A stretch of 64,000 nt of DNA from an uncultured Desulfobacterales bacterium (lineage in GTDB: Bacteria > Desulfobacterota > DSM-4660 > Desulfatiglandales > HGW-15): positions 9,140 to 73,139 of the forward strand of contig CAYPSZ010000424.1 in assembly GCA_964413125.1 (NCBI GenBank), in the 5' to 3' direction. The position numbers and the translations under genes were made by a program. Positions 1 through 64,000 of the stretch are shown here, in pieces. The number at the start of each line of letters is the position of its first letter. Within the stretch, counting starts at the first letter, position 1. The notes under the pieces were generated by a model, which did not search any database, was not told the DNA's origin, and saw only the letters and a program-made list of their open reading frames with translations.

Positions 1-2
1 TT

Positions 3-233
3 CTTTGCGGATTATGTGTGCGGGTATGCGACGAAGTGGTGGGAATTCAAGCCATTTCCTTTGGTTCCAGAGGGGTTCACAAGCACGTTGCCACACCCTA
101 TATGGTCCCCAACCAGGCCTGCATCGCATGTGGTTCCTGTGTCACCGTCTGTCCAACCGGTGCCATGCAGGAACGCCTGGACAGGGTGAGAGGCGATGTG
201 GCGGAGCGAACCGGGCGTGGCTTCGCCCATTAA
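3..233 (+). CDS. 3' end of an Fe-S protein gene (NuoG / [FeFe]-hydrogenase N-terminal-type 4Fe-4S module); 5' end lies outside the window
   Basis: The frame-3 ORF runs off the left edge. Its translation ends ...NQACIACGSCVTVCPTGAMQERL..., a CxxCxxCxxxCP cluster motif. The stop at 231-233 is followed directly by the RBS of the next gene. Confidence 0.45.
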   Translation, partial: LCGLCVRVCDEVVGIQAISFGSRGVHKHVATPYMVPNQACIACGSCVTVCPTGAMQERLDRVRGDVAERTGRGFAH

Positions 234-244
234 GGAGGTGTAAA

Positions 245-2701
245 GTGAAAATCCAAGAAAGCCCAAAAGTGCAACCAATAAAAGAGGATATGGTGGGAGT
301 ATTTATCTGTGAATGCGGAGAACGAATCGACGGAAAATTAGACCTCTCACACCTGCATGAGCTCCTGAAGAATTCTCCGTTGGTGGATTACGTAAAGATT
401 CTGCCTTACTGCTGCGAACGTCCCGGGCTCTCCGAGATCCGGGAGGCGGTGGAGCGCAACAGGATCAACCGTTTGATCGTGGCCGGTTGCGCCCGGCGCA
501 TCATGCTCAAGAAGTTCGAGAGGGCCCTGGAGGACTTGGGGTTGCAGGAGGGGCAGATAGACATGATCAATCTGCGGGATCACATTGCTGCGGTCAACGA
601 AGGCGAACCCGCGGATCTAGCCGCCAAAGGAGCCAAACTTATTCAAGCTTCAGCAGCCGGGCTCAAGGCCCTGGTTCCGTCGCCCAAACAGAAGGTCGGT
701 ATCGATGGGCCGGTGATGATATTGGGCGGGGGTATTGCAACCTATTCCTCGGCTCAAGAGCTTGCTCACGCGGGGATCGAGGTAGTGATGGCGGTTCAGA
801 CCGAGGATATCGAAGACGAGATAAGGATTCTTCACGAGCGGTATCCAGGGGAGCGCCACTACCATGACAGACTGATGAAGATCATGACCGAAGTTGAAGA
901 GACCCCTCTTGTCAAAAGGATTTCCGTCGGAGAGTTGGAAGAGGTAATGGGGACGGTGGGCAATTACACCGTTACGTTTACTGCAGAGGGAAACCAACCT
1001 CCCCGGGTGTACAAGGCCGGGGCCATCATCGCCGCCTTGGATGGTGAAATGCTCAATCAGGGGACCGATTTCGGTCACGACAGCAAGCGGGTTCTCTGTC
1101 ATACGGAAATGGAGGAGCACCTCTGGTTATACGGCGTACCGGCCCATCCAGTCGTCTTCTGGGTTAACGATCTTGAGACACATCAGCCGGACTACGCCAC
1201 GCTCTCCGCTCGAACAGCATGGAACATGGCCGTCTACATCCGGGAAAACAACAAGAAGTGTGAACTGACAATCCTCTACAATGACCGGATCTCTCCTCCC
1301 TTGAATGCGGAGGAAAGAGCCAGGACGCGCCGGGACAACATCAAGTGGGTCCCGTACGATGGTACAGTCCGTCCTACTGTTCAGGACGGCTACATCACCT
1401 ATAATGAGCCCATAAGTCAGATAGAGCGCGAACTGGCCTGGAAGCAGCTCGTTCTATCTCCCTTGCGCCACCCGGGTCTGGAGCAGATCAAGGTGGCCAG
1501 GATACTGGGGCTTCATGTTCACGGAGAGGATTTCCTCGAGCGCAACCCGCAGATGGTGCGTCCTGAGCAGGTGGGCATGGAAGAGAAATTCCTTGCGGGT
1601 TCGGCCAGGCAGCCCTGTGACCTGCGGGAAAGCCTTCGCCAGGGAAGGCGTGCCGCCCACAGGACCGCGGAAATAATACAAAAGGCCAAATCCGGACAAT
1701 TGTACGCCCCCAGAATGGTTTGCCTGGTGGATCCGGAGAAGTGCATAGGCTGCGGGCTGTGCAAAGAGATCTGTGACTGCGGAGGAATAGCACCCGTGGA
1801 AGGAAAGGGAGGAGGCATACCTCGCGTGGTGGACCCCATGACCTGCACGGGAGGAGGCACTTGCGCGGCTGCATGTCCTTATCACGCACTGGTACTGCAG
1901 AACAATACCACCGCACAGAGAGAAGCCCGGGTATCTGCACTGACCCGGCAGTTGGCTCAAGATGAAGTCATTGGATTCGGTTGCCGCTGGGGTGGAGGAG
2001 CTGCAGCGGACAATGCAGGGATGCGGGGCATTAGATGCAATCGGCGATTCCACCTCTTGGAGGTTGATTGCATAGGACAACTGGACGCCACGGTTATGGG
2101 ACGGGCTTTTAAGGATGGGGCCAACGCCCTATTGCTTCTGGGATGCCCCCCAGAGGCTTGCCACCACAGTTACGGCCTGGACCACACATGGAGCCGCGTC
2201 CTGTTGGTGAAGAAGCTGCTGTCGCTTATCGGCCTGAATCGCGACCGCATAGCCCTGGCCCACATGGATCTGAATGACCCTGAGCAACTGGCCCGCACAG
2301 TGGACCGATTCGTCTCCATGGCCGATGAAATGGGGCCCATCCCAGACGACCCGGAGACCAAGGCTAAGCTTAATGACCTGTACGACACTCTTAGGGCCCC
2401 GCGTGTGCGGTGGGTCCTGGGCGCCAGCCTGCGACGGCCCTGGGAAACCACATACCCCACGGATCAGCGCAACGCCCTGGCCTACGACGAGACTCTGACG
2501 GATATTTTAAAGGAGGAATTTCTGCGGACGCGTGTCTTCAACTTCCTGAAACGCGAAGCCGGAATTCTTCATCTGAGTGACATTGTAGGATCCATCCATG
2601 AGGAAAAACAAAGCGTACTCAACTGCCTCAAAGACCTATCGGAAGAGGGCATGATATCAAGGATCTACAAAGATAGGGTACCGTATTATACGCTTCAGTA
2701 G
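245..2701 (+). CDS. HdrA-like flavoprotein / MvhD-like fusion with two ferredoxin motifs and a winged-helix-like C-terminal tail
   Basis: GTG at 245 sits 7 nt after AAGGAGG (232-238); an alternative ATG is at 290. The translation shows an HdrA-type CxCG insert (VFICECGERI), GGGIA Rossmann motif, CIGCGLCKEICDC and CTGGGTCAAACP clusters, and an MvhD/FlpD-like block (FGCRWGGGAAADNAG...LLLLGCPPEACHH). The last ~66 aa look like a wHTH (LSDIVGSIHEEKQSVLNCLKDLSEEGMISRIYKDRVPYYTL). Confidence 0.7.
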   Translation: MKIQESPKVQPIKEDMVGVFICECGERIDGKLDLSHLHELLKNSPLVDYVKILPYCCERPGLSEIREAVERNRINRLIVAGCARRIMLKKFERALEDLGLQEGQIDMINLRDHIAAVNEGEPADLAAKGAKLIQASAAGLKALVPSPKQKVGIDGPVMILGGGIATYSSAQELAHAGIEVVMAVQTEDIEDEIRILHERYPGERHYHDRLMKIMTEVEETPLVKRISVGELEEVMGTVGNYTVTFTAEGNQPPRVYKAGAIIAALDGEMLNQGTDFGHDSKRVLCHTEMEEHLWLYGVPAHPVVFWVNDLETHQPDYATLSARTAWNMAVYIRENNKKCELTILYNDRISPPLNAEERARTRRDNIKWVPYDGTVRPTVQDGYITYNEPISQIERELAWKQLVLSPLRHPGLEQIKVARILGLHVHGEDFLERNPQMVRPEQVGMEEKFLAGSARQPCDLRESLRQGRRAAHRTAEIIQKAKSGQLYAPRMVCLVDPEKCIGCGLCKEICDCGGIAPVEGKGGGIPRVVDPMTCTGGGTCAAACPYHALVLQNNTTAQREARVSALTRQLAQDEVIGFGCRWGGGAAADNAGMRGIRCNRRFHLLEVDCIGQLDATVMGRAFKDGANALLLLGCPPEACHHSYGLDHTWSRVLLVKKLLSLIGLNRDRIALAHMDLNDPEQLARTVDRFVSMADEMGPIPDDPETKAKLNDLYDTLRAPRVRWVLGASLRRPWETTYPTDQRNALAYDETLTDILKEEFLRTRVFNFLKREAGILHLSDIVGSIHEEKQSVLNCLKDLSEEGMISRIYKDRVPYYTLQ

Positions 2702-2734
2702 GGCTTTAAGAAAAAACTTTACTCGCATTTAGAA

Positions 2735-2765
2735 GCCCCGGAATTGAACTCCCGGATTCCGGGGC
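2735..2765. terminator. Perfect 10-bp inverted repeat between convergent genes (possible bidirectional terminator)
   Basis: GCCCCGGAAT (2735-2744) and ATTCCGGGGC (2756-2765) flank an 11-nt loop. It lies between the stop of the + gene (2701) and the stop of hdrB (2861). There is no clear U-tract. Confidence 0.4.
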
Positions 2766-2860
2766 CTTACCGTGTAACTACCCGCTCAATCTGCAGTAGG
2801 CAGGTCTACTCCAGATCGAAGCATGGTTCGGACTGAAAATGCATAACGCAAGGCACCTCA

Positions 2861-3757
2861 TTATTCTTTATCAAAGTATGCTGCAAGCAGGTCTCGGGTC
2901 TTGACCACATTCATGTTAAGCCCCAGTTCCTTTCGGTCAAACCCCATGGCCAGGCCCAACACCTGTGTGAGGTAGAGCACCGGAAGATCGTAGTCTTTAT
3001 CAAAGGCCGTTTGGATACTCTTCTGGTTACTGTCCAACATCACCGAACAAAAAGGGCAAACCAGGCCTATGGCATCGGCCCCTGTCAGGGAGATATCATC
3101 CAATTTTTCCTTGGCCACACTGAGGGCTGTCTGTTCATCCACCGGAAGCACCGGGCCGCCGCAACACCTGTTCTTACCCGGATAATCCACCGTTTCCGCT
3201 CCGGTCAACGCCGTCAGGGTATCCAGGCTTTGTGGATTGTGCGCGTTATCAAAGCAGTCGTATATTTCCGATGGTTTCAAATAATGACACCCGTAATGGT
3301 TGGCGATTCTGATCCCTTTCAAGCTCTTGGTAAAAAGTGGCTTGATATTTTCAGGTCCTATCTCTTCGTATAGGATGCGGGCAAAGTGCCGGACCTTGAT
3401 GTTGCCCTCAAATTTGACCCCTACCTTTCCCAGACGCCTGTTGACCGCCTGTCGAGCCTCTTCATCTTCCGCCAGGCAATGGGCCGTCTCGGTCAATGAC
3501 GATGCACAGGAGCTGCACAGGGCGCAGAGGTCCAGCCCTTCCTGTTGCGCCAGGGCCAGGTTATAGGCGGCCAATACCAGGGCGGTTTCCCGGTCGGAGT
3601 TCTTTATGGGAAAACCGCAGCAGATGAACCGATCCAGGTCCACCAGCTCGATGTCCAGTTTCTCGGCCACCCTTCTGGTGGACATCTCGTAGTTACGGGA
3701 CCGCGCCGGTATGGTGCACCCCAGAAAAAGCGCGTAACGCAATGGAGTCTTCAACAA
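2861..3757 (-). CDS. hdrB: Heterodisulfide reductase subunit B-like (two CCG domains)
   Basis: 298 aa. CCG-type cysteine motifs are present (FICCGFP, NRCCGGP, VCPFCSVML) and it sits directly downstream of hdrC. Confidence 0.8.
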   Translation of the reverse strand: MLKTPLRYALFLGCTIPARSRNYEMSTRRVAEKLDIELVDLDRFICCGFPIKNSDRETALVLAAYNLALAQQEGLDLCALCSSCASSLTETAHCLAEDEEARQAVNRRLGKVGVKFEGNIKVRHFARILYEEIGPENIKPLFTKSLKGIRIANHYGCHYLKPSEIYDCFDNAHNPQSLDTLTALTGAETVDYPGKNRCCGGPVLPVDEQTALSVAKEKLDDISLTGADAIGLVCPFCSVMLDSNQKSIQTAFDKDYDLPVLYLTQVLGLAMGFDRKELGLNMNVVKTRDLLAAYFDKE

Positions 3758-3796
3758 AACCCTCGCTCACAGGAGTGAATTATGGGAGCCGGCGGC

Positions 3797-4264
3797 TCAT
3801 GGAAAAAGCTGTTCGGCTATATCGCAGTGTGTTCTAAGTACCGGAAGGCCTGCTTTCTTTCTTTTCTTGCTGTCAAAATCATCCAAGGGATAGATGCGCC
3901 CCTCCTTTCGCACCACATCCTGCTGGGCCCGAACCCCTGCGGGCATGTGCCCCGTCTTAAATGCAATGTTCTTAAGAAGGGTCATAATTTCTGTAATTCG
4001 AACGCCCTGAGGACAGCTCTCTTGACATGTATAACATCCGGAGCATAGCCAGATGAAATCACTTGCCAGGATCTCCTCTCTCAATCCATAAAGAGCCATG
4101 CGGATGATTCGGGCCGGATCAAATCGGTAGTCTACGGCCTTGACCGGGCAACTTGCCGAACATGTCCTGCAAGCCATACAGGCCGTGAAAAGATGGCCTG
4201 CGGGCTGCCTGAGGAGTTCATTTTTGAAAGACGGATCCGTGTTTTCAAGATCAAGAACCACCAT
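3797..4264 (-). CDS. hdrC: Heterodisulfide reductase subunit C-like (2x[4Fe-4S])
   Basis: 155 aa with CMACRTCSASCP and CSGCYTCQESCP motifs in the typical HdrC arrangement, adjacent to hdrB. Confidence 0.75.
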   Translation of the reverse strand: MVVLDLENTDPSFKNELLRQPAGHLFTACMACRTCSASCPVKAVDYRFDPARIIRMALYGLREEILASDFIWLCSGCYTCQESCPQGVRITEIMTLLKNIAFKTGHMPAGVRAQQDVVRKEGRIYPLDDFDSKKRKKAGLPVLRTHCDIAEQLFP

Positions 4265-4275
4265 GGCTTTGACCC

Positions 4276-5751
4276 TTAATCCTCGGTCAGAGGCAGATAA
4301 AAATGGAAGGTGCTACCTTGATCAAGGGCGCTTTCCACGCGGACCCGGCCGTTGTGGGCCTCGAGAATACTCTTGACTATGGGCAGCCCCAGGCCGGTCC
4401 CGGTAATAAACATGGTCTTTTCGCTCTTTACCCTGTAGAAGCGATTGAAAATCTGATTGAGATCTTTCTTATCGATCCCGATGCCCGTATCCTGAACGCT
4501 TATACGCAGATAGTGACCTTCCACTCTTGCCGACACCGTTACCCGCCCACCCTCAGGGGTATAGTGGATTGCGTTGGTTATGAGATTTGACAGGACTTCT
4601 TCCATATTGGGTCTGTTAGCCACCACCGACGGCAGTTTAGGCAAAGGCGCCGACTTAAGATGTATGTTTTTCTCCTGCGCTTTGGCATCGTGAAAGGCGA
4701 TCTGATCCGCAATGAGCATAGCCATGTCCAGTGCCTCCTTTTCCTGCGTGATCAGGCCGGACTCGATCTTGGCAAGGTCAAGGAGCTCCGATGACAGATC
4801 AGTAAGGACGATAATCCTCTTTGAGGCCCGATCCAAAATCTCTTTCTGCTTTTCCGTGACTTCTCCGGCAAGGCCGTCTTGAAGCACCTTGAGTTGGGCC
4901 AGAACCGAGTTCATGGGGCTTTTGATTTCATGGGCCACCATGGAAACGAAATTGGATTTGATCCTGTCCATTTTCTTTAGGGCCGTAATATCGTGCAGGA
5001 GAGTAAGGGCCCCAAGATTACGACCGAGGCGGTCGCGGAAGGGGACACAGCGGGCGCCCAGAACAATCTCCTGCTCATCTCCCCTGGCTTCGAAGTCCAA
5101 CTCCCCGGTCAGTTCCACGAACCGGTCTTCCGGCATGGCCAGGGCCTGGTCAATCATAACCAGAAGTCTATCGTCGCGAACGCAATCGGCCACGCTTCGC
5201 CCGATGACCTGGGCTCCGTGGTAACGCATCATTTTCAGAAAAGCCGGGTTGGCCAAGGCTACTCGCTTGTTCATATCCACGGCCATGACCCCGCTGTCGA
5301 GCTGGTTGACAAGCACGCGGATCCGCGACTTTTCGTGAGCGATGTCCTGCAGCGTTCGGGTATACTCCATGGCCTTGTAGACTATCAATCTGAGCTGGTC
5401 CGGCGCGAACGGCTTAGGGATGAAATCGAAAGCGCCTTTCTTCATGGACTCGATTGAATGTTCCACCGTGGCATATCCCGAGATCACTATGATAACGGTG
5501 TCCGGGTGGAGACCCTTGACGTGACCCAGGACATCGAAACCGGACAGTCCGGGCATCATCAGATCCAGCAGGATGATATCGTAGTGGTCCTTCTCGATCA
5601 TCTCAATACCGCGATTGCCGTCTTCGGCCAGGGCCACATCAAAGCCTTCCTCGGTCAGGACCTTGTGACAACCCTCCCTGATACGCTTTTCATCATCTAT
5701 AATGAGGATCCGAGGATGAAAAATATGCTTTTTGGTTGTATTTATATTCAC
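4276..5751 (-). CDS. Hybrid response-regulator receiver - PAS - HisKA - HATPase histidine kinase
   Basis: It has an N-terminal receiver (ILIIDDE...DIILLDLMMPG), an H-box (SMVAHEIKSPMN), and N/G boxes (LITNAIHYTP, DTGIGI, GTGLGLPIV). Its start overlaps the upstream stop by 4 nt. Confidence 0.8.
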   Translation of the reverse strand: MNINTTKKHIFHPRILIIDDEKRIREGCHKVLTEEGFDVALAEDGNRGIEMIEKDHYDIILLDLMMPGLSGFDVLGHVKGLHPDTVIIVISGYATVEHSIESMKKGAFDFIPKPFAPDQLRLIVYKAMEYTRTLQDIAHEKSRIRVLVNQLDSGVMAVDMNKRVALANPAFLKMMRYHGAQVIGRSVADCVRDDRLLVMIDQALAMPEDRFVELTGELDFEARGDEQEIVLGARCVPFRDRLGRNLGALTLLHDITALKKMDRIKSNFVSMVAHEIKSPMNSVLAQLKVLQDGLAGEVTEKQKEILDRASKRIIVLTDLSSELLDLAKIESGLITQEKEALDMAMLIADQIAFHDAKAQEKNIHLKSAPLPKLPSVVANRPNMEEVLSNLITNAIHYTPEGGRVTVSARVEGHYLRISVQDTGIGIDKKDLNQIFNRFYRVKSEKTMFITGTGLGLPIVKSILEAHNGRVRVESALDQGSTFHFYLPLTED

Positions 5752-7277
5752 ATCAAAGCTTCCTTTAATATCTCAAAACGGCCATTTTCAGGAATAAAGA
5801 GAGGAAGTTCAATCAAGAAGGTGGTTCCTTCAGGACCTGTCTTTTTGATTGAAATTTCACCTCCGTTTTCTTTTACTATCCCGTACGCCGTGCTCAAACC
5901 CAGGCCTGTTCCCTTTCCAGTACCCTTAGTGGTGAAAAACGGATCAAAAACCTTTGAGATGTTTTGCTCCGGGATACCGCTTCCAGTGTCTGAGATCTCC
6001 ACATACGCCCTTTTGGCACCCCTGTCACGGTATGTGCGAAAAGTGAGAGTCCCTCTTCTTTCCATGGCGTCTATGGCGTTCATGACCAAATTGATGATCA
6101 CCTGGCTAAGCTGATTCATGTCCGCGTGAATCAGCATCATATCCTCTGAAAGATCCATTTTTACAGCAGTGTTGATGAAAAGCTTTTGATCACGAATGAG
6201 CCCCAACCCCTGTTCAACCAGGGAATTCAACTGAAAAATCTCCATTTCAGGCGCAGCTTGGCGGCTGTAAGCCAGGAGGTTCTTGATAATGCTCTTACAT
6301 CGGTTGGCATCTTCGAGCACACACTCCAGATCCTCCCTGTAATCGCTTGCCTGGTCGAGCCGCTCGAGAACAATGTTCAGGTAGAGAAGAATGCCTGTCA
6401 GGGGGTTGTTGAGCTCGTGGGCCACACCGGCCGCAAGTTGTCCCAGGGAAGCCATCTTCTCAGAGTGAACAAGACGGTTCTGTGCGTCCTTGAGCTTACG
6501 TTCAACGGCAAGTCGCTCCCTGAGGTCATTGTAGATCCCCATGGTGGCCACTTCTTGGGTCCCCTCATAAATTATGGCGGCCGTAATCTCGACAGGAATC
6601 GATTCGCCGGATGCATTAATGATTTCCACCTTGGTTACGGGCAGTTTTCCCTTTGCGCTGATTGATTCATCTCGAAGCATTCTCATGATATCCCGGGCTT
6701 TGCCAGGGGCGTACACCTGTTCCACATTCTTCTTGCCCAGAACACGCTCAATAGGATAACCGAACAACTCCTCTGCAGCCCGGTTCATGAAAAGTATCTC
6801 CCCGCTCATATTCGCGGCCACAATCGCACTTGGTGAGCTCTGGAGCACCTCCTCGAAGAACTCTTTGGTTTCTCGAAGCTCCTTCTCCAGTTTCTTGACC
6901 CTGGTGACATCCCGGATACTCTCCATGACATAAAGAACACGTCCCATTTCATCCAGAATAGGCGAGAAAACCCTTTCCTCCCAGCGCTCTCCGGCGCCCC
7001 CGAATGTCGTCTGCATCACCAGGCTTCTTGGCTTTCCGTCTTTGACGACCTGGGCAAGGGGGCACTGGTGCATGGTGCAAGGTTCATCCAGTTCATAAAA
7101 GGCCTTGTAGCACATCCTGCCCACAATACCGTTCATCCCGCCGAACTTTTTGAGAAAGACCTGATTCACACTTACGATGGTCCTGTCGGTGTTCAGGATG
7201 AGTGTTGGAAAAGAGAGCGAGTCAAATACTCGAATTCTCCAGTCTTTCTCTGTATCAATCTTTTCTCGCTTTATCAT
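5748..7277 (-). CDS. PAS/PAS sensor histidine kinase
   Basis: Two PAS-like segments, an H-box (AAGVAHELNNPL), and ATPase motifs (NLVMNAIDAM, DTGSGIP, GTGLGLSTAYGIV). Confidence 0.8.
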   Translation of the reverse strand: MIKREKIDTEKDWRIRVFDSLSFPTLILNTDRTIVSVNQVFLKKFGGMNGIVGRMCYKAFYELDEPCTMHQCPLAQVVKDGKPRSLVMQTTFGGAGERWEERVFSPILDEMGRVLYVMESIRDVTRVKKLEKELRETKEFFEEVLQSSPSAIVAANMSGEILFMNRAAEELFGYPIERVLGKKNVEQVYAPGKARDIMRMLRDESISAKGKLPVTKVEIINASGESIPVEITAAIIYEGTQEVATMGIYNDLRERLAVERKLKDAQNRLVHSEKMASLGQLAAGVAHELNNPLTGILLYLNIVLERLDQASDYREDLECVLEDANRCKSIIKNLLAYSRQAAPEMEIFQLNSLVEQGLGLIRDQKLFINTAVKMDLSEDMMLIHADMNQLSQVIINLVMNAIDAMERRGTLTFRTYRDRGAKRAYVEISDTGSGIPEQNISKVFDPFFTTKGTGKGTGLGLSTAYGIVKENGGEISIKKTGPEGTTFLIELPLFIPENGRFEILKEALM

Positions 7278-7313
7278 GGTTTTTATTATACTCTTATGAA
7301 CCCTTAAATCAAA

Positions 7314-7838
7314 TTAACTTACTTCTTTCGAACATTGACCCGTTGGCGGCAGGAAAGCCTTGGACAGGGCTTCCCTGGCCTCAGCCATCCGCGCCTCGGT
7401 CAGCACCAGGTAGATGGAAGAGGCTGAGCATGCGATCCCCAGGATCGGCACTTTGCGCTCCATCAGGGTATTCAATGCCGCAGCGGCTATTCCATACCGG
7501 TCCCCGAAATGCGGCCCGTAGAATTGGATCAGACAGGCGGGGTAATAGCTTGTCACGTTGTTTGCGGCGGCATCACCCAAAAATCCCCTTATAATACGGA
7601 TCGTTTCATCCTCCCATTGCCGCTCAACAAGAAGGCCGAATTCAATGGGCCCGCCCGCAAGGCCCTGACCCAGGACCAGGAGCATCCTCATGTCGGGTTC
7701 CCTCGTGTCCTGAATGCATGATCCTAAACGGGACAGCGATTCAGGGGAAGCACTCCACTGAATCAGTGCCAGCCCGGCGACCTCACTGAACCCATAGGTC
7801 TTGATCCTGTCTTCCCAGTAGACGGCGACGGTTTCCAC
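7314..7838 (-). CDS. ACT-domain-like small-molecule-binding protein (tentative)
   Basis: 174 aa. The C-terminal block LIQFYGPHFGDRYGIAAAALNTLMERKVPILGIACSASSIYLVL...AREAL resembles aspartokinase-type ACT domains. Assigned by motif memory only. Confidence 0.4.
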   Translation of the reverse strand: METVAVYWEDRIKTYGFSEVAGLALIQWSASPESLSRLGSCIQDTREPDMRMLLVLGQGLAGGPIEFGLLVERQWEDETIRIIRGFLGDAAANNVTSYYPACLIQFYGPHFGDRYGIAAAALNTLMERKVPILGIACSASSIYLVLTEARMAEAREALSKAFLPPTGQCSKEVS

Positions 7839-7895
7839 TCCTCACCTCCGCTGTTTGCCCGTGCAGTTAATCAGGAGCTGCGTCTCTCAAACAAC

Positions 7896-8435
7896 TTACA
7901 GACTTTCAGGAGGCTCCTCCCCATGCCTTAACGGACTTTGGGTAACGTGGAAATGATTGCGAATGGGTCTCTGGTTCGGCGGCATATGGAAGATCCCCTC
8001 CAAAGCTGCAGCCGCAGCGTCGAGAACGGCGTAATCCAAGACAAAAGTCAGGGGTGCCAGTGATGATGTCAGTCCATGGACGCTCAGCCCCGCCTTACCC
8101 AGCGCATGGAGGGACAATCCGAGTATCTGCAGCCTAAACCGGTGGGGGAAGACCGACAAGAGGCCCACAGCGGGAATGAATTCGATATGCCCGGCCAGGT
8201 CCGGGTCTTCACCAATGAAAGCCCTCGCTCGACCAAAGTCCTCCATGTCAACACAACAAGAGCTCCGGGAGCGGCCGCTGCGGCACATCGCTGAGATGAA
8301 GGGGATGTTGATTCGATTCGAGGCCAGGATTTTACACAGCCGAAAAAGCGCAAACTGAGGACGGGGATGACTCGCCACGTTTACCAAGGCGAGTTCCCCG
8401 CTCAACTTTATCCCTTCAATCCGAATTTTTTCCAC
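7896..8435 (-). CDS. ACT-domain-like protein, distant paralog of the downstream gene (tentative)
   Basis: 179 aa with two ACT-like blocks (LALVNV...ILASNRINIPFIS and LLSVFPHRF...LGKAGLSVHGLTSSLAPLTFVL...AAAAL) that align to the pattern of 7314-7838. Confidence 0.35.
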   Translation of the reverse strand: MEKIRIEGIKLSGELALVNVASHPRPQFALFRLCKILASNRINIPFISAMCRSGRSRSSCCVDMEDFGRARAFIGEDPDLAGHIEFIPAVGLLSVFPHRFRLQILGLSLHALGKAGLSVHGLTSSLAPLTFVLDYAVLDAAAAALEGIFHMPPNQRPIRNHFHVTQSPLRHGEEPPESL

Positions 8436-8479
8436 CTTGCGCGTCCGCCAACCGGCATACTGCAGAACAAATGCGTCGG

Positions 8480-8866
8480 CTAGGAGGTGTAGGTGTCGAC
8501 GATGTCCATCAGCTTGTCCAGATCTATGGGTTTGGGAATGAAATCATCCGCCAGAGTAGTAATTCCGTCCCTATGCATATATCTGGTCGTGGTCACGGCC
8601 TCACCCACCGCGGTTAGCAAAACTACGGTTATGTCTTTGTAGTCCGGATCTTTTTTAATCTCATCGCACAACTGGTACCCATTCTTGTTAGGCATCATCA
8701 CGTCCAGGATCAGAAGCTTAGGTCTTTCCTCCTTGATCTTATCCCAAGCCTGAACACCGTCATAGGCCTTGGCAACCCGAAAACCCCTGTTTTCAAGCTT
8801 CATGGACACGGCTTCAACCAAGTCCGGATCATCATCCACCACTAGAATAAGCTGCTTATGGGTCAT
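8480..8866 (-). CDS. Stand-alone CheY-like response regulator receiver
   Basis: 128 aa with the LVVDDDPD...LLILDVMMP...KP receiver signature and no output domain. Confidence 0.85.
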   Translation of the reverse strand: MTHKQLILVVDDDPDLVEAVSMKLENRGFRVAKAYDGVQAWDKIKEERPKLLILDVMMPNKNGYQLCDEIKKDPDYKDITVVLLTAVGEAVTTTRYMHRDGITTLADDFIPKPIDLDKLMDIVDTYTS

Positions 8867-8892
8867 TGTCTATCTCCTTCGAGGTTATAGTG

Positions 8893-9816
8893 TCACACCG
8901 TGGGTCTGGGCAGGAGGCCTGCCCGCTCCACGATTTCCGGGACCTTCTGCTCCCACTCAATGGCCATGATGTGAAAACCACTCACACCTTTGACCTCCTT
9001 CAGCCGCTGCATATCCTCCACAGCGATCTTGATTCCCTCTTCGGCCTGGTTCTCTTTGGGAACCCCGGCCATGCGTTTAACTACGCCATCGGGGACGTCC
9101 ATTCCGGGCACGCGGTTCTTCATGTATTTGGCCATGCCCGCCGATTTCATGGGGGTTATGCCCGCCAGGATGTAGACCTGCTCGTGGAGCCCCCGATCCC
9201 GAACCCCTTCCATCCACTTCTCGAACTTGTCCAGATTGTATATACACTGGGTCTGGATGAAATCCACGCCCGCCTTGACCTTCTTGGCCAGTCGGGGCAC
9301 CCGAAGCTCGAAGGGGTCTGCAAAAGGGTTGGCGGCCGCGCCGATGAACATCTTAGGGGGATTCAGGATGTCGTCTCCGCCCTGGAACTTGCCGTCGTCC
9401 CGCATGGTTCTGACCGTCTGGATGAGCTGGATGGAATCCAGGTCGTACACGTTGGCGGCTGTGGGGTGGTCCCCGAACTGCGGGTGGTCTCCGGACAGGC
9501 AGAGCATGGTGTTGATGCCGTGTGCATAAGCCCCGAGAATGTCACTCTGCATGGCAAGGCGGTTGCGGTCCCGGGTGACCATCTGCAGGATAGGGTCAAG
9601 TCCCATCCGGGCGATCAGAATACAGGCCGCAAGGCTGCTCATGCGGACGACGGCCGTCTGGTTGTCCGTTACGTTGATTCCGTCTACGACCCCCCTGAGC
9701 ATCTCAGCTTTCTCTTTAACCTTTTCGGGCACGGAACCCCTGGGGGGACCGCACTCCGAGGTGACCGCCAGGTTGCCGGATGTCAGAATCTTTTCCAGTT
9801 TGCTTTCGGTATTCAT
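8893..9816 (-). CDS. metF: Methylenetetrahydrofolate reductase, acetogen/MetFV type
   Basis: The ATG at 9816 overlaps the metV stop (ATGA). The translation MNTESKLEKILTSGNLAVTSECGPPRG...VTDNQ...RDRNRLAMQSDILGA...LSGDHP is MetF-like. The longer ORF to 9954 lies inside metV and is rejected. Confidence 0.85.
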   Translation of the reverse strand: MNTESKLEKILTSGNLAVTSECGPPRGSVPEKVKEKAEMLRGVVDGINVTDNQTAVVRMSSLAACILIARMGLDPILQMVTRDRNRLAMQSDILGAYAHGINTMLCLSGDHPQFGDHPTAANVYDLDSIQLIQTVRTMRDDGKFQGGDDILNPPKMFIGAAANPFADPFELRVPRLAKKVKAGVDFIQTQCIYNLDKFEKWMEGVRDRGLHEQVYILAGITPMKSAGMAKYMKNRVPGMDVPDGVVKRMAGVPKENQAEEGIKIAVEDMQRLKEVKGVSGFHIMAIEWEQKVPEIVERAGLLPRPTV

Positions 9817-10481
9817 GAGGCCAGATCCTCTCTGATTATTCTTCGGGGACCGCCGTCCCGGCTCGTTCGCCAATCCTTGGGAGGGGTAATGTCCTCGTAG
9901 CGGCTTTCCAGTCCAAGGGCCTTCAGCCGATCCCAGATCAACTGCCACGCACAATCCACGTCAGGGCTGATTTCGCACTTTCCGTTGGTGGAACCGCCGC
10001 AGGGCCCGTTGAGCAGCCGTTTGGAGCACCGGGCGATGGGACAGATCCCCCCTGTCAAGCCGAGGAGGCAGTCTCCGCAGCCCTGGCAGCGCTCCGCCCA
10101 GACACCCTGGCGTTCCGAGGCCCCCATGAACTTGGTGTTCACCGCGGGAAAAACAGGTGTTTCCCTGAAGCGTTTTGCCACTTCCTGGACTCCACACCCG
10201 CAGGCCATGGACAGGACCGCATCGGCCCGATCTATGGACGTCACCAGCTCCTCCACATACTCCGGATCGCACTGCCTCTCCAGGGTCATCTCGATCAGGT
10301 CCAGGGTCCTTCCTTCCTTCATGCGGGCCATCTGGAGCGCGGAGGAGAGCAGGGCCACCTCCTTGCGTCCGCCGGCCGCACACACGGTCACGCACTCGTT
10401 GCAGCCCACGAGAATGATGCGGTCGTAAGGCTCGATGTACGCGAGGATTTCTTCAAGGGGTTTCCGCTCAGCTGTAATCAT
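9813..10481 (-). CDS. metV: MetV, Cys-rich small subunit associated with MetF
   Basis: 222 aa with Cys clusters (GCNECVTVCAAGG, CQGCGDC, GGICPIARC, NGPCGGS...GKCE), directly upstream of and translationally coupled to metF. Confidence 0.8.
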   Translation of the reverse strand: MITAERKPLEEILAYIEPYDRIILVGCNECVTVCAAGGRKEVALLSSALQMARMKEGRTLDLIEMTLERQCDPEYVEELVTSIDRADAVLSMACGCGVQEVAKRFRETPVFPAVNTKFMGASERQGVWAERCQGCGDCLLGLTGGICPIARCSKRLLNGPCGGSTNGKCEISPDVDCAWQLIWDRLKALGLESRYEDITPPKDWRTSRDGGPRRIIREDLAS

Positions 10482-10505
10482 GTCCTTTTGTCTCCTTGCT
10501 CGTTA

Positions 10506-10952
10506 CTATGAAGCAACGGCGGCTCGGGCCCGCCCGGCCAGGCTATCCTTGACAGGGTTGGGTCCCAGGCTGCGGATTTTGTCCGTGAACTCACCGGCGA
10601 TGAGGGCGAACCGTTCACCCATGCCGGCGGAAAGCGTGACCATTTCCACCCGGTCCGGCCCGATTCCGATTTCGTCCAGCATGGCTTTGACATGCGTGAC
10701 CCTTTTGGCCGCCTTGACATTGCCGTCCTTGAAATGGCAGTCCCCCTCGAGACATCCGGCCACGATCACGCCGTCGGCCCCTTTTTCCAGAGCCCGCATG
10801 ATGTGAATGGCTCCGACCTTCCCGGAGCAGGGGACCTTTATGATTTTGACATTCGGGGGATAACACAGCCGCATAGTCCCGGCCATGTCGGCCGCCGTAT
10901 AGGCACAGTAGTGACAGCAGAATGCGACAATGACAGGATCGAACTCTTTCAT
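10506..10952 (-). CDS. mvhD: MvhD-like (methyl-viologen-reducing hydrogenase delta subunit family) electron-transfer protein
   Basis: The ATG at 10952 overlaps the hdrA stop (ATGA). The translation MKEFDPVIVAFCCHYCAYTAAD...IKVPCSGKV...VIVAGCLEGDCHF is the MvhD/FlpD signature. Confidence 0.85.
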   Translation of the reverse strand: MKEFDPVIVAFCCHYCAYTAADMAGTMRLCYPPNVKIIKVPCSGKVGAIHIMRALEKGADGVIVAGCLEGDCHFKDGNVKAAKRVTHVKAMLDEIGIGPDRVEMVTLSAGMGERFALIAGEFTDKIRSLGPNPVKDSLAGRARAAVAS

Positions 10953-13900
10953 GCGAACATTCCTTCCAGCAGGCCGTACACCTTGGCCAGGATCTGATCG
11001 TCTTCGTACTGCATCAATTGAATTGCACCCGCCGGGCACTCGGCCGCACAAAGTCCGCATCCGTGGCACTTGGCAGGGTCGATTTCCGAGTAGCCGTCCG
11101 CGTTGATAAAAGGCACATCAAAGGGGCAGATGCGCACGCAGATCAGGCATGCCGCGCACTTTTCCCCCTGGACCTTCGCCACGGAAGCTCCCAGGTTGAT
11201 TACATCCCTGGCCAGGAGGGTCTGGGCCCTGCCGGCCGCGGCCTGGGCCTGGGCTATGCTCTCACTTATGGACTTTGGAGAATGGGCCGTGCCTGCAACG
11301 AAAAACCCCGGCGCTGCGAGGTCTACAGGCCGCAGCTTGATGTGATCCTCCAGGAAATATCCGTCCACCGTTCTGTTGAGGTGAAAGATGGCGGCGAGGT
11401 CCTCGGTGGCTTCGTCGTCGGCCATAAAACCGGTGCTCAGGGCCAGGCAGTCCGCCTCGACGCGGATCTTACGGCCCAGGACCGGGTCGGTGAAGGTGAC
11501 CTTGACACGATCGCCGGCCGCCTCCACCTGGGGCTGGTCGTCCATTTCGTAGTGTACGAACACTACGCCTTTCTCCCTGGCCCTTCGATAGGCGTCTTCC
11601 TGGAACCCGTAGGTCCTGATGTCCCTGTTGAGGACGAACACCCTGGCATCCGGGCTAAGGTCAAGAATCCGCAGGGCGTTTTTCACCGCCGACTGGCAGC
11701 AGACGCGCGAGCAATTGGGGTTGTCTTCGCAGCGGGACCCGACACACTGGATCATGACGCTGTTTTTCCATGAACGGACATCATCGGTGCGATCCTCGAT
11801 CACTCCGTCCAGGTCCAGCTGTGTGAGCACGGCCTTGTGCTCGTCAAGAAGATAGGCCTTGGGCCGGCGCGGCGGGGCACCCGTAGCCAGGATGGCCGCA
11901 CCGTGGGTGAGTTGCCGGTAGGCCAGTCTCGGGCCGAACTGAATGCCCGTTTTGAACATGCCGGGCATGCCGGAGTGGTCCACGATAACTGCGTTCAGGA
12001 GCACCTGTATGTTGTCGTGGTTCTTGACCCGCTCGACAAGGCCCTTCATGTATTCCTGAACGTCTTCTCCTTCAAGGGTCTTCCTTATGCCGCCGGCTAC
12101 GCCGCCCAGCGCTCCGGATCGTTCCACCAGAAAGATCTTGTACCCCTTGTCGCCGAGCCTGAGGGCGGCGTTCATACCTGTAACGCCTCCTCCCACCACA
12201 AGGATATCCTTGTTCATGGGGAGGACGTGATCGGTGAGGGGGCGCGAGAGAGCCGCGCTGGAGACCGACATCCGGATCAGGTCATAGGCCTTGTCCCGGG
12301 CCTTTTCCGGGAGATCTCCGTGGACCCAGGTGTCCTGGTCCCTGAGGTTGGCGATTTCCACCAGGTACTTGTTGAGACCGGCCTTTCGCACGGTGTCCTG
12401 AAACAGGGTCTCGTGAGTCCTGGGGGAGCAGGCTCCCATGACCACCCGGTTGAGGCCCTTTTCCTGAATGACCCCTTGGATGTGCTCCAGAGACTCACGC
12501 GAGCACCCGTGACCCACTACCTCGGCGGTTGCCACCCCGGGAAGTCCCCCGGCGTACTCCGCGACCTTGGTAACGTCGATGAGACCGCCGATGTTGTAAC
12601 CGCAGTCACACACAAAGACCCCGATCCGGGGTTCCGCGTCCCGCACATCACGTTCCGGCGGGAGCGCGTCCGGTTCCTCTTCCGGGAATTCGTCTTCCGT
12701 CTCAATCGTTTTTTCCGACATGCCCTGGTAGTCCGACGCCAGGCAGGCGGCCGCGCTCGCCTGGACCATGGTCTCAGGAATGTCCTTCGGACTCTGGATC
12801 ACACCGGCCACGTAAATCCCTTCCCTGGATGTGGCCACGGGATCGAAGCTCGTGCTCCGTGCGAACCGGTGTTCGTTGAGTTCGATTCCCAGGATCCCGG
12901 CCAGCGCTTCCATTTCGGGGGAAGGCCTGAAGCCGGTGGCAAGGACCGCCATGTCGAATACGGCCTTTTCCGTTCGGCCGTCGTCGGTCACATAGGTGAT
13001 GGAGAGGTCCCCGGTGTCGCCCACCGGTTCAATGCTGTGAGGGCGGCAGCGCACGAACCGGACGTTGAAATCCCTTTTCGCGCGCTCATAGTAGAGTTCG
13101 TAGTCCTTTCCGCAGGTCCGCATGTCCATGAAAAAGACCACGGCCTCGATCTCTTCCTGAAAACGCTCCTTGGTGACCACGGCCTCTTTCAGGGAGAACA
13201 TACAGCAGGCGCTCGAGCAGTACGGCACATCTCCCTGGTTGATGCCGCGGGAACCGGCACACTGGATCCAGGCGACCTTTTGGGGGGCCTTTTCGTCCGA
13301 TGGACGAATCAGCCGGCCCTGGGTGGGCCCCGAGGCGGACAGGATACGTTCGTATTCAAGGCTGGTCACTACGTTGGGATACAGTCCGTAGCCCCAGTTG
13401 GCCACCACCCCCGGATCGAACAAATCCGCCCCCGTAGCCAGGACGATGGCGCTCACATCCAAAACAAACTCCCTGGGCCGGTCGTCCGGAAGGATGGCCT
13501 CGTCCCTGCAGACCCCTACCAGGGCGTCCACATCCTCGCACCGCTCCATGTCTATGGAATAGGCGTAGGGTGTGGCCTGCGGATATCGCATGCAGGTGGG
13601 GGCTCGGTGATCCAGCCCCGGAGAAAACCTGACGCATTCGGGAAACTGCTTGAAACACTCACCACAGGCCGTACAACGGTCTGTGTCGATGTACCTGGGT
13701 TCCGTGGTCAGGGTGACCCTGAAATGACCGGCCTCGCCTTCCAGGCCGGTGACGCGGGTCAGTGTCCGAAGCTCCATGTGAAGCTCACGGCCGCTCTCCG
13801 AGAGAAACGGGGAAAGGGTACAAAGGTCACAGTTATTTGTGGGAAAGGTCCGGTCCAGCTGAGTCATGAGACCCCCGATGGCCGGAGCTTTGTCTATGAG

Positions 13901-14011
13901 GATGACGTCGCGCTTGGCCTCGGCCAGGTCCAGGGCTGTCTTGATGCCTCCCATGCCGCCGCCTATTACCAGCACCTTGTTGTTCCACGGAAAACGCTCT
14001 TGATCTTCCAT
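10949..14011 (-). CDS. hdrA: Large HdrA-like flavoprotein with two tandem HdrA modules
   Basis: 1020 aa. It has two FAD dinucleotide motifs (VLVIGGGMGG, ILVVGGGVTG) and two HdrA cysteine signatures (CAGSRGINQGDVPYCSSACC, CVGSRCEDNPNCSRVCC). A central CDCG insert domain (VFVCDCGYNIGG) and C-terminal 2x CxxCxxCxxxCP motifs are also present. Confidence 0.85.
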   Translation of the reverse strand: MEDQERFPWNNKVLVIGGGMGGIKTALDLAEAKRDVILIDKAPAIGGLMTQLDRTFPTNNCDLCTLSPFLSESGRELHMELRTLTRVTGLEGEAGHFRVTLTTEPRYIDTDRCTACGECFKQFPECVRFSPGLDHRAPTCMRYPQATPYAYSIDMERCEDVDALVGVCRDEAILPDDRPREFVLDVSAIVLATGADLFDPGVVANWGYGLYPNVVTSLEYERILSASGPTQGRLIRPSDEKAPQKVAWIQCAGSRGINQGDVPYCSSACCMFSLKEAVVTKERFQEEIEAVVFFMDMRTCGKDYELYYERAKRDFNVRFVRCRPHSIEPVGDTGDLSITYVTDDGRTEKAVFDMAVLATGFRPSPEMEALAGILGIELNEHRFARSTSFDPVATSREGIYVAGVIQSPKDIPETMVQASAAACLASDYQGMSEKTIETEDEFPEEEPDALPPERDVRDAEPRIGVFVCDCGYNIGGLIDVTKVAEYAGGLPGVATAEVVGHGCSRESLEHIQGVIQEKGLNRVVMGACSPRTHETLFQDTVRKAGLNKYLVEIANLRDQDTWVHGDLPEKARDKAYDLIRMSVSSAALSRPLTDHVLPMNKDILVVGGGVTGMNAALRLGDKGYKIFLVERSGALGGVAGGIRKTLEGEDVQEYMKGLVERVKNHDNIQVLLNAVIVDHSGMPGMFKTGIQFGPRLAYRQLTHGAAILATGAPPRRPKAYLLDEHKAVLTQLDLDGVIEDRTDDVRSWKNSVMIQCVGSRCEDNPNCSRVCCQSAVKNALRILDLSPDARVFVLNRDIRTYGFQEDAYRRAREKGVVFVHYEMDDQPQVEAAGDRVKVTFTDPVLGRKIRVEADCLALSTGFMADDEATEDLAAIFHLNRTVDGYFLEDHIKLRPVDLAAPGFFVAGTAHSPKSISESIAQAQAAAGRAQTLLARDVINLGASVAKVQGEKCAACLICVRICPFDVPFINADGYSEIDPAKCHGCGLCAAECPAGAIQLMQYEDDQILAKVYGLLEGMFA

Positions 14012-14058
14012 TGCTTACCTGTCGTCCATTCTGGTCGAGTTCATTTACCGGTTTGAGA

Positions 14059-14931
14059 TCACATGCCTGCGAAGTCAAGGATGCTTGGAAGCTCATGCTC
14101 CCATCCCAGCGTGACGATCTGAACGCCCTGGGCTGCGCCTTTCAAGTCTTTGACTGTCTCCCCGGCGATTTTAATACACTCCATCTCACGGTTTTTCGCC
14201 TGTCGAATGCGCTGAATAAGGGCTTCTGAAATGCGATAGGCCGGAAGGGTCGTGGCCATGTAGCGCGCGATGCCCACAGACTTCAAAAGAAACACCGTGG
14301 GAATGATCGGCACCCCAAGCCCCTTGGCCTTGTTTGCCAGCGCTGCGAAGGCCTCGAGGTCGAAGACCGGTGGAGACACGATGAATTGGGCGCCCGCATC
14401 CACTTTTTTCGCGGCCGCCCCCAGTTGCGCCTCCAGGGCCTTGTCATCCGCGTAAGGTTCGATGGTGCACCCGACCGTAAAGGTTGGATTGCCCTTGAGA
14501 TCGATACCGGCCATGTCAACACCATCCTGGAGCGATTTGATTCCCTTCAACAACTCCAGTTCATCAAGGTCGTTCACTGTTTTGGCGTCGAAGTGGTCCC
14601 CGTAAGCCATTTCCTCGCCGCGGACCACCATGATATTCTGAACGCCCAAGACGTGAGCGGACAGGAGTTCCGCCTGCACGGCCAAACGGTTTCTGTCGCG
14701 GCAGCATACATGAATAATGGCTTCCATGCCCTGCTGCTGCATGAGAACACCACCACCGAGGGCACTCATTCTCATCATCCCGTCGGCCATGTCGGGGATT
14801 ACGACGGCGTCTACACGGCCCTTGATTCGCCGAGCATGGGTGATCAGTTCCGAGATGTCCACTCCTTTCGGGGTGTCCATTTCCGCCAGGATCACGAACT
14901 CACCTGAGGCCAAACGTTTCTGAAAACTCAT
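14059..14931 (-). CDS. Second methylenetetrahydrofolate reductase-like paralog (no adjacent MetV)
   Basis: 290 aa. CCRDRNRLAVQAELLSAHVLGVQNIMVVRGE aligns with the RDRNRLAMQSDILGA block of the metF at 8893-9816. It is the first gene after the sigma-54 promoter. Confidence 0.75.
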   Translation of the reverse strand: MSFQKRLASGEFVILAEMDTPKGVDISELITHARRIKGRVDAVVIPDMADGMMRMSALGGGVLMQQQGMEAIIHVCCRDRNRLAVQAELLSAHVLGVQNIMVVRGEEMAYGDHFDAKTVNDLDELELLKGIKSLQDGVDMAGIDLKGNPTFTVGCTIEPYADDKALEAQLGAAAKKVDAGAQFIVSPPVFDLEAFAALANKAKGLGVPIIPTVFLLKSVGIARYMATTLPAYRISEALIQRIRQAKNREMECIKIAGETVKDLKGAAQGVQIVTLGWEHELPSILDFAGM

Positions 14932-15058
14932 GGCTTCCCTTTCTTTTCCAATGGATAGGGATCATCATGAATGCGTGAAAGTCGTTGTTTCACGTATTCA
15001 CGTGATCCCGCTGATTCCCGTCAGGGGGTCGCACCCCATGAGCGCAAGCCCAGTCTCA

Positions 15059-15073
15059 GCAAGTTTGGTGCCA
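15059..15073 (-). promoter_or_regulatory. Sigma-54 (-24/-12) promoter for the metF2-hdrA-mvhD-metVF cluster
   Basis: The minus strand reads CTGGCACCAAACTTGCT, i.e. TGGCAC-N5-TTGC with canonical spacing, about 130 nt upstream of the start codon at 14931. Confidence 0.6.
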
Positions 15074-15163
15074 GGGCTGGATGGGCCTCCAAAAAGGAGT
15101 TATCCGTCTGTTTTTATATGATAAAAAAATATACAGGCAGATGGAAGAGCGGCTCCATGTAAT

Positions 15164-15208
15164 TGCAATTCAGCAAATAAGGATGTTGGCGGTACTGCAA
15201 TTCTGCAA
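15164..15208. promoter_or_regulatory. Direct repeat TGCAATTC(A/T)GCAA x2, candidate enhancer (UAS) for the sigma-54 promoter
   Basis: The 13-mers at 15164-15176 and 15196-15208 differ at one position and are spaced 32 bp apart. They lie about 90-135 bp upstream of the -24 element, with an A/T-rich tract (about 15111-15134) between. Confidence 0.3.
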
Positions 15209-15223
15209 CAGCCGTTAACACCT

Positions 15224-15946
15224 CTATTTGAACATTGTCAACCTTTTTGTCCCAAGGATCTGCCTGAAATTGGCGCCCTGGCTCACACAGCAAAGGGCAA
15301 GGGAAGTATCGACCACCCTGGTTCCTGAGACGGCGTCCAGGCCGTAGTCAAAGAGGACGGGGGTGAGAGGAGTTGTGTCGCCCAGCATTATGACATAAGC
15401 CGAGGGTGAGCACAGGGAAAGCAGACCCTCCAGCGTGTGGTTTGTAAGGGACGTCCCGGTTATTGCAACCACATCCGCTTGTGGAATGAGGTCGCCGGCC
15501 TGCTCCTCCCCAAAATCGCCTTCCCAGGGGTTTTTCTCGATGACCCACAACTCCTTTGCTTTTCTTCTCACCCTGGAAAGAAAAGGAAAATGGCCTACGA
15601 CGGCTATTCTCCTCCCTTCGCCTTTTTCCAGTATGAGATCGGCGGCATTTAACTCCAGGCAGTCCGGTTTGTCAACCGCGATAAGGGAATTTATGGCGGC
15701 CATGCCGATGGCCGCTTCAAGGATGCTGTCTGAATATGCCATCCCGGTCAGTTCTTCGGGTGTCTTTTCTAAAAGACGCCCGGGCTCTTTGACCAGGGGA
15801 GGTGTCTGACGCAGGGCGTCGCGGGGCAGGTTGGCTGCGAGCCCGCAGTTTCGGGTCAGTACGCCGGTGTGGAAAACCCCCTGGCGTACATCTCTTACCG
15901 GCGCGTCAAGATCGAGTGTGGATATCAGGTGATCGATGATTCTCAT
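15224..15946 (-). CDS. DUF364-type protein (putative metal-chelation / Rossmann-like domain)
   Basis: The ATG at 15946 overlaps the upstream stop (ATGA). The pattern MRIIDHLIS...AAINSL...IAVVGHFPF...DVVAITGTSLTNHTLEGLL matches my memory of the DUF364 family. Confidence 0.55.
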   Translation of the reverse strand: MRIIDHLISTLDLDAPVRDVRQGVFHTGVLTRNCGLAANLPRDALRQTPPLVKEPGRLLEKTPEELTGMAYSDSILEAAIGMAAINSLIAVDKPDCLELNAADLILEKGEGRRIAVVGHFPFLSRVRRKAKELWVIEKNPWEGDFGEEQAGDLIPQADVVAITGTSLTNHTLEGLLSLCSPSAYVIMLGDTTPLTPVLFDYGLDAVSGTRVVDTSLALCCVSQGANFRQILGTKRLTMFK

Positions 15947-16809
15947 TGTTGAAGCCGCCGGTTTAGGTCTTCCCATATCTTCTTGACCGCCTTGGCCCCT
16001 GCGGAGTCCCGGTTGAATTCCACAATGGTTTTTCCCTCCACCATGGCCCTTGTAAAGACGTTGTCAAAGGGAATCCTTCCCAAGACACTTATATCTTTCT
16101 CCCCGGCAAAGGACTCGATGGCCTCTCCCATAGAAGGGTTCAAGTCGAACTTGTTGACACAGAGCATTGCCGGAACCCTGAAGAATGAGGCCAGCTGGGC
16201 CACGCGTTCCATGTCGTGCTTGCCGGAGACGGATGGTTCCGCCACTATGAGCACGGCACTGGCCCCCCCCATGGAGGCAATCACCGGACAACCCACACCC
16301 GGGGGGCCGTCGGTAATAAGGAGATCCAGGCCTTTTTCTTCCACGAGTTTTTTCCCTTCCTGTCGGACCAGCGTGACCAGCTTTCCGGAATTCTCCTCGG
16401 CTATTCCGAGGCTGGCATGGGCCATGGGGCCGAACCGGGTGTCGGAAATATACCACTCCCCGCAGGTGTTGAGAGGGAAATCAATGGCCTCTTCGGGGCA
16501 GAAGTACCAGCAGACGCCGCAGCCCTCGCATTCAATGGGGTCGACCACATAATCCTCACTTATCGCGCCCCACCTGCACAGATCATGGCACAGGCCGCAT
16601 TGTGTGCATTTCTCTTTTTGGATGACCGCGGTGTGGCCTGACTCGAAATCATGCCGTTCTTTAATTTTCGGGTCCATTATCAGGTGAAGATCCGCAGCGT
16701 CAACATCCGCATCACAGAGGACCTTGTTCTCGGCAAGTGAGGCAAACGCGGCAACAACACTGGTCTTGCCCGTTCCTCCTTTGCCGCTTATGATAACAAT
16801 TTCTTTCAT
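15943..16809 (-). CDS. MinD/ParA-family P-loop ATPase with inserted 2x[4Fe-4S] ferredoxin domain
   Basis: Deviant Walker A (SGKGGTGKTS) followed by CTQCGLCHDLC and CEGCGVCWYFCP motifs. It is a paralog of the next gene. Confidence 0.8.
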   Translation of the reverse strand: MKEIVIISGKGGTGKTSVVAAFASLAENKVLCDADVDAADLHLIMDPKIKERHDFESGHTAVIQKEKCTQCGLCHDLCRWGAISEDYVVDPIECEGCGVCWYFCPEEAIDFPLNTCGEWYISDTRFGPMAHASLGIAEENSGKLVTLVRQEGKKLVEEKGLDLLITDGPPGVGCPVIASMGGASAVLIVAEPSVSGKHDMERVAQLASFFRVPAMLCVNKFDLNPSMGEAIESFAGEKDISVLGRIPFDNVFTRAMVEGKTIVEFNRDSAGAKAVKKIWEDLNRRLQQ

Positions 16810-16824
16810 TAAAACTGCTCCTTT

Positions 16825-17661
16825 TCAGCCCTTGATCTCCTCAATCCGACGAAAGAGCGCTTTGAATTCCTCTTTCCATGCAGGCATGGCTTCGACAAGC
16901 ATCTCACCCCTCGAATAGAGCTCGGCGATTTTCCTATCAAAGGGAATCTCCATCAAAACGGGAATCCCCTTGTCTTTTGCATAATCTTTGGCCCGATCGT
17001 CTCCCATATCCGACCTGTTGATGACAAGGCCGCACGGTATGCCCAGTATGTCAACGGCTCCGACGGCCAGTTTAAGGTCGTGCAGGCCGAATGGTGTGGG
17101 TTCGGTGACGAGCAGGATAAAATCCGCCCCCTTCATTGAAGCGATGACCGGGCATGAAGTCCCCGGGGGCGCGTCGATGATGGTCAGATTGCATGGGCGG
17201 GTGTAATCTCTCACTTTTCGAATAAGGGGTGGCGACATGGCCTCCCCGATGCGCAGCTTGCCGTGCACGAACTCCAAGCCGTTTTTCCTGCCCTGCTCGA
17301 GAATGCCGAGTTCACGGCTGGTTTCCGTTATGGCTTTTTCAGGGCATACCTCCATGCATCCGCCGCAGCTGTGACAGAGCTCATGGAACGGCAGAACCGT
17401 TTCGCCGATCACAATGATAGCCTTGAACTGGCATATCTCGTTGCATTTTCCACAGAGGGTGCATTTTTCCATATCCACTTGCGGGACAGGGGTGAACACC
17501 GTCTCGGTTTTCTCGATCGCCGGGTGGATGAACAGATGCGAGTTGGGTTCTTCCACATCGCAGTCAAGGAGTTGTATGTCTCCCTCTACGGAAAGGGCAA
17601 GGTTGGTGGCTACAGTGGTCTTACCGGTGCCGCCCTTTCCGCTCGCTACACTGATGATCAT
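16825..17661 (-). CDS. MinD/ParA-family P-loop ATPase with inserted 2x[4Fe-4S] ferredoxin domain (second copy)
   Basis: SGKGGTGKTT Walker A, plus CTLCGKCNEIC and CHSCGGCMEVCP motifs. Its start overlaps the upstream stop (TAATG). Confidence 0.8.
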   Translation of the reverse strand: MIISVASGKGGTGKTTVATNLALSVEGDIQLLDCDVEEPNSHLFIHPAIEKTETVFTPVPQVDMEKCTLCGKCNEICQFKAIIVIGETVLPFHELCHSCGGCMEVCPEKAITETSRELGILEQGRKNGLEFVHGKLRIGEAMSPPLIRKVRDYTRPCNLTIIDAPPGTSCPVIASMKGADFILLVTEPTPFGLHDLKLAVGAVDILGIPCGLVINRSDMGDDRAKDYAKDKGIPVLMEIPFDRKIAELYSRGEMLVEAMPAWKEEFKALFRRIEEIKG

Positions 17662-18107
17662 TATGTGCTCCTTCTCGTTTTTTGCCTGATCATATAATCA
17701 TTCAGGGCCTCCTGGAGGGTCTCCGCCGCCAAAAAGGCGCAGTGCTGATCTTCTTCAGTAAGGGCCCCAAGCTTCTTAAGGATTGATTCACCTGAAATTT
17801 CAATTAGTTCATCAGGGGTCAGCCCTTGCGCCAATTCAGCGGCAAAAGATCCGCACACCGTACTGGCCCCACAGCCGTCCGTACGGAACAGGGCCTCACC
17901 GACCTTGTCCCCCTCGAATCTCAAATAGATCTCCATGGTGTCGCCGCAGGAGCCTGTGACCCGGCCGTAACCGTCCGCATTCTCCATGGTCCCGGCATAT
18001 AAGGGGTTGAGCCATCTTTCAAAACCGGCATCACCATAGGCCTTTCTTGTCTCATCATGAATTTGATTTTGAAGTTCGTTGACAAAATCATCAAAGCTGT
18101 CGCTCAT
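17661..18107 (-). CDS. NifU/IscU N-terminal-like Fe-S scaffold protein
   Basis: Start taken at the ATG at 18107 (MSDSFDD...). The motifs GSCGDTMEIYL...DGCGASTVC...HCAFLAAETL give the three-Cys IscU/NifU-N pattern. Confidence 0.65.
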   Translation of the reverse strand: MSDSFDDFVNELQNQIHDETRKAYGDAGFERWLNPLYAGTMENADGYGRVTGSCGDTMEIYLRFEGDKVGEALFRTDGCGASTVCGSFAAELAQGLTPDELIEISGESILKKLGALTEEDQHCAFLAAETLQEALNDYMIRQKTRRST

Positions 18108-18169
18108 TTTATTGCCCCCTAATAGGACCAACTTTAATCTCTCAGCGTCTGAAATACAGTTTCTGCAGG

Positions 18170-18799
18170 TCATTGATTTTCATCCATGTCCCTGATTTTT
18201 GTCTCGATCTCCTGGACCTGCCGGCGCAGGCTGTCGGCAGCCTCTTTGAGGCGGGCAAGCTCGTCTTTCTTGGAGGCAGATCCATTTGCAGGCGCCGGGA
18301 TATCTGCGAGTTGGCTGAAACCGCCCTGGCCGCCCATACCTCGGCCCGCGCCTCTGCCGCCGCCCACACCTGCACCCATACCCCCACCCATGCCTCTACC
18401 GCCGCCCATGCCCATACCTCGCCCCATGCCTCCTCCACCCATGCCGAAGTGGCTCTGCACGCTTGGCTCCGAAGAGTGGGCAAGGGCCCCGGTCTTGTAA
18501 TGTTCAACCGCTTGACGGACATGGCCGCCGACTCCTGTAATCACTTTAATGCCCGCGGCACCGAACGTCTGAAAGGCGTTTGGTCCACAGTTCCCTGTCA
18601 GGACGGCCGATACGCCCTCGTTTGCCATCAACTGGGCCGATTGAGGGCCGGCGCCTCCACCGAGCGATACGTTGGGATTCTGAATGGGCTTATACTCCAG
18701 GGTGTCCGGGTCAATGATCAGAAAGTAGGGGCAACGCCCGAAACGCTGCTCAACCATATCATCGAGTGTCGGCCCGCTGGATGTCACTGCAATTTTCAT
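18170..18799 (-). CDS. NifX/NifB-C-terminal-like (dinitrogenase FeMo-cofactor-binding fold) protein fused to a Gly/Met/Arg-rich linker and a coiled-coil tail
   Basis: The N-terminal part MKIAVTSSG...VEQRFGRCPYFLIID...GVSAVLTGNCGPNAFQTFGAAGIKV is NifX-like. Residues 119-160 are a GMGGGG/GRGMG low-complexity stretch. The C-terminus ELARLKEAADSLRRQVQEIETKIRDM is coiled-coil, in DUF5320 style. Confidence 0.7.
   Translation of the reverse strand: MKIAVTSSGPTLDDMVEQRFGRCPYFLIIDPDTLEYKPIQNPNVSLGGGAGPQSAQLMANEGVSAVLTGNCGPNAFQTFGAAGIKVITGVGGHVRQAVEHYKTGALAHSSEPSVQSHFGMGGGGMGRGMGMGGGRGMGGGMGAGVGGGRGAGRGMGGQGGFSQLADIPAPANGSASKKDELARLKEAADSLRRQVQEIETKIRDMDENQ
18320..18445 (-). repeat. Coding low-complexity repeat (G/M/R-rich, about 42 aa)
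   Basis: The translation is GMGGGGMGRGMGMGGGRGMGGGMGAGVGGGRGAGRGMGGQGG. The same DNA produces long spurious ORFs in other frames. Confidence 0.8.
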
Positions 18800-18984
18800 T
18801 TCAAGTACCCCCTTCTTCTAAAAAGCCAAACCTGCTCTATGCCGTTTGGTAAAATATTAAGGACTTTTTTCCTTTTATCCACACCTTCCTGTCACCCTGC
18901 CCGCTTGTATGTCCACGACAAGCAGCGTTCCTGCAGAGTCTAACAGTGGTGGTATGCGGTGTTCAGACGGCTGTGTTCGACAGG

Positions 18985-19641
18985 TCATGTGCCGTGGAGT
19001 ATATCGGCCTGCTCCGCAAGCAGCGATCTGATTCGATGGGTCTTGACAGGGTAGCCCTGTATGGGGATTCCCATCCAGTCCGCATACTCCAGGAAGTCCT
19101 CGGGCTGGTCCGCCATGTACTGATCCACGTACCCTATGGCATCCAGGACGATAGCGCCCCCCGTATGCCTGGGGAAGTTCTCATTGGCAAGGCCCTGATC
19201 CCACCCCTTGAAGACCTGGTGCCGGAACTTTATCCACCCGGGCGTCATCCACCAGACTTTTTCCCCGCCGGCGACCTCCTGTGCGATCTCCTCCCTTTCA
19301 GCCTCGCTGGCCAGAACATCCATGCAGTGCGTGGCATCGACCCTAGCCACATCAGGGCCTTGCTCCTCGATGATGACTTTCATGGTCCTGGTGGGGTTGT
19401 CGGCGTTAACGTAGCAGAATTTGCCGCCATAGACCACGAGGACTTTTTCGGCCTTTTCCCTGGCCGTAGCAATGCGTTTGACCAGCTGTCTTTCCAGTTC
19501 CCGCGGGTCTTCATGGAGACCGGGGGTGGTATAGAACAGGTGATTCGTATCGAGAAATCCTTCTTTCTTGAGATAATTCAACTCCAGGCTCAGTGTGCCG
19601 CAAGAGACGACGGCAATATCTGAAAAGGACACGTGATCCAT
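18985..19641 (-). CDS. DUF1638-like protein
   Basis: 218 aa. The pattern IAVVSCGTLSLELNYL...VLVVYGGKFCYV...ATHCMDVL fits my memory of DUF1638. No other function is recognisable. Confidence 0.5.
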   Translation of the reverse strand: MDHVSFSDIAVVSCGTLSLELNYLKKEGFLDTNHLFYTTPGLHEDPRELERQLVKRIATAREKAEKVLVVYGGKFCYVNADNPTRTMKVIIEEQGPDVARVDATHCMDVLASEAEREEIAQEVAGGEKVWWMTPGWIKFRHQVFKGWDQGLANENFPRHTGGAIVLDAIGYVDQYMADQPEDFLEYADWMGIPIQGYPVKTHRIRSLLAEQADILHGT

Positions 19642-19696
19642 GATTAGACCTCCTTGAAATTGTGAGTGATGCGCAAGGGCGGGGGCCGCACAAAAA

Positions 19697-20032
19697 TCAG
19701 TGAAAAACGGAGCTGAGACGAATGGCTCCCCGCGGGCACGCCTCTACGCAGAGGCCGCAACCCATGCACATTGCCGGGTCGACCCTTGCAGTTTCATGCA
19801 GTTTAATGGCTCCTGTGGGACAGGTATCACAACACAATCCACATGAAACACATTCGTTGGGGGCCACAACAGCACGAAGGGTGGAAGCTCTCGAGCCCTG
19901 CTCCATGGCATGGATTCGGGTTTCCAGGGAACGTAAACGTCCTTTGAGGCTTGTTATGCGGACCCTTAACTCCTGGTGTTCTTTTACGGCGTGATCAGTA
20001 TGGGCAAGCTTCATCTTGTCGATTATTAACAT
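19697..20032 (-). CDS. 2x[4Fe-4S] ferredoxin with N-terminal coiled-coil segment
   Basis: 111 aa with CVSCGLCCDTCP and CMGCGLCVEACP motifs. The N-terminal ~45 aa are heptad-like (ELRVRITSLKGRLRSLETRIHAME). Confidence 0.75.
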   Translation of the reverse strand: MLIIDKMKLAHTDHAVKEHQELRVRITSLKGRLRSLETRIHAMEQGSRASTLRAVVAPNECVSCGLCCDTCPTGAIKLHETARVDPAMCMGCGLCVEACPRGAIRLSSVFH

Positions 20033-20065
20033 CCTTTCAAAATTTTTTACCTTTTTACTGAATTT

Positions 20066-21976
20066 TTAATAAGTGCATGCCAGGTTGTAACCAGCCTGCG
20101 TGGCGGTGAAGATGTCCTGTACATTTTGTGCGTCGCCTATGATCTCGATCCTGGGGACCGCCTTTTGAATCTCTTCCCCCGGTTCGTCGGCGGAAAGCAT
20201 GCCTGATGCCAGTATCACGGTGTCAAAGGGCTCCAGGGACATGGGGGTTTCGTCCTGTTCTACCTCCACAGTGTTTTCATGAAATCCCTTGACGGTCGTG
20301 TGGGGCATGAGCACGATGTTTTTCATTTCCCCGACACGTTTCATGGCGAGCTTCTTTGTGATCATCTCCATCATGGACCCGATGGGGTCAGTGCGCTTTG
20401 TGGCCGTTACCTCATAGCCTTCACGCCCGAGTTTTTCCGCGATCTCGAGGCCGGTCCTTCCGGCGCCGATCACAAGGACCCTAGGGCCTTTGACCTCCTT
20501 TTCCCCTTTGAAGTACTGGATGGACGTCATGTTGTAGGTGTTATTGAGGCCTGGTATCTCCGGGATGTTTTGCACCGCGCCCAAAGCCCATACGAGAAGG
20601 TCCGGCCTTGTCTCTTCAAGCAGGGCGGCGTCCGCTTTTCTCCTCATGAGCACTGTGACACCGCTCCTTTCAAAGGATCTTGTAAGGGAGTCCAGAGACT
20701 CCTGCATGTTTTCCTTTCCCGGTGCCTGCCAGGCGAGCCTGAACTGCCCTCCCAGCCGGTCCTCTTTCTCGGCAAGGGTGACGTGATGGCCCCTGAGGCT
20801 CAGATACGTTGCGGCGCTCATTCCCGCCGGCCCGCCTCCGGCTACCAGGACTTTCTGAGGTTTTTCCGTGGGACCGTGTTCAGGGCGACCGATCAGCGGG
20901 TTGAAATTGCAGCCAAGGCCCTCGCCGCTCTTGACCCTGTGGAAACAGCCCTGGAGGCAATACCCGCACAAGACGGCCTCTTGATCCTTGTTGTCATGCC
21001 ATTTTCTGAGCATGCTCGGGTCTGCGATAAGGGGTCTGCCAAGGGCTATAAAATCCGCGAGGCCTTCATTGAAAACTTTCTCGATTTTTTCTTTCCGGCC
21101 CATCCTGCCCGCGACAACCAGGGGAAGGGTGGTGTTTTCCCGAATCCATGCCAGGGAATCCATTTGAGGCTTTTCAGGAAGGCTTCCGTGATGGAAGTAC
21201 CAGGGCGGGCTGAAGCATGTATTTCCCATGCCCACATGTATGGCGCTTACCCCTTGGTCCTCGGCCAGTTTGAGCAGGGGCTGCAGGTCTTCTCTGCTTA
21301 TGCCGAATTCGGGGGACATCTCATTGCCTGATATGCGAAGAATCAGAGGTGTGCCCCGGGAAACTTCTTTTATCATAGAGAGGGCCTGTCTGATAAAGAG
21401 AAGTCGATCCTCACCGTAACTGTCCTCGCGTATATTTATCTTTGAATTCAGAAACTGGCTCACCAGATATCCGTGGCCCCCCTGGACCTCAATGGCGTCA
21501 AACCCGCAGTTGACGGCCTTTTCCGCGGCCGAGGAATACCCCTTTAGAATCGCATCGATTTCCTCACCCGTAAGTGCCCGCGCCGTTTGCTCCCTGGCCG
21601 GGCATGCAACGGACGAAGGGGCCTTTGGATCGGTTTTGGTGACCATGGGATTGGCGCCGGCACCCGCATGGTTTAGGTGTAGGCAGGCACGGCGCCCGTT
21701 TTCGTGAACCACGTCCACGATCTTCTTCAGTTCTCTTTCTGATTCCGGCAGGTGCACGCAGAGTTGCTTCGGGTGCTCTTTGCCGTCCAGGGTAACCGCG
21801 ACAGGCTCCAATATCAAAAGCCCGGGGCCGTCCTTTGCGATCTGCCCGTAAAATATCAGCTGCCGTTCCGTGACCACACCCTCCGGGTTTCCATAGGCGA
21901 GTTTAATGGGTGGAAACACGAATCTGTTTGGGAGTTCCATGCCGCCGAGTGTGGTTTTCTCAAATGCCCTTTTCAT
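20066..21976 (-). CDS. Old-Yellow-Enzyme (FMN) domain fused to an FAD/NAD(P)-binding reductase domain (2,4-dienoyl-CoA reductase / enoate reductase family)
   Basis: 636 aa. The N-terminal OYE pattern is LPNRFVFPPI...LHLNHAGA...EVQGGHGYLVSQFLS, with a Cys cluster CGYCLQGCF, followed by VLVAGGGPAGMSAA and VLVIGAGRTGLE dinucleotide folds. Confidence 0.8.
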   Translation of the reverse strand: MKRAFEKTTLGGMELPNRFVFPPIKLAYGNPEGVVTERQLIFYGQIAKDGPGLLILEPVAVTLDGKEHPKQLCVHLPESERELKKIVDVVHENGRRACLHLNHAGAGANPMVTKTDPKAPSSVACPAREQTARALTGEEIDAILKGYSSAAEKAVNCGFDAIEVQGGHGYLVSQFLNSKINIREDSYGEDRLLFIRQALSMIKEVSRGTPLILRISGNEMSPEFGISREDLQPLLKLAEDQGVSAIHVGMGNTCFSPPWYFHHGSLPEKPQMDSLAWIRENTTLPLVVAGRMGRKEKIEKVFNEGLADFIALGRPLIADPSMLRKWHDNKDQEAVLCGYCLQGCFHRVKSGEGLGCNFNPLIGRPEHGPTEKPQKVLVAGGGPAGMSAATYLSLRGHHVTLAEKEDRLGGQFRLAWQAPGKENMQESLDSLTRSFERSGVTVLMRRKADAALLEETRPDLLVWALGAVQNIPEIPGLNNTYNMTSIQYFKGEKEVKGPRVLVIGAGRTGLEIAEKLGREGYEVTATKRTDPIGSMMEMITKKLAMKRVGEMKNIVLMPHTTVKGFHENTVEVEQDETPMSLEPFDTVILASGMLSADEPGEEIQKAVPRIEIIGDAQNVQDIFTATQAGYNLACTY

Positions 21977-21985
21977 GGTGACCTC

Positions 21986-22306
21986 CTATAAGAGAAATCT
22001 CTCGAGTACCTCGGAAATGGTGTCTTCGGGCTGAAGCCCTGTAAGGCGCTGAACTTCTTTGTTTTCCTTGAAAAATATGAGTGTCGGGATAAAAAGGATA
22101 CCCAGTTCGGATGCGACGTAATTGCTTTTGTCGATATTGATTGTGGCAACGCACGCCCTTCCTGCGTATTGATCGGCGATACGCCTGATAATGGGTTCTT
22201 GCAGGCTGCACGGAGCGCACCAGGGTGCATTGAAATCGACCAGTGCGAGTCCTTTTTTTCTCACCATTGCGAGTTCTTGAGCGGATTTTATCTCCTTTAC
22301 CGCCAC
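21986..22306 (-). CDS. Thioredoxin (active site WCAPC)
   Basis: 106 aa with VDFNAPWCAPCSLQEP...IPTLIFFK, the thioredoxin fold signature. Ala replaces Gly in the CGPC motif. Confidence 0.85.
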   Translation of the reverse strand: MAVKEIKSAQELAMVRKKGLALVDFNAPWCAPCSLQEPIIRRIADQYAGRACVATINIDKSNYVASELGILFIPTLIFFKENKEVQRLTGLQPEDTISEVLERFLL

Positions 22307-22474
22307 ATCATTATCCCCTGAACCTGGAAGCCGGTTTCATGCAGCCGTTCGGCTGATCATTCTGCTTCCGTTTTTCCGTTTCCAAATTCAATAACTATGC
22401 CGCACTGAGCCCCTCATGAAGATCGAACATAAGCTTATGAATTTATGTGTTAAATAAGGAACAAGCCAAACCGC

Positions 22475-22504
22475 TTGACAAACGGGAATAACGTTACATA
22501 TCTT
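22475..22504 (+). promoter_or_regulatory. Candidate sigma-70 promoter for the PAS/sigma-54 activator gene
   Basis: TTGACA (22475-22480), an 18-nt spacer, then TATCTT (22499-22504), about 130 nt upstream of the ATG at 22636. Confidence 0.3.
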
Positions 22505-22540
22505 GTGTAAGCGTTAGGGTAACGCTACATTAACGTTTAC
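22489..22540. promoter_or_regulatory. Cluster of four TAACG(Y)(T)TAC motifs (candidate operator array)
   Basis: The copies are TAACGTTACAT at 22489-22499, GTAAGCGTTA (inverted) at 22507-22516, TAACGCTACAT at 22520-22530, and TAACGTTTAC at 22531-22540. The array overlaps and follows the candidate promoter. Confidence 0.35.
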
Positions 22541-22635
22541 GATTCCCAACACCCTTGTCTTGTGCTCCTTAACACGATCCTTTTTCAGGGAGTGCGGGCA
22601 GGCGGCCGCAATCAAAAAAAGGAGCGGCTTCCAAC

Positions 22636-24039
22636 ATGAAAGATAAAGACAGGCGTTACTTGGACCCCAGCTTTTCAGACCTGCTGCTGGAGTCCATGGC
22701 GGACGGCGTTTTCACGCTTGATGAAGAAGGAAGGATCACCTCCTGGAACCCGGCCATAGAGAGGATAACCGGGTATTCGGCCGGTGAGGCGGTAGGCAGG
22801 CCTTGCACATTGATGAATTTTACCCGCTGCTTTCAGGAGAGCTGCCCCACGGGTATTGAAGAGTGTGGGATCTTTCAGAACGGAAGGCTCGACGGGAGAG
22901 AGTGTTTCCTGCGCCACAAAGAAGGGCATGATGTACCTGTCATAAAGAGCGCCAGGCTGGTGAGGGACGAGGGCGGCTGTTTAAAGGGAGTGGTCGAGAC
23001 CGTGACCGATCTCACCGAACTGGAAAAGGCGCGCAGCAAAGCTGAAGAGGCCGCCCGGCGTCTGGGGGAGATCCACAGGTTCGACAATATAATAGGGAAA
23101 AGCCATGCCATGCGCCAGGTGTTTTCGGCGATCCGGGCGGCGGCTGCAAGCGAGGCCACCATACTCATCCAGGGTGAAAGCGGGACCGGCAAAGAGCTGG
23201 TGGCCGGGGCCATACATCACAACAGCACGCGAAAAGGTATGCCGTTTGTGGCCGTAAGCTGCAGTGCGCTTTCCGAGACCCTTCTGGAGAGTGAACTCTT
23301 TGGTCATGTGAAGGGGGCGTTTACAGGTGCCATTAGGGATCGCATCGGGCGTTTTGAAGAGGCTGACGGCGGCACCATATTCCTGGACGAGATCGGGGAG
23401 ATCAGCCCCTTCATTCAGGTCAAGCTCCTTCGCGTGTTGCAGGAAAGGGAGATCGAGCGTGTCGGGGAATCCAGGAAGCGCAAGATAGACCTCAGGATTA
23501 TTACGGCCGCGAATCGCGAACTAATCCAACTGGTCAAAAACGGCGATTTTCGGGAAGACCTCTTTTACAGGCTAAGAGTCTTTCCCATCACAATTCCTCC
23601 CCTTCGCGAGAGAAAAGAGGACATCCCTTTCCTGATAAATCATTTCATCAACCGCCAGAATAACAAGACGGGAAAGAACATCAAGGGGGTCACGCATGCC
23701 TCCCTGAGGGTTCTCATGGATTACACCTGGCCCGGAAATGTCCGCGAGTTGGAAAACGCCGTGGAGCATGCCTTTGTCCTCTGTTCCGGGCATAACATTG
23801 ATGTGTTCGATCTGCCGGTGGAGGTTCGCCAGCTTGCATACAGGCCGGATGCCTCCGGAGGCCAAGTTTCCAGGCAGGCACACGCCATGCCCGGGTCTGG
23901 GCTGTCACGCGAAGTTTTGCTGGATGTCCTCAATGAGTGCGGTTGGAACAAGGCCGAGGTGGGGAGGAGGGTCGGCCTAAGCCGTACAGCCATTTGGAAG
24001 TACATGAAAAAGTGGGACATCCCCCTCAAAAGAACTTAG
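22636..24039 (+). CDS. Sigma-54-dependent transcriptional activator (PAS - AAA+ - Fis-type HTH)
   Basis: GESGTGKE Walker A, the GAFTGA loop (VKGAFTGA), and a C-terminal HTH ([21 protein letters not shown]). The N-terminal PAS domain carries a Cys-rich stretch. Confidence 0.85.
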
Positions 24040-24187
24040 GGTTTCAACCCCAATCTTCATCGGTCTGAGGCTGATGGATCATGTGGGACATGAGGATCTC
24101 GATGTAGCGCTCAAACCTGCCCGGGCACCCGAAGTGATTCGAGTCAACGCAATAGTGGCTTACCTTGTTTCAAACCTGAAATCAATC

Positions 24188-25936
24188 TTATGTGCTTAGC
24201 CCATACTTCTTCATCTTTCGCCACAGTGTGGTCCTGTCGATTCCCAGGGCCCCTGCGGTCTGTTTCTTTCGCCATTGGTGCCGTTCCAGGGTCTCCAGAA
24301 TAAGATGCCTTTCGCCCTGGTCTCTTTTTTTGAAAGACACGGCCTTGGCAGGCGGGCACGCCTCGATCCAGTCCGTGCGGTTGTGCACGTAACTCTGAAT
24401 GTGCTCAGGACGTATTTCTCCGCCCCTGCAGGTGAGAAGGGCGTATTCCAGTATATTCTCCATTTCCCGGACATTTCCCGGGTAGTGGTACCGAAGCAGC
24501 ACCTCCATGGCCTCGGCGGATATCTCAGGGATCCGGCCTTGTCTGCCGGCGGTAAGTCTTCGCAACACGTGCCTGATCATGGGCGGAAGGTCGGCGCGCC
24601 TGTCCTTGAGCTGCGGCAGCTCTATGTGGCAGACATTCAGCCTATAAAAAAGGTCTTCCCGAAAAAGACGCCGGGCAAGGAGTTCCTCAAGATTCCTGTT
24701 GGTGGCTGCAATGATCCTAACATCCACCTTGACCGTGTGACGTCCCCCCAGAGGGTAGAACTCCCGATCCTCCAAAACCCTGAGGAGCTTGGCCTGGAGC
24801 GGCAGAGGCAGATCCCCGATCTCGTCCAGCAGGATGGTCCCGCCGTCCGCCTCCTGAAAACGGCCCGGCTTGTCTCTTATGGCGCCGGTGAATGCGCCCT
24901 TGACATAGCCGAACATCTCGGACTCGAGCAGGTCATGGGGAAGCGCTGCGCAGTTCACCTTCACAAACGGCCTGTCCCTGCGCTCGCCGGCCCGGTGTAT
25001 GACCGTGGCCAGGTGATCCTTTCCCGTACCTGTCGCCCCCTCTATGAGCACTGTGGCATCGCTGGGCGCCACCTGTTCCACCATCTCGAAGATCTTCTGC
25101 ATGACCGGATCACGGCCCACCATGGAGTAGAAGGAGGCCTGATCCGTCTTGACCTCATCGAGCTGAAGGACCAGGGTGAGGTCTTGGAGGGTGACGAGCC
25201 CCCCCACCAGTTCCTCCCGGTCGTTTGTGAGCGGCATGAAGTCCGCCCTGGCATCCACTATGTCTCCCTGGGCGGTAACTATCTTAGTGGGCCCGGTACT
25301 CCCGGAATGATCCGACGCAAGGCAGGCCTCGATTATGCGCCAGGCCCCGTGCTCTTCGGGCCCCAGGATTATGCTGCCGGATTTCCCCAGGACCTGTTCC
25401 CTGGTGTAACCGGTCATGGACTCTGCAGCATCGTTGAAAAAGGTAATGTGCCCCCCGCGGTTGACCGTGAAGATTGCAAGCTCCAGGTGATCCAGGATGA
25501 TCTTCAGGCTTTTTTCTCCGTATTTTACGTGCTTGAGGAGGTCCGCCAGGGAGGGGCGGTCCTGGATGAGAATCAGGTGACCCACGAGTTCGTGGTCCCT
25601 GTCGTAGATTGGAGCAGTCAGTCGCGTCACCAAATGGGTGTTGTCTTCAGCGTCCAGAAGCTCCACTTCCAGCTCTTGAGGCTCGGCACTCTGTTCACGG
25701 TAGGGACAGCAGGTGGCGCAAGGGGCCCCTCGAAAGACCTGCCTGCAGTCCCGGCCCACCATGTCTTCCTCTTTCATGCTGAAAAGGGCCAGGGCACACT
25801 GGTTGCACGCGGTGATCCGGCGATTTCCGTCAATGATGAACGCGCCTATTTTCAGGAGATCCAGGAGGCAAAGCCACTGATCGGACAGGATCGTCCTGGA
25901 TGAAGGAAGGCTTTTCAAGTCAGGGGTCATACTCAT
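24188..25936 (-). CDS. Sigma-54-dependent transcriptional activator (2x PAS - AAA+ - Fis-type HTH)
   Basis: GATGTGKD Walker A, VKGAFTGA, and a C-terminal QTAGALGIDRTTLWRKMKKYGL helix-turn-helix. Two PAS-like segments are present and there is no receiver domain. Confidence 0.85.
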   Translation of the reverse strand: MSMTPDLKSLPSSRTILSDQWLCLLDLLKIGAFIIDGNRRITACNQCALALFSMKEEDMVGRDCRQVFRGAPCATCCPYREQSAEPQELEVELLDAEDNTHLVTRLTAPIYDRDHELVGHLILIQDRPSLADLLKHVKYGEKSLKIILDHLELAIFTVNRGGHITFFNDAAESMTGYTREQVLGKSGSIILGPEEHGAWRIIEACLASDHSGSTGPTKIVTAQGDIVDARADFMPLTNDREELVGGLVTLQDLTLVLQLDEVKTDQASFYSMVGRDPVMQKIFEMVEQVAPSDATVLIEGATGTGKDHLATVIHRAGERRDRPFVKVNCAALPHDLLESEMFGYVKGAFTGAIRDKPGRFQEADGGTILLDEIGDLPLPLQAKLLRVLEDREFYPLGGRHTVKVDVRIIAATNRNLEELLARRLFREDLFYRLNVCHIELPQLKDRRADLPPMIRHVLRRLTAGRQGRIPEISAEAMEVLLRYHYPGNVREMENILEYALLTCRGGEIRPEHIQSYVHNRTDWIEACPPAKAVSFKKRDQGERHLILETLERHQWRKKQTAGALGIDRTTLWRKMKKYGLST

Positions 25937-25949
25937 GGCCTATTCCATA

Positions 25950-27494
25950 CTAGACAGGAAGCCGGATGGTAACAAAGGTTCCATGCCCCGGACGGCTGTT
26001 TGCCTCCACGCTCCCATGGTGGAGTTCCACGATGCCGTAAACCGTGGAAAGCCCCAGCCCCACACCGTACCCTTCCTGTTTCGTTGTGAAAAAGGGCTCG
26101 AAGATGTGGGGTAAGGCCTCGGGGGCGATTCCAGTGCCCGTGTCCTCGACCGAAAGGACCAGGTGCCTCAAATCCTCTTCCAGTCGGGCCCGAAGCGTGA
26201 GGCACCCCCCCCCGGGCATTGCATCAACGGCGTTCAATATGAGGTTGATCATGCACTGCTGGAGCTGATTGGGGTCACCGTGGACAGGAGGCAGGCCCTG
26301 AGCAACGTCCACTTCCAGTTCGATATTCTGAAGCTCCAGCTTGTGGCGACTGAGAATTACGGACCGGGAAACGAGGTCCGATACGTTCACTTCGGTTGGG
26401 TGTGATCTTGAACGCCGGGAGAAGCTGAGAAGGCTGGAAACTATCTCACTGCACCGGCCGGTCTCGCTCTCCACCAACTCCAGATAAGCCTTGAACTTAT
26501 CGAGCTGCTCATCCGTTGGATGCCCCCTCCCCAGGACGCGTTTCATAAGTCGCGCATAGTTGAGAATTCCGGACAAGGGATTGTTGATCTCGTGTACCAC
26601 GCTGGCGGCCAGCCGTCCCAGAGACATCATCTTGTCCTGGTGCAGGATCTTGGCCTGGTCCGCCATTTCCCGCTCAAGGCGACGGATGTCCCGAAGGTCA
26701 CGGAAGAAAAAGACCATTCCGTCATGCTCCTCTCCGTTCATGATCTCCGTAACCGAAACCTGGACGGGAATAGCGTTGCCGTCAGGGGTAAGGATCCTGG
26801 TCTCGTATAGTGACAGCCTTCCGACACCCCCGTAACGATCATCGGCCAGGTTCTTTTCCAGGTCTGTAAAGCCTTCGTCCGAAAAAAACTCGGAGACCCG
26901 GCGTTTGCCCAGGACTTGGTAGCGGGACACGCCCAGCATCCCTTCCATGGCCCGATTTATGGTAATCACAGCCCCTTCCCGGTCGCAACCCAAAATCCCA
27001 TCCATTGAACTGTCTATGAGTCTTCTTTGAAAGGAGATGGTTACCAGGAGCTCACGAGTGGTCTCAACGTTCTCCTGTTCGAGAAGGGCCGTATAGTCGG
27101 CGTTTCTCTGCCGCGCCCTATAGCGCTCCTCGGCCCGCTTGAGTGCAAGATGTATGGCTTCGTCGCTCACAGGCTTGGTTATGAAATCCGATGCGTCCAG
27201 TTGAAGCGCCCGGATGGCCATCTCCATCTCGCCATAGGCAGTGACCACAATCACCTCGATCTCCGGAAATTCCCTTTTTACCGCCTCAAGGACCTGAAGA
27301 CCGTCCATTCCCGGCATCCTGATATCGGTGATGATTATGTGCGGCCGAATCCGGGCGCAGAGCCTGAGGCCCGCCTCTCCATCGGAAGCTGAAGCCACCT
27401 CGTAGCCCGCATCCTGAAGGGATACGCTTAGGACCTCCCGAATATCCGCCTCGTCATCAATGATAACAATGCGCCATTTATTTTCTTCCTCCAT
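25950..27494 (-). CDS. Hybrid receiver - PAS - histidine kinase
   Basis: The receiver reads IVIIDDEADI...IIITDIRMPGMDG, the H-box is AASVVHEINNPL, and the ATPase motifs are LILNAVDAMP, DTGTGI and GVGLGLSTVYGIV. Confidence 0.8.
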   Translation of the reverse strand: MEEENKWRIVIIDDEADIREVLSVSLQDAGYEVASASDGEAGLRLCARIRPHIIITDIRMPGMDGLQVLEAVKREFPEIEVIVVTAYGEMEMAIRALQLDASDFITKPVSDEAIHLALKRAEERYRARQRNADYTALLEQENVETTRELLVTISFQRRLIDSSMDGILGCDREGAVITINRAMEGMLGVSRYQVLGKRRVSEFFSDEGFTDLEKNLADDRYGGVGRLSLYETRILTPDGNAIPVQVSVTEIMNGEEHDGMVFFFRDLRDIRRLEREMADQAKILHQDKMMSLGRLAASVVHEINNPLSGILNYARLMKRVLGRGHPTDEQLDKFKAYLELVESETGRCSEIVSSLLSFSRRSRSHPTEVNVSDLVSRSVILSRHKLELQNIELEVDVAQGLPPVHGDPNQLQQCMINLILNAVDAMPGGGCLTLRARLEEDLRHLVLSVEDTGTGIAPEALPHIFEPFFTTKQEGYGVGLGLSTVYGIVELHHGSVEANSRPGHGTFVTIRLPV

Positions 27495-27511
27495 GATCCT
27501 CCCTTATTCTT

Positions 27512-28216
27512 CTAACTCCTTGACACAATTAGAGGATTGAAACGCGTGTCATGGTCGTAAACGTCCAGCCCTTCCTTTCGCTTGAGGTATCCCACCACCA
27601 GGTAGGTGAGGGGGGTGGCCGCGGCCTCGTAGGCCGATTTTGCCAGCCACTGGACCACCACGGCCGTGGTCAGGGCCGAAACCGGGATGGTCCCTGAAAA
27701 CGCCACCGTCATGAATATGAGGGAGTCCAGGCCCTGTCCCACGAGAGTGGACCCGATGGTCCTTGTCCAGAGCCATCGGCCCTTTGTGGCGATCTTCATT
27801 CGGGCCAGTACATAGGCGTTGGCGAACTCCCCCGCCAGATATGCCAAAAAGGACGCAAGAAGAATCCGGGGCGCATATCCCAGGATCCGCTCGTAAGCAT
27901 CCTGCCCTTCCCAAAAAGGGGCCGCTGGAAGCACCTGTCCCACCCAGACGGCGCCCACCACCAATAAATTGCAGAAAAACCCGAGCCAGATAACCCGCCT
28001 GGCCTGCGCATAGCCGTAGACCTCTGTAAGCACATCGGCCACAATGTAACTAAGGGGGAAGACCACGATGGCCGCAGGCAGGATCAGTCCCCAAAGGGAC
28101 ACGAGCTTGACGGCCGTGATATTGGCGCCGATCAGGCACGCCACAAAGACCCCCACAAGAACGACGAATCGCGTCGAGTAGACCCGGGTTTCCGTTTTCA
28201 CACCGGCTTTGTTCAC
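27512..28216 (-). CDS. yhhQ: Queuosine-precursor transporter family protein (YhhQ/DUF165)
   Basis: Multi-TM translation with the YhhQ-like blocks FPLSYIVADVLTEVYGY...ARR and TRTIGSTLVGQGLDSLIF. Start proposed at the GTG at 28216, overlapping the upstream TGA (GTGA). An ATG at 28306 would overlap the upstream gene by 94 nt. Confidence 0.65.
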   Translation of the reverse strand: MNKAGVKTETRVYSTRFVVLVGVFVACLIGANITAVKLVSLWGLILPAAIVVFPLSYIVADVLTEVYGYAQARRVIWLGFFCNLLVVGAVWVGQVLPAAPFWEGQDAYERILGYAPRILLASFLAYLAGEFANAYVLARMKIATKGRWLWTRTIGSTLVGQGLDSLIFMTVAFSGTIPVSALTTAVVVQWLAKSAYEAAATPLTYLVVGYLKRKEGLDVYDHDTRFNPLIVSRS

Positions 28217-30735
28217 AGAGGTCTCCGTATGCCGAGCAGGGGCTGTGGAGTCCTTTCCCGGCCGGGACCTGGAAAGAGCATTGCGGCAAGCAAATAAAGT
28301 ATCCATGCCAGCACCATCACCCCCCTGAACCCCATATCCATGGCCAGGCACTTCCCAAGGACCGCACCCATAACTGACGCACATCCGTTCACACCCCAGG
28401 CCCACGGGGCAAGCCCCGGCCGGGACCTGGAAACTTCACGAAGCCCCAGGGGAAAGGGCCACCCCAGCACGAAGGCGGGCAAGGCCAGGCATAAAACGGC
28501 CACGGCCAAGCGGGCCGGACCGTTCCAGGCCAGGGCACTCTGTATGAGCAGATCCCCTGCCACGGCCATGGCCCCCAGCCACAGGCCGAGAAGGGCCCAT
28601 CCTATCCAGAGGAGCCTCGCGCCTTTCTCCCCCAACCGCATCAACGAGAGACTTCCAAGCCCTGCAAAAACCAGGACCACCGAGAGCACAACCGCCGCTG
28701 CATACACCGGATGGGCCAGCAGCAGTGTGAACTTGGGGATGAAAGTCATCTCGAAAAACATGAATCCGAAACCCGGCATGGCGAAGAAGCTGAGCGTCCT
28801 GAACGTGCTCTTACCGCCGGGATAGTGTGCAGCTACCGCCTTTGGGGACCGGCCCCTGAGAAACAGGAGAGGAAAAAGGATAAGCACGGCTCCGGCCACC
28901 GTCGCCTGGGTCAGGGTGGTCAGGAGAAATACATATCCCGATTCCACCCGGGGGAGCCACTCCCGGCGAAGGTGCCCGAACAGCTCCGCGGCCCGGTCCC
29001 ATCGAAAGAAACGGGAGAAGTATGGGCGGTCGTCGGAAGGAGGTGCGACATTATAGAGATAGGCCCTCTGGAACGATCCCGGCTCGGGCCCGGCCAAGGC
29101 GGCGGCGCCCTCGTAAAACCATGGACGGGGCAAAATATCATACCGATTGGCCTGATCCGGGCTCATGCCTGCATAAAAGACTGTATCAAAGCTCCTTTCA
29201 TCGCAGAACGCCAAGGCCGCGGCCGCCTCTTCAGGCGAAAAAGGGGCCTTCCCCACCAGGATCGTTGTCGTGCTCCAACTGCGAATGAACAGGATGTGCT
29301 TTTCAGGCCGAGCCGCTCCGGAACGCCTCAAGGCCTCCAGGGCCGTGGCGAGCACACGCAGGGAATCCCGGGGCGGGACCTTGAGATAGCGGGTAACCGC
29401 CAGGAGCCCATTTTCACCCAGCCTGCCCAGCATTGCCGTGAATGCCTCGATCGTAAAGAGGTATTCCTCGGCAACGGCATGAAGCCCTCCTGAAGCGGCC
29501 CCGAAAGATGCCCCTCCGGAGAGCTGAATCAAGTCATACGATTTCCCCGGGATCGCCAGGTGTCTCCGGGCCTCCTCCACGATCAAACGCACGCCCGGAC
29601 GCTCGAAAAGGCGCCCGGAATACTCGGCCATTTGGCCTGTCATGAGAGAGGCGACCTGCGAGTTAACCTCCAAAGCATCGATCTCAGGGACCCTGTGGTG
29701 CAGGGCCAGCAGGACATCTGCTCCTCCGCCCGCACCCACCACCAGCGTCCTTTGGGGTGGTCGCACATGGAAAGCAAGGGCCTGTGTAGTGTAATCCAGG
29801 GGAAGCCGCTCCTCCCGCTTGCCCGTGTACCTTATGATGCTTCCTGCTCCCGACCCGTCCAGGAAAAGGCTTCTCTGCTCTGGAAGCGGTTCGTCGGTTA
29901 CCTCGCCGTATCTGAGGCTCAGGCCGGGCACATGGTGGATGTACCGGCTTCCCACCACGTGTATGATACCCTGAGGGCTCAAACGAAACGCCTCGATGCG
30001 TGCGTCCGGAAACGCAAGTGTCTGGGGAAGCTCCTTGGCCTCATGAACCCTCGGAGCCGGTGAGACGGCAGCCGCCCCTGCTGCCAGCATGGCCGCTGCA
30101 AAACCTAACGAAAGGAAGCCTCGAGCACGCGGCATTGCAGCGCGGGCGCACGGAACGGCCGCAAGGATCAGGACAGCCCCAAGCACCGGGAGCAATGCCC
30201 ATGGAGACGCCAGCCACAGGGCCGGCACCACTGCCAGGGCTCCGGCTCCGGCACCCCCCAGGTCCGCTGCATACATGCGGGGGGTACGCTCCCCTGCCCG
30301 GCTCAGGATTGTCCCCACTATACCACCTGCAAACAGGAACGGCATGGAAAGGGCTAAATATGCCCATGCCATGTTGAGCCACTCACCGCCCTGCCACACG
30401 AGTTGAAGAGGATCAAGCCCCGAAGCCCTGAAAAGGACCAGGGACCCTGGAAAGGAAACCGCCGCTGCTGCTGCAAGCAAGGCCAGGAAACCCTCAGGAT
30501 CCCGTTTGACCCTCTCATAGGCCAGAAAAAGAAATGCCCCTGCGGCTCCGAACCCCAAAAGAGATATGCTGATTACCATGGAGGCGAAGTGATGCCAGAA
30601 GGCAAAGGAGAGCATGCGCATAAGAAGGAGCTCATGCGCCAGCACAGAGGCAGAGGTGGCAAAAAGAAGTATGGCTCGGCGGGGTCCGGCCGAATAGGTG
30701 GACTTGGGTCTCATCTGCCTGGAATCATGTGACAT
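28213..30735 (-). CDS. Polytopic membrane protein with central spermidine-synthase-like (SAM-MTase-fold) domain
   Basis: 840 aa with many hydrophobic helices at both ends. The central block TLVVGAGGGADVLLAL...IDALEVNSQV...YDLIQLS resembles a SpeE-type fold. Confidence 0.6.
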   Translation of the reverse strand: MSHDSRQMRPKSTYSAGPRRAILLFATSASVLAHELLLMRMLSFAFWHHFASMVISISLLGFGAAGAFLFLAYERVKRDPEGFLALLAAAAAVSFPGSLVLFRASGLDPLQLVWQGGEWLNMAWAYLALSMPFLFAGGIVGTILSRAGERTPRMYAADLGGAGAGALAVVPALWLASPWALLPVLGAVLILAAVPCARAAMPRARGFLSLGFAAAMLAAGAAAVSPAPRVHEAKELPQTLAFPDARIEAFRLSPQGIIHVVGSRYIHHVPGLSLRYGEVTDEPLPEQRSLFLDGSGAGSIIRYTGKREERLPLDYTTQALAFHVRPPQRTLVVGAGGGADVLLALHHRVPEIDALEVNSQVASLMTGQMAEYSGRLFERPGVRLIVEEARRHLAIPGKSYDLIQLSGGASFGAASGGLHAVAEEYLFTIEAFTAMLGRLGENGLLAVTRYLKVPPRDSLRVLATALEALRRSGAARPEKHILFIRSWSTTTILVGKAPFSPEEAAAALAFCDERSFDTVFYAGMSPDQANRYDILPRPWFYEGAAALAGPEPGSFQRAYLYNVAPPSDDRPYFSRFFRWDRAAELFGHLRREWLPRVESGYVFLLTTLTQATVAGAVLILFPLLFLRGRSPKAVAAHYPGGKSTFRTLSFFAMPGFGFMFFEMTFIPKFTLLLAHPVYAAAVVLSVVLVFAGLGSLSLMRLGEKGARLLWIGWALLGLWLGAMAVAGDLLIQSALAWNGPARLAVAVLCLALPAFVLGWPFPLGLREVSRSRPGLAPWAWGVNGCASVMGAVLGKCLAMDMGFRGVMVLAWILYLLAAMLFPGPGRERTPQPLLGIRRPL

Positions 30736-30753
30736 GCAGCCGCTCCAGCGGCC

Positions 30754-31548
30754 TTACCCGGGCTTACGGGTCAGGGGGACGAAACGCACAGGCAGTACTT
30801 TGCGCATGGTTATGCGGCCGTCTTCCGCCTTTTCCACAATGGTGAGGTACTGGATCGAGTATTGCCCGCCCACGGGAATGCACATACGCCCCCCGGGCTT
30901 GAGCTGGCGGATCAGAGGCGGCGGTACAAGGCCTGCCGCGCAGGTTACGATTATGCGGTCGTAGGGGGCGTGCTCGGGCCACCCGAAATAGCCGTCCGCG
31001 ATTTTGACATGGACATTGTCATACCCCAAGCTTCCCAGTCGTTCTTCGGCTTGCTCGCCCAGAGGCTCAATAATCTCCACAGTATAGACTTCGTCCACCA
31101 GATGGGCCAGGACCGCCGCCTGATAACCGGACCCGGCCCCCACTTCAAGAACCCTGTGTTCAGGCTCCACTTTAAGCATCTCCGTCATCAGAGCCACGAT
31201 GTAGGGCTGGGATATGGTCTGACCGTAACCGATGGGCAGGGGATGGTCGCCGTAAGCCCGGCCCCGGTCCGAGGGCCTGACAAAGAGGTGCCGGCGCACG
31301 CTGAGCATGGCCTCCAGCACGGAGGGGTCCTGAACCGGTTCCCGGTAATCCGGAGGGTGGGAGACCTGATTGCGCACCATGTCTTGACGAAGGTTTATGG
31401 TAAAGTCATCCTCTCCGCATGCCGGATCCGCCCGTAAAAACAGCGCCACCGCCGGAATCAGGCATAATAAGGCTGCCGGCCTCCATAGCGTCCCTGCATT
31501 TTTAGCCAATAGATTGTGCATGAAATCCATCCTTCCCCGGGTTTTCAA
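30754..31548 (-). CDS. pcm: Protein-L-isoaspartate O-methyltransferase with N-terminal signal/anchor sequence
   Basis: Pcm signature GYGQTISQPYIVALMTE...VLEVGAGSGYQAAVLA...YDRIIVTCAA. A hydrophobic N-terminus (PAALLCLIPAVALFL) precedes the catalytic domain. The start overlaps the upstream stop (ATGA). Confidence 0.8.
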   Translation of the reverse strand: MKTRGRMDFMHNLLAKNAGTLWRPAALLCLIPAVALFLRADPACGEDDFTINLRQDMVRNQVSHPPDYREPVQDPSVLEAMLSVRRHLFVRPSDRGRAYGDHPLPIGYGQTISQPYIVALMTEMLKVEPEHRVLEVGAGSGYQAAVLAHLVDEVYTVEIIEPLGEQAEERLGSLGYDNVHVKIADGYFGWPEHAPYDRIIVTCAAGLVPPPLIRQLKPGGRMCIPVGGQYSIQYLTIVEKAEDGRITMRKVLPVRFVPLTRKPG

Positions 31549-32114
31549 AAAGCCCCTCCCAGCATACCCTTTTTCAAGGACTTGTCGGCCGGCTTCTCTC
31601 CCAGCCAGATGCCGAATAAGGCCTGTTTGAAGTCGAGCCCCGGGATGCTCCCCACGAATCGACCGTTGAAAACGACCCGCACACCTTGCCCGGGCACATA
31701 GACAAAATCATACACGTCGTTTTCGCCGGCATCCACCGTAAAGTATCCGTTGAAGGTCTCCACCCTCTCCCTGATGGGCTCCAGTTCCCCGCCCGTGGCA
31801 TTTTCAAAGCCTTCCTCCCAGGCGCTCACGAGATCCTTGGCCGTGACCTTGTCGTAAATGAAGTGCATGCGCGCGGCCATAGGCTCGTCCGCCTGAATAA
31901 TTCTCCGGGCATCCTTTGTCATTTGAGGGAGATAGAGCCCCATGGCGTAGACCTTCACAAAGAATTTCTTTCTTAGCCCGGCGCCGTTAAGCACGAGATC
32001 CCGCCCTTCCACCGGCATGGTGTCAGGAAGGGTCGCACCGCCGATATCGAGGGCCCAAGCGGGTGAACATAACAAAAGCACACTGATAATACCTTTAATC
32101 ATCGTTCTTGCCAT
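31545..32114 (-). CDS. Secreted chalcone-isomerase-like family protein
   Basis: 189 aa with a signal peptide (IISVLLLCSPAWA/LD). LVLNGAGLRKKFFVKVYAMGLYL is the bacterial CHI-like family signature as I remember it. Confidence 0.55.
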   Translation of the reverse strand: MARTMIKGIISVLLLCSPAWALDIGGATLPDTMPVEGRDLVLNGAGLRKKFFVKVYAMGLYLPQMTKDARRIIQADEPMAARMHFIYDKVTAKDLVSAWEEGFENATGGELEPIRERVETFNGYFTVDAGENDVYDFVYVPGQGVRVVFNGRFVGSIPGLDFKQALFGIWLGEKPADKSLKKGMLGGAF

Positions 32115-32524
32115 GTCAGCCTCCTTGATTGGATCCCGGTTCTCCTGACCGGGTTTTTGGGTTTGGGAGTAAAGATATACATGGTCTCTTCATCGACAAG
32201 AAAGCAAGTATATTAGCAATCATAAGGAAAGCGCCCCTTGATCTCAATGAATTTCCTGAATTTCCGGCCGTTCTTTACTGTGAAAAATCGCCCCTCCCCG
32301 TAGGAGAGAGCCCTGGTGTCGACCGGCCTATGATCGGGAGATATAAAGAAGTTTTTTCTTAGCGTCTTGGCGTCTTTGCGAGAGGATACGGTTTTTACGA
32401 ATTCGTCAGGATTGGGTCGGTAAATTTTTCCGTACGATAGGGGTTTTTCCCGGATTAATATTCCTTGGTACCCTTTAGGTATTGAATTTTTTGGACTATT
32501 TTGCACCCACAGCCTCGGGAAACA

Positions 32525-32540
32525 TGGCAGGCCTCTTGCA
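32525..32540 (+). promoter_or_regulatory. Sigma-54 (-24/-12) promoter for the orphan gene at 32586
   Basis: TGGCAGGCCTCTTGCA is TGGCAG-N5-TTGCA with canonical spacing. It lies 46 nt upstream of the ATG, and an AAGGA RBS sits at 32573-32577. Confidence 0.55.
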
Positions 32541-32585
32541 TGGCATAGGAACCGACGCCAATTCAAATTCTTTAAGGATCGATCC

Positions 32586-33701
32586 ATGGACATTCGAGAG
32601 GTTCCCTTTACTTTCATTGAGCATCCGGCTCGAAACTCGTCACACCCCGGAGTTCCGTCCCGGTCCCAAGACTTCCAATCACAGCTTCAGGCAAATACCG
32701 AAACCCCCAATGCCGGGCCTGACAGTGGGACAGAGGCCATTCCCGGTATGCCCCCTTTTGACCGGATAGATTTCGGCTCCCGAGCCGTCCCCCCGGCCCA
32801 GCCCCCGCCCCTTAACACACACAGTTCAAAAGCCGTTGCCGGGGCTTATGAAAAGCAAGATTCCGGCGTCACCTCCTCCGGCCTTAAGAGCGCTATTGCC
32901 AAATATAAAGACGACCAGTTGTTGGGCAGCCCGGGAGGCGACCATTACGACCTGGAAAACAAACGATATGTGGCTGACCCCCCTGAACAGCAAAGTTTCT
33001 GGGGCCGCATAGGGAAAAATATCAAGGACGCCTTTGGCAACCTGAAGAATTTTGCGGGAAACCTTCTATTCGGCGCCAAGAGGCATTACAGGGACGAGAA
33101 CGGAGACATCCAGCAGGGGCAAAGACGCGGCCTGATAGGCTCGATCGCGGATTTCTTCCAGGACCTGGGCAGCGCATTCAGCTTCGGAGCATGGCGTCCT
33201 GACGGGGAGGAAGAGCCAAGAGGCTTCGGCCGACGGGTGGGCTTCTTCTTCTCCAAGTTCAAGGAAGCGGTCTTCGGCAACCTGATTCAGGGCGTGGCGG
33301 GAAGCGTGGTCAATATGGCCAAGGACCTTGTTTTCGCAGGATGGAACCTGATTGAGACCATCCCGGATGCCACCATCGGCAACTTCGAGGCCGGACGCAA
33401 ACTCACCACAGCCGTATTTGACAACGGCCAAGTGGCGCTCAACTATATTGCGGACATCCTCCCCGGGGGGGACGCCTCGATCCGGGTGCACTCGCCCGAC
33501 CTCAAGAACCTCAAGCCCCCTATCCTCAATAACTTGAGCATGCCTGAGAAAAACCCTGACGACACCCGATGGAAGTATGTTCGAAACACCCCTTTCAGAA
33601 AGGGCATAGAAACCGTTGGATCAGTCCTCACCAGCATCCTGACCCTCAGGTTCCTTGGCAGTTTCAGGTTATCAGGCGAAAAACGCAACCACCCTGAGTA
33701 G
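32586..33701 (+). CDS. Hypothetical protein, no recognisable family (P/S/Q-rich N-terminus, FGNL-repeat amphipathic core, hydrophobic C-terminus)
   Basis: A 371-aa ORF with its own RBS and sigma-54 promoter. No catalytic or binding motif was recognised. Confidence 0.6.
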   Translation: MDIREVPFTFIEHPARNSSHPGVPSRSQDFQSQLQANTETPNAGPDSGTEAIPGMPPFDRIDFGSRAVPPAQPPPLNTHSSKAVAGAYEKQDSGVTSSGLKSAIAKYKDDQLLGSPGGDHYDLENKRYVADPPEQQSFWGRIGKNIKDAFGNLKNFAGNLLFGAKRHYRDENGDIQQGQRRGLIGSIADFFQDLGSAFSFGAWRPDGEEEPRGFGRRVGFFFSKFKEAVFGNLIQGVAGSVVNMAKDLVFAGWNLIETIPDATIGNFEAGRKLTTAVFDNGQVALNYIADILPGGDASIRVHSPDLKNLKPPILNNLSMPEKNPDDTRWKYVRNTPFRKGIETVGSVLTSILTLRFLGSFRLSGEKRNHPE

Positions 33702-33815
33702 TAAGAGATATGGGGTTTGGGCACGGCACGGAGGCCGTGTTCCACGGGCCTGCGCGCGCCGGCGTAGGGATGGACGGCTCCGTGGATCAGCCATCCGAGC
33801 ATTTTATCCTAACCT

Positions 33816-34508
33816 CTAACGCTCTCGAATAGTCGCGTTTATGCGAATGTTAATAACAGGCATCTCTTCGTAATTGGTTTTAAAGTTGAGATACCCCCTG
33901 AAAGAGCCGGCCGCATCGGGTAGGTTGGTGAAATAGACCTTGAACCTCCGGCCCTTTTCCAATTCCTCGAGACGATACGTGAGCTTGCCTCCCAAGTTGG
34001 ACTCCGCCGGCTCCAGTTCCAAGGGTTCTTCAAGTCCTGACGTGATTTCAATGCTACTCGATGATTGTCTTCCTTGAACACCTCTAAACATAACGTACCT
34101 GGGCTTCAACATTATGGGAACTACCACGAAGCTTCGGATCCCGATGTTGAACCTCTCGTGAACCGGGTCATTGGTGTAAACCACGGCCGTATTGTAGATG
34201 CTTCCTTGATACCCTTTGGTATTTACAACAAGTGTGATCTTCCCTTCCCCTCCCGGAGGAATGGTCCTGTCGTAGGACGCCACCGCACACCCTCAACCCG
34301 GTGACACCTTGTGAATCTGTAATGTGGCGTTTCCACGGTTAACGATAATGAAGTCATGGGACAAACGAGTTCCCTCCTTGACTTCTCCTGTGTCGACGGT
34401 GTGTTCCTCCATAAAAAGGGCCGGTTCCGGCGTCCGGCTGTTTGCAACCCATGGGGTACCCAAAAGGAACATTGAGGAGCAGCATAAAATGAAAAACAAA
34501 GACTTCAT
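33816..34508 (-). CDS. Secreted DUF1573-like protein with in-frame UGA (candidate selenocysteine) at the CGC motif
   Basis: The ATG at 34508 has a GAGGGG RBS and encodes a signal peptide (MKSLFFILCCSSMFLLGTPWVANS). The ORFs 34293-34625 and 33816-34283 share a frame and are separated only by the TGA at 34293-34295. Read-through gives IHKVSPG-U-GCAVASYDRTIPPGGEGKITLVV, matching the DUF1573 pattern I..V..SCGCT.....I.PG..G.I.V. Confidence 0.6.
34255..34284 (-). other. Imperfect hairpin 9 nt downstream of the UGA (candidate bacterial SECIS)
   Basis: The mRNA is GGUGG-C-GUCCU[ACGAC]AGGAC-CAUU-CCUCC, with an inner 5-bp stem, a 5-nt loop, and an outer 4-5 bp helix. A second hairpin, UUCCUC[CGG]GAGGGG, follows directly. 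Confidence 0.3.
34293..34295 (-). other. In-frame TGA, candidate Sec codon
   Basis: The plus strand reads tca, which is TGA on the minus strand. It aligns with the first Cys of the family CGC motif. Confidence 0.55.
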
Positions 34509-34677
34509 TGATTTCCCCTCTTGACCGAAGAATTTGTCTTGCGTCCGTTCCAACAATTTGCGTTGAACCTGAACAGCCTTCACGGCCTTAACAAGCCTCA
34601 GCATGCCAAGGCTATTCATTACCATAAACCTAGGAAACCTGCAAGTTGGCTGGCCTGCGGATCTTCTCCCGTTCTGA

Positions 34678-35985
34678 TTAAGTCACTTCCGTATCTGCCT
34701 TTGACTTTTCTAAGACCTCTTCTCCTAGACGGCCTCCGTTAGCCGGCAAGACTTCCGCAAGCGCTTCGTCCAAGTTCCCAGCCGCTGTAACAATGGTTTG
34801 CACGCCCGCATTGGACAGAACATATCCCGGGCCTTTTCTCGAGAGGTCTTCCTTCATCAAGACTTTATCCACATTCCGCCCGGCCAGCCACTCCGCCACT
34901 CGAATCCCCTTCGCGGTCTCAACGCCCTTGTAGGGGTTCTCCAACAGGATCTTTTCTTCCATACGCTCATCAGAAAGACGAATCGTTACGAAAGTAAAGT
35001 ACGGGGACTCGCCGAAGTGACTGCTCACGCCTCCGGAGGAATCTATCAGAGGGACTGCAATTCGGATACGGGTTTTGGACAGTGGCTCATAGTGAATCAT
35101 CACGCCCTCAACATGAGGCACTTCTTTACGTATCATGGATTCCAGAGATTCACTGGTCTGATGGGCTTTTTGAAGGTCATCTGTTCTAAGGAGTACATTC
35201 ACCTGAAGAAACCTAAAACGACCCGCGCTCCTCCCCGTAAGAGAGGCCACTTCGGCAACCAAAGGGTGCTGCTCCACAATTCTTCTGACCAGAGCAAGGG
35301 TTTCAAAGTCCACGGATGCATCCAGCAATACCCGCATGCCGTCGGAAAGAAGCTTCCATCCCGCCCGGGCAATAAAAACGACCACCAGGGCGGCTGCAAT
35401 TTGGTCGATGGAAGCGCCCAAGAAAGAAAACTCCCATCCTGCATAGCCGATAAAAACAGAAACCAGCACCACCATGGAGGAAAGAACATCCACCTGCCGG
35501 TGCCGGCCCTCCGCAATCAGGGTGGGCGATCCCGTCCGCCTCCCTACGGCGAGGGCATACCGGCCGAAAAGATAGATGGCCAGGACGCCCGCAAGAAGGA
35601 GGGCTACAACAATCCCAGAGATCTGTGGCCGGCCTGACTCTCTTGTAAGAACCTCCCGGGCAATTTCATAGCCGGCGAAAAAAATGCTCATAGCAACAAC
35701 AACAGAGATAACATTTTCAATCTTATAAAGGCCGAGTGGAAAGGAGGGCGTCTTTTTGGTCGAAAGCTTCAGCCCTCCTAAAAGGAGAAGGGAAGCAACG
35801 GCGTCGATTCCCGAATCTATAGCCCCGGCGGTCACAGCCAGGCTGCTCGAACAAAAGGCAAGGATGCCTTTCATGGTTGCAAGTCCCAGGTTTAACAAGA
35901 ACGCATAGAGAGCCACCTTCTGGACAAGCCTTGTTTCTTTATCGACGCCTTTGGTGGACGCTTCATGCTTATATGAGGCATTCAT
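34678..35985 (-). CDS. Cation diffusion facilitator (CDF) metal efflux transporter fused to a C-terminal NifX/NifB-like domain
   Basis: 435 aa. There are six TM-like segments with CDF motifs (SLAVTAGAIDSGIDAVAS, HRQVDVLSS) and a cytoplasmic CDF domain. The C-terminal part RIAVPLIDSSGGVSSHFGESPYFTFV...VDKVLM...GPGYVLSNAGVQ is NifX-like. Confidence 0.7.
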   Translation of the reverse strand: MNASYKHEASTKGVDKETRLVQKVALYAFLLNLGLATMKGILAFCSSSLAVTAGAIDSGIDAVASLLLLGGLKLSTKKTPSFPLGLYKIENVISVVVAMSIFFAGYEIAREVLTRESGRPQISGIVVALLLAGVLAIYLFGRYALAVGRRTGSPTLIAEGRHRQVDVLSSMVVLVSVFIGYAGWEFSFLGASIDQIAAALVVVFIARAGWKLLSDGMRVLLDASVDFETLALVRRIVEQHPLVAEVASLTGRSAGRFRFLQVNVLLRTDDLQKAHQTSESLESMIRKEVPHVEGVMIHYEPLSKTRIRIAVPLIDSSGGVSSHFGESPYFTFVTIRLSDERMEEKILLENPYKGVETAKGIRVAEWLAGRNVDKVLMKEDLSRKGPGYVLSNAGVQTIVTAAGNLDEALAEVLPANGGRLGEEVLEKSKADTEVT

Positions 35986-36426
35986 GGCTCACTGTAGTTA
36001 CAAAGTTCTTTTGCTTGTTTTTATACCACAACACCCTTCAAGGACTAAGAAAAAACCGACCCCTTTTCCACACTTCCTCTATTCGCGGGTTTCCTCCCGT
36101 CGCCCACCAAGCCTTTCCGGATGGGCTAACGAGGCCAGACCGGCGCCTTTGGCTCAAGGCAAAGGTTTTTCAAAATGGCCGTTGCATTGAATTTGACAAG
36201 GCCCTTGCCATACACTATGAGAAAGGGACGAATTATAATAATATCAAAAGTTTAATAGAAAAGGTTTTGGCAGTGCCGTCATGCTGGATTTATGCGCCCA
36301 GAGTATAGGGACGGCGGGGTGCCGGGTCAGACAAATGGAGATGGATTTTCGTAACGATCGAGAAACCCATGATTTGAATTCCTGCGAGTTTGAGTCTTAG
36401 AGTTAGGCTCGCAGACTCAATTTGTA

Positions 36427-36456
36427 AGAGTCTCAAAGGCTCATAGATGAGACTCT
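36427..36456 (-). terminator. 9-bp stem-loop overlapping the usher stop codon, first of several interleaved inverted repeats (possible operon terminator)
   Basis: AGAGTCTCA (36427-36435) pairs with TGAGACTCT (36448-36456) around a 12-nt loop. Further repeats GCGAG/CTCGC and TTGAGTCT/AGACTCAA lie at 36384-36420. There is no strong U-tract. Confidence 0.3.
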
Positions 36457-39400
36457 GAATGCCCCACAAAGTCAGGTAGTTCATATTCCTGAGGCTCCTG
36501 CGAGACCGGGATACGCGTCTGCTGTTCCTGTTCGGGAAAAGTCAACTCAGAAGGGATGGTCCGGGGATCAAGCCTCACCCGAACTGCCCCTGGCCTGATA
36601 TGGCCAAGATAAAAACTGCCGTCACCGGCTGTGATGGAATCAATGACGGTCTCCGAGTCCGAATCTGACACAGAGGTGACCCGCACTCCTGAAACCGGTT
36701 CCACTTTTCCGCTCGGCTTCTTGACCAGAACAGAGCCGGCTATATGATGGACGGGAGTCAGCGCAAGATCCACATGGGTGCGCCGCCCCTCCTCCAGGCA
36801 GGCGCCCTGCTGACCATGCATGATATCGTAAATGGCAGGGACCGTATCCGGGTCCAGGGAGACCTTGACCGTTTGCGCGATGGATGTAAATGGAAGCATA
36901 TACTGGCCGTGGACGTCCGTCACAGCCATTTCCCGACCATCGAGCAGGATGCTCACCCCTTCCACCCCCCCTTCACCGGGATCGAGCCGGGCATTAATAT
37001 TGCCGTCCACAAAGACCCTTCCGGCGATGCCTCCAAGGTCAGGGCTGATTCTTCGGCTCTCTACCCTGGTCAACCTGCCCCGGTCCCGGCTGAAAAGTTC
37101 GGAGATCGTCAAAAACAGTCCGACCTGCCATTCCCGGTTTTGATACCGGGCGAGCAGCCCCAAACGGGTGCCTTTGGAGCGACTGAACCGGTACTCGCAG
37201 CGATGTTCAAAAAATGGATCCCCGCTGTGCAAATCTTTGCCTAGCTCGGTCCTCATTTGCAATGGGAGCCCGAAGGCATTGCTCAAGGAGTGAATACCGG
37301 AAAGCCGTTCCCTGTTGTTGGTTTTCCAATAATTGGCCCGAAGGCTTCCCAAACCGGGAAGATAGGTTGCAAGAGACGCGGTGGTGTGGCGGGTTTCGGT
37401 CAAAGAAATGCCCGGCAGGCGCAGGCCTTGAAAAAAATCAGTTTCCCTGGTTAAACGGACATCGTCGCCGAAGGAGTGATATACACTGAAGTTAAGCCTT
37501 GGAAGCAGGTTGCTGTCCACTTCAACAAACAAGAGCCTCCTGGACGAATCTTCCCAGTCCGGGTCCATCCAGTCCAACCCTAAACTTATACGGGTCTTGG
37601 GAAACATTTTGGAGTGCAGCCCTGCATGGCCCAGCCTGGCGCTAAAGGTCTCGCTTCTCAGGCGTCGGACATTGTCCCGGACGCTGGCAAAGGCCCCTGA
37701 AAAAGACCACATAGGATGCAGATGAAACTCTCCGTTGACCACATATCCTATGCGATCCCGCAGATTTCGGTTGCCCCCGTCAAAAAAATCGGGCTGATAG
37801 ACAAAGTATCTGGCATAGAATGAAGTCTTTTCGAGGGGATAGAGAGATAGATCGAGTCTTGCTGCCCAATCCGCATAACCCGACCCGTCCCGCTCCCGGG
37901 CCTGCACTGCTGAAAAGTCAGCCAGGACTTGAGATCGGTCAAAAGGCTGCCACGTCAACTGGGCTCCGGCGTGCCGGCTTTGCAGGGGATAATTGCGCTC
38001 ATCCTTCTGGTAAAGAAGTGGCTTGCTGACGAGGTCATAGAACTTATACTGGCCGGCGAAGGTCGTCCCGATGGTCAGATTGCTTCTCAGCCCGTACAAG
38101 GCCCGGCCCCCCGCAAACATTCCACTCGAAGACCAGTCCTGAAATCCTCTGTTGGTCCCGAATCCGCCGAGTAGGGCCAGGCTGCCTTCAGGAACCAGGC
38201 TGCTGGTTCCCAGTATCTGTTTTTCTATGATGGTTTGAACTCCGTCCGGATCGGTGATGATGATCTCAATGGTGTTTAAACTGCCCGGAGCCAGGCTGAC
38301 CGCCTCGAATTCATAGCGTCCCAGATCAGGATTGTCCGGCAGCGAGCTTAGGATCTCATCCGTATCGATCAAGCGGCCGTTAACAAATAGCTCCACCATT
38401 GAACCGACTCGCGCCAGACCCTCGAATGGGATCTGCCGCTGGAAAAGGTTCCGTAGAACTTGTTTGGATCGATCATTTCTTCCCTTTTCATTCGCCCCTA
38501 AAAGGCTGTCAAAACGCAACCCGGCCAGCTTCACAGTTGGAAAAGTGATATCGTTGAGGCCAAAGGTGGAATCCCCGACCATGAAACGCGACGCGCCAAG
38601 GGCCCTAGTCCATTCAGCCCTGTTGAGGCGGATGAAGGGGCTGCTGAGCGGATTGCCGGAATCGTTCCAGATATAGGAAGGCTGCGAAAACTCTAAAATA
38701 TAGCGACCTTTGGCCAGATCTCCCCAGAATCTTTGCTTAAGAGAATCGAGACTTATTTTGCCCGGTGACCTTTCATCTACGGGCTGATACTGAATTCTTG
38801 CCTCTGTCTGGACAAAATCAATTCCCCAATGCCGATATTCGGGCTGCGCCGCAGGCAGTTTTTCAGGCACCTTGATCCTGATTTCGTCGGTCTTGATAGA
38901 CAGCAGTGACTTCCGCTCTTCTCGCTTCCACACCGGAAAAAACCGGCTTGTCTCAGCCACGAACGCATAAAGCGCGTTATCCCAAGACAGCTCCAGGTCG
39001 AGCATCTGAGCCACCGTCTCGGCTGGAACATAGACTTCCGGCTGCATGCTGATATCGGATACGGCCTGGATCAGTTTCAACGGGCGGGTTGCCCCGTCAG
39101 TCTGCAAGACCTGTTCTTTGATCTTAACTCTTTGGGGAGGGCTATCAGGCAATTTCAGGACCAGTTGGTCTTCTTCTGCTTCGTGTTCGACTTTAAGCGC
39201 CCTAAAAAGTCTGAAAAGGGGTAAGTATCGTTCGCCCTTACTGTCTTGAACGACATCCAGATCAAAGAGTTCCAGCTTATGCCAAAACCCCTTCCCTTTT
39301 AGGGAGAAGCCGACCACATCGGTTTCAGCCATGGCCAAGCCGGGTTCTGACTCTTTGACCTCAGCTGTATTTTGTTCGGAGTTTCTGTGCCGGCACACTT

Positions 39401-39588
39401 GAAGGGCCGGTGCCGGCTTCGATTCCTGCTGCTCCGGGGCTTTTTTTTTTCGACCCCTGCATTTTGTGAGGAACCGGAACTCCGGCTCGGGTTTGAAAGG
39501 CCTCCCCTGACTGGGACATGAACAGCACAATAACCCCCAATAAAAGGAGATTACAGAGGATGATGCTGAACCGGAGGCAGAAGGTCAT
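36441..39588 (-). CDS. Usher-like outer-membrane protein, atypical, with C-terminal carboxypeptidase-regulatory-like beta-sandwich repeats; reading frame broken at an A10 tract
   Basis: The main ORF (36441-39530, 1029 aa) has an usher-like middle region: FMVGDSTFGLNDITFPTVKLAGLRF...IPFEGLARVGSMVELFVNGRLI...GRYEFEAVSLAPGSLNTIEIIITDPDGVQ. Long amphipathic beta-barrel-type strands follow. It has no signal peptide. That is supplied by a 75-aa ORF (39361-39588) in the adjacent frame, whose ATG overlaps the chaperone stop (ATGA). The two frames meet at A10 (39441-39450). Confidence 0.6.
39441..39450 (-). repeat. Homopolymeric A10 (T10 on the plus strand) at the frame junction of the usher gene
   Basis: It is read directly: gctccggggc tttttttttt cgacccctgc. 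Removing one A fuses ...MQGSKKK to APEQQESKPAP... in frame. Confidence 0.9.
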
Positions 39589-40382
39589 TGAATAGTTACC
39601 TGCGCGCTTCCATGCTTTTCAAGCCCTTTCCCTTTGGCCTTGCAATAGACCTCAAGGGTGTAACGGCCCTTGCGGAGATCGCTCTTGATGGTCCTGGCAT
39701 AATGCACGGTGCTTTCAGGCATGATGTAGGAATGAACAAATCTTCCGTCCACAAGCACCTTTCCCGCCGGGTCGATAAGCTCATAATGCCCGTCCAGCAA
39801 TAAGTGGCCGGAGCCGCTGTTGACAATGGTCACCTGAAATTGAAAGCCCTGATCAGTTGCCTGGGTAGAGATCTCTTTGACCTGAAAATCATACCTCACG
39901 TCCCCATTGACTCCGAATATTGGGACAACAATGGCCGGGATGACAGCCAGGTTCATAACCCGCCCATGCCTGTCTTTGCTTGTGGCGATGTTGGCTTCAA
40001 GCGACTCCAGTTCCATGGCCCCCCAATAGACCTGTTCCCGGAGTTTTCCTCTGGGAACGACCACGAAGCGGACCCGTTGGCTGGTTTTCGGAGCGAGCGA
40101 AAGCTCCTTCGGATTAAACTTGATCCAGGGAGCAAGAGAGTTCTCATCAGGCGGAACCAAGCTGAAATTGCCGCTGCTTCCATAGGTGAAATGACTGGCC
40201 ATGATCCGGTATCTGACCGCTTCACTCCCGGTGTTGGTAATGATGAACTGGCCCGAAGGCCTTCCCCGTTCAAAGGACACTTCAAGAAATGCCGGGGATA
40301 TGGACAGGGCCCCGTCGGCGGCATGAGACCAGAGAAGACAACCAAGACAAGCCATGATCAGACCTTGGAGAAGTTTTTGCAT
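39585..40382 (-). CDS. Periplasmic PapD-like pilus chaperone candidate
   Basis: 265 aa with a signal peptide (ACLGCLLWSHA/ADG). The N-terminal domain pattern LSISPAFLEVSF...GQFIITNTGSEAVRYRI...IKFNPKELSLAPKTSQRVRFVV resembles the PapD_N / MSP fold, and a second beta-rich domain follows. Confidence 0.55.
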   Translation of the reverse strand: MQKLLQGLIMACLGCLLWSHAADGALSISPAFLEVSFERGRPSGQFIITNTGSEAVRYRIMASHFTYGSSGNFSLVPPDENSLAPWIKFNPKELSLAPKTSQRVRFVVVPRGKLREQVYWGAMELESLEANIATSKDRHGRVMNLAVIPAIVVPIFGVNGDVRYDFQVKEISTQATDQGFQFQVTIVNSGSGHLLLDGHYELIDPAGKVLVDGRFVHSYIMPESTVHYARTIKSDLRKGRYTLEVYCKAKGKGLEKHGSAQVTIQ

Positions 40383-40441
40383 GTCAGCCTCCTAGAGTAT
40401 TTTTTAGATGCGACCGCTGCCTGGTGAGTAATGAAAGAGGG

Positions 40442-40478
40442 CCGAGGGTGAAAATGCTCCAAGACCCGCGGCCCTCGG
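40442..40478 (-). other. GC-rich stem-loop between the subunit genes and the chaperone gene (possible attenuating terminator or mRNA stabiliser)
   Basis: CCGAGGG (40442-40448) pairs with CCCTCGG (40472-40478), and an alternative GGCCG/CGGCC pairing exists. It lies in the 158-nt gap between 40541 and 40382. Confidence 0.3.
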
Positions 40479-40540
40479 TACAGAACAAACGCCCGAATGT
40501 ATAGTTTTGCTAAAAACCCTTCTCAAGTCTCATCAATGAG

Positions 40541-41104
40541 TTAAGGCAGAACCATGGCCGCCATCTTGACGAAACCGCTGTATTCCCCCATGGGTTTTTC
40601 AGGATCATCCTGGTTCCAGGTAAAGGTTAAAGTCACCTCCTGACTGAAGTGATTGTTCTGGGAACTCTCCAGGCCAAGGGAACTCGTGATAAGAGTTGGA
40701 AATCCGTTGATATCTCCTGCAGCGGTGGTATAAGGCAACTCCGAAGCTGCCGTACCCAGCGGGCTGCCGTTCACTAGGTATACCCCAACGGGTGCAGAAA
40801 TATTCAAGGGGATGGGAGCAACTTCAGGAGCTGTAGGGTCATTACCTTTGTATAGATCAGATGCTTCAGCATAAATCTGGATTTGCTGGGTATTGGCATC
40901 GACCCTAAAAATACATTCCGCAGTGAAGTCGCCGGTCTGTACGCTTCCGGCATCTACATGCGCCTGTCCTGAGAGGGTAATGTTCGGGCTGACGGTAACA
41001 AAGACGTGGGATGTAGCTTCACTGGTTTCATCCGCCATTGCCGCCGGAGCTACGAAAAAACACAATCCGGCCACCAAGGCCATAACAATGAGTAACCTTT
41101 TCAT
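40541..41104 (-). CDS. Secreted fibre-subunit candidate B (paralog of 41165-41713), no recognised family
   Basis: The ATG at 41104 sits 6 nt after AAGGAGG. The signal peptide is MKRLLIVMALVAGLCFFVAPAAMA/DE, the protein is beta-rich, and the C-terminal strand motif is WNQDDPEKPMGEYSGFVKMAAMVLP. Confidence 0.5.
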   Translation of the reverse strand: MKRLLIVMALVAGLCFFVAPAAMADETSEATSHVFVTVSPNITLSGQAHVDAGSVQTGDFTAECIFRVDANTQQIQIYAEASDLYKGNDPTAPEVAPIPLNISAPVGVYLVNGSPLGTAASELPYTTAAGDINGFPTLITSSLGLESSQNNHFSQEVTLTFTWNQDDPEKPMGEYSGFVKMAAMVLP

Positions 41105-41164
41105 AGAAGCCTCCTTTATTCCTGACATTCGGGCGTTTGACTGGCAAAAGGGGCTCGCTGCTTT

Positions 41165-41713
41165 TCAAGGTTCGATAAAACAAACCAGCTTGATCTTGGC
41201 CGTATACTTGCCGGCCGGTCTTTCCAAGTTTTCCTGGTTCCACTCCACGGAAACAAAAACCTGATGGTTGAAGGTAAGAGAATCAGGACTCGTAAAGGAA
41301 AGTTTTTGGGACTGATAGGTTTCCAGCCCGTCGATAGGGCTGCCGGGGCCCAGAAATCCTGCCGTCCTGGTGGCCCCCTCAGCCCCGACTGGATCGATTT
41401 TCGCTCCGGCCGAGGTATTCAAGGGGATAGCCGTTACTTTAGGGTGGTCTTTTTCAAAGTGAAGATCCGTGGCCTCAATATACATCTGCACTTCCGAGGT
41501 GTTGGCAGCTACGTCAAATTCTGCTTCGCAGTCAATGGTGCCGGTTCCTGAAAAATCAATGAGGATTTTCGGCTCAACCGCCGCCACGGCCAGTTCGGTC
41601 TTGTAATTGACCACGGCTTCGGCCGTCGAGGAGCTGGAATAGGCCCTGACCTGGATCTGCCAGGCTGCCGTTAACAACAAGAGAAGCAGTAGGGAGACAG
41701 TTCTCCTTCTCAT
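41165..41713 (-). CDS. Secreted fibre-subunit candidate A, no recognised family
   Basis: A signal peptide (MRRRTVSLLLLLLLTAAWQIQVRA) and a GAGAGGG RBS are present. It shares the blocks F.VdANT...Q.Y.EA.DL......P.v..IPLN.SA and WNQe..ErPaGkY...iKl....P with subunit B. Confidence 0.5.
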   Translation of the reverse strand: MRRRTVSLLLLLLLTAAWQIQVRAYSSSSTAEAVVNYKTELAVAAVEPKILIDFSGTGTIDCEAEFDVAANTSEVQMYIEATDLHFEKDHPKVTAIPLNTSAGAKIDPVGAEGATRTAGFLGPGSPIDGLETYQSQKLSFTSPDSLTFNHQVFVSVEWNQENLERPAGKYTAKIKLVCFIEP

Positions 41714-41899
41714 AGAGCCCTCTCAAGCGGTAACGCATTAATTATGTTGAAAACGGATAGAAATGGCTTTGCTAGCCCCCCAAGGCAAGGGCCCCGGGTA
41801 GGCATTGTGCAGGCAATTTGAGTCGTTCCAAGTTCATGGCTGACCCAAAAACGGGAAGATAGAAAACAGGTGAGTTTACTTTGTACTTTGATTGTTAAA

Positions 41900-41914
41900 G
41901 CAATATTTATGCCA
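41900..41914 (-). promoter_or_regulatory. Sigma-54 (-24/-12) promoter for the fibre operon
   Basis: The minus strand reads TTGGCATAAATATTGCTTT, i.e. TGGCAT-N5-TTGC with canonical spacing, about 190 nt upstream of the ATG at 41713. Confidence 0.55.
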
Positions 41915-42245
41915 ATAAGAACCCAGAACGATAGTTAGATATTTCAGCAAGTTACAAACGCCAAAAAAGTCGCTGGGTCATCAGCGTGTAGACTTATTCC
42001 AATAAGTGAGAAAACTATTTCCACTTTTGGGAAGAAAAATACACGCTATTAACCCTACAGTATGGTCTGCAGGAAGGATCACAGTGTGAAGGTGGGGGAG
42101 GTTCGGTGTGCGACATTGAAGTCCCGCGTTTAGACAAAGAAAAATGAACTCATATTATTTCATTACCGTAGAGTGGGGGGCCGCTTTCTCTACGGCCGTG
42201 AATGGCTCGTGAAAGCCGATGCCTATTGAGCCGGTTGTTCTCCCT

Positions 42246-42274
42246 TTGACCTTCGGGCTGTTTTCATTCATACT
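42246..42274 (+). promoter_or_regulatory. Candidate sigma-70 promoter for the HD-domain gene
   Basis: TTGACC (42246-42251), a 17-nt spacer, then CATACT (42269-42274). Confidence 0.3.
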
Positions 42275-42364
42275 GGCATACTATGTCACGAGATACCCCG
42301 TTTGCCTTGACCTGAATGAAGGGAAATCTGATTGCCTCGGGACTGCAAAAGGAGCGCCGCCCAT

Positions 42365-42907
42365 ATGATCCCACCGCCTGACATGTGCCTGTCACTCATG
42401 GAGAAGATCGGCATGCCTGAGCATATCCGCCGGCACTCCATCATGGTTGAACAAGCGGCGCTGATGATCGGGGCGGCTCACATTCAGTCGGGAACCAGGC
42501 TCTCCGAAGAGGCCATAAGGGCCGGCGCTCTTCTCCACGACATTGCCAAGGCGGATTGCTTCGAAACCGGCGAAGACCATGCCTCCAAGGGGAGAGACAT
42601 GTGTCTGGATCTGGGGTTCGGCGAGATCGCGGCCATCGTGGGTGAGCACGTGAGGCTTGTAGACTTCCGCCCGGAAGGCGAAATACTTGAAAAGGAAATC
42701 GTCTTTTACGCTGATAAAAGGGTCAATCACGATCGGATAGTAAGCCTCGAAGAGCGACTGGAGGACTTGATCCTGCGATATGGAAAAGGTCGCCGGGATA
42801 TCATTGAGAGGATTGAAAGAAACTTCGCGGTTTGCAGGGACGTGGAACGTAAACTGTTTTACGGGCTTGACTTCGGCCCCGAGGCCCTGGCCCGACTCAT
42901 TTCATAA
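42365..42907 (+). CDS. HD-domain phosphohydrolase (YqeK-like size and motifs)
   Basis: The ATG at 42365 is preceded by AAGGAG. The translation has HSIMV...AGALLHDIAK...GEHV...YADKR, an HD metal-binding pattern, in about 180 aa. Confidence 0.55.
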   Translation: MIPPPDMCLSLMEKIGMPEHIRRHSIMVEQAALMIGAAHIQSGTRLSEEAIRAGALLHDIAKADCFETGEDHASKGRDMCLDLGFGEIAAIVGEHVRLVDFRPEGEILEKEIVFYADKRVNHDRIVSLEERLEDLILRYGKGRRDIIERIERNFAVCRDVERKLFYGLDFGPEALARLIS

Positions 42908-42975
42908 GGTCCGGAGGCTTCACTTCAATTGCAGATCTCGTTCTGACGGGCCGGCAGAAACGTTGGAGGTAACAT

Positions 42976-43311
42976 ATGATGAAGAAGACCCTGGGAACTC
43001 TTGCCGCCGCACTTATGCTCCTTGCTGCGGTCCCATGGTGGGGGTCTGTAATCACAGACGCCGCCGAAAGCGAATCCGGGATCAAATCAACATCGGATGA
43101 ATCCGGCAGGGACTCGGAGCCCGAAAACAGCGATGACCTCAAGAAGGAGTTTCAGGGGCTCCTGGATGAACTCAAGGCCCTTGAGAAGGACGCTCGGGAA
43201 ATGATTCAAAAGGAGGTCATCCCCCGCATACGCGAAGAGCTCCGCAAGCTCCGCGAAAAGCTCCGGGATTTCGGCTCGGACGAGGACCAGCCGGATACCC
43301 GAAGAATTTGA
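42976..43311 (+). CDS. Small secreted acidic coiled-coil protein
   Basis: A GGAGG RBS, a signal peptide (MMKKTLGTLAAALMLLAAVPWWG), then a charged heptad-like region (KKEFQGLLDELKALEKDAREMIQKE...LRKLREKLR). Confidence 0.45.
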   Translation: MMKKTLGTLAAALMLLAAVPWWGSVITDAAESESGIKSTSDESGRDSEPENSDDLKKEFQGLLDELKALEKDAREMIQKEVIPRIREELRKLREKLRDFGSDEDQPDTRRI

Positions 43312-43317
43312 TGCCTT

Positions 43318-43536
43318 TTGGAGGAATCCACGACTTTGTCCATTAAATTCATCGCCCGGGAGCTCTATCGCCTGGGACGCGAAACAGAGGACTTGGAACG
43401 ACGTCTTTTGGAAATCCCAAATTCGGAACGGGAGGATCTGGAAGAGCGACTTCGCAAGGTTAAGGCTGAACGTAACCGAATGCGCAAGATCCTGGAAGGG
43501 GCCAAAGAAGACCCACCTTGTCGCCGCCCCAGGTAG
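43318..43536 (+). CDS. Small charged helical protein (hypothetical; start codon uncertain, TTG)
   Basis: A 72-aa ORF (LYRLGRETEDLERRLLEIPNSEREDLEERLRKVKAERNRMRKILE). It has no ATG start and no recognised family. Confidence 0.3.
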   Translation: MEESTTLSIKFIARELYRLGRETEDLERRLLEIPNSEREDLEERLRKVKAERNRMRKILEGAKEDPPCRRPR

Positions 43537-43625
43537 GTTTGAACGCATCACGGCAGGTTTGCTGAAACCTTTTCTTGATTTATGGACCTGTCATAAAGGT
43601 AAGCACAATCAGATCTCGGATCCGA

Positions 43626-45458
43626 ATGAAAAACTGTTTTCTTGTAATACTGTTTCTGGCTGTTGTGTGGTCCCCGTTTATTGGGACGGCATCTGATCAG
43701 ACATCTATAGAGGTGGATGTTATCCACTCGCAGGACCAATACCCTGCAGGGGGAACCTATTTCGTATACCTTCAAATACGAATCCCGGATGACTGGTATA
43801 TCTATGGGCCAGGGCCGAATAAGACCGGGTCGCCTCTGATTCCCACCTCAATATCCTTTGAAAAGGCCCCGGGTGTCGATGTTCGAGACATACTGTTTCC
43901 TAAACCTTCAACGCAGGACGTGTCCTTTCAGCAAGACCCCCTTCTCCTGTTCAAAGGAACAATACCCGTTCGGATAAGCTTAGACGTGGACCACGGCGCT
44001 TCTGCCGGACCTCGAGTGATTGAAGGGGAACTGTCCTACCAGGCCTGTACCGCGACCTTGTGCATGCCTCCGGAGACCACCTACATAGAACTGCAATTGA
44101 CTGTCGCCCCGAAAAAGGCCTTGGGATCGGTCATAAATGATGATCATATAATCCGATCCTCTGCATCCGTGCCGGCGGGTGCGGCTGTAACCCCCGGCAC
44201 CTCGTCCGGTCCGGGAATCCTGTTCACCCTGGCTGCACTCTTCCTGGGCGGACTGGCTTTGAACCTCACCCCTTGCATTTACCCTCTGATCCCCATCACT
44301 GTCTCCTATTTCGGCGGCGCCTCCACCCCTTCTCGGGGTCGAACCCTGTTACATGGGGGTCTCTACCTTGCAGGGCTGGCTTTCACCAACTCGCTACTCG
44401 GCGTAATTGCGGCCCTCTCCGGTGGAATGCTCGGAGCCGTTCTCCAAAGCCCGTGGGCACTGGTTCTTGTGGCGGCGGTTCTCCTGGCCATGGCTCTCAG
44501 CTTTTTCGGTCTTTGGGATCTTCGCCCTCCGACCGCTCTCAACAGACTCGCGTCACGGCGGGTCGGCGGTTATTTGGGAACGGCTTTTATGGGACTCACA
44601 CTCGGTGTAGTGGCTGCGCCCTGCATAGGACCTTTCATTTTAGGACTCCTGGCTTATGTGGGACAAAGAGGCGACCCGGTAATCGGATTCATCTACTTCT
44701 TTGCCCTGAGCCTGGGCATGGGACTCCCGCTGGCCCTTTTGGGGGTCTTCTCGGGAGCCATTGACCGGCTGCCCGGGTCCGGCGACTGGATGGTGTGGGT
44801 GCGAAAGTTAATGGGCTGGGTCCTGGTAGGAATGGCCGGGTACATGATCCTGCCCCTCCTTCCCCACGCCCTTTCCGGAGCAAGGCTTCCGGCCCTGGCG
44901 GCCTTGGCGGCGGGCATACACCTGGGGTGGATAGAGCGGACCGGGCGATCGAGCAGCGGTTTTCTCCGGTTTCGAAACGCAGCCGGCCTGATTCTCGTCG
45001 CAGGCGGCCTGTTTTTCTTCATCCAAGCGGGTTTTCATAGGGCACCCGTCCCCTGGACGCCATATGAGAGGGGCATGCTGAGAGAGGCTGCGGATCAGGG
45101 CAGGCCTGTAATGCTGGACTTTTCCGCGGACTGGTGCATGCCCTGCAGGGAAATGGACCAGCGTGTCTTCACCGATCCCCGGATCGTGGAGGCCGCCCGG
45201 CGGTTCGCAGCCATTCGCGTGGATTTGACCCACCGGCGCCCCGAGCATGAAGGCGTGAGAGAGCGCTTTTCCGTTAGAGGAGTTCCCACAGTGGTCTTTA
45301 TTGATCACCTGGGGCGCGAGATCCGCTCACTCAGAGTCGAATCCTATGTGGATCCTTCGGTTTTCCTCCAACGTATGGAGCGCGCACTGGAGGCGTCCAC
45401 CGGTCCTGCAGGCGCCGCGCCTTCCGCATCCCGGCATCTCTTACAGGTCACAACCTAA
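43626..45458 (+). CDS. dsbD: Thiol:disulfide interchange protein DsbD (alpha, beta and gamma domains)
   Basis: The ATG at 43626 encodes a signal peptide. The N-terminal domain has YQACTATLCMPP, the TM core has LNLTPCIYPLIP and VAAPCIGPFILG, and the C-terminal thioredoxin domain has DFSADWCMPCREM. Confidence 0.8.
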   Translation: MKNCFLVILFLAVVWSPFIGTASDQTSIEVDVIHSQDQYPAGGTYFVYLQIRIPDDWYIYGPGPNKTGSPLIPTSISFEKAPGVDVRDILFPKPSTQDVSFQQDPLLLFKGTIPVRISLDVDHGASAGPRVIEGELSYQACTATLCMPPETTYIELQLTVAPKKALGSVINDDHIIRSSASVPAGAAVTPGTSSGPGILFTLAALFLGGLALNLTPCIYPLIPITVSYFGGASTPSRGRTLLHGGLYLAGLAFTNSLLGVIAALSGGMLGAVLQSPWALVLVAAVLLAMALSFFGLWDLRPPTALNRLASRRVGGYLGTAFMGLTLGVVAAPCIGPFILGLLAYVGQRGDPVIGFIYFFALSLGMGLPLALLGVFSGAIDRLPGSGDWMVWVRKLMGWVLVGMAGYMILPLLPHALSGARLPALAALAAGIHLGWIERTGRSSSGFLRFRNAAGLILVAGGLFFFIQAGFHRAPVPWTPYERGMLREAADQGRPVMLDFSADWCMPCREMDQRVFTDPRIVEAARRFAAIRVDLTHRRPEHEGVRERFSVRGVPTVVFIDHLGREIRSLRVESYVDPSVFLQRMERALEASTGPAGAAPSASRHLLQVTT

Positions 45459-45461
45459 CCA

Positions 45462-46451
45462 CTACCATCGAATGAGCGCGGAACCCCAAGTCAGGCCGCC
45501 GCCGAAAACCGGCATGCAAACAATGTGGCCTTGCTTGATGCTCCCGTCCCGGACCGCTTCATCAAGGGCGATGGCGCACGAGGCGGAGGATATGTTTCCG
45601 TATTTGTGGAGGGTGAGGTAGAAGCGCTCGATGGGGACGTTCATACTCCTGGCCATGGACTGGAACATACGTAAATTGGCCTGGTGAGGGATGAACCAGT
45701 TAATATCCTCGATGGGGACGCCGTTATGGGATGCCGCCTCTTTAGCCGATTCGATGAAGTGTCTTACGGCCACACGGAAGCTGGCATTGGCTTCGATCAT
45801 GTTAAGGGTGTGCAGCTTCTTATCAACGCTCTCATGGGAGATCGGTGTGGTCCTGGAGCCGCCTCCGGGCATTAGGAGATCCTGGCCGTTGGCGCCGTCT
45901 GTGTGGATGTGGGTGGACAGGAGCTCCGGACCGCTGTCCCCCAGGGAGAGAACCGCGGCTCCGGCCCCGTCCCCCCAAAGGATACAGGTGGTTCGATCGG
46001 TCCAGTCGAGGGTGCGGGTCATGACCTCCGCACCCACCACGAGCACGATGCGGGCGGCACCCGTCTTCAGATACTGGGAGGCTACATTCAGGCTGAAGAT
46101 GTATCCTGAGCAGGCGGCTGTCACGTCAAAGGTCACGGCCTGGGGCGCATCCAGTTTGGCCTGTAGCCAGTTGGCAGCCGAGGGGCAACAAGTGTCCGGG
46201 GTTATGGTACCCACAATGATGAGGTCGGGGTCCTGCGGGGTAAGCCCCGCTGCTTCCAGTGCCTTCAAACATGCCTCCCGTGCCAGATCCGCGGTGGTCA
46301 CATCAGGCTCTGCTATTCGGCGCTCTTTAACACCCGTACGCTGAACGATCCATTCGTCAGTTGTTTCCAGGCCCATGGCCTGAAGGTCTTCGTTGGTCAA
46401 TCTCCTTGGAGGAACGTATGAACCGGTACCCAGGATCCGTATCGATGCCAT
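45462..46451 (-). CDS. fabH: 3-oxoacyl-ACP synthase III
   Basis: 329 aa with SYVPPRRLTNEDL...TDEWIVQRTGVKERR...AACSGYIF...IPHQANLR...GNISSAS, the canonical FabH motifs. Confidence 0.9.
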   Translation of the reverse strand: MASIRILGTGSYVPPRRLTNEDLQAMGLETTDEWIVQRTGVKERRIAEPDVTTADLAREACLKALEAAGLTPQDPDLIIVGTITPDTCCPSAANWLQAKLDAPQAVTFDVTAACSGYIFSLNVASQYLKTGAARIVLVVGAEVMTRTLDWTDRTTCILWGDGAGAAVLSLGDSGPELLSTHIHTDGANGQDLLMPGGGSRTTPISHESVDKKLHTLNMIEANASFRVAVRHFIESAKEAASHNGVPIEDINWFIPHQANLRMFQSMARSMNVPIERFYLTLHKYGNISSASCAIALDEAVRDGSIKQGHIVCMPVFGGGLTWGSALIRW

Positions 46452-46532
46452 GATCTTCCTTCAGTTTCAGTAGAGAAAGGGTCGGTATGTCTTTTTGTTT
46501 TCGCTCTTGGTGTGCTCTGTGGTCAGGCGCCT

Positions 46533-49016
<2,484 letters not shown>

Positions 49017-49113
49017 GACGATCTCCCCGGGCTCACGGCCCTTTTTTGCCTCAGGGGCGCAGGTGTTGCGACCCGAATATGCTCATAATTCCAAAGGGCT
49101 ATAATTTCTAGAA

Positions 49114-49142
49114 AATTTAGCACCAAACCTACGGGTTGTCAA
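49114..49142 (-). promoter_or_regulatory. Candidate sigma-70 promoter for ppsA
   Basis: The minus strand has TTGACA (49137-49142), a 17-nt spacer, then TAAATT (49114-49119), about 95 nt upstream of the start at 49016. Confidence 0.35.
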
Positions 49143-49326
49143 TTCACAAAAGATTCCATATCATCCTGAATCATGGGTTCCCCCCGGATTTATCGTTCAC
49201 GAGCGGCTACAGCTGCGACACCCGGGTGAAACCCGGGAAACGGAGTTTGTTTGATGCATAAGCATTGCACATTAAGGCTTGGTGAAAAGGACTTTTTGCA
49301 GTTGAGAGATCGGAGGAAAGCTCACA

Positions 49327-49908
49327 GTGGACATGGAACAAAAAACAAGGCCGGCCCTGGTCATTATCGACATGGTCAAAGACAACTTTGAAGAGGCGCA
49401 TAATCTTCCCATAACACCCTTTGCAAGGGAGATCATCGAACCGCTCAACCGGCTGAGCCGTGCTTTCCGAGAGAAAGGCTGGCCGGTGGTTTTTGCCACG
49501 GACGCTTTTAGCCGTGGGGACTTCATCTTTACGGGACGAATGCCGCCCCACTCCCTGGCCGGCACTACGGGAGCCGAGGTGGTTGACGACCTTGAGCGAA
49601 CCCAAGATGATCTATGGCTCCCCAAGCCGCGGTTCAGCGCCTTTTTCCGAACGAATCTGGACCGATGGCTGCACGAGCGGGCTGTGGGTCTGTGCGCCGT
49701 TGGAGGTATCGCCACCAACTTCTGTGTGCTCACTACGGCCATGGATGCTCTTTGCTGTGATTTCAGGGTTGTACTGCTGGAGGACGGCTGCGCTGCAGCG
49801 TCACGGGAGCTGCACGAACAGACCCTCGGCCTTTACCGGCGCAATCCGCTTTACCCGCTGCTAAGGGTTATGCGTACTTCGGATTTGCTTGAGGAATGCC
49901 TTGCCTAG
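49327..49908 (+). CDS. Isochorismatase-family cysteine hydrolase
   Basis: ALVIIDMVKDF...KPRFSAFF.TNLD..L...GV..L.V.GIATNFCVLTTA is the family signature with the catalytic Cys. The start is GTG at 49327 or ATG at 49333. Confidence 0.75.
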   Translation: MDMEQKTRPALVIIDMVKDNFEEAHNLPITPFAREIIEPLNRLSRAFREKGWPVVFATDAFSRGDFIFTGRMPPHSLAGTTGAEVVDDLERTQDDLWLPKPRFSAFFRTNLDRWLHERAVGLCAVGGIATNFCVLTTAMDALCCDFRVVLLEDGCAAASRELHEQTLGLYRRNPLYPLLRVMRTSDLLEECLA

Positions 49909-50221
49909 TTTCCATCCGGAGATGGTTATTTTCCGGATTGGCGCCGGCCGGCGCTTAAGGCCTCGGGATAGTATACAGCGGCGCGGTAAAACTCCTTTTG
50001 CCTTGACCCTCCCGGGGCGTTTCCATATATTGGCTTCTTGGTCAACCGTTTCATGAGCCTCCAGGTGATCCCAGGCTCGATAAAGCAGGAGGCAGCAGGC
50101 AGTTCCTGGAGTAGGTACGACTACGACTAAAATCATATCACGGCGCATCGGTTCCATTATTCCAGTTTAATTTCATTAGGTTTTAGAGTTTCCGAGACGT
50201 TTAATTAAGGGAGGTTTTTTT

Positions 50222-51388
50222 ATGGGAAAAGTTGGAATTATCGGGGTAGGACAAAGCGCCTTTGTCCGCGGTTACCCCGGCTCCGTTCGGGAGCTGGCCT
50301 TTGAGGGATTCAAGGATGCCATGAAGGATGCCGGGATCACAACCAAGGATATCGGCGCCTCCGTGGTCTGCTCGGCACCAGAGTACGACAAGCAGCGTTC
50401 CCCGGCAGGCGTGTTCGCCGAATATCTTGGGCTCACCCCCCAACCCACCTTTTACGTGGAGACGCTTTGTTCCTCCAGCAGCACAGGACTGAAGCTGGCC
50501 TACAGCCTTGTTAAGTCAGGGCTTCACGATTCGGTGGTGGTGATAGGGTTCCAGAAAATGAGCGAGATCAGTTCCGCTGAAAGCCAGGAACGCATGGGCC
50601 GCGGGGCCGACATCCAGTGGGAGAGTCCCTTCGGGACCATGATGCCCGCCTACTACGCCATGTACGCTCGCAATTATTTCGCCACATATGGTGCAACACC
50701 TGAAGACCTTGCTCATATCCGGGTAAAGGCGTCCACTTATGGGCAAATCAATGATAAGGCCGTTTACCGCAAACCTGTGACCCTCGATATGTTCTCCGAT
50801 CCGGAGAATCCCATGTCAGGGCCGGTGGCGAGCCCTCTTAGAGTGGGAGACTGCTGCGCCAATGCAGACGGCAGTTCCTGCATCATCGTAGCCAATGAGG
50901 AGAAGGCCAAGGCTTTGAGTGATAAGCCTGTCTGGATCCTGGGGATGGGGGCTGCATCCACTACTGTCAACCTGGCAGGAAGGGACATGTTCAACGGCCT
51001 CAGCGTGGGAATCGAAGCGGGCCGGCAGGCCTATGAGATGGCCGGGGTCACTCCCAAAGAAATCGACGTGGCCGAGGTGCATGACTGCTTCACCATCGCG
51101 GAGATGATGGCTTACGAGAACCTTGGGTTTGCCAAGCCCGGAGAAGGCCGGGACCTGATCCGCGGAAAGGAGACCTACAAAGAAGGGAGCATCCCAGTCA
51201 ACGTGGATGGAGGGCTTCTCAGCAAAGGACACCCCATCGGGGCCACCGGCGGCTCCCAGATCCGCACCATTGTGCTTCAGCTCCGCGGCGAGGCCGGCGA
51301 CATGCAGGTGAAGGACCCTGAGATAGGCCTTGTACACAACATCGGGGGTGTGGGCCTTTACGGAAACGTGACGATTCTAGGGAGGTAA
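50222..51388 (+). CDS. Thiolase-fold protein (SCP-x / archaeal-type acetyl-CoA acetyltransferase family)
   Basis: 388 aa with a strong RBS (AAGGGAGG). The translation has VETLCSSSSTGL (active-site Cys region) and GHPIGATGGSQ...NIGGVG at the C-terminus. Confidence 0.8.
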   Translation: MGKVGIIGVGQSAFVRGYPGSVRELAFEGFKDAMKDAGITTKDIGASVVCSAPEYDKQRSPAGVFAEYLGLTPQPTFYVETLCSSSSTGLKLAYSLVKSGLHDSVVVIGFQKMSEISSAESQERMGRGADIQWESPFGTMMPAYYAMYARNYFATYGATPEDLAHIRVKASTYGQINDKAVYRKPVTLDMFSDPENPMSGPVASPLRVGDCCANADGSSCIIVANEEKAKALSDKPVWILGMGAASTTVNLAGRDMFNGLSVGIEAGRQAYEMAGVTPKEIDVAEVHDCFTIAEMMAYENLGFAKPGEGRDLIRGKETYKEGSIPVNVDGGLLSKGHPIGATGGSQIRTIVLQLRGEAGDMQVKDPEIGLVHNIGGVGLYGNVTILGR

Positions 51389-51391
51389 CCC

Positions 51392-51829
51392 ATGGGAAGC
51401 AAAAAGGAAATAGACGCTCGATTCAGCAAGTTCGGAACGGTCACCTTCACCGCCACCACCAAGGTCAACGATTTCATTGATTACCTGGAAAAAGGAAAGG
51501 TTGTGGGGACCCGGTGCAAGGACTGCGGCATGATGTTCTTTCCACCCCGGGCGGACTGCTATAAGTGCCTTGCCGGTAACATGGAGTGGTTTGAGGTGAG
51601 CGGCAAGGGAAAGCTGATCAGTTACAGCAAGCTGGAGTTTGCTCCGCAGGGGTTCGGCGAGGATTTGCCTTACTCCATCGCGCTGCTGGATTACGGGGAC
51701 TATAAGGTTTTCGGTCGAATCGCAAACAGTGTCCCGGAGGAGGAGATCGAGGTGGGGATGGAACTGGAGACAGTTGCCAACGAACTGCCCGGCGGTCAGC
51801 TCAACTATGTCTTTCAAAAACCAGCCTGA
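51392..51829 (+). CDS. DUF35 zinc-ribbon/OB-fold protein (thiolase partner)
   Basis: 145 aa with GTRCKDCGMMFFPPRADCYKC as the rubredoxin-like ribbon, followed by an OB-fold. It starts 3 nt after the thiolase stop. Confidence 0.75.
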   Translation: MGSKKEIDARFSKFGTVTFTATTKVNDFIDYLEKGKVVGTRCKDCGMMFFPPRADCYKCLAGNMEWFEVSGKGKLISYSKLEFAPQGFGEDLPYSIALLDYGDYKVFGRIANSVPEEEIEVGMELETVANELPGGQLNYVFQKPA

Positions 51830-51912
51830 TGAAAGGCTGCGCCCCCTGCACCTCAGGGGGCGCAACTCTGTCCCCATTTCAAAACGATCCTTTGAACGCC
51901 TTTCACATCCCC

Positions 51913-52836
51913 ATGAAGCCATCACACCCTTCTTCGCCGGACTGGATCGAAGTCACCATTGAAGCGGACCCGGTGACTCACGAGGCCATAAGCAACTTTC
52001 TCATGGAGATGCCCGGCTGCGGGGGAGTTGTGGCTGAACAATCAGGTAATCGCATGTTGAAGGCATATTTGCCGGATGAAGGCTCCTCCACAGAGAGAAT
52101 ATGGCTTCACATAGAGGGATTCCTGCAAAGGCTCAGGGCCTTTTTCCCTGATGCAGGCCCTTCATCTTTACGGCTGGACAGGATCCAGGATCAGGACTGG
52201 CGCACGGCCTGGCGCATACACTTCGGCCCGGAACAGGTCACTCCCGGACTCCTCATACTTCCGGCATGGAGCCCGGCTCCCTCGGAATCCAAGACCCGCA
52301 TACTTCGCATGGACCCCGGACCGGCCTTTGGGACCGGTAGTCACCCCACCACCCGCATGTGCCTTCAGGCCATGGAGGACAGCGCCCCCAAAAGACCTTT
52401 CAGCCTCCTGGACGTGGGCACGGGGAGCGGCATCCTGGCCATGTACGGCGTCCTGCTCGGGGCATCTGCCTGTTTTGCCATGGATGTGGACGAGGAGGCT
52501 CTTCGCTGGGCCGAGTGGAACATCCATCTAAACGGTCTTGATGGAAAGGTGGAGCTTTCAGCAGCACCAATCTCTCAATTGAAGAAAACCTTTTCCATGG
52601 TCACCGCTAACCTGGTCCTGGACGTGATTTTGGATATAATGCCCTGTTTTCCAAGATTGGTGGGCCAGGGCGGGACCTTGGTACTATCCGGCCTTCTGAG
52701 AGAGCAAGTGCCTTTGGTTTTGCCGGACCTGGCCCGGAGCGGATTCACTGTGGTGGGGAGGCTTGAGAGGGATGAATGGGCCTGCATCGTGGCCCGGCGG
52801 TCTTTACATGGCCGTCCGCAAAAAGGGGCCGGCTGA
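51913..52836 (+). CDS. prmA: Ribosomal protein L11 methyltransferase
   Basis: Start taken at the ATG at 51913. The translation has DWRTAWRIHF...PGPAFGTGSHPTTRMCL...LDVGTGSGILA, the PrmA motifs. Confidence 0.8.
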   Translation: MKPSHPSSPDWIEVTIEADPVTHEAISNFLMEMPGCGGVVAEQSGNRMLKAYLPDEGSSTERIWLHIEGFLQRLRAFFPDAGPSSLRLDRIQDQDWRTAWRIHFGPEQVTPGLLILPAWSPAPSESKTRILRMDPGPAFGTGSHPTTRMCLQAMEDSAPKRPFSLLDVGTGSGILAMYGVLLGASACFAMDVDEEALRWAEWNIHLNGLDGKVELSAAPISQLKKTFSMVTANLVLDVILDIMPCFPRLVGQGGTLVLSGLLREQVPLVLPDLARSGFTVVGRLERDEWACIVARRSLHGRPQKGAG

Positions 52837-53615
52837 TGAGGCGGTTTTTCGTGCAGCGGATTCTCCCGGAGGACGGCATGATCCGGGTAACGGGCAGCGA
52901 GGCCGGGCACATGATACGTGTTCTGCGAATGGGGCCGGGCGACCGCCTCGTGATCAGGGACGATGCCGGGAGCCGATATCAGGCGGTGATAAGTTCTGTT
53001 TCAAAGGATTCCGCCTTGCTCATGCTTGAACGAACCCTTGCCCCTCCCAAGCCCTCCCCTCTGGAAATCACGCTCTGCCCTTCGCTTCTCAAATCCCGAC
53101 CCATGGACCTACTTATACAGAAGGCGTCGGAATTGGGCGTAGCTCGGATTCAACCCCATACCTCGAGGCGTTCCGTGGTTCGCCTCGATGGAAAGCGGGC
53201 TGAAAGCCGCGTACGGCACTGGAAGGAGATCGCGGTAAACGCGGCAAAACAGGCGGACCGGGTGGTCCCCGCCCGCGTGGAGGCTCCGGTCGCCTTTGAA
53301 AAGCTCTTGGACCTTTGGCGGGACCATCATATCCCCGGAATCCTCTTATGGGAGGCTGAAGAGGCATCCGACCTCAAGTGGTTCCTGGGACAGACCTCGC
53401 CTGCCGGCGGCCTTGCTGTCATAGTGGGCCCGGAAGGCGGTTTTCACCCTGACGAGGTGCGTGCCGCCCGGGAATCGGGCTTCTCTCCTGTCTCCCTCGG
53501 CAGACGTATTCTTCGGGCCGAGACCGCTGCGCTCGTGGTTGCCGCCGTGGTTCAGTACGAGTGGGGAGACTTGAGTATAATGCGGACCATGGTCCGCAAC
53601 CCGACAGTGGTATAG
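52836..53615 (+). CDS. rsmE: 16S rRNA (uracil1498-N3)-methyltransferase
   Basis: The ATG at 52836 overlaps the prmA stop. The translation has MRRFFV...EAGHMIRVLRM..GD...KSRPMDLLIQKASELGV...VGPEGGF...LGRRILRAETAA, the RsmE signature. Confidence 0.8.
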   Translation: MRRFFVQRILPEDGMIRVTGSEAGHMIRVLRMGPGDRLVIRDDAGSRYQAVISSVSKDSALLMLERTLAPPKPSPLEITLCPSLLKSRPMDLLIQKASELGVARIQPHTSRRSVVRLDGKRAESRVRHWKEIAVNAAKQADRVVPARVEAPVAFEKLLDLWRDHHIPGILLWEAEEASDLKWFLGQTSPAGGLAVIVGPEGGFHPDEVRAARESGFSPVSLGRRILRAETAALVVAAVVQYEWGDLSIMRTMVRNPTVV

Positions 53616-53655
53616 CCGGCTCCGGAGGCCGGTGATGTTGAATCGAACAAGGTGG

Positions 53656-54756
53656 CTACAGGGCCTCGACCAGGATCTCGGAGAGCTCTCTCACCGGAAG
53701 ACCCTTTTCCGTTGCAGGATCTTCCAGGGTCATTACACAGAAAGGGCAGCTCGTGGCAAGCACCTCGGCTCCGCAGCCCACAGCCTCCTCAACGCGCTTT
53801 TCGCTGTTTCTATGGTAGGGTATTTCCGCCTCAAAAAACATTCGACCCCCGCCTCCCTCACAGCAGAGTGAATTTTCCCTTGCATAGGAGAATTCCATTA
53901 GTTCGACACCGTTTACGGCATCAAGCAGGTACCTGGGTTGGTCATAGACTTTGTTCTGCTTTCCCAGAAAACAGGGATCGTGATAGATAACCTTCTTGTC
54001 ATATGGAGTTTTGAAGGACAGGGATCCTTTCTCCACCAGATCGGCCAGCACCTCGGTGTAATGTCTCACTTTGATGCCGGAGTCGCCGTATTCATTCTTA
54101 AGTGCATTCATGCAGTGGGGTGACAGGGCAATGATCTCTTCTACGCCGTACTTTTGAAACTTGGCCGAGTTTTCCTCCTGAAGTTCCTCGAAAAGTCCCT
54201 CTTCGCCCATCCTGCGAATTTCATTCCCACAGCAGGCCTCTTCAGGGCCCAGGATCCCGAACTCCACTCCACCTGCGTTCAAGAGTTTGGCTACGTTTAC
54301 CGGGATGACCATACAGCGAGGGTCATAGGCCTGGATGCAGCAGGTGAAGAGCAGCCTCTTAGATTCAGTGTCTTTGATATGGGGAACGTCTACGTCCTGG
54401 CCTTCTTCCTTGATCCATTCCCCCCTCTTGGGCCGGGGACGACCCCAAGGGTTCTTCTGGACAAAGGCGTTTTCAAGGGCCTTTTGGATGGATAGGGGGA
54501 TTTGTCCTTCCTCCACGAGTTCTCCCCTGAGGGCTATGATCATTTCCGACGGCTTCACGTCCCGGGGGCAGCGGAGAGTACATTCCCCGCAGGCACTGCA
54601 GTACCAGGCTATGATTTCATCAATGTCGCGTTTAAGAAATCGCTTGCGCACCAGCTTTCGAATGTTAAAGGGTGTAATGCCTGATTCCGGGCAGCTTCCA
54701 GAGCACATTCCACACTGCATGCACATATGGACTCGGCTTAGGGTCTCATTCTCCAT
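53656..54756 (-). CDS. HdrD/GlpC/LutA-type (Fe-S) oxidoreductase with two CCG domains
   Basis: 366 aa with CMQCGMCSGSCP and CSACGECTLRCP clusters and CCG-type motifs (EEACCGNE, HDPCFLG, SLCCEGGGG, SCPFCVMTL). Confidence 0.75.
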   Translation of the reverse strand: MENETLSRVHMCMQCGMCSGSCPESGITPFNIRKLVRKRFLKRDIDEIIAWYCSACGECTLRCPRDVKPSEMIIALRGELVEEGQIPLSIQKALENAFVQKNPWGRPRPKRGEWIKEEGQDVDVPHIKDTESKRLLFTCCIQAYDPRCMVIPVNVAKLLNAGGVEFGILGPEEACCGNEIRRMGEEGLFEELQEENSAKFQKYGVEEIIALSPHCMNALKNEYGDSGIKVRHYTEVLADLVEKGSLSFKTPYDKKVIYHDPCFLGKQNKVYDQPRYLLDAVNGVELMEFSYARENSLCCEGGGGRMFFEAEIPYHRNSEKRVEEAVGCGAEVLATSCPFCVMTLEDPATEKGLPVRELSEILVEAL

Positions 54757-54844
54757 TAGATTCGCTCCTTGTCTGCTATTTCAACACTACAAACACAAGA
54801 AACGGGAAATGTTCTTCATGGAAAGAACAACCATCCATGCGGCC

Positions 54845-56146
<1,302 letters not shown>

Positions 56147-56328
56147 TTAACCGCCTTGCCGCCTCAACGCCTAAATCCTGCCGGCATCCTGCCATGCCGC
56201 GGCCCGGGGGTCGATTTAATGCTTACCTTCCAATACGCAGGAAGGATGCACTATAGTTTATTTGTCTGTTGATGACAAGCTTCAACACTGATACATTATG
56301 CGGGTTATCTACCTGGAGGACCTTTTGC

Positions 56329-57741
56329 ATGCAATCATTGCCCTTGTTTGACCTCGACCCGCTTTTTCGACCCAAAACAGTTGCTGTTGTAGGAGCATCG
56401 GCCAATCCCGCCAAACTGGGATGGCATGTAATGACCAGCCTGATCAAAGGCGGGTTTCAAGGACGCCTTATCCCTGTGAACCCCGGAGTCGAGGAAATAC
56501 TGAACCACCCGACCGTACCCGGCATCGACGATATCCAAGGTTCGCTGGACCTTGTGGTGATTGCAGTTCCTGCGGGTCTGGTTCCGAAGGTGTGTGAAGC
56601 CTGCGTGAGAAAGCGCGTGAAAGGGGTAGTCCTCATCACCGCCGGCTTCAAGGAGATAGACGACCCCGAAGGCGCTCATCTTCAGGAACATCTGGCCCGG
56701 AAAATGACGGCCGCCGGCATACCTGTTGTGGGGCCCAACACATTCGGCCTGGTAAACCTTCACCATGACTTAAATGCGACATTCACGCCTGAATTTTCTC
56801 TTTGCAGGCCCGGCCACGTGTCGCTGGTCAGCCAGAGCGGGGGCATGGCCCATCTCTCGGCCTTTTTCGCACAGAGGCATGGCATGGGCCTGAGCAAAAT
56901 CATCGGCCTCGGCAACAGGCTTAACATAGGATTTCCCGCGGTAATGGACTACCTTATGGAAGATCCTGATACCCGGGTGGTCGCCCTTTATATCGAAGGG
57001 CTTGACCACCCCCGCACCTTGCTGAAGACCGCCCTCGCTTATAAGGGCAAGAAGCCTATTGTGGCCTATAAGACTGGTTCGTCGCATTCCGGCGACAGGG
57101 CCTCCGCTTCTCACACAGGTTCTTTGGCAGGGAAGCACGAGATCTACCGCGGCTTTTTTCGCCAGGCCGGCATCCTCCGGACTTGGGATACCGAGGTTTT
57201 CCTGGATTCCGCCCGAGCCCTGGCCGGAAGTCCCCTGTTACAGGGGAAGAATGTGGCCGTGCTCACCGGGCAGGCAGGCCCCGGCATGGCAGCCTGCGAT
57301 GCCCTGGAGACCGCCGGCATGTTTGTTCCGCCATTCAATGAAACCACCCGGCATCAAGTGGAACGCCTGCTTCCGCCGCTGGCCCTACGCACCAACCCTG
57401 TGGATTTGGGTCCGGCATGGTACGACACCGAAGCTGTTGCACGAATGATGCAGGTCGTTCTTGAAGATGAACAAATCCATGCGGTCTTGATCTTGATGAT
57501 GTTCGCCTCGGCTAACAGAGCTGCGGTCCCAGGAATCTCGCCCCTGCTGCGAGAGTGGAGACAGAGAAAACCCGTAATTTCATGTCTGATGGGGCCCCCT
57601 GGGATCTGGGAAGACGAAGTTCTCGATCTGGAGCAAACCGGAGCACTGGTGAATTTCCCCACTCCTGAGCGTGCGGCCCGGGCCCTGGCGGCACTCCACC
57701 GGTCGGCCCTTCTACGGGACCGGGTCAGGATGAACGAATAG
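56329..57741 (+). CDS. ADP-forming acetyl-CoA synthetase alpha-like / CoA-binding acyl-CoA ligase family protein
   Basis: Start taken at the ATG at 56329 (MQSLPLFDLDPLFRPKTVAVVGAS). CoA-binding and succinyl-CoA-ligase-like blocks are present (VVLITAGFKE, GPNTFGLVN, SQSGG, SHTGSLAG with the phospho-His). Confidence 0.7.
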   Translation: MQSLPLFDLDPLFRPKTVAVVGASANPAKLGWHVMTSLIKGGFQGRLIPVNPGVEEILNHPTVPGIDDIQGSLDLVVIAVPAGLVPKVCEACVRKRVKGVVLITAGFKEIDDPEGAHLQEHLARKMTAAGIPVVGPNTFGLVNLHHDLNATFTPEFSLCRPGHVSLVSQSGGMAHLSAFFAQRHGMGLSKIIGLGNRLNIGFPAVMDYLMEDPDTRVVALYIEGLDHPRTLLKTALAYKGKKPIVAYKTGSSHSGDRASASHTGSLAGKHEIYRGFFRQAGILRTWDTEVFLDSARALAGSPLLQGKNVAVLTGQAGPGMAACDALETAGMFVPPFNETTRHQVERLLPPLALRTNPVDLGPAWYDTEAVARMMQVVLEDEQIHAVLILMMFASANRAAVPGISPLLREWRQRKPVISCLMGPPGIWEDEVLDLEQTGALVNFPTPERAARALAALHRSALLRDRVRMNE

Positions 57742-57825
57742 CCTTTATCCAAACCTGTCACACAGGAAACGGAACGCTCATGACTTCAAAAGCCCTCTAC
57801 TGGTAGGCCTTGGCATGCTCTAAAT

Positions 57826-57856
57826 GCAAAAAAACACCGTCCACCGTGTTTTTTGC
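57826..57856 (+). terminator. Intrinsic terminator (A-tract / stem / T-tract, bidirectional in form)
   Basis: GCAAAAAAACAC-[CGTCCACC]-GTGTTTTTTGC, about 85 nt after the stop at 57741. Confidence 0.6.
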
Positions 57857-57867
57857 GATTTTTATGG

Positions 57868-57896
57868 TTGATATTCGGCACAATATCTATTATGGT
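57868..57896 (+). promoter_or_regulatory. Candidate sigma-70 promoter for hup
   Basis: TTGATA (57868-57873), a 17-nt spacer, then TATGGT (57891-57896). An AGGAGGAGG RBS precedes the ATG at 57954. Confidence 0.3.
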
Positions 57897-57953
57897 TGGC
57901 AGCGATTCGGTCATTGCGGGGATCCATTCACATGAAAGGAGGAGGGGCAGATT

Positions 57954-58223
57954 ATGAACAAGGGAGATTTGATCAACGAGGTGGCAAAGGTCGTGAGCAC
58001 AAAGAAAGAGGCCCAGGCAGCCGTCGACTGTGTGTTTTCCTCCATCACGAAGGCCCTCAAGAAGAAAGCTACGGTGACCCTTGTGGGCTTCGGCACATTC
58101 AAGGTCGACAAAAGGAAAGCCAGGAAGGGAAGAAATCCTCAGACGGGCGAAGAAATCAAGATCAAAGCAAAAAAAGTGCCCAAGTTCGTGCCGGGAAAAG
58201 CCCTCAAGGACGCAATCAAGTAA
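57954..58223 (+). CDS. hup: Nucleoid-associated DNA-binding protein HU
   Basis: 89 aa: [11 protein letters not shown]...[42 protein letters not shown], the HU/IHF family signature. Confidence 0.9.
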
Positions 58224-58251
58224 TATACCATATCGGTCCTGCAGAACTCAG

Positions 58252-58292
58252 ACCCCCATCGGTAAGGCTCCCGGGTGGGGGTTTCTTGTTTT
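58252..58292 (+). terminator. Intrinsic terminator after hup
   Basis: ACCCCCA (58252-58258) pairs with TGGGGGT (58276-58282), with inner CGG/CCG pairs, followed by TTTCTTGTTTT. Confidence 0.65.
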
Positions 58293-59185
58293 CATGGACG
58301 TCCCTATTATGCTTGCTGTCTTTATTGCTCATCTGCAACCCCGCCCTTGCATCCCCAAAAGAGACCCTTAAGGGAAACAACGTGACGGTGGTGTTTCCCT
58401 CATCACTACGCTCCGGCGCCCAAGAAGTCCTTGATTTATTCCCACTGGTTTCCAAGGAACTCGAGGATCATTTGGGCTTTGACGTGGATTTCCACTCTAC
58501 TGTGATTCTGGTGGCAGACAGCAGTGAGTTCCACCAAATGACCGGGCGTTCCATGGTGGTGGCTCTCGCGGTTCCCCGGCGTAAGGCCGTCTTCATCGAT
58601 CGCTCCCGCTCGATCTCCAGCCCCCACAGTTTTCATGCCTTGCTCAAGCATGAATTGTGTCATCTGCTTCTTCATGACAGGATCCCGGGAGGTCTCCTCC
58701 CCCGTTGGCTCGACGAGGGAGTTGCTCAGTGGGTCAGCGGCGGCTTCGCCGAAATAGTGCTGCCCAGAAGGGGTTCCGTCCTGGATGAAGCCTTCCTGTC
58801 GGGACGCACCATCCCCCTTAAAGCCCTTTCCAGAGCGTTTTACGGGGATGATCGATCCGTGCTGCTCGCCTACGAGCAAAGCCTCAGCCTGGTGCAGTTC
58901 ATGGTTGACCGATACGGAACCGACGGCCTGCTGTCCGTTCTGAACGGGCTCGCCCAAGGAGACTCTCTCGAGAGCGTCCTTTGGCAAAACTTCTCTCTCA
59001 CCATGACCTCCCTTGAAGAGGCCTGGCATGATGACCTCAAAGGCAAGGCTGTCTGGGTGGCATTCCTTATCGGACACCTCTACGAGATCCTGTTTTTGTT
59101 CGGCTCCGCCATACTGGCCGCGGGGTTTGTGCGTCACTTAAGAAAAAAGCGTGCAGCAATGGAGGCGCTGGATGATCCGGAGTGA
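58286..59185 (+). CDS. Secreted/membrane-anchored zinc metallopeptidase (HExxH, peptidase-MA-like); start codon uncertain
   Basis: The HExxH motif is in LLKHELCHLLLH and a C-terminal TM helix is VWVAFLIGHLYEILFLFGSAILAAGF. No in-frame ATG follows hup. TTG at 58286 gives MFSWTSLLCLLSLLLICNPALA/SP, and other TTGs are at 58313 and 58325. The ORF extension back to 57896 overlaps hup and is rejected. Confidence 0.55.
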   Translation: MFSWTSLLCLLSLLLICNPALASPKETLKGNNVTVVFPSSLRSGAQEVLDLFPLVSKELEDHLGFDVDFHSTVILVADSSEFHQMTGRSMVVALAVPRRKAVFIDRSRSISSPHSFHALLKHELCHLLLHDRIPGGLLPRWLDEGVAQWVSGGFAEIVLPRRGSVLDEAFLSGRTIPLKALSRAFYGDDRSVLLAYEQSLSLVQFMVDRYGTDGLLSVLNGLAQGDSLESVLWQNFSLTMTSLEEAWHDDLKGKAVWVAFLIGHLYEILFLFGSAILAAGFVRHLRKKRAAMEALDDPE

Positions 59186-59261
59186 CCATGAGGGTGGTTT
59201 CGCTTTTCAATGCCGCCCGGCCAACCCTTTCAGGCAAGTGTGATCATTGCGATTGAGCCCT

Positions 59262-59290
59262 ATTGACATATTCCCACCATCGCGCTATAT
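59262..59290 (+). promoter_or_regulatory. Strong sigma-70-type promoter
   Basis: TTGACA (59262-59267), an exactly 17-nt spacer, then TATATT (59285-59290). Confidence 0.55.
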
Positions 59291-59296
59291 TTTATT

Positions 59297-59306
59297 ATTA
59301 ACGTTA
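59297..59306. promoter_or_regulatory. Perfect 10-bp palindrome TTAACGTTAA at the predicted transcription start (candidate operator)
   Basis: It is read directly and begins 7 nt after the -10 hexamer. It shares the TAACGTTA core with the motif array at 22489-22540. Confidence 0.35.
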
Positions 59307-59334
59307 ACACTGTAAAGCCGGTTGGATGTGGAGA

Positions 59335-59358
59335 CGGCCCGCTTGCAAGCGGGTCTTT
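59335..59358 (+). terminator. Intrinsic terminator-like hairpin between the promoter and the start codon (leader attenuator or end of a small RNA)
   Basis: CCCGCTTGCAAGCGGG (59337-59352) is a perfect palindrome extended by G-C and G-U pairs, followed by TCTTTTAAT. It lies about 40 nt upstream of the ATG at 59393. Confidence 0.5.
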
Positions 59359-59392
59359 TAATATCCGAATACCGGCCGGAAAAGGAGGCGGC

Positions 59393-59653
59393 ATGACTGA
59401 CGACAAACCACTTGTTCAGGAAATCATGAATGAGGCGTTGAGCGATCCCAACTTGACCAACGAGGAAAGGATCATGATTGATGAAATCCACCTAAACGCC
59501 ATTTATCGCGCCCGAAGGATCGCAGACAGCCGTGAAGACATGAACTTGTATACGAGAACCCTGGAAACGGAGCTTGAGAAAAGTGAGGGAGAGATCCAGA
59601 GGATTCGCGGCATGGCGGCAAACCGGGAGTCGAGAAGGGTGGAGAACTTCTGA
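59393..59653 (+). CDS. Small hypothetical helical protein (86 aa)
   Basis: A strong RBS (AAAGGAGG at 59380-59387) precedes the ORF. No family was recognised. Confidence 0.5.
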   Translation: MTDDKPLVQEIMNEALSDPNLTNEERIMIDEIHLNAIYRARRIADSREDMNLYTRTLETELEKSEGEIQRIRGMAANRESRRVENF

Positions 59654-59784
59654 TAGATGATACGCCGGGCGCTCAAGCGGGTCAGCCCGGTTATCCAATG
59701 ACATGTGGCGGCCCCGCTCCGCCGATATACGGGCGTTGAGGGGGGCCGATTGTTTGAAACAGGCCTGATTACTTTCAAGCTGAT

Positions 59785-61101
59785 TTAGGAGGAACGCCTG
59801 TTCCTCAGGTTTTCCATGAGCGCCTCCACCGGCGCCAGGGCATAAGGTGACCCTTCCTCTATGGCCTTTAAAACAGTCCCGCCTCCGGTGAAGAAATAAT
59901 AAGAAGGATCCTCCAAAGCCGACATGTAGAGCCCTGGGGTAAGATTCTTGAACTCCTGAAGCGTGTCTCCGCCTCCGAACAACTTGCGCGCACTGCGATT
60001 TCGAGAGATCTCCCTGTTGAGACGCTCTGTTCCTCTGTAGAAGTGGGGCACAAGGCCCATAACGGCGTTTACAAATATGGTCCCTGCCGAGTTCAGGACC
60101 TGAGCAACTTCAGGGTCGTCAAAGGACTCAGGGGCCGCATCCAGAAACGGACCGTATCTGCGCCCCTGTTCAAAATCACGTACCCATAAAACCCTGTATT
60201 TACCTTGCTCCCTCGAATCCGGCACATCGGACTCCATAACCGCCGGGAGTTCCACTATCTTCTTGGAATCCCTATCCATATCCACCAGTTCCCGGGCGGC
60301 GCCGACATCTTCCTCTCCCACACCTCCCACTTGGATCCCGTACTTGGCGGAAAGGTAGGCATTATAGATTACACCGCCCAGTATCAGGTGATCGACGCGC
60401 TCATAGATTCGGCGAAGGGGTCCGATTTTCGTGTCGTATTTCGCCCCTGCCACAACGGCCACAAACGGCCTATTGGGCTCCAAGACCTGCCTTAGGTGCA
60501 GGAGTTCTTTTTGGAGGAGAACACCGGCAAATGAAGGGACATGACGGGTCACATCAAAGGTTGAGGCGTGCGGCTGCCAGGAACCGAATGCGTCGTTGAC
60601 ATAAACGTCCGACAGAGAGGCCAATTGCGAGGCCAATCGATCTCTCGCCTCTCCTTTCACCTCTTCCCCCTGGAAACAGCGCGTGTTGGGCAGATATATG
60701 CCGCTGATTCGCCGATTTTTCAGTTCCTCTATGAGCTCACTGATCGACGCATCAATGTCCTTAATTCCCATGTCACCGTCGGCCTTGAGGTCGGGCACCA
60801 CGAATCGGGCGTAGAGTTTCTTCTCCAAATACTCCGTAATGGGAAGGACCGATTTCTTCCCATCTTCAGTAATCTTACCGGTTTTTTTATCCCTTGGGCG
60901 TCCCACGTGCGTCATGAGGATGGGTCGCCCTCCCTGTTCCACAATACGGTACAGGGTGGGAAAACCGGCCTCGATTCGAAACGGGTCCGTGATCTTGCCT
61001 TTCTTCACCACGTTGTGGTCGACCCGCAAGAGCACCACCTTGCCTGCGAGATCGGCATGCTGTATTAAAGGGAGTCCGGGATCCAGTTCATTGATGTCCA
61101 T
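59785..61101 (-). CDS. pgk: Phosphoglycerate kinase family protein, divergent long form (438 aa)
   Basis: PGK blocks are present but altered: VLLRVDHNVV (canonical VDFNVP), ILMTHVGRP, YVNDAFGSWQPHAS (canonical NDAFGTAHRAHAS), FGGGDT, and FFTGGGTVLKAIEE. Confidence 0.7.
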   Translation of the reverse strand: MDINELDPGLPLIQHADLAGKVVLLRVDHNVVKKGKITDPFRIEAGFPTLYRIVEQGGRPILMTHVGRPRDKKTGKITEDGKKSVLPITEYLEKKLYARFVVPDLKADGDMGIKDIDASISELIEELKNRRISGIYLPNTRCFQGEEVKGEARDRLASQLASLSDVYVNDAFGSWQPHASTFDVTRHVPSFAGVLLQKELLHLRQVLEPNRPFVAVVAGAKYDTKIGPLRRIYERVDHLILGGVIYNAYLSAKYGIQVGGVGEEDVGAARELVDMDRDSKKIVELPAVMESDVPDSREQGKYRVLWVRDFEQGRRYGPFLDAAPESFDDPEVAQVLNSAGTIFVNAVMGLVPHFYRGTERLNREISRNRSARKLFGGGDTLQEFKNLTPGLYMSALEDPSYYFFTGGGTVLKAIEEGSPYALAPVEALMENLRNRRSS

Positions 61102-61394
61102 GCGTCATACTCCTTTCTGAAGCCGGAAGGCCTGAGATGGAAACATTTCAGACCTCTATATATAACAGAGGACATGGGGGTTTGAAAACGGCCAAAAAGA
61201 CGTTAGTCGTTTTCCTTTACGTATGGAAACCCGGACCTCAAAGCTGGTCGGATGAGTCCGGAACCGAGGTTGCCATCCCACACTCCCTGCTGTAAGGTGT
61301 ATTACTTGAGCCCGGTGTGAACTCATGGTGTGAGGCGACCCTGTAAATCCTGAACATTTCTGCATGATACTTGAAAACAAGGGGCTTGGGAACA

Positions 61395-62501
61395 ATGGAG
61401 AAGCTTAACGATGTTTACATCCGCTTGGCCGATCATCTCTCAGCGCTCGGCATGGGATACCCGGTCACGGACGATCTCCTGGTGATCCTTCGGGAAAACT
61501 TCAGTCCAAAAGAGGCGCTCGTGGCACTGGCTCTCCCTACGCGCGTCGCCCCGCTTCAGCCCGTGCCGGCCCGGGAGATAACGCCGCTGGTGGACCTTCC
61601 CCAAGAGGAGGTGATCGGGATCCTCGAGGGACTTGCCGGAAGGGGCCTGTTGTTTTGCGCTGAGACAAAAGATGGAGTTAAAGGGTATGCCCTTCAACAG
61701 GTGGGATTCGGATTCCCGCAGCTCTATTTCTGGAGAGGCGAGGATACCGACACGTCCCGGCACATGGCCGGGCTGGTTGCAAAATACTTCAACCGCAAAG
61801 TGACCCAGAGGGCCTACGGGTCTGAGACCCAACCATATCGATATGTTCCGGCCTCAGGCTCACTGACGCCTGACATGCAGGCGGTGTTTCCCCACCACGC
61901 TATGGAGGCCGTTCTGGAAAGCGCCGGCGAATTCGCTGTATGCCACTGCGCTTGTCGCATCACGGCAAGCCTTCGAGGGCGTGACTGCGGTCACCCTACC
62001 GAGGTCTGCATCAAGTTCGACGAAATGGCCGCGTATGTCATTGACCGAGGCCTGGGCCGTAGAATCACACGACAGGAGGCTGAGGATCTGGTGGCTTTTG
62101 CCGCTCGTGAGGGGCTGGTCCATTTTGTGGATAACACCGGGGGCAATATCAAGCACAACTGCAATTGCTGCGGGTGCTCGTGCTGGAATGTGGGGATTAT
62201 CAGGCGGCGTAAAATCCCCAGGGACCTTATAATGGCCACCTACTTCCTGCGCGAGACAGACACGGATGCCTGCGAAGGCTGTGGCGAGTGCGCCCGCATA
62301 TGTCCCGTGGAGGCGGTTACCATTGAAAACGACATCCCCGTTGTGGATCCCGATTGGTGCATAGGTTGCGGGGTCTGTGTGCCTCGATGCCCTGTGGAGG
62401 CTGCAAGGCTGCGCCTTCGTGACGACAGGTCAGGGGATCTTCCGGCAGCGCTGTTCGAGGAACTTCACCAAAAGATCCTTTGCGAAAAACATCTTATTTA
62501 G
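61395..62501 (+). CDS. Cys-rich Fe-S protein with C-terminal 2x[4Fe-4S] ferredoxin domain
   Basis: Start taken at the ATG at 61395. The translation has CHCACR...CGHPTEVC and HNCNCCGCSCW clusters plus CEGCGECARICP and CIGCGVCVPRCP. Confidence 0.65.
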   Translation: MEKLNDVYIRLADHLSALGMGYPVTDDLLVILRENFSPKEALVALALPTRVAPLQPVPAREITPLVDLPQEEVIGILEGLAGRGLLFCAETKDGVKGYALQQVGFGFPQLYFWRGEDTDTSRHMAGLVAKYFNRKVTQRAYGSETQPYRYVPASGSLTPDMQAVFPHHAMEAVLESAGEFAVCHCACRITASLRGRDCGHPTEVCIKFDEMAAYVIDRGLGRRITRQEAEDLVAFAAREGLVHFVDNTGGNIKHNCNCCGCSCWNVGIIRRRKIPRDLIMATYFLRETDTDACEGCGECARICPVEAVTIENDIPVVDPDWCIGCGVCVPRCPVEAARLRLRDDRSGDLPAALFEELHQKILCEKHLI

Positions 62502-62533
62502 GCGTGTGCTCCCCCTTATAAGAGGGTTTAACC

Positions 62534-63343
62534 ATGCGGTTCATCACATTCAACATGCGTTTTGAGAACGACCGGGATGGTGAGAATTCCTGGTCGAACA
62601 GGCGTGGCTTCGTTGTCCGCCTGGTCAAGCGATACTTGCCGGACGTCCTTGGCACCCAGGAGGGAAAATGGTCTCAGCTCCTGTATTTGGATGAACAACT
62701 TCCGGAATACACTATGCAGGCCGGAAAGCGGGTGATAGACGACACCTCCCAATACCCAACTCTCTTTATTCGGAAGACCTCATTCGAAGTATTGGAACAA
62801 GAGGAATTCTGGTTATCCGGAACCCCCCGCATAAACCTCAGCAAGAACTGGGACAGCGCGTTTCCTCGAATGATGAGCGCGGCGCTCTTGAAATGCCTTC
62901 AATCAGGCTCCCGCCTCTGGGCGGTAGTTACCCATCTGGATCATATTGGAGTTGAGGCGAGATACAGGCAGGCGCAACTGCTGGCTGACTGGATTTCCGA
63001 AAGGACTGATCCCGCGGTGGTCATGGGAGATTTTAACGATCAACCTCAATCAAGGGTCCACGAGGCTATGACATCCAGGACAACCGGCCTTGTGGACACT
63101 TGGCAGCTTATGGGGCGGGAGGAGGGAGAGCCCTCTTATACCGCCCACGGTTTCGAAGGTGTTCCAAAAACAGGTCGAATTGACTGGATACTGGCGAACC
63201 GCCGTCTTGTGATCCAAGATGTCCGAATTCTCAGGGACAGGGAAGGCGGCCGTTACCCGTCGGATCACTTCCCCTGTATGGCGGACCTGGCGTTTCCCTC
63301 TGCTGAAGACCTCTCAATCTCCCGGGAGTCGCAGCAAAGGTAA
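62534..63343 (+). CDS. Endonuclease/exonuclease/phosphatase (EEP) family protein
   Basis: MRFITFNMRF...DVLGTQE...THLDH...VMGDFND...DWIL...SDHFP is the ordered EEP catalytic motif set. Confidence 0.75.
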   Translation: MRFITFNMRFENDRDGENSWSNRRGFVVRLVKRYLPDVLGTQEGKWSQLLYLDEQLPEYTMQAGKRVIDDTSQYPTLFIRKTSFEVLEQEEFWLSGTPRINLSKNWDSAFPRMMSAALLKCLQSGSRLWAVVTHLDHIGVEARYRQAQLLADWISERTDPAVVMGDFNDQPQSRVHEAMTSRTTGLVDTWQLMGREEGEPSYTAHGFEGVPKTGRIDWILANRRLVIQDVRILRDREGGRYPSDHFPCMADLAFPSAEDLSISRESQQR

Positions 63344-63400
63344 AGGCTGAGGTTACAGGCAACAGCTGTCCGTTTCAGTTCAGTTCAGAAAGGAGAAATC

Positions 63401-63817
63401 ATGAAGAGCTATAGGCAAGAACTCTGGTTCAACGTCCCCACAAGGCGCGCGCTGGTGAACATCACACCCCAAGTGGAGGAGTGCTTGAAGGAGAGCGGTA
63501 TTCAGGAGGGCCTCCTCCTTTGCAACGCCATGCATATTACAGCCTCCGTTTTCATCAACGACGACGAGTCCGGCCTGCACCAGGATTACGAGGAATGGCT
63601 GGAACGGCTGGCACCTCATGAACCTGTGGCTTCCTATCGCCACAATGTGGGAGAAGACAATGCAGACGCTCACATGAAACGCCAAATAATGGGAAGAGAG
63701 GTGGTGGTGGCGGTCACCAAAGGACGTCTGGATTTCGGCACCTGGGAGCGGATCTTCTACGGCGAATTCGACGGCAGGCGGAAGAAGAGGGTCCTGGTAA
63801 AAATCATCGGGGAGTGA
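63401..63817 (+). CDS. yjbQ: YjbQ/UPF0047 family protein
   Basis: 138 aa with NITPQVEE...[24 protein letters not shown]...WLERLAP...[14 protein letters not shown]...[25 protein letters not shown], the family signature. Confidence 0.8.
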
Positions 63818-63822
63818 AAGCT

Positions 63823-64000
63823 TCAGGGGCGCAACCTGAGTTGCTGCCCTATCCGGATAAGCGACCCCTGTATGCCGTTGAGGGACCTGATGGTTTGAAC
63901 GGGGACGCCCGAGCGTTTTGAGATGCCGCTCAGTGTATCCCCCCTTTGAACCACGTATATATCCCCCTTTATGAATCCTCCTTGAGTGACGGCATATTTT
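63823..64000 (-). CDS. 3' end of a LysM-domain protein gene; 5' end lies outside the window
   Basis: My own minus-strand translation reads ...KGDIYVVQRGDTLSGISKRSGVPVQTIRSLNGIQGSLIRIGQQLRLRP*, a LysM motif, with TGA at 63823-63825. Confidence 0.55.
   Translation of the reverse strand, partial: KYAVTQGGFIKGDIYVVQRGDTLSGISKRSGVPVQTIRSLNGIQGSLIRIGQQLRLRP

Follow-up and report, generated by a model that had tools for sequence, protein, structure and literature searches.

Two Hdr-type methylene-THF reductases, MetFV-HdrCBA-MvhD of Sporomusa ovata (Kremp et al., 2022; PMC9430772) and MetFV-HdrABC-MvhD of Moorella thermoacetica (Mock et al., 2014, via PMC9430772 and PMC9012536), are among the closest known relatives of the locus analyzed here. 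Complementary domain loss in a double-module HdrA is a known hallmark of these enzymes (PMC9430772, PMC9012536). The S. ovata HdrA carries an extra TrxR module with E160/K216, and its C-terminal HdrA lacks the inserted ferredoxin (PMC9430772); fused HdrAs, Moorella's included, display a complementary Cys197/N-terminal-domain pattern (PMC9012536). The Moorella HdrA is a 1487-aa protein with a GltD-like NAD(P)H/FAD insert (PMC9430772, PMC9012536).

We analyzed a 64-kb stretch of Desulfobacterota DNA (the window) and favor, at a probability of roughly 0.6, reading one of its loci as a Desulfobacterota (sulfate-reducer-type) Hdr-type methylene-THF reductase operon of the Wood-Ljungdahl methyl branch with an integral signalling module. 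On our best reading, the enzyme type is already known; the conserved module, putatively for redox and metabolite sensing, is undescribed, and there is an extra MetF paralogue.

A twelve-gene reductase locus

ORF calls place twelve co-oriented genes on the minus strand at 2861-14931, in the 5' to 3' order metF2, hdrA, mvhD, metV, metF, receiver, tandem-ACT A, tandem-ACT B, HK1, HK2, hdrC, hdrB. After start-codon refinement, the successive gaps from metF2 to hdrB measure 47, -4, 24, -4, 26, 44, 57, 36, -4, 11 and 39 nt, an operon-like spacing. The genes and their domain content (ORF calls, Pfam), their order and their short gaps or 4-nt overlaps are as a first-pass annotation had listed them, and the identical order recurs in L090 (a near-identical JGI contig) and L009 (93% identical). 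The first five genes are:

14059..14931, minus strand: metF2, MetF paralogue of 290 aa without its own MetV (Pfam MTHFR, 3e-27, full length)
10949..14011, minus strand: hdrA, 1020 aa, two unlike TrxR/FAD modules in one asymmetric fusion (matches solved HdrA structures in three segments)
10506..10952, minus strand: mvhD, 148 aa (Pfam FlpD, 9e-51)
9813..10481, minus strand: metV, 222 aa (Pfam DUF5981, MTHFR C-terminal, 7e-39)
8893..9816, minus strand: metF, 307 aa (Pfam MTHFR, 8e-40)

At both the hdrA/mvhD and the metV/metF junction, stop and start codons overlap as ATGA. MetV is 100% identical between the window and L009, and metF identity across Desulfobacterota loci is 71-96%. Among these loci, type-1 denotes the window type and type-2 denotes loci with a Moorella-like HdrA (L047 HdrA, 1394 aa). 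The second MetF paralogue reported in the first pass is present at full length, with 30% identity to MetF; it is found in the same place in the majority of type-1 and type-2 loci and has an invariant Glu106, the MetF counterpart of which is Asp110. GC3 is lower in the five signalling genes (the cassette) and hdrCB (0.51-0.65) than in hdrA-metF (0.73-0.77), which could reflect different expression or a different history.

Domains and HdrA anatomy support the earlier assignment to a MetFV/HdrA/MvhD(/HdrCB) methylene-THF reductase cluster of the Hdr type. MetF, MetV, MvhD, HdrB and HdrC are shared with S. ovata, as is an HdrA of ~1000 aa composed of an extra N-terminal TrxR/FAD module (Glu/Lys) and a C-terminal HdrA without inserted ferredoxin (PMC9430772). 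The window differs in having a second MetF ahead of hdrA, a sigma-54 type promoter and hdrCB at the far 3' end past five signalling genes, whereas hdrCB of S. ovata precedes hdrA. The M. thermoacetica system shares with the window the same six protein families (PMC9430772, PMC9012536) and a fused HdrA in which the loss of Cys197 and that of the N-terminal domain complement each other (PMC9012536), but the Moorella HdrA type is that of the type-2 loci (L047, Fer4_20 and Pyr_redox_2), not of the window.

The conserved catalytic core would consist of MetF2, HdrA, MvhD, MetV and MetF. The HdrA flavins and MvhD, joined in this lineage by HdrCB, would relay electrons exchanged with (methyl/methylene)-THF at MetF(V) on one side and with a second redox partner on the other.

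HdrA as a predicted pseudo-heterodimer

The first pass had seen two complete HdrA modules. The CxGSR...CSxxCC signature does occur in both halves, but neither half is complete, and their domain losses are complementary. Residues 10-430 form a TrxR/FAD domain in which the inserted ferredoxin domain is reduced to a one-cluster remnant (Cys113, 116, 119, 168), a feature that sets the protein apart from S. ovata HdrA; comparison with solved HdrA structures finds neither an N-terminal domain nor a C-terminal ferredoxin in this segment. Residues 458-1020 comprise an N-terminal 4-Cys domain, a TrxR domain from which both the inserted ferredoxin and the FPTxxCxxC motif are absent, and a C-terminal 2x[4Fe-4S] ferredoxin. 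The halves are 23% identical to each other. The N-terminal FAD module retains the Glu/Lys signature of a 'bifurcating flavin' and also the Cys pair which, in HdrA dimers, provides ligands to the N-terminal cluster of the partner (conservation of the cysteines, Glu221 and Lys275 was measured across 47 orthologues). HdrA is, by its predicted anatomy, a covalent pseudo-heterodimer whose two FAD modules have lost complementary domains, and relatives of 1010-1040 aa form at least 120 clusters. Contrary to what had been proposed, a tandem HdrA is no peculiarity of this locus but the already described architecture of HdrA in Hdr-type MTHFRs; the window protein agrees with both the S. ovata description and the complementary fused-HdrA pattern (PMC9430772, PMC9012536).

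Every subdomain of HdrA from methanogen HdrABC-MvhAGD (PDB 5ODC, 8RVU) is recognisable in the window protein, though spread across two fused, non-identical modules. Canonical HdrB (6.5e-71) and HdrC (1e-23) are shared with the methanogen complex as well, but the window locus has no hydrogenase, and its matches stay below the NCBIfam equivalog cutoffs.

Five signalling genes behind metF

A five-gene two-component/ACT unit is embedded in the operon, as the first-pass annotation had stated:

8480..8866, minus strand: single-domain CheY-like receiver, 128 aa (Pfam Response_reg, 3e-25)
7896..8435, minus strand: tandem-ACT protein A ('X'), 179 aa (AF2 model and Foldseek)
7314..7838, minus strand: tandem-ACT protein B, 174 aa (AF2 fold; sub-threshold ACT_9/ACT_7 matches)
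5748..7277, minus strand: HK1, PAS-PAS-HisKA-HATPase kinase, 509 aa (Pfam domains)
4276..5751, minus strand: HK2, REC-PAS-HisKA-HATPase hybrid kinase, 491 aa (Pfam domains)

The receiver keeps the DD/D55/T/K residues. Pfam finds no output domain in it, and a domain search finds no DNA-binding output in any of the five cassette proteins. The label 'ACT-like' is right by predicted fold for both small proteins, with Pfam sub-threshold or silent. X has zero Pfam matches, but its AF2 model (pLDDT 87) has aspartokinase regulatory subunits as top Foldseek matches (E 5e-11), and the model of B (pLDDT 84) adopts the same aspartokinase-beta fold; TM-scores of the leading matches are ~0.70-0.75 query-normalised and ~0.76-0.86 target-normalised for each. 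The two are distant paralogues (hhalign 96.6%, E 6e-10), and in a 29-sequence alignment of B seven of the nine residues of its GPHFGDRYG motif are invariant and the other two at least 90% conserved. The predicted tandem-ACT fold is thus shared with the aspartokinase regulatory (beta) subunit (PDB 2DTJ, 5YEI, 3AAW, 2ZHO), and alpha/beta aspartokinases also have two differing tandem-ACT chains encoded side by side. Unlike these, the window proteins lack a kinase catalytic domain, are only 12-20% identical to aspartokinases, and are encoded together with histidine kinases in the operon of a redox enzyme.

HK1 and HK2 overlap by 4 nt. Cys56, Cys67 and Cys72 of HK1 (PAS1), together with Cys327, are invariant in 45 orthologues, and its best NCBIfam match is AtoS, under that model's cutoff. 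With three invariant PAS cysteines, HK1 is a probable sensor of thiol, redox or metal state, and the ACT paralogues probably pair as a heterodimer with a small metabolite as its ligand, an amino acid being the most likely one. HK1, the ACT pair and the REC-PAS kinase would set the phosphorylation state of the CheY-like receiver, which, since it has no DNA-binding domain, would act through contact with another protein, be it the reductase complex or the activator. It is reasonable to infer that the cassette exerts metabolite- or redox-tuned control.

Conservation of the cassette

Across a sample of 80 species-representative Desulfobacterota loci, the conserved unit is metF2-hdrA-mvhD-metV-metF-REC-(ACT-ACT)-HK-HK. 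A receiver directly follows metF in 41/43 type-1 and 17/24 type-2 loci, one or more ACT genes stand behind metF-REC in 29 of 39 type-1 loci, and both kinases lie in the cassette behind metF in 28 of 33. The type-2 loci L080 and L084 still have REC-ACT-ACT behind metF with the kinases relocated upstream, so the linkage survives rearrangement. Cultured bacteria also carry such an operon: Desulforhabdus sp. TSK, Desulfoferrobacter suflitae DRH4 and Desulfatitalea alkaliphila M08but (loci L016, L023 and L062). ACT genes are absent from Syntrophobacteraceae-type loci and thus dispensable.

These patterns bear on the earlier claim that the cassette 'interrupts' the catalytic genes, that is, that insertion of five genes between metF and hdrCB broke up a metFV-hdrABC-mvhD cluster that had been contiguous, as in Moorella. 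In Moorella and Sporomusa the cluster is indeed contiguous (PMC9430772), and the cassette does physically separate metF from hdrC in the window, L009 and L090. Yet type-1 loci from many families have the receiver behind metF, while hdrC and hdrB together follow the cassette in none of the 33 species-representative type-1 loci whose sequence extends far enough downstream. L072 and L086 keep the order hdrC-hdrB-hdrA-mvhD-metV-metF and nonetheless have REC-HK2 behind metF (in L059 the contig stops 13 nt past metF, and this linkage is not visible). Mobile-element remnants were not found, the gap between HK2 and hdrC is just 11 nt, and the window HdrB is full-length and canonical, with the hdrB of L059, L072 and L086 only 28-38% identical. 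Insertion is very improbable on this evidence; gene order indicates that the signalling cassette is an old 3' part of the operon, both integral and widely conserved.

We give almost no credence to the view that signalling and reductase genes just happen to be neighbours, with no functional meaning in their adjacency. In its favor, there is no output domain, and a sigma-70-like match precedes HK1 (7312-7285), but that match is weak and of a kind not enriched over shuffles. Yet dozens of species, with HdrAs of two types, keep the adjacency, even through rearrangement; every sampled ACT2 homologue, including ones at 30-36% identity, occurs in this operon context, and some of the genes overlap by 4 nt.

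The 3' hdrC and hdrB genes

The operon ends in hdrC and hdrB, which face a convergent gene:

3797..4264, minus strand: hdrC, 155 aa (Fer4_8; match to solved HdrC)
2861..3757, minus strand: hdrB, 298 aa (two CCG domains; full-length match to solved HdrB)
5-2701, plus strand: HdrA-like/MvhD fusion protein, 818 aa, convergent to hdrB

An hdrC orthologue directly behind the cassette is found only in L009/L090 and L005/L006, and hdrB there only in L009/L090. L001 has a 68% hdrC orthologue ~2.5 kb away and inverted, likewise kept in L093. Elsewhere, a reduced hdrC'/hdrB' pair lies upstream, hdrCB sits between metF2 and hdrA, or none is nearby. From this distribution, we read the 3' hdrCB as a lineage-specific addition in the window's own subclade.

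It is doubtful that this hdrCB instead serves the fusion protein and its NuoF-like neighbours rather than the MetF complex. The fusion protein and its neighbours are without their own hdrBC, the fusion gene lies directly against hdrB in the window as well as in L009 and L090, other species lack hdrCB behind the cassette, and hdrC and hdrB differ in GC3 from hdrA-metF. Against this, hdrC begins 11 nt past HK2 here and overlaps it in L009, which argues that hdrC is expressed with the cassette, and L005 and L001/L093 keep an hdrC orthologue with no convergent HdrA-MvhD gene nearby.

Promoter and candidate activator

The region upstream of metF2 and a more distant part of the window contain candidate regulatory elements:

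15196..15208, minus strand: TTGCAGAATTGCA, candidate activator-binding repeat 1 (13-nt direct repeat)
15164..15176, minus strand: TTGCTGAATTGCA, candidate activator-binding repeat 2 (second copy)
15059..15073, minus strand: TGGCACCAAACTTGC, sigma-54 type -24/-12 promoter (exact TGGCAC-N5-TTGC)
22636..24039, plus strand: PAS-sigma54 activator, 467 aa (Pfam PAS, Sigma54_activat and HTH_8)
24188-27494: second activator and another REC-PAS kinase

The first-pass promoter call holds up, with a perfect consensus at a position conserved in orthologous loci. Counted from the metF2 ATG, it runs from 142 nt (first base) to 128 nt (last base) upstream, and it is the sole exact match within 64 kb (0.16 expected). 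The same element also occurs at -143/-144 from the metF2 ATG in L001, L002, L005, L006 and L009, and the consensus lies upstream of metF2 or of the hdrC'B' leader in L012, L016, L020, L021, L023, L026, L028, L049 and L062; many other loci, L003 and L007 among them, showed no strict consensus ahead of metF2. The two repeats are identical at 12/13 positions with 32-nt spacing, and an A/T-rich stretch separates repeat 2 from the -24 element ~90 nt downstream. Their half-sites, TTGC and GCA, are conserved in L009 and L001 and partly in L005. The repeats may bind an activator.

The PAS-sigma54 activator is a candidate regulator of the metF2 promoter, transcription from which would depend on a PAS-type enhancer-binding activator. 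It has no receiver domain by Pfam and is separated from the promoter by 7.7 kb and nine other genes. L009 encodes it in the same place (91% identity), and L031 has a 71% orthologue directly behind HK2. PAS-type activators adjoin metF2 divergently in L008, L016, L020, L021, L023, L026, L028, L062 and L092, to which the window activator is only 41-45% identical.

The cassette could be purely transcriptional, passing phosphate to a DNA-binding response regulator or modulating the PAS-sigma54 activator, so that expression rather than enzyme activity is tuned. The sigma-54 promoter with its repeats, the recurrent adjacency of activators, the second activator with its REC-PAS kinase, and the resemblance of HK1 to AtoS and ZraS, partners of NtrC-type regulators, all lend this account some weight. 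We still regard it as unlikely: the adjacent activators carry PAS and no receiver domain, which makes direct phosphate acceptance impossible, the conserved unit encodes zero DNA-binding regulators, and its sole strictly conserved signalling gene is the single-domain receiver right behind metF.

Within the favored reading of an integral signalling module, control of the operon may resemble NtrB/PII/NtrC. Both combine a PAS histidine kinase and co-encoded small ligand-binding proteins (putative here) with a sigma-54 promoter and an enhancer-binding activator. In the window, by contrast, the activator has no receiver, the receiver is a stand-alone CheY-like protein, and the small proteins are of the ACT type rather than PII.

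Gene content of the reductase cluster

The first-pass annotation placed twelve co-oriented minus-strand genes at 2861-14931, and ORF listing, translation and Pfam scans bear this out:

14059-14931 (-), metF2, MTHFR (3e-27)
10949-14011 (-), hdrA, 1020 aa
10506-10952 (-), mvhD, FlpD (9e-51)
9813-10481 (-), metV, DUF5981 (7e-39)
8893-9816 (-), metF, MTHFR (8e-40)
8480-8866 (-), CheY-like receiver (REC), 128 aa, Response_reg as sole domain
7896-8435 (-), small protein X, without a Pfam match
7314-7838 (-), small protein ACT2, sub-threshold ACT matches
5748-7277 (-), HK1, PAS-PAS histidine kinase
4276-5751 (-), HK2, REC-PAS histidine kinase
3797-4264 (-), hdrC, Fer4_8
2861-3757 (-), hdrB, two CCG domains

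Intergenic distances from metF2 to hdrB, measured with refined starts, are 47, -4, 24, -4, 26, 44, 57, 36, -4, 11 and 39 nt. The twelve-gene order is identical in a near-identical metagenome contig (L090) and in a metagenome-assembled genome whose HdrA is 93% identical (L009), which rules out an assembly artefact. None of the cluster proteins reaches an NCBIfam equivalog cutoff, so curated names are not transferable.

The catalytic genes belong to the Hdr-type methylene-THF reductase family

Judged by its sequence, the catalytic part of the cluster is a member of the known Hdr-type methylene-THF reductase (MTHFR) family and has all the sequence-level features that define it. Contrary to the case that would have spoken against the first-pass annotation, neither MetF-like protein falls outside the MTHFR family: both match Pfam MTHFR over their full length and above the 24-bit cutoff, as expected for MetF of the clostridial/acetogen type. 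The best NCBIfam match of each is the MTHFR half of PRK08645. MetF2 and MetF share 30% identity, and metF2 is kept in both of the cluster types described below. MetF2 has an invariant Glu at the position of MetF Asp110, and the Glu that we aligned by eye with the catalytic Glu28 of E. coli MetF is kept in at least 80% of orthologues. MetF2 is a full-length MTHFR-family protein and may be catalytic. The metV gene, encoding the DUF5981 domain (the MTHFR C-terminal domain), directly precedes metF with an ATGA overlap, and mvhD lies beside hdrA, again with an ATGA overlap. An HdrB with two CCG domains and an HdrC with two [4Fe-4S] motifs are present in the window cluster, whereas the pair follows metF in 0 of 33 type 1 relatives with enough downstream sequence. 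For the S. ovata complex, subunit association and MTHFR activity have been addressed by purification or pull-downs (PMC9430772).

The 1020-aa HdrA had been read as two complete HdrA modules. This description proved inaccurate, as the protein matches solved HdrA structures in three pieces, with domains shared between its halves. Residues 10-376 correspond to HdrA 151-517 (the thioredoxin-reductase-like FAD domain with its inserted ferredoxin), residues 458-631 to HdrA 9-182 (the N-terminal four-cysteine domain and the first part of the FAD domain) and residues 838-1014 to HdrA 478-652 (the last part of the FAD domain and the C-terminal di-cluster ferredoxin). Identity between the two halves is 23%. 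Across 47 orthologues, Glu221 and Lys275 are invariant in the N-terminal module, which also retains the FPTxxCxxC cysteines C61 and C64, a single ferredoxin cluster (C113, C116, C119, C168) and the CxGSR...CSxxCC cluster. The C-terminal module has kept the cysteines of the N-terminal domain, a CxGSR...CSxxCC cluster of its own and eight cysteines of the ferredoxin; FPTxxCxxC is missing from it, and the Glu position is taken by Asp.

The window protein is thus not a canonical methanogen-type HdrA with all domains in one unit, since its domains are split over two fused modules and its inserted ferredoxin is down to one cluster, compared with two in canonical HdrA; with 831 bits, it falls short of the NCBIfam HdrA2 cutoff of 1100. 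It does resemble the HdrAs of Hdr-type MTHFRs. The 942-aa S. ovata HdrA joins an extra TrxR module bearing E160/K216 to an HdrA part without the inserted ferredoxin, and the 1487-aa Moorella HdrA has a GltD-like insert in addition (PMC9430772). In fused HdrAs, Moorella's among them, Cys197 and the N-terminal domain have been described as lost in a complementary manner (PMC9012536). The window HdrA shows the same hallmark, an extra TrxR-like FAD module followed by a C-terminal HdrA without the inserted ferredoxin (PMC9430772, PMC9012536). Its relatives comprise at least 120 clusters of 1010-1040-aa proteins that are 66-93% identical, a family large enough to make tandem HdrA ordinary for Hdr-type MTHFRs. 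The fused architecture is already published.

Signalling genes are conserved companions of the reductase genes

The first-pass annotation held that the catalytic genes are interrupted by a five-gene signalling cassette (REC, X, ACT2, HK1 and HK2). We looked up the contigs that encode HdrA relatives and scanned one genome per species with a MetF alignment, which returned at least 563 related loci; 80 of these were fetched, and the twelve window proteins were mapped onto all loci by tblastn. Two cluster types emerged. Type 1 loci, with an HdrA of about 1010 aa, have the order metF2-hdrA-mvhD-metV-metF-REC-(X-ACT)-HK1-HK2 and occur in Desulfobacteraceae, Syntrophobacteraceae, Desulforhabdus, Desulfoferrobacter, Desulfotignum, Desulfobacula, Desulfosarcina and Desulfatitalea. 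Type 2 loci, from Desulfatiglandales and others, encode a 1394-aa Moorella-like HdrA that has Fer4_20 and Pyr_redox_2 domains and carries a GltD/NfnB-like insert (for example at 4673-8857 of L047). In type 2, REC-ACT(-ACT) mostly remains behind metF, both kinases lie upstream of metF2 in two loci (L080, L084) and an HK2-REC pair lies upstream in three (L047, L063, L070).

Gene positions relative to metF, counted in loci with enough downstream sequence
Receiver directly after metF: type 1, 41/43; type 2, 17/24
ACT gene after metF: type 1, 29/39; type 2, 11/20
Both kinases after metF: type 1, 28/33; type 2, 1/14
hdrC and hdrB after metF: type 1, 0/33; type 2, 0/14

These counts make the signalling genes conserved companions of the reductase genes and the hdrCB pair at the 3' end a derived, lineage-specific feature. 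The supposed interruption is therefore not supported, with the receiver behind metF in nearly all type 1 loci and hdrC plus hdrB there in none. The ACT genes are missing from Syntrophobacteraceae-like loci. In loci of Moorella-like order (L059, L072 and L086), hdrC-hdrB precede hdrA. The latter two keep REC-HK2 behind metF; the L059 contig stops 13 nt past metF and says nothing on REC-HK2.

The position of hdrBC varies further. In seven type 1 loci (L020, L025, L049, L052, L056, L077, L089), metF2 is preceded at about 1 kb by a short hdrC-like gene. In L020 (1610-4783), the one locus of the seven inspected gene by gene, a 243-aa hdrC-like gene product is followed by a 193-aa hdrB-like one with one CCG domain, and a divergent PAS-sigma54 activator precedes them. 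Within the window subclade, L009 and L090 have hdrC and hdrB after HK2, L005 has hdrC alone and L001/L093 have an isolated inverted hdrC 2.5 kb off without hdrB; a search behind the L005 and L001 cassettes revealed no hdrB pseudogene. Separation of hdrABC from metFV-mvhD has been reported as frequent (Poudel et al., PMC6085437). Because HdrBC is absent near the core in most relatives, the conserved core works without adjacent HdrBC. In the window lineage, HdrCB probably carries electrons onward to a thiol/disulfide couple, as it does in S. ovata and Moorella.

GC3 is 0.73-0.77 in hdrA, mvhD, metV and metF (8893-14011). Everywhere else in the window, metF2, the cassette and hdrCB included, it is 0.51-0.69, with the exception of a distant ORF at 24188-25936 (0.72). 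This contrast is compatible with higher expression of the core genes or with a separate history of the flanks, and chooses neither. The lower GC3 also raised a foreign origin of the cassette, which we reject as the main explanation since the cassette is conserved clade-wide.

Separately, three loci (L082, L038, L076) have a second reductase cluster or an additional metV-metF pair less than 10 kb from the first.

X and ACT2 are distant paralogues with a predicted tandem-ACT fold

The two small proteins had been called ACT-like. For ACT2 (174 aa), Pfam ACT_9 and ACT_7 score 23.4 and 22.9 bits against a cutoff of 27; X (179 aa) has no Pfam match, and NCBIfam gives no ACT match for either. AlphaFold (AF2) models built from alignments of database homologues have a mean pLDDT of 87 (X) and 84 (ACT2). 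Foldseek comparison with the PDB returned regulatory (beta) subunits of aspartokinase as top matches (E 5e-11 for X, 1e-9 for ACT2), and leading matches have TM-scores of about 0.70-0.75 (query-normalised) and 0.76-0.86 (target-normalised). The predicted folds thus agree with the earlier call, each model having two beta-alpha-beta-beta-alpha-beta ACT units in tandem. X and ACT2 match each other in hhalign (probability 96.6%, E 6e-10) and give no match in pairwise BLAST; they are distant paralogues, visible only by profile comparison and predicted folds. Homologues of ACT2 at 30% and 36% identity again lie within the same operon context. By analogy with alpha/beta aspartokinases, X and ACT2 may form a heterodimer with putative effector sites at the ACT interfaces.

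Kinases and receiver lack an output domain

HK1 and HK2 have HisKA and HATPase_c domains (Pfam) and intact H-boxes with the phospho-acceptor His (AHELNNP and AHEIKSP). The acidic pocket, phospho-acceptor Asp, Thr/Ser and Lys are all present and conserved in the stand-alone receiver and the HK2 receiver. Pfam scans found no DNA-binding or enzymatic output domain in any of the five cassette proteins, and the conserved unit contains no response regulator with an output domain in the compared loci. HK1 has three cysteines in its first PAS domain (C56, C67, C72; C-x10-C-x4-C) and one in the dimerisation helix (C327), which are invariant in 45 orthologues; HK2 Cys28 and Cys235 and receiver Cys67 are kept in at least 93%. 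From this pattern, we infer that the PAS1 cysteines of HK1 could form a thiol, metal or Fe-S sensor. The nearest NCBIfam families are AtoS and ZraS for HK1 and PnpS and PhoR for HK2, all below family cutoffs.

A predicted sigma-54 promoter precedes metF2

The sigma-54 promoter seen in the first pass is a perfect TGGCAC-N5-TTGC element at 15059-15073 (-), intergenic and on the coding strand, with GG at -24, GC at -12 and exact spacing. From first to last base, it spans the positions 142 to 128 nt ahead of the metF2 ATG, and the exact consensus matches once in the 64-kb window, compared with 0.16 matches expected. A -24/-12 element at -143/-144 recurs in five relatives (L001, L002, L005, L006, L009). 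A further nine type 1 loci have consensus sites upstream of metF2 or of the reduced hdrC'B' pair that leads the cluster; in L020 and L049 these sites precede the hdrC-like gene. Two 13-nt direct repeats, TTGC(A/T)GAATTGCA, stand 32 nt apart about 90-135 nt upstream of the window promoter, from which an A/T-rich stretch separates them, and their half-sites are partly conserved.

The leader (14932-15058, minus strand; about 115 nt from promoter to metF2 ATG), which includes a GGGG-TGCGA-CCCC hairpin, shows good conservation in L009 and L001. A riboswitch or other leader RNA was considered and rejected, as an Rfam scan of 2500-15400 at E<=1 was empty and returned no THF or SAM riboswitch. Within the cluster, sigma-70-like promoter matches (9 vs 6.1) and terminator-like matches (13 vs 12.3) are not above shuffle expectation, and no additional sigma-54-like site occurs on the coding strand.

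PAS-sigma54-HTH_8 activators without a receiver lie divergently beside metF2 in many relatives, including Desulforhabdus sp. TSK (L016), Desulfoferrobacter suflitae DRH4 (L023) and Desulfatitalea alkaliphila M08but (L062), as well as L008, L020, L021, L026, L028 and L092. The window encodes such an activator at 22636-24039, found at the same place in L009 at 91% identity, and L031 has a 71% orthologue of it directly after HK2. Any pairing of the window promoter with a particular activator is presumptive. Next to this activator, 24188-27494 (-) encodes another PAS-sigma54 activator of 582 aa and a 514-aa REC-PAS histidine kinase built like HK2.

A model for control of the reductase

We propose that the locus is an Hdr-type methylene-THF reductase operon, probably controlled by sigma-54 and an activator, that carries a conserved putative sensing module. 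A redox or thiol signal through HK1 and a metabolite signal through the ACT pair would set the phosphorylation state of the CheY-like receiver, which would then work through protein contact. The receiver's target could be the enzyme complex or the activator, with direct enzyme control rated the less likely of the two.

At its most specific, direct control would make the REC, tandem-ACT and Cys-PAS-kinase module a dedicated post-translational enzyme controller, in which the phospho-receiver docks on MetF-HdrA-MvhD and switches its mode. We consider this unlikely. Such a switch could act between the oxidative and reductive directions, or between MetF2 and MetFV heads on non-equivalent HdrA flavin modules, and would be triggered by thiol/redox state together with an amino-acid or C1 metabolite. 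If true, an enzyme-docking receiver would show, for the first time, direct gating of a flavin-based electron-bifurcating Wood-Ljungdahl enzyme by two-component signalling.

The set conserved in this large clade is MetF2, fused HdrA, MvhD, MetVF and the sensing module, and the position of HdrBC outside that set constrains models of the complex. No paper found in the searched literature discusses signalling genes or a second MetF beside an Hdr-type MTHFR cluster; the D. autotrophicum genome paper goes no further than listing 'response regulator, histidine kinase, CheY-like regulator' in the legend to a figure on hdr loci. That literature contains no description of the clade-wide REC/ACT/HK linkage, of the additional MetF2 or of hdrBC being variably placed or missing. 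The receiver, the two ACT proteins and the three-cysteine PAS kinase are candidate regulators of carbon flow. These features bear on Wood-Ljungdahl bioenergetics in sulfate reducers and syntrophs. Three cultured carriers (Desulforhabdus sp. TSK, Desulfoferrobacter suflitae and Desulfatitalea alkaliphila) make experiments feasible.

Flanking genes

Farther along the window, three long ORFs have no Pfam match at 1e-8: 28213-30735 (840 aa), 32586-33701 (371 aa) and 36441-39530 (1029 aa). Upstream of the promoter, 15224-21976 (-) encodes DUF4213/DUF364, two MinD/ParA-like ATPases with ferredoxin inserts, NifU_N, a NifX-like protein with DUF5320, DUF1638, a ferredoxin and an OYE plus Pyr_redox_2 flavoenzyme. 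This gene set, also present in L009 and L090, looks like a cofactor or Fe-S maturation set.

Convergent on hdrB, 5-2701 (+) encodes a protein of about 800 aa. Besides an HdrA-type N-terminal four-cysteine domain and a degenerate FAD fold, it contains two Fer4 motifs, with an MvhD/FlpD domain at aa 655-777 and an extension at the C-terminus. In L090 (15735-20540), genes for a Fer2/Fer4 protein and a NuoF-like protein come after that of the corresponding HdrA/MvhD-like protein, and together the three may constitute an NADH-linked Hdr-like module without its own hdrBC.

Follow-up and report, generated by a model that had tools for sequence, protein, structure and literature searches.

The first report of OS_HP2 as a family of selenoproteins came from Zhang & Gladyshev (Nucleic Acids Res 2007; PMC1976440); a later study tied it to pfam07610 and the motif UxC (PLoS Genet 2008; PMC2398784), and two reviews list it as "DUF1573 domain-containing protein, UGC" (2022, PMC9312934; 2026, PMC13188914). 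Cys-containing DUF1573 proteins occur in Bacteroidota, Planctomycetota, and others (e.g., PDB 2qsv from Porphyromonas gingivalis); they are secreted and combine an Ig-like/ASH-type fold with a C-G-C turn that is followed by a PG..G.I motif. The same fold, turn, and PG..G.I motif recur in the protein described here, which is encoded on the minus strand of the window (the whole 64-kb stretch of DNA that was analysed); the Cys proteins differ from it in having Cys in place of Sec and in needing no SECIS element. With OS_HP2 it shares the PF07610 domain and a U-G-C motif whose U takes the place of the first Cys in C-G-C; its host group, Desulfobacterota to judge by its closest relatives, matches the kind of host in which OS_HP2 originally came to light. 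Nothing essential distinguishes the copy in the window from other OS_HP2 proteins; it carries an additional C-terminal β-sandwich, which is common to its subfamily, it is split into two ORFs in the public annotation, and it is adjoined in this genome by a gene for a CDF exporter.

Because OS_HP2 (DUF1573 with U-G-C) has been on selenoprotein lists since 2007, the gene does not represent a new family; it is an ordinary, mis-annotated member of an established one. An earlier note on this DNA had called it a candidate new selenoprotein, which is at odds with the listings of 2007 and 2008 and with the existence of a dedicated NCBIfam model, NF041425 ("OS_HP2 family (seleno)protein"). That model matched the protein, queried with Cys in place of the UGA-encoded residue, at 104.9 bits (curated cut-off, 100 bits; E 2.1e-30), with residues 35-128 aligned to profile positions 3-97 of 98. 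PF07610, searched with the same substitution, matched residues 33-119 at 67.4 bits (gathering threshold, 26.1 bits; E 1.1e-18), across the UGA at residue 72. The motif by which OS_HP2 is recognized, U-x-C with Sec replacing the first Cys in the C-G-C of DUF1573, is present in the read-through product. The finding is, therefore, mainly corrective: "selenoprotein" was very probably right, "new family" was wrong.

Two ORFs on the minus strand (34293-34625 and 33816-34283) lie in one frame and are split by a single TGA, with three codons (GGG TGT GCG) between this TGA and a GTG at 34283. Translation across the TGA yields ...RGNATLQIHKVSPG*GCAVASYDRTIPPGGEGKITLVVNTKGY..., which reads SPG-U-GC when the TGA is rendered U. 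Frame, single TGA, and read-through peptide are all as first noted. The statement that the downstream ORF has no ATG or ribosome-binding site of its own has to be qualified: the GTG at 34283 exists and is used by gene callers, and a public entry of 155 residues (P0001) begins there. Starting from the ATG at 34508, read-through gives a product of 230 residues whose DUF1573 domain spans the TGA (Table 1). In the alignment, full-length homologues start at the equivalent Met, have comparable hydrophobic N-termini without exception, and end at the equivalent position; the Cys column of U-G-C is invariant in all 82 listed loci.

Table 1. Features of the OS_HP2 gene in the window.
Feature	Position	Strand	Remarks
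Read-through CDS, OS_HP2/DUF1573 selenoprotein	33816..34508	-	230 codons including UGA = Sec72; TAG stop at 33816-33818
Shine-Dalgarno-like GAGGGG	34515..34520	-	6 nt upstream of ATG 34508; seen in the sequence, putative function
Hydrophobic, signal-peptide-like N-terminus MKSLFFILCCSSMFLLGTPWVANS	34440..34508	-	~23 residues; putative cleavage site
In-frame UGA, read as Sec residue 72	34293..34295	-	First position of the U-G-C motif
TGT, Cys of U-G-C	34287..34289	-	Presumed partner of Sec (putative selenylsulfide or chelate)
DUF1573 (PF07610) Ig-like β-sandwich	34152..34412	-	Residues 33-119; holds the U-G-C turn
Second β-sandwich domain	33819..34151	-	Residues ~120-230; no Pfam family; conserved in homologues, including a KTNY(P/E)E motif
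Hairpin 1, GUCCU-ACGAC-AGGAC	34264..34278	-	5 bp; begins 15 nt past the UGA; register not conserved
Hairpin 2, UUCCUCC-GGGA(GG)-GGGGAAGGGA	34241..34261	-	I-P-P-G-G-E-G codons; apical loop ~34251-34254

The TGA was found at the same column in the window, in L001 (71% identity), in L087, and in 80 of 80 metagenome loci (L004-L083; 42-52% identity); it recurs in the distant L088 (30% identity). Of the close homologous loci, 82 were examined, and in each of them the protein is conserved on both sides of the TGA (42-71% identity). In four more distant homologues (L002, L084, L085, and L086), the column holds Cys, encoded by TGC. Among the best 120 homologues in the protein database, 114 are confined to the C-terminal two-thirds of the query; those that were fetched or aligned all begin with M/V-A-x-[FY]-D, which corresponds to the GTG after the TGA. 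TGA and Cys loci in one family are what the bioinformatic criterion of Zhang & Gladyshev for a selenoprotein gene calls for (PMC1976440), and the alignment bears out the original placement of the UGA on the first Cys of C-G-C, as does the constrained hairpin downstream of it (see below).

If the TGA were a true stop, irrespective of whether it arose in a pseudogene, by sequencing or assembly error, or between two small genes, the locus would encode a signal-peptide fragment of 71 residues and a separate protein of 155 residues starting from GTG 34283. Gene callers annotate it in this way (P0001, NCBI). Also in line with a stop, the window shows no Sec machinery (neither tRNA-Sec nor selA, selB, or selD; ARAGORN found 0 tRNAs, and Pfam was run on 42 ORFs), and the 74-nt stretch that follows the UGA is not more stable than its dinucleotide-shuffled versions (z = +0.93). 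Against it stand the recurrence of the same TGA, flanked by conserved protein, in 82 close loci from many samples, the occurrence of Cys at the site in homologues, and the fact that a single Pfam domain and a modelled β-sandwich cross the TGA. Moreover, the ORF of 155 residues would have no signal peptide and only half a first domain. A true stop is, thus, very improbable, and public records, which cut the gene at the UGA and retain only this fragment, stand to gain from correction.

Three full-length database entries have W at the site (P0003, P0012, and P0120), and in the two of these whose DNA was fetched (P0003 and P0120), the W is a TGA. Some metagenome pipelines, thus, render the homologous codon as Trp, which would be expected if TGA were reassigned throughout the genome (code 4 or 25: Trp or Gly) and the residue were not Sec. 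However, TGA terminates 14 of the 33 Pfam-supported genes in the window at normal lengths and is the commonest ordinary stop there, so that the UGA at 34293-34295 is a case of local recoding. In addition, the TGA column aligns with Cys in homologues, not with Trp or Gly, and a constrained downstream hairpin would be needless under a reassigned code. The chance that the genome uses such a code appears negligible. A screen of the window with two scripts found no second selenoprotein gene among other genes with in-frame TGA; the remaining TGA candidates, judged by eye from peptide context and overlap with longer ORFs, looked off-frame or noncoding. In the literature searched, no experimental demonstration of selenium in an OS_HP2 protein was found. 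With high confidence, the locus is taken to be a genuine OS_HP2 selenoprotein gene. The data show that the gene is continuous, that its TGA is conserved, that Sec and Cys correspond, that the RNA is constrained, and to which fold and family the protein belongs; Se insertion itself, export, the choice of hairpin by SelB, and the biochemical role are inferred.

The UGA would most likely be decoded as in other bacteria, with SelB and Sec-tRNA(Sec) being recruited by an mRNA hairpin within the coding sequence. In the consensus model of a bacterial SECIS (bSECIS; bSECISearch), an upper stem of 4-16 bp carries an apical loop with a length of 3-9 nt, one of the first two loop positions is G, and the minimum free energy is ≤ -7.5 kcal/mol; in most such elements, the distance from UGA to loop is 16-37 nt (PMC13188914). 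The earlier note had proposed a 30-nt hairpin at 34255-34284 for this role and had mentioned a second hairpin in passing. The former does fold (-7.5 kcal/mol), with the register of hairpin 1 as its inner stem of 5 bp (-4.6 kcal/mol when folded alone), but it is not the conserved one: among homologues, just 58% of cells pair in this register, for which reason hairpin 1 as it appears in the window was rejected as a conserved structure of the family. The hairpin that had been mentioned in passing, at 34241-34261, is the one conserved in the family; it is the RNAalifold consensus structure, and 97.7% of its cells are paired. An Rfam scan of 34150-34350 at E ≤ 10 matched no RNA family apart from a chance CRISPR-DR17 hit on the opposite strand.

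Constraint on hairpin 2 is apparent at synonymous sites, where GGG is retained in 57, GGA in 55, GAG in 52, and CCC in 48 of 63 sequences, compared with backgrounds of 25-48%, the homologues being related and the events, therefore, not independent. Its mean z versus a synonymous null was -1.91 (control region, +0.27), and compensatory changes were observed in L041, L065, L070, and L088. Because of the strong constraint at synonymous sites, hairpin 2 is the probable SelB-binding SECIS hairpin, as far as can be judged from sequence. Across the family, the loop size agrees with a bSECIS in 63 of 63 sequences, the loop G in 62, and the stem length in 61; the energy lies within the limit in 61 (mean, -11.4 kcal/mol), and 59 of the 63 have every bSECIS property apart from spacing. 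The copy in the window, with a GGGA(GG) loop and a stem of seven pairs, conforms in loop, stem, and loop G; its stem includes three G-U pairs, and its fold is weak, at -7.4 kcal/mol (columns 34-57) or -6.9 kcal/mol (34241-34262). Its loop lies 38 nt past the UGA, 1 nt beyond the range of 16-37 nt; in the family, the distance is 37 (9 sequences), 38 (11), or 39 nt (43).

An assignment of the SECIS to the hairpin at 34255-34284, with the C/G-rich hairpin being a mere by-product of the Pro-Pro-Gly-Gly-Glu-Gly codons, would place the loop 19 nt past the UGA, inside the usual range. It would also fit the fact that the hairpin 1 region tends to exceed its synonymous-codon resamplings in stability (mean z -1.65; 63 homologues) and that its loop contains or adjoins a nearly invariant G (column 25). 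Yet besides the unconserved register, the loop-G rule held for at most 7 of 63 sequences and the full set of bSECIS properties for none, and the outer stem borrows a CCUCC tract that belongs to hairpin 2 and, thus, competes with it. Furthermore, the third-position constraint on GGG, GAG, and GGA (columns 48, 51, and 54) is explained neither by hairpin 1 nor by coding, and exactly these codons were lost in older Cys forms. This assignment is considered improbable. The preferred element is the C-rich/G-rich hairpin 2, which would recruit SelB 37-39 nt past the UGA; the smaller, less conserved hairpin 1 ahead of it may serve as a spacer or as a lower element of the SECIS.

Like a consensus bSECIS, the proposed element is a stem-loop in the coding sequence past the UGA, with a small G-G loop and a G-C-rich upper stem of 4-7 bp. 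It differs in its spacing, at or slightly over the usual range, with a second, variable hairpin filling the gap, and in overlying the most conserved peptide motif of the family, PPGGEG; since the SECIS coincides with this motif, constraints on RNA and protein overlap. For functional work, the element to consider is, thus, the probable SECIS on the PPGGEG codons and not the hairpin nearest to the UGA. The recently Cys-converted L084 and L086 keep the sequence of hairpin 2, and the older Cys forms L002 and L085 have lost it. As an aside, a putative SECIS so unusually far from its UGA persists as a "fossil" in recently converted copies.

The gene product is predicted to be an exported, two-domain protein of the OS_HP2 subfamily of DUF1573. 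An AlphaFold model of a Cys homologue (P0004, 51% identical to the window protein; pLDDT 90.6) consists of two confident Ig-like β-sandwiches and places C-G-C in the turn that links strand 65-72 to strand 77-81. A lone low-confidence helix (residues 7-17) precedes the first sandwich, and the strands of the second domain (121-230) are modelled with pLDDT >90. Structure matches were tandem Ig-like proteins, such as HYDIN/ASH-type and titin-type Ig domains and PDB 2qsv; phmmer against PDB sequences gave no match, so that the likeness to solved structures shows by fold only. Together with the PF07610 match, the model agrees with the initial description as a β-sandwich protein with U-G-C, and the hydrophobic N-terminus suggests that it is exported. 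A thioredoxin-fold thiol:disulfide oxidoreductase, the class to which redox selenoproteins usually belong, with CxxC or UxxC at a helix N-terminus, was also considered and rejected: the model is all-β, the motif sits in a β-turn, its spacing is UxC, and a Pfam scan found no thioredoxin match in the read-through protein.

A strained, reactive disulfide or selenylsulfide can arise between two chalcogen residues that are adjacent or one residue apart. Redox motifs of the CXC or CGC type include CPC in Mia40 and the CGC of a peptide that mimics protein disulfide isomerase; thioredoxin reductase has GCUG at its C-terminus. The scaffold here is an Ig-like sandwich in the bacterial envelope, and the likeness to these motifs is one of resemblance only, with no membership claimed. 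In the mature protein, the U-G-C triad would sit in a tight turn between two β-strands, where the likeliest chemistry would be a reversible selenylsulfide (redox) or a selenolate/thiolate chelate, in either case in the cell envelope.

The genes that recur around homologues, encoding DsbD/CcdA, thioredoxins, rhodanese, MauE/DoxX, and ACR3, favour a role in envelope selenol/thiol redox or in metalloid handling. In the window, DsbD is encoded 9 kb upstream, and the closest relatives have the same gene order. Around the split gene of a complete Desulfobacteraceae genome are four thioredoxin-type genes and genes for DsbD_TM, rhodanese, MauE/DoxX, an ArsR-type regulator, and ArsP. In ~10 metagenome loci, the neighbouring genes encode ACR3, rhodanese, and MauE. 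Reducing power would probably be delivered via DsbD/CcdA and thioredoxin-like partners, and an envelope redox protein fed in this manner is put forward tentatively, with somewhat less than even confidence. In ~18 loci, the neighbours are instead Rex, RNase H, and flavin reductase; neighbour genes vary by lineage, and the assignment of redox partners, therefore, stands on a subset of loci.

A genuine selenoprotein might instead employ U-G-C as a periplasmic ligand for a metal or metalloid (arsenite, a selenium species, or a soft metal) rather than as a catalytic redox couple, and might serve efflux systems as a putative binding or hand-off partner. This would suit an Ig-like sandwich that is not a thioredoxin fold, and it would suit those loci in which arsenic genes adjoin: the gene for the arsenite efflux protein ACR3 (375 bits versus a cut-off of 282.8) lies directly upstream in ~10 loci and in the Cys homologue L084, and ArsP permeases and an ArsR-type regulator flank the gene in L089. 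However, most lineages do not show the ACR3 context, genes of thiol redox (thioredoxins, DsbD_TM, MauE/DoxX, and rhodanese) are more numerous in these same clusters, and two ligands in a U-x-C turn would make a minimal metal site. Such a ligand role is regarded as possible but rather unlikely. Still more speculative, and doubtful at present, is the idea that OS_HP2 is the periplasmic selenol/thiol end-point of an undescribed envelope module that handles As, Se, or S species. Its putative parts are an electron conduit of the CcdA/DsbD type, thioredoxin-like proteins, rhodanese, and a membrane protein of the MauE/DoxX type; the module would often be under an ArsR-type regulator and beside ACR3/ArsP exporters, and it would act outside the cytoplasm. 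No report of a selenoprotein together with MauE and rhodanese was found in the literature searched.

The adjacent CDF exporter had been taken as a hint at periplasmic metal or chalcogen handling, and its position beside the gene would also be in keeping with a metal ligand. When the 13 window neighbours were compared with all loci by tblastn, the CDF gene was absent from every homologous locus, and the closest relatives lack the 7.7-kb segment that carries it. CDF adjacency is, thus, not conserved but peculiar to this lineage, and the functional hint was dropped because tblastn gave no CDF matches. For assigning a function, the recurrent neighbours to consider are genes of envelope thiol redox and of arsenic resistance; the CDF exporter is not among them.

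The two minus-strand ORFs of the OS_HP2 gene share one frame and are separated by a single TGA and three codons (GGG TGT GCG). Read-through yields ...NRGNATLQIHKVSPG-U-GCAVASYDRTIPPGGEGKITLVVNTKGY..., as the earlier note had written, and PF07610 (DUF1573) matches residues 33-119 when Cys is put in for the TGA (Pfam; E 1.1e-18). The TGA, at residue 72, thus falls inside one continuous domain, and the proposed layout is confirmed. An equivalent Met and hydrophobic N-terminus are present at the start of all full-length homologues.

Coordinates of the features (window positions unless stated otherwise)
Feature	Position	Strand	Remarks
Upstream ORF	34293-34625	minus	
In-frame TGA	34293-34295	minus	
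Downstream ORF	33816-34283	minus	
OS_HP2 start codon	ATG 34508	minus	preceded by GAGGGG at 34515-34520
Hairpin 1	34255-34284	minus	5-bp core at 34264-34278
Hairpin 2	34241-34261	minus	-6.9 to -7.4 kcal/mol (weak); three G-U pairs; 38 nt from UGA
CDF exporter	34678-35985	minus	ends 169 nt upstream of OS_HP2 gene, same strand
Extra-segment genes (region 34600-42300)	34678-35985, 36441-39530, 39585-40382, 40541-41128, 41165-41713	minus	first is the CDF exporter
Full-length DsbD	43575-45458	plus	DsbD_N, DsbD_TM, thioredoxin domains
HdrA-like/MvhD (FlpD) fusion	5-2701	plus	
Two MTHFR genes	8893-9954, 14059-14931		
HdrA-like flavoprotein	10949-14011		1020 aa
Redox/arsenic module of L089	L089 1-12483 (CP070700.1 3260304-3272786)		ArsP permease, two Thioredoxin_3, two thioredoxin-domain genes, DsbD_TM, FeS protein, split OS_HP2, rhodanese, MauE/DoxX, ArsR-type HTH regulator; further on, another Thioredoxin_3, MarR, second ArsP

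A protein search with the read-through product returned 128 homologues. Among the best 120, for which coverage was assessed, six covered the whole query and 114 covered 54-67% of it. All partial homologues that were fetched or aligned start with M/V-A-x-[FY]-D-R, corresponding to a GTG four codons past the TGA; gene callers had truncated them at one common place. Three "full-length" protein entries carry W at the TGA site, and in the DNA fetched for P0003 and P0120 (loci L087 and L088) the W codon is TGA in both. TGA occupies the same column in the closest genomic relative (L001, a Desulfatiglandales MAG; 71% identity) and in all 80 retrieved metagenome loci (42-52% identity), with protein conservation on both sides of it, whereas loci L002 (41% identity), L084 and L086 (51%), and L085 (32%) have Cys (TGC) instead. 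Cys or TGA at this column is what the earlier note had proposed to look for, and at the sequence level the alternation is a classical Sec/Cys pair. One of the 80 metagenome loci, L005 (at 2042-2050), has U-R-C in place of U-G-C, so the middle position of the motif can vary. TGA is not reassigned in this genome: 14 of the 33 Pfam-supported genes in the window end with it, more than with any other stop codon. Retention of the TGA in L001 and the 80 metagenome loci, the Sec/Cys pair, and a constrained hairpin (see below) strongly support reading the UGA as Sec; the gene very probably encodes a selenoprotein, and its public annotation as a 155-aa fragment (P0001) is wrong.

The family itself is not new. 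The protein scores 104.9 bits against NCBIfam NF041425, "OS_HP2 family (seleno)protein" (curated cut-off 100). Zhang and Gladyshev included OS_HP2 ("Olavius symbiont hypothetical protein 2") among their new selenoprotein families in 2007 (Table 2; PMC1976440), and the same authors' ocean-metagenome paper of 2008 gives "OS_HP2, pfam07610, UxC" with 354 Cys homologues (PMC2398784). The claim of a new selenoprotein family is therefore wrong, and the gene adds one more member to an established one. Two modest additions can be made: the probable placement of the SECIS in the PPGGEG codons, and the repeated occurrence of the gene near redox and arsenic genes.

When the 75 nt starting at the TGA were aligned without gaps for 63 non-redundant loci, RNAalifold returned one consensus hairpin (columns 35-54; AUCCCCCC-CGGN-GGGGAGGGA), which sits on the I-P-P-G-G-E-G codons, with 97.7% of cells paired. 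Its third codon positions are constrained well past amino-acid needs. Against backgrounds from the remainder of the same genes, Gly is GGG in 57/63 at columns 46-48 (26%) and GGA in 55/63 at columns 52-54 (25%), Pro is CCC in 48/63 at columns 37-39 (32%), and Glu is GAG in 52/63 at columns 49-51 (48%); the loop Gly (columns 43-45) is free to be GGA, GGC or GGU. This hairpin 2 is more stable than expected from synonymous-codon resampling (mean z -1.91), which a control stretch (columns 58-105) is not (z +0.27). Compensatory synonymous changes are seen in L041 (CCG with GGC) and in both L065 and L070 (CCU with GGA), and in the Sec homologue L088 (30% identity) a Pro-to-Ala exchange (GCC) is matched by GGC. 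The Cys forms L084 (1640-1714) and L086 (335-409) keep the complete hairpin (ATC CCC CCC GGA GGG GAG GGA), which looks like a fossil SECIS from a recent Sec-to-Cys conversion; L002 and L085, which are more distant Cys forms, have lost the constrained codons. The consensus bSECIS has a loop of 3-9 nt, a stem of 4-16 bp, a G among the first two loop nucleotides, a spacing of 16-37 nt and an MFE <= -7.5 kcal/mol (PMC13188914). Hairpin 2 agrees with it in everything but spacing in 59 of the 63 sequences, the distance from the UGA being 37-39 nt across the set. Rfam gave no match. A SECIS at unusually long spacing likely resides within the PPGGEG codons.

The earlier note had instead pointed to hairpin 1, nearest the UGA. 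Its core is real, but across the family no more than 58% of cells are paired in that register, the loop-G rule is never satisfied, and its outer stem takes the C-tract belonging to hairpin 2. Relative to the synonymous null the region does show some extra structure (z -1.65), so it may be a spacer or lower element.

The CDF exporter, previously taken as a functional hint, is found next to the gene at none of the homologous loci compared. Gene order from window position 49016 down to 33816 matches that of the closest relatives, L001 and the related contig L091 (PPDK - FabH - DsbD - ... - HD-domain gene - OS_HP2), except for ∼7.7 kb between the HD gene (42332-42907) and OS_HP2 that both lack. 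Proximity to the CDF gene is thus a feature of this lineage that says little about function, and the proposed link is not supported. The extra segment comprises the exporter and a cluster of secreted proteins. Four of its genes have no significant family match: they encode two paralogous ∼190-aa secreted proteins, a 265-aa secreted protein and a 1029-aa protein with sub-threshold Pfam matches only (SdrD_B, CarboxypepD_reg). By its layout, the segment might be a chaperone-usher-type surface-fibre cluster. At its C-terminus (residues 319-412) the exporter has a Nitro_FeMo-Co (dinitrogenase FeMo-cofactor-binding-like) domain, an unusual fusion; among NCBIfam models it comes closest, with a score under the cut-off, to MamB, a magnetosome CDF protein.

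Other neighbours do recur. In ∼18 loci and the Desulfatiglans genome L090 these are Rex, RNase H and flavin reductase. In ∼10 loci they are envelope thiol-redox genes (thioredoxin-domain proteins, DsbD_TM/CcdA-type protein, rhodanese, MauE/DoxX) and arsenic-related genes (a bona fide ACR3 arsenite exporter, ArsP permeases, ArsR-type regulator), a context common to the Cys homologues L084/L086 and a complete Desulfobacteraceae genome (L089). A literature search found no paper on the L089-type module together with OS_HP2. A few genes separate DsbD and OS_HP2 in the window, and L091 has the same gene order. For the Cys homologue P0004, used as a stand-in, AlphaFold gives a confident model (mean pLDDT 90.6) in which two beta-sandwich domains come after an N-terminal helix and C-G-C lies in the turn between strands 65-72 and 77-81. 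Foldseek matched tandem Ig-like domains of the HYDIN/ASH type and 2qsv, an uncharacterised Porphyromonas gingivalis structure, with neither an enzyme fold nor a thioredoxin fold among the matches; a PDB sequence search gave none. The redox/arsenic context, the putative signal peptide and the U-G-C turn together tentatively favour an envelope selenol/thiol redox protein that would be fed by DsbD/thioredoxin; the main alternative, only somewhat less likely, is that the U-G-C site would be a metalloid or metal ligand.

Neither a tRNA nor selA, selB or selD was found in the 64-kb window, nor was a second in-frame-TGA gene; other candidates of this kind were dismissed by inspection of peptide context and frame. 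The genes at window 1-19700, in which no in-frame TGA was seen, form a large cluster of a type characteristic of anaerobic energy metabolism and Sec-rich Desulfobacterota; it also contains CCG-domain HdrB/C-like genes and NifU-like, ParA/NUBPL-type Fe-S and Nitro_FeMo-Co proteins.
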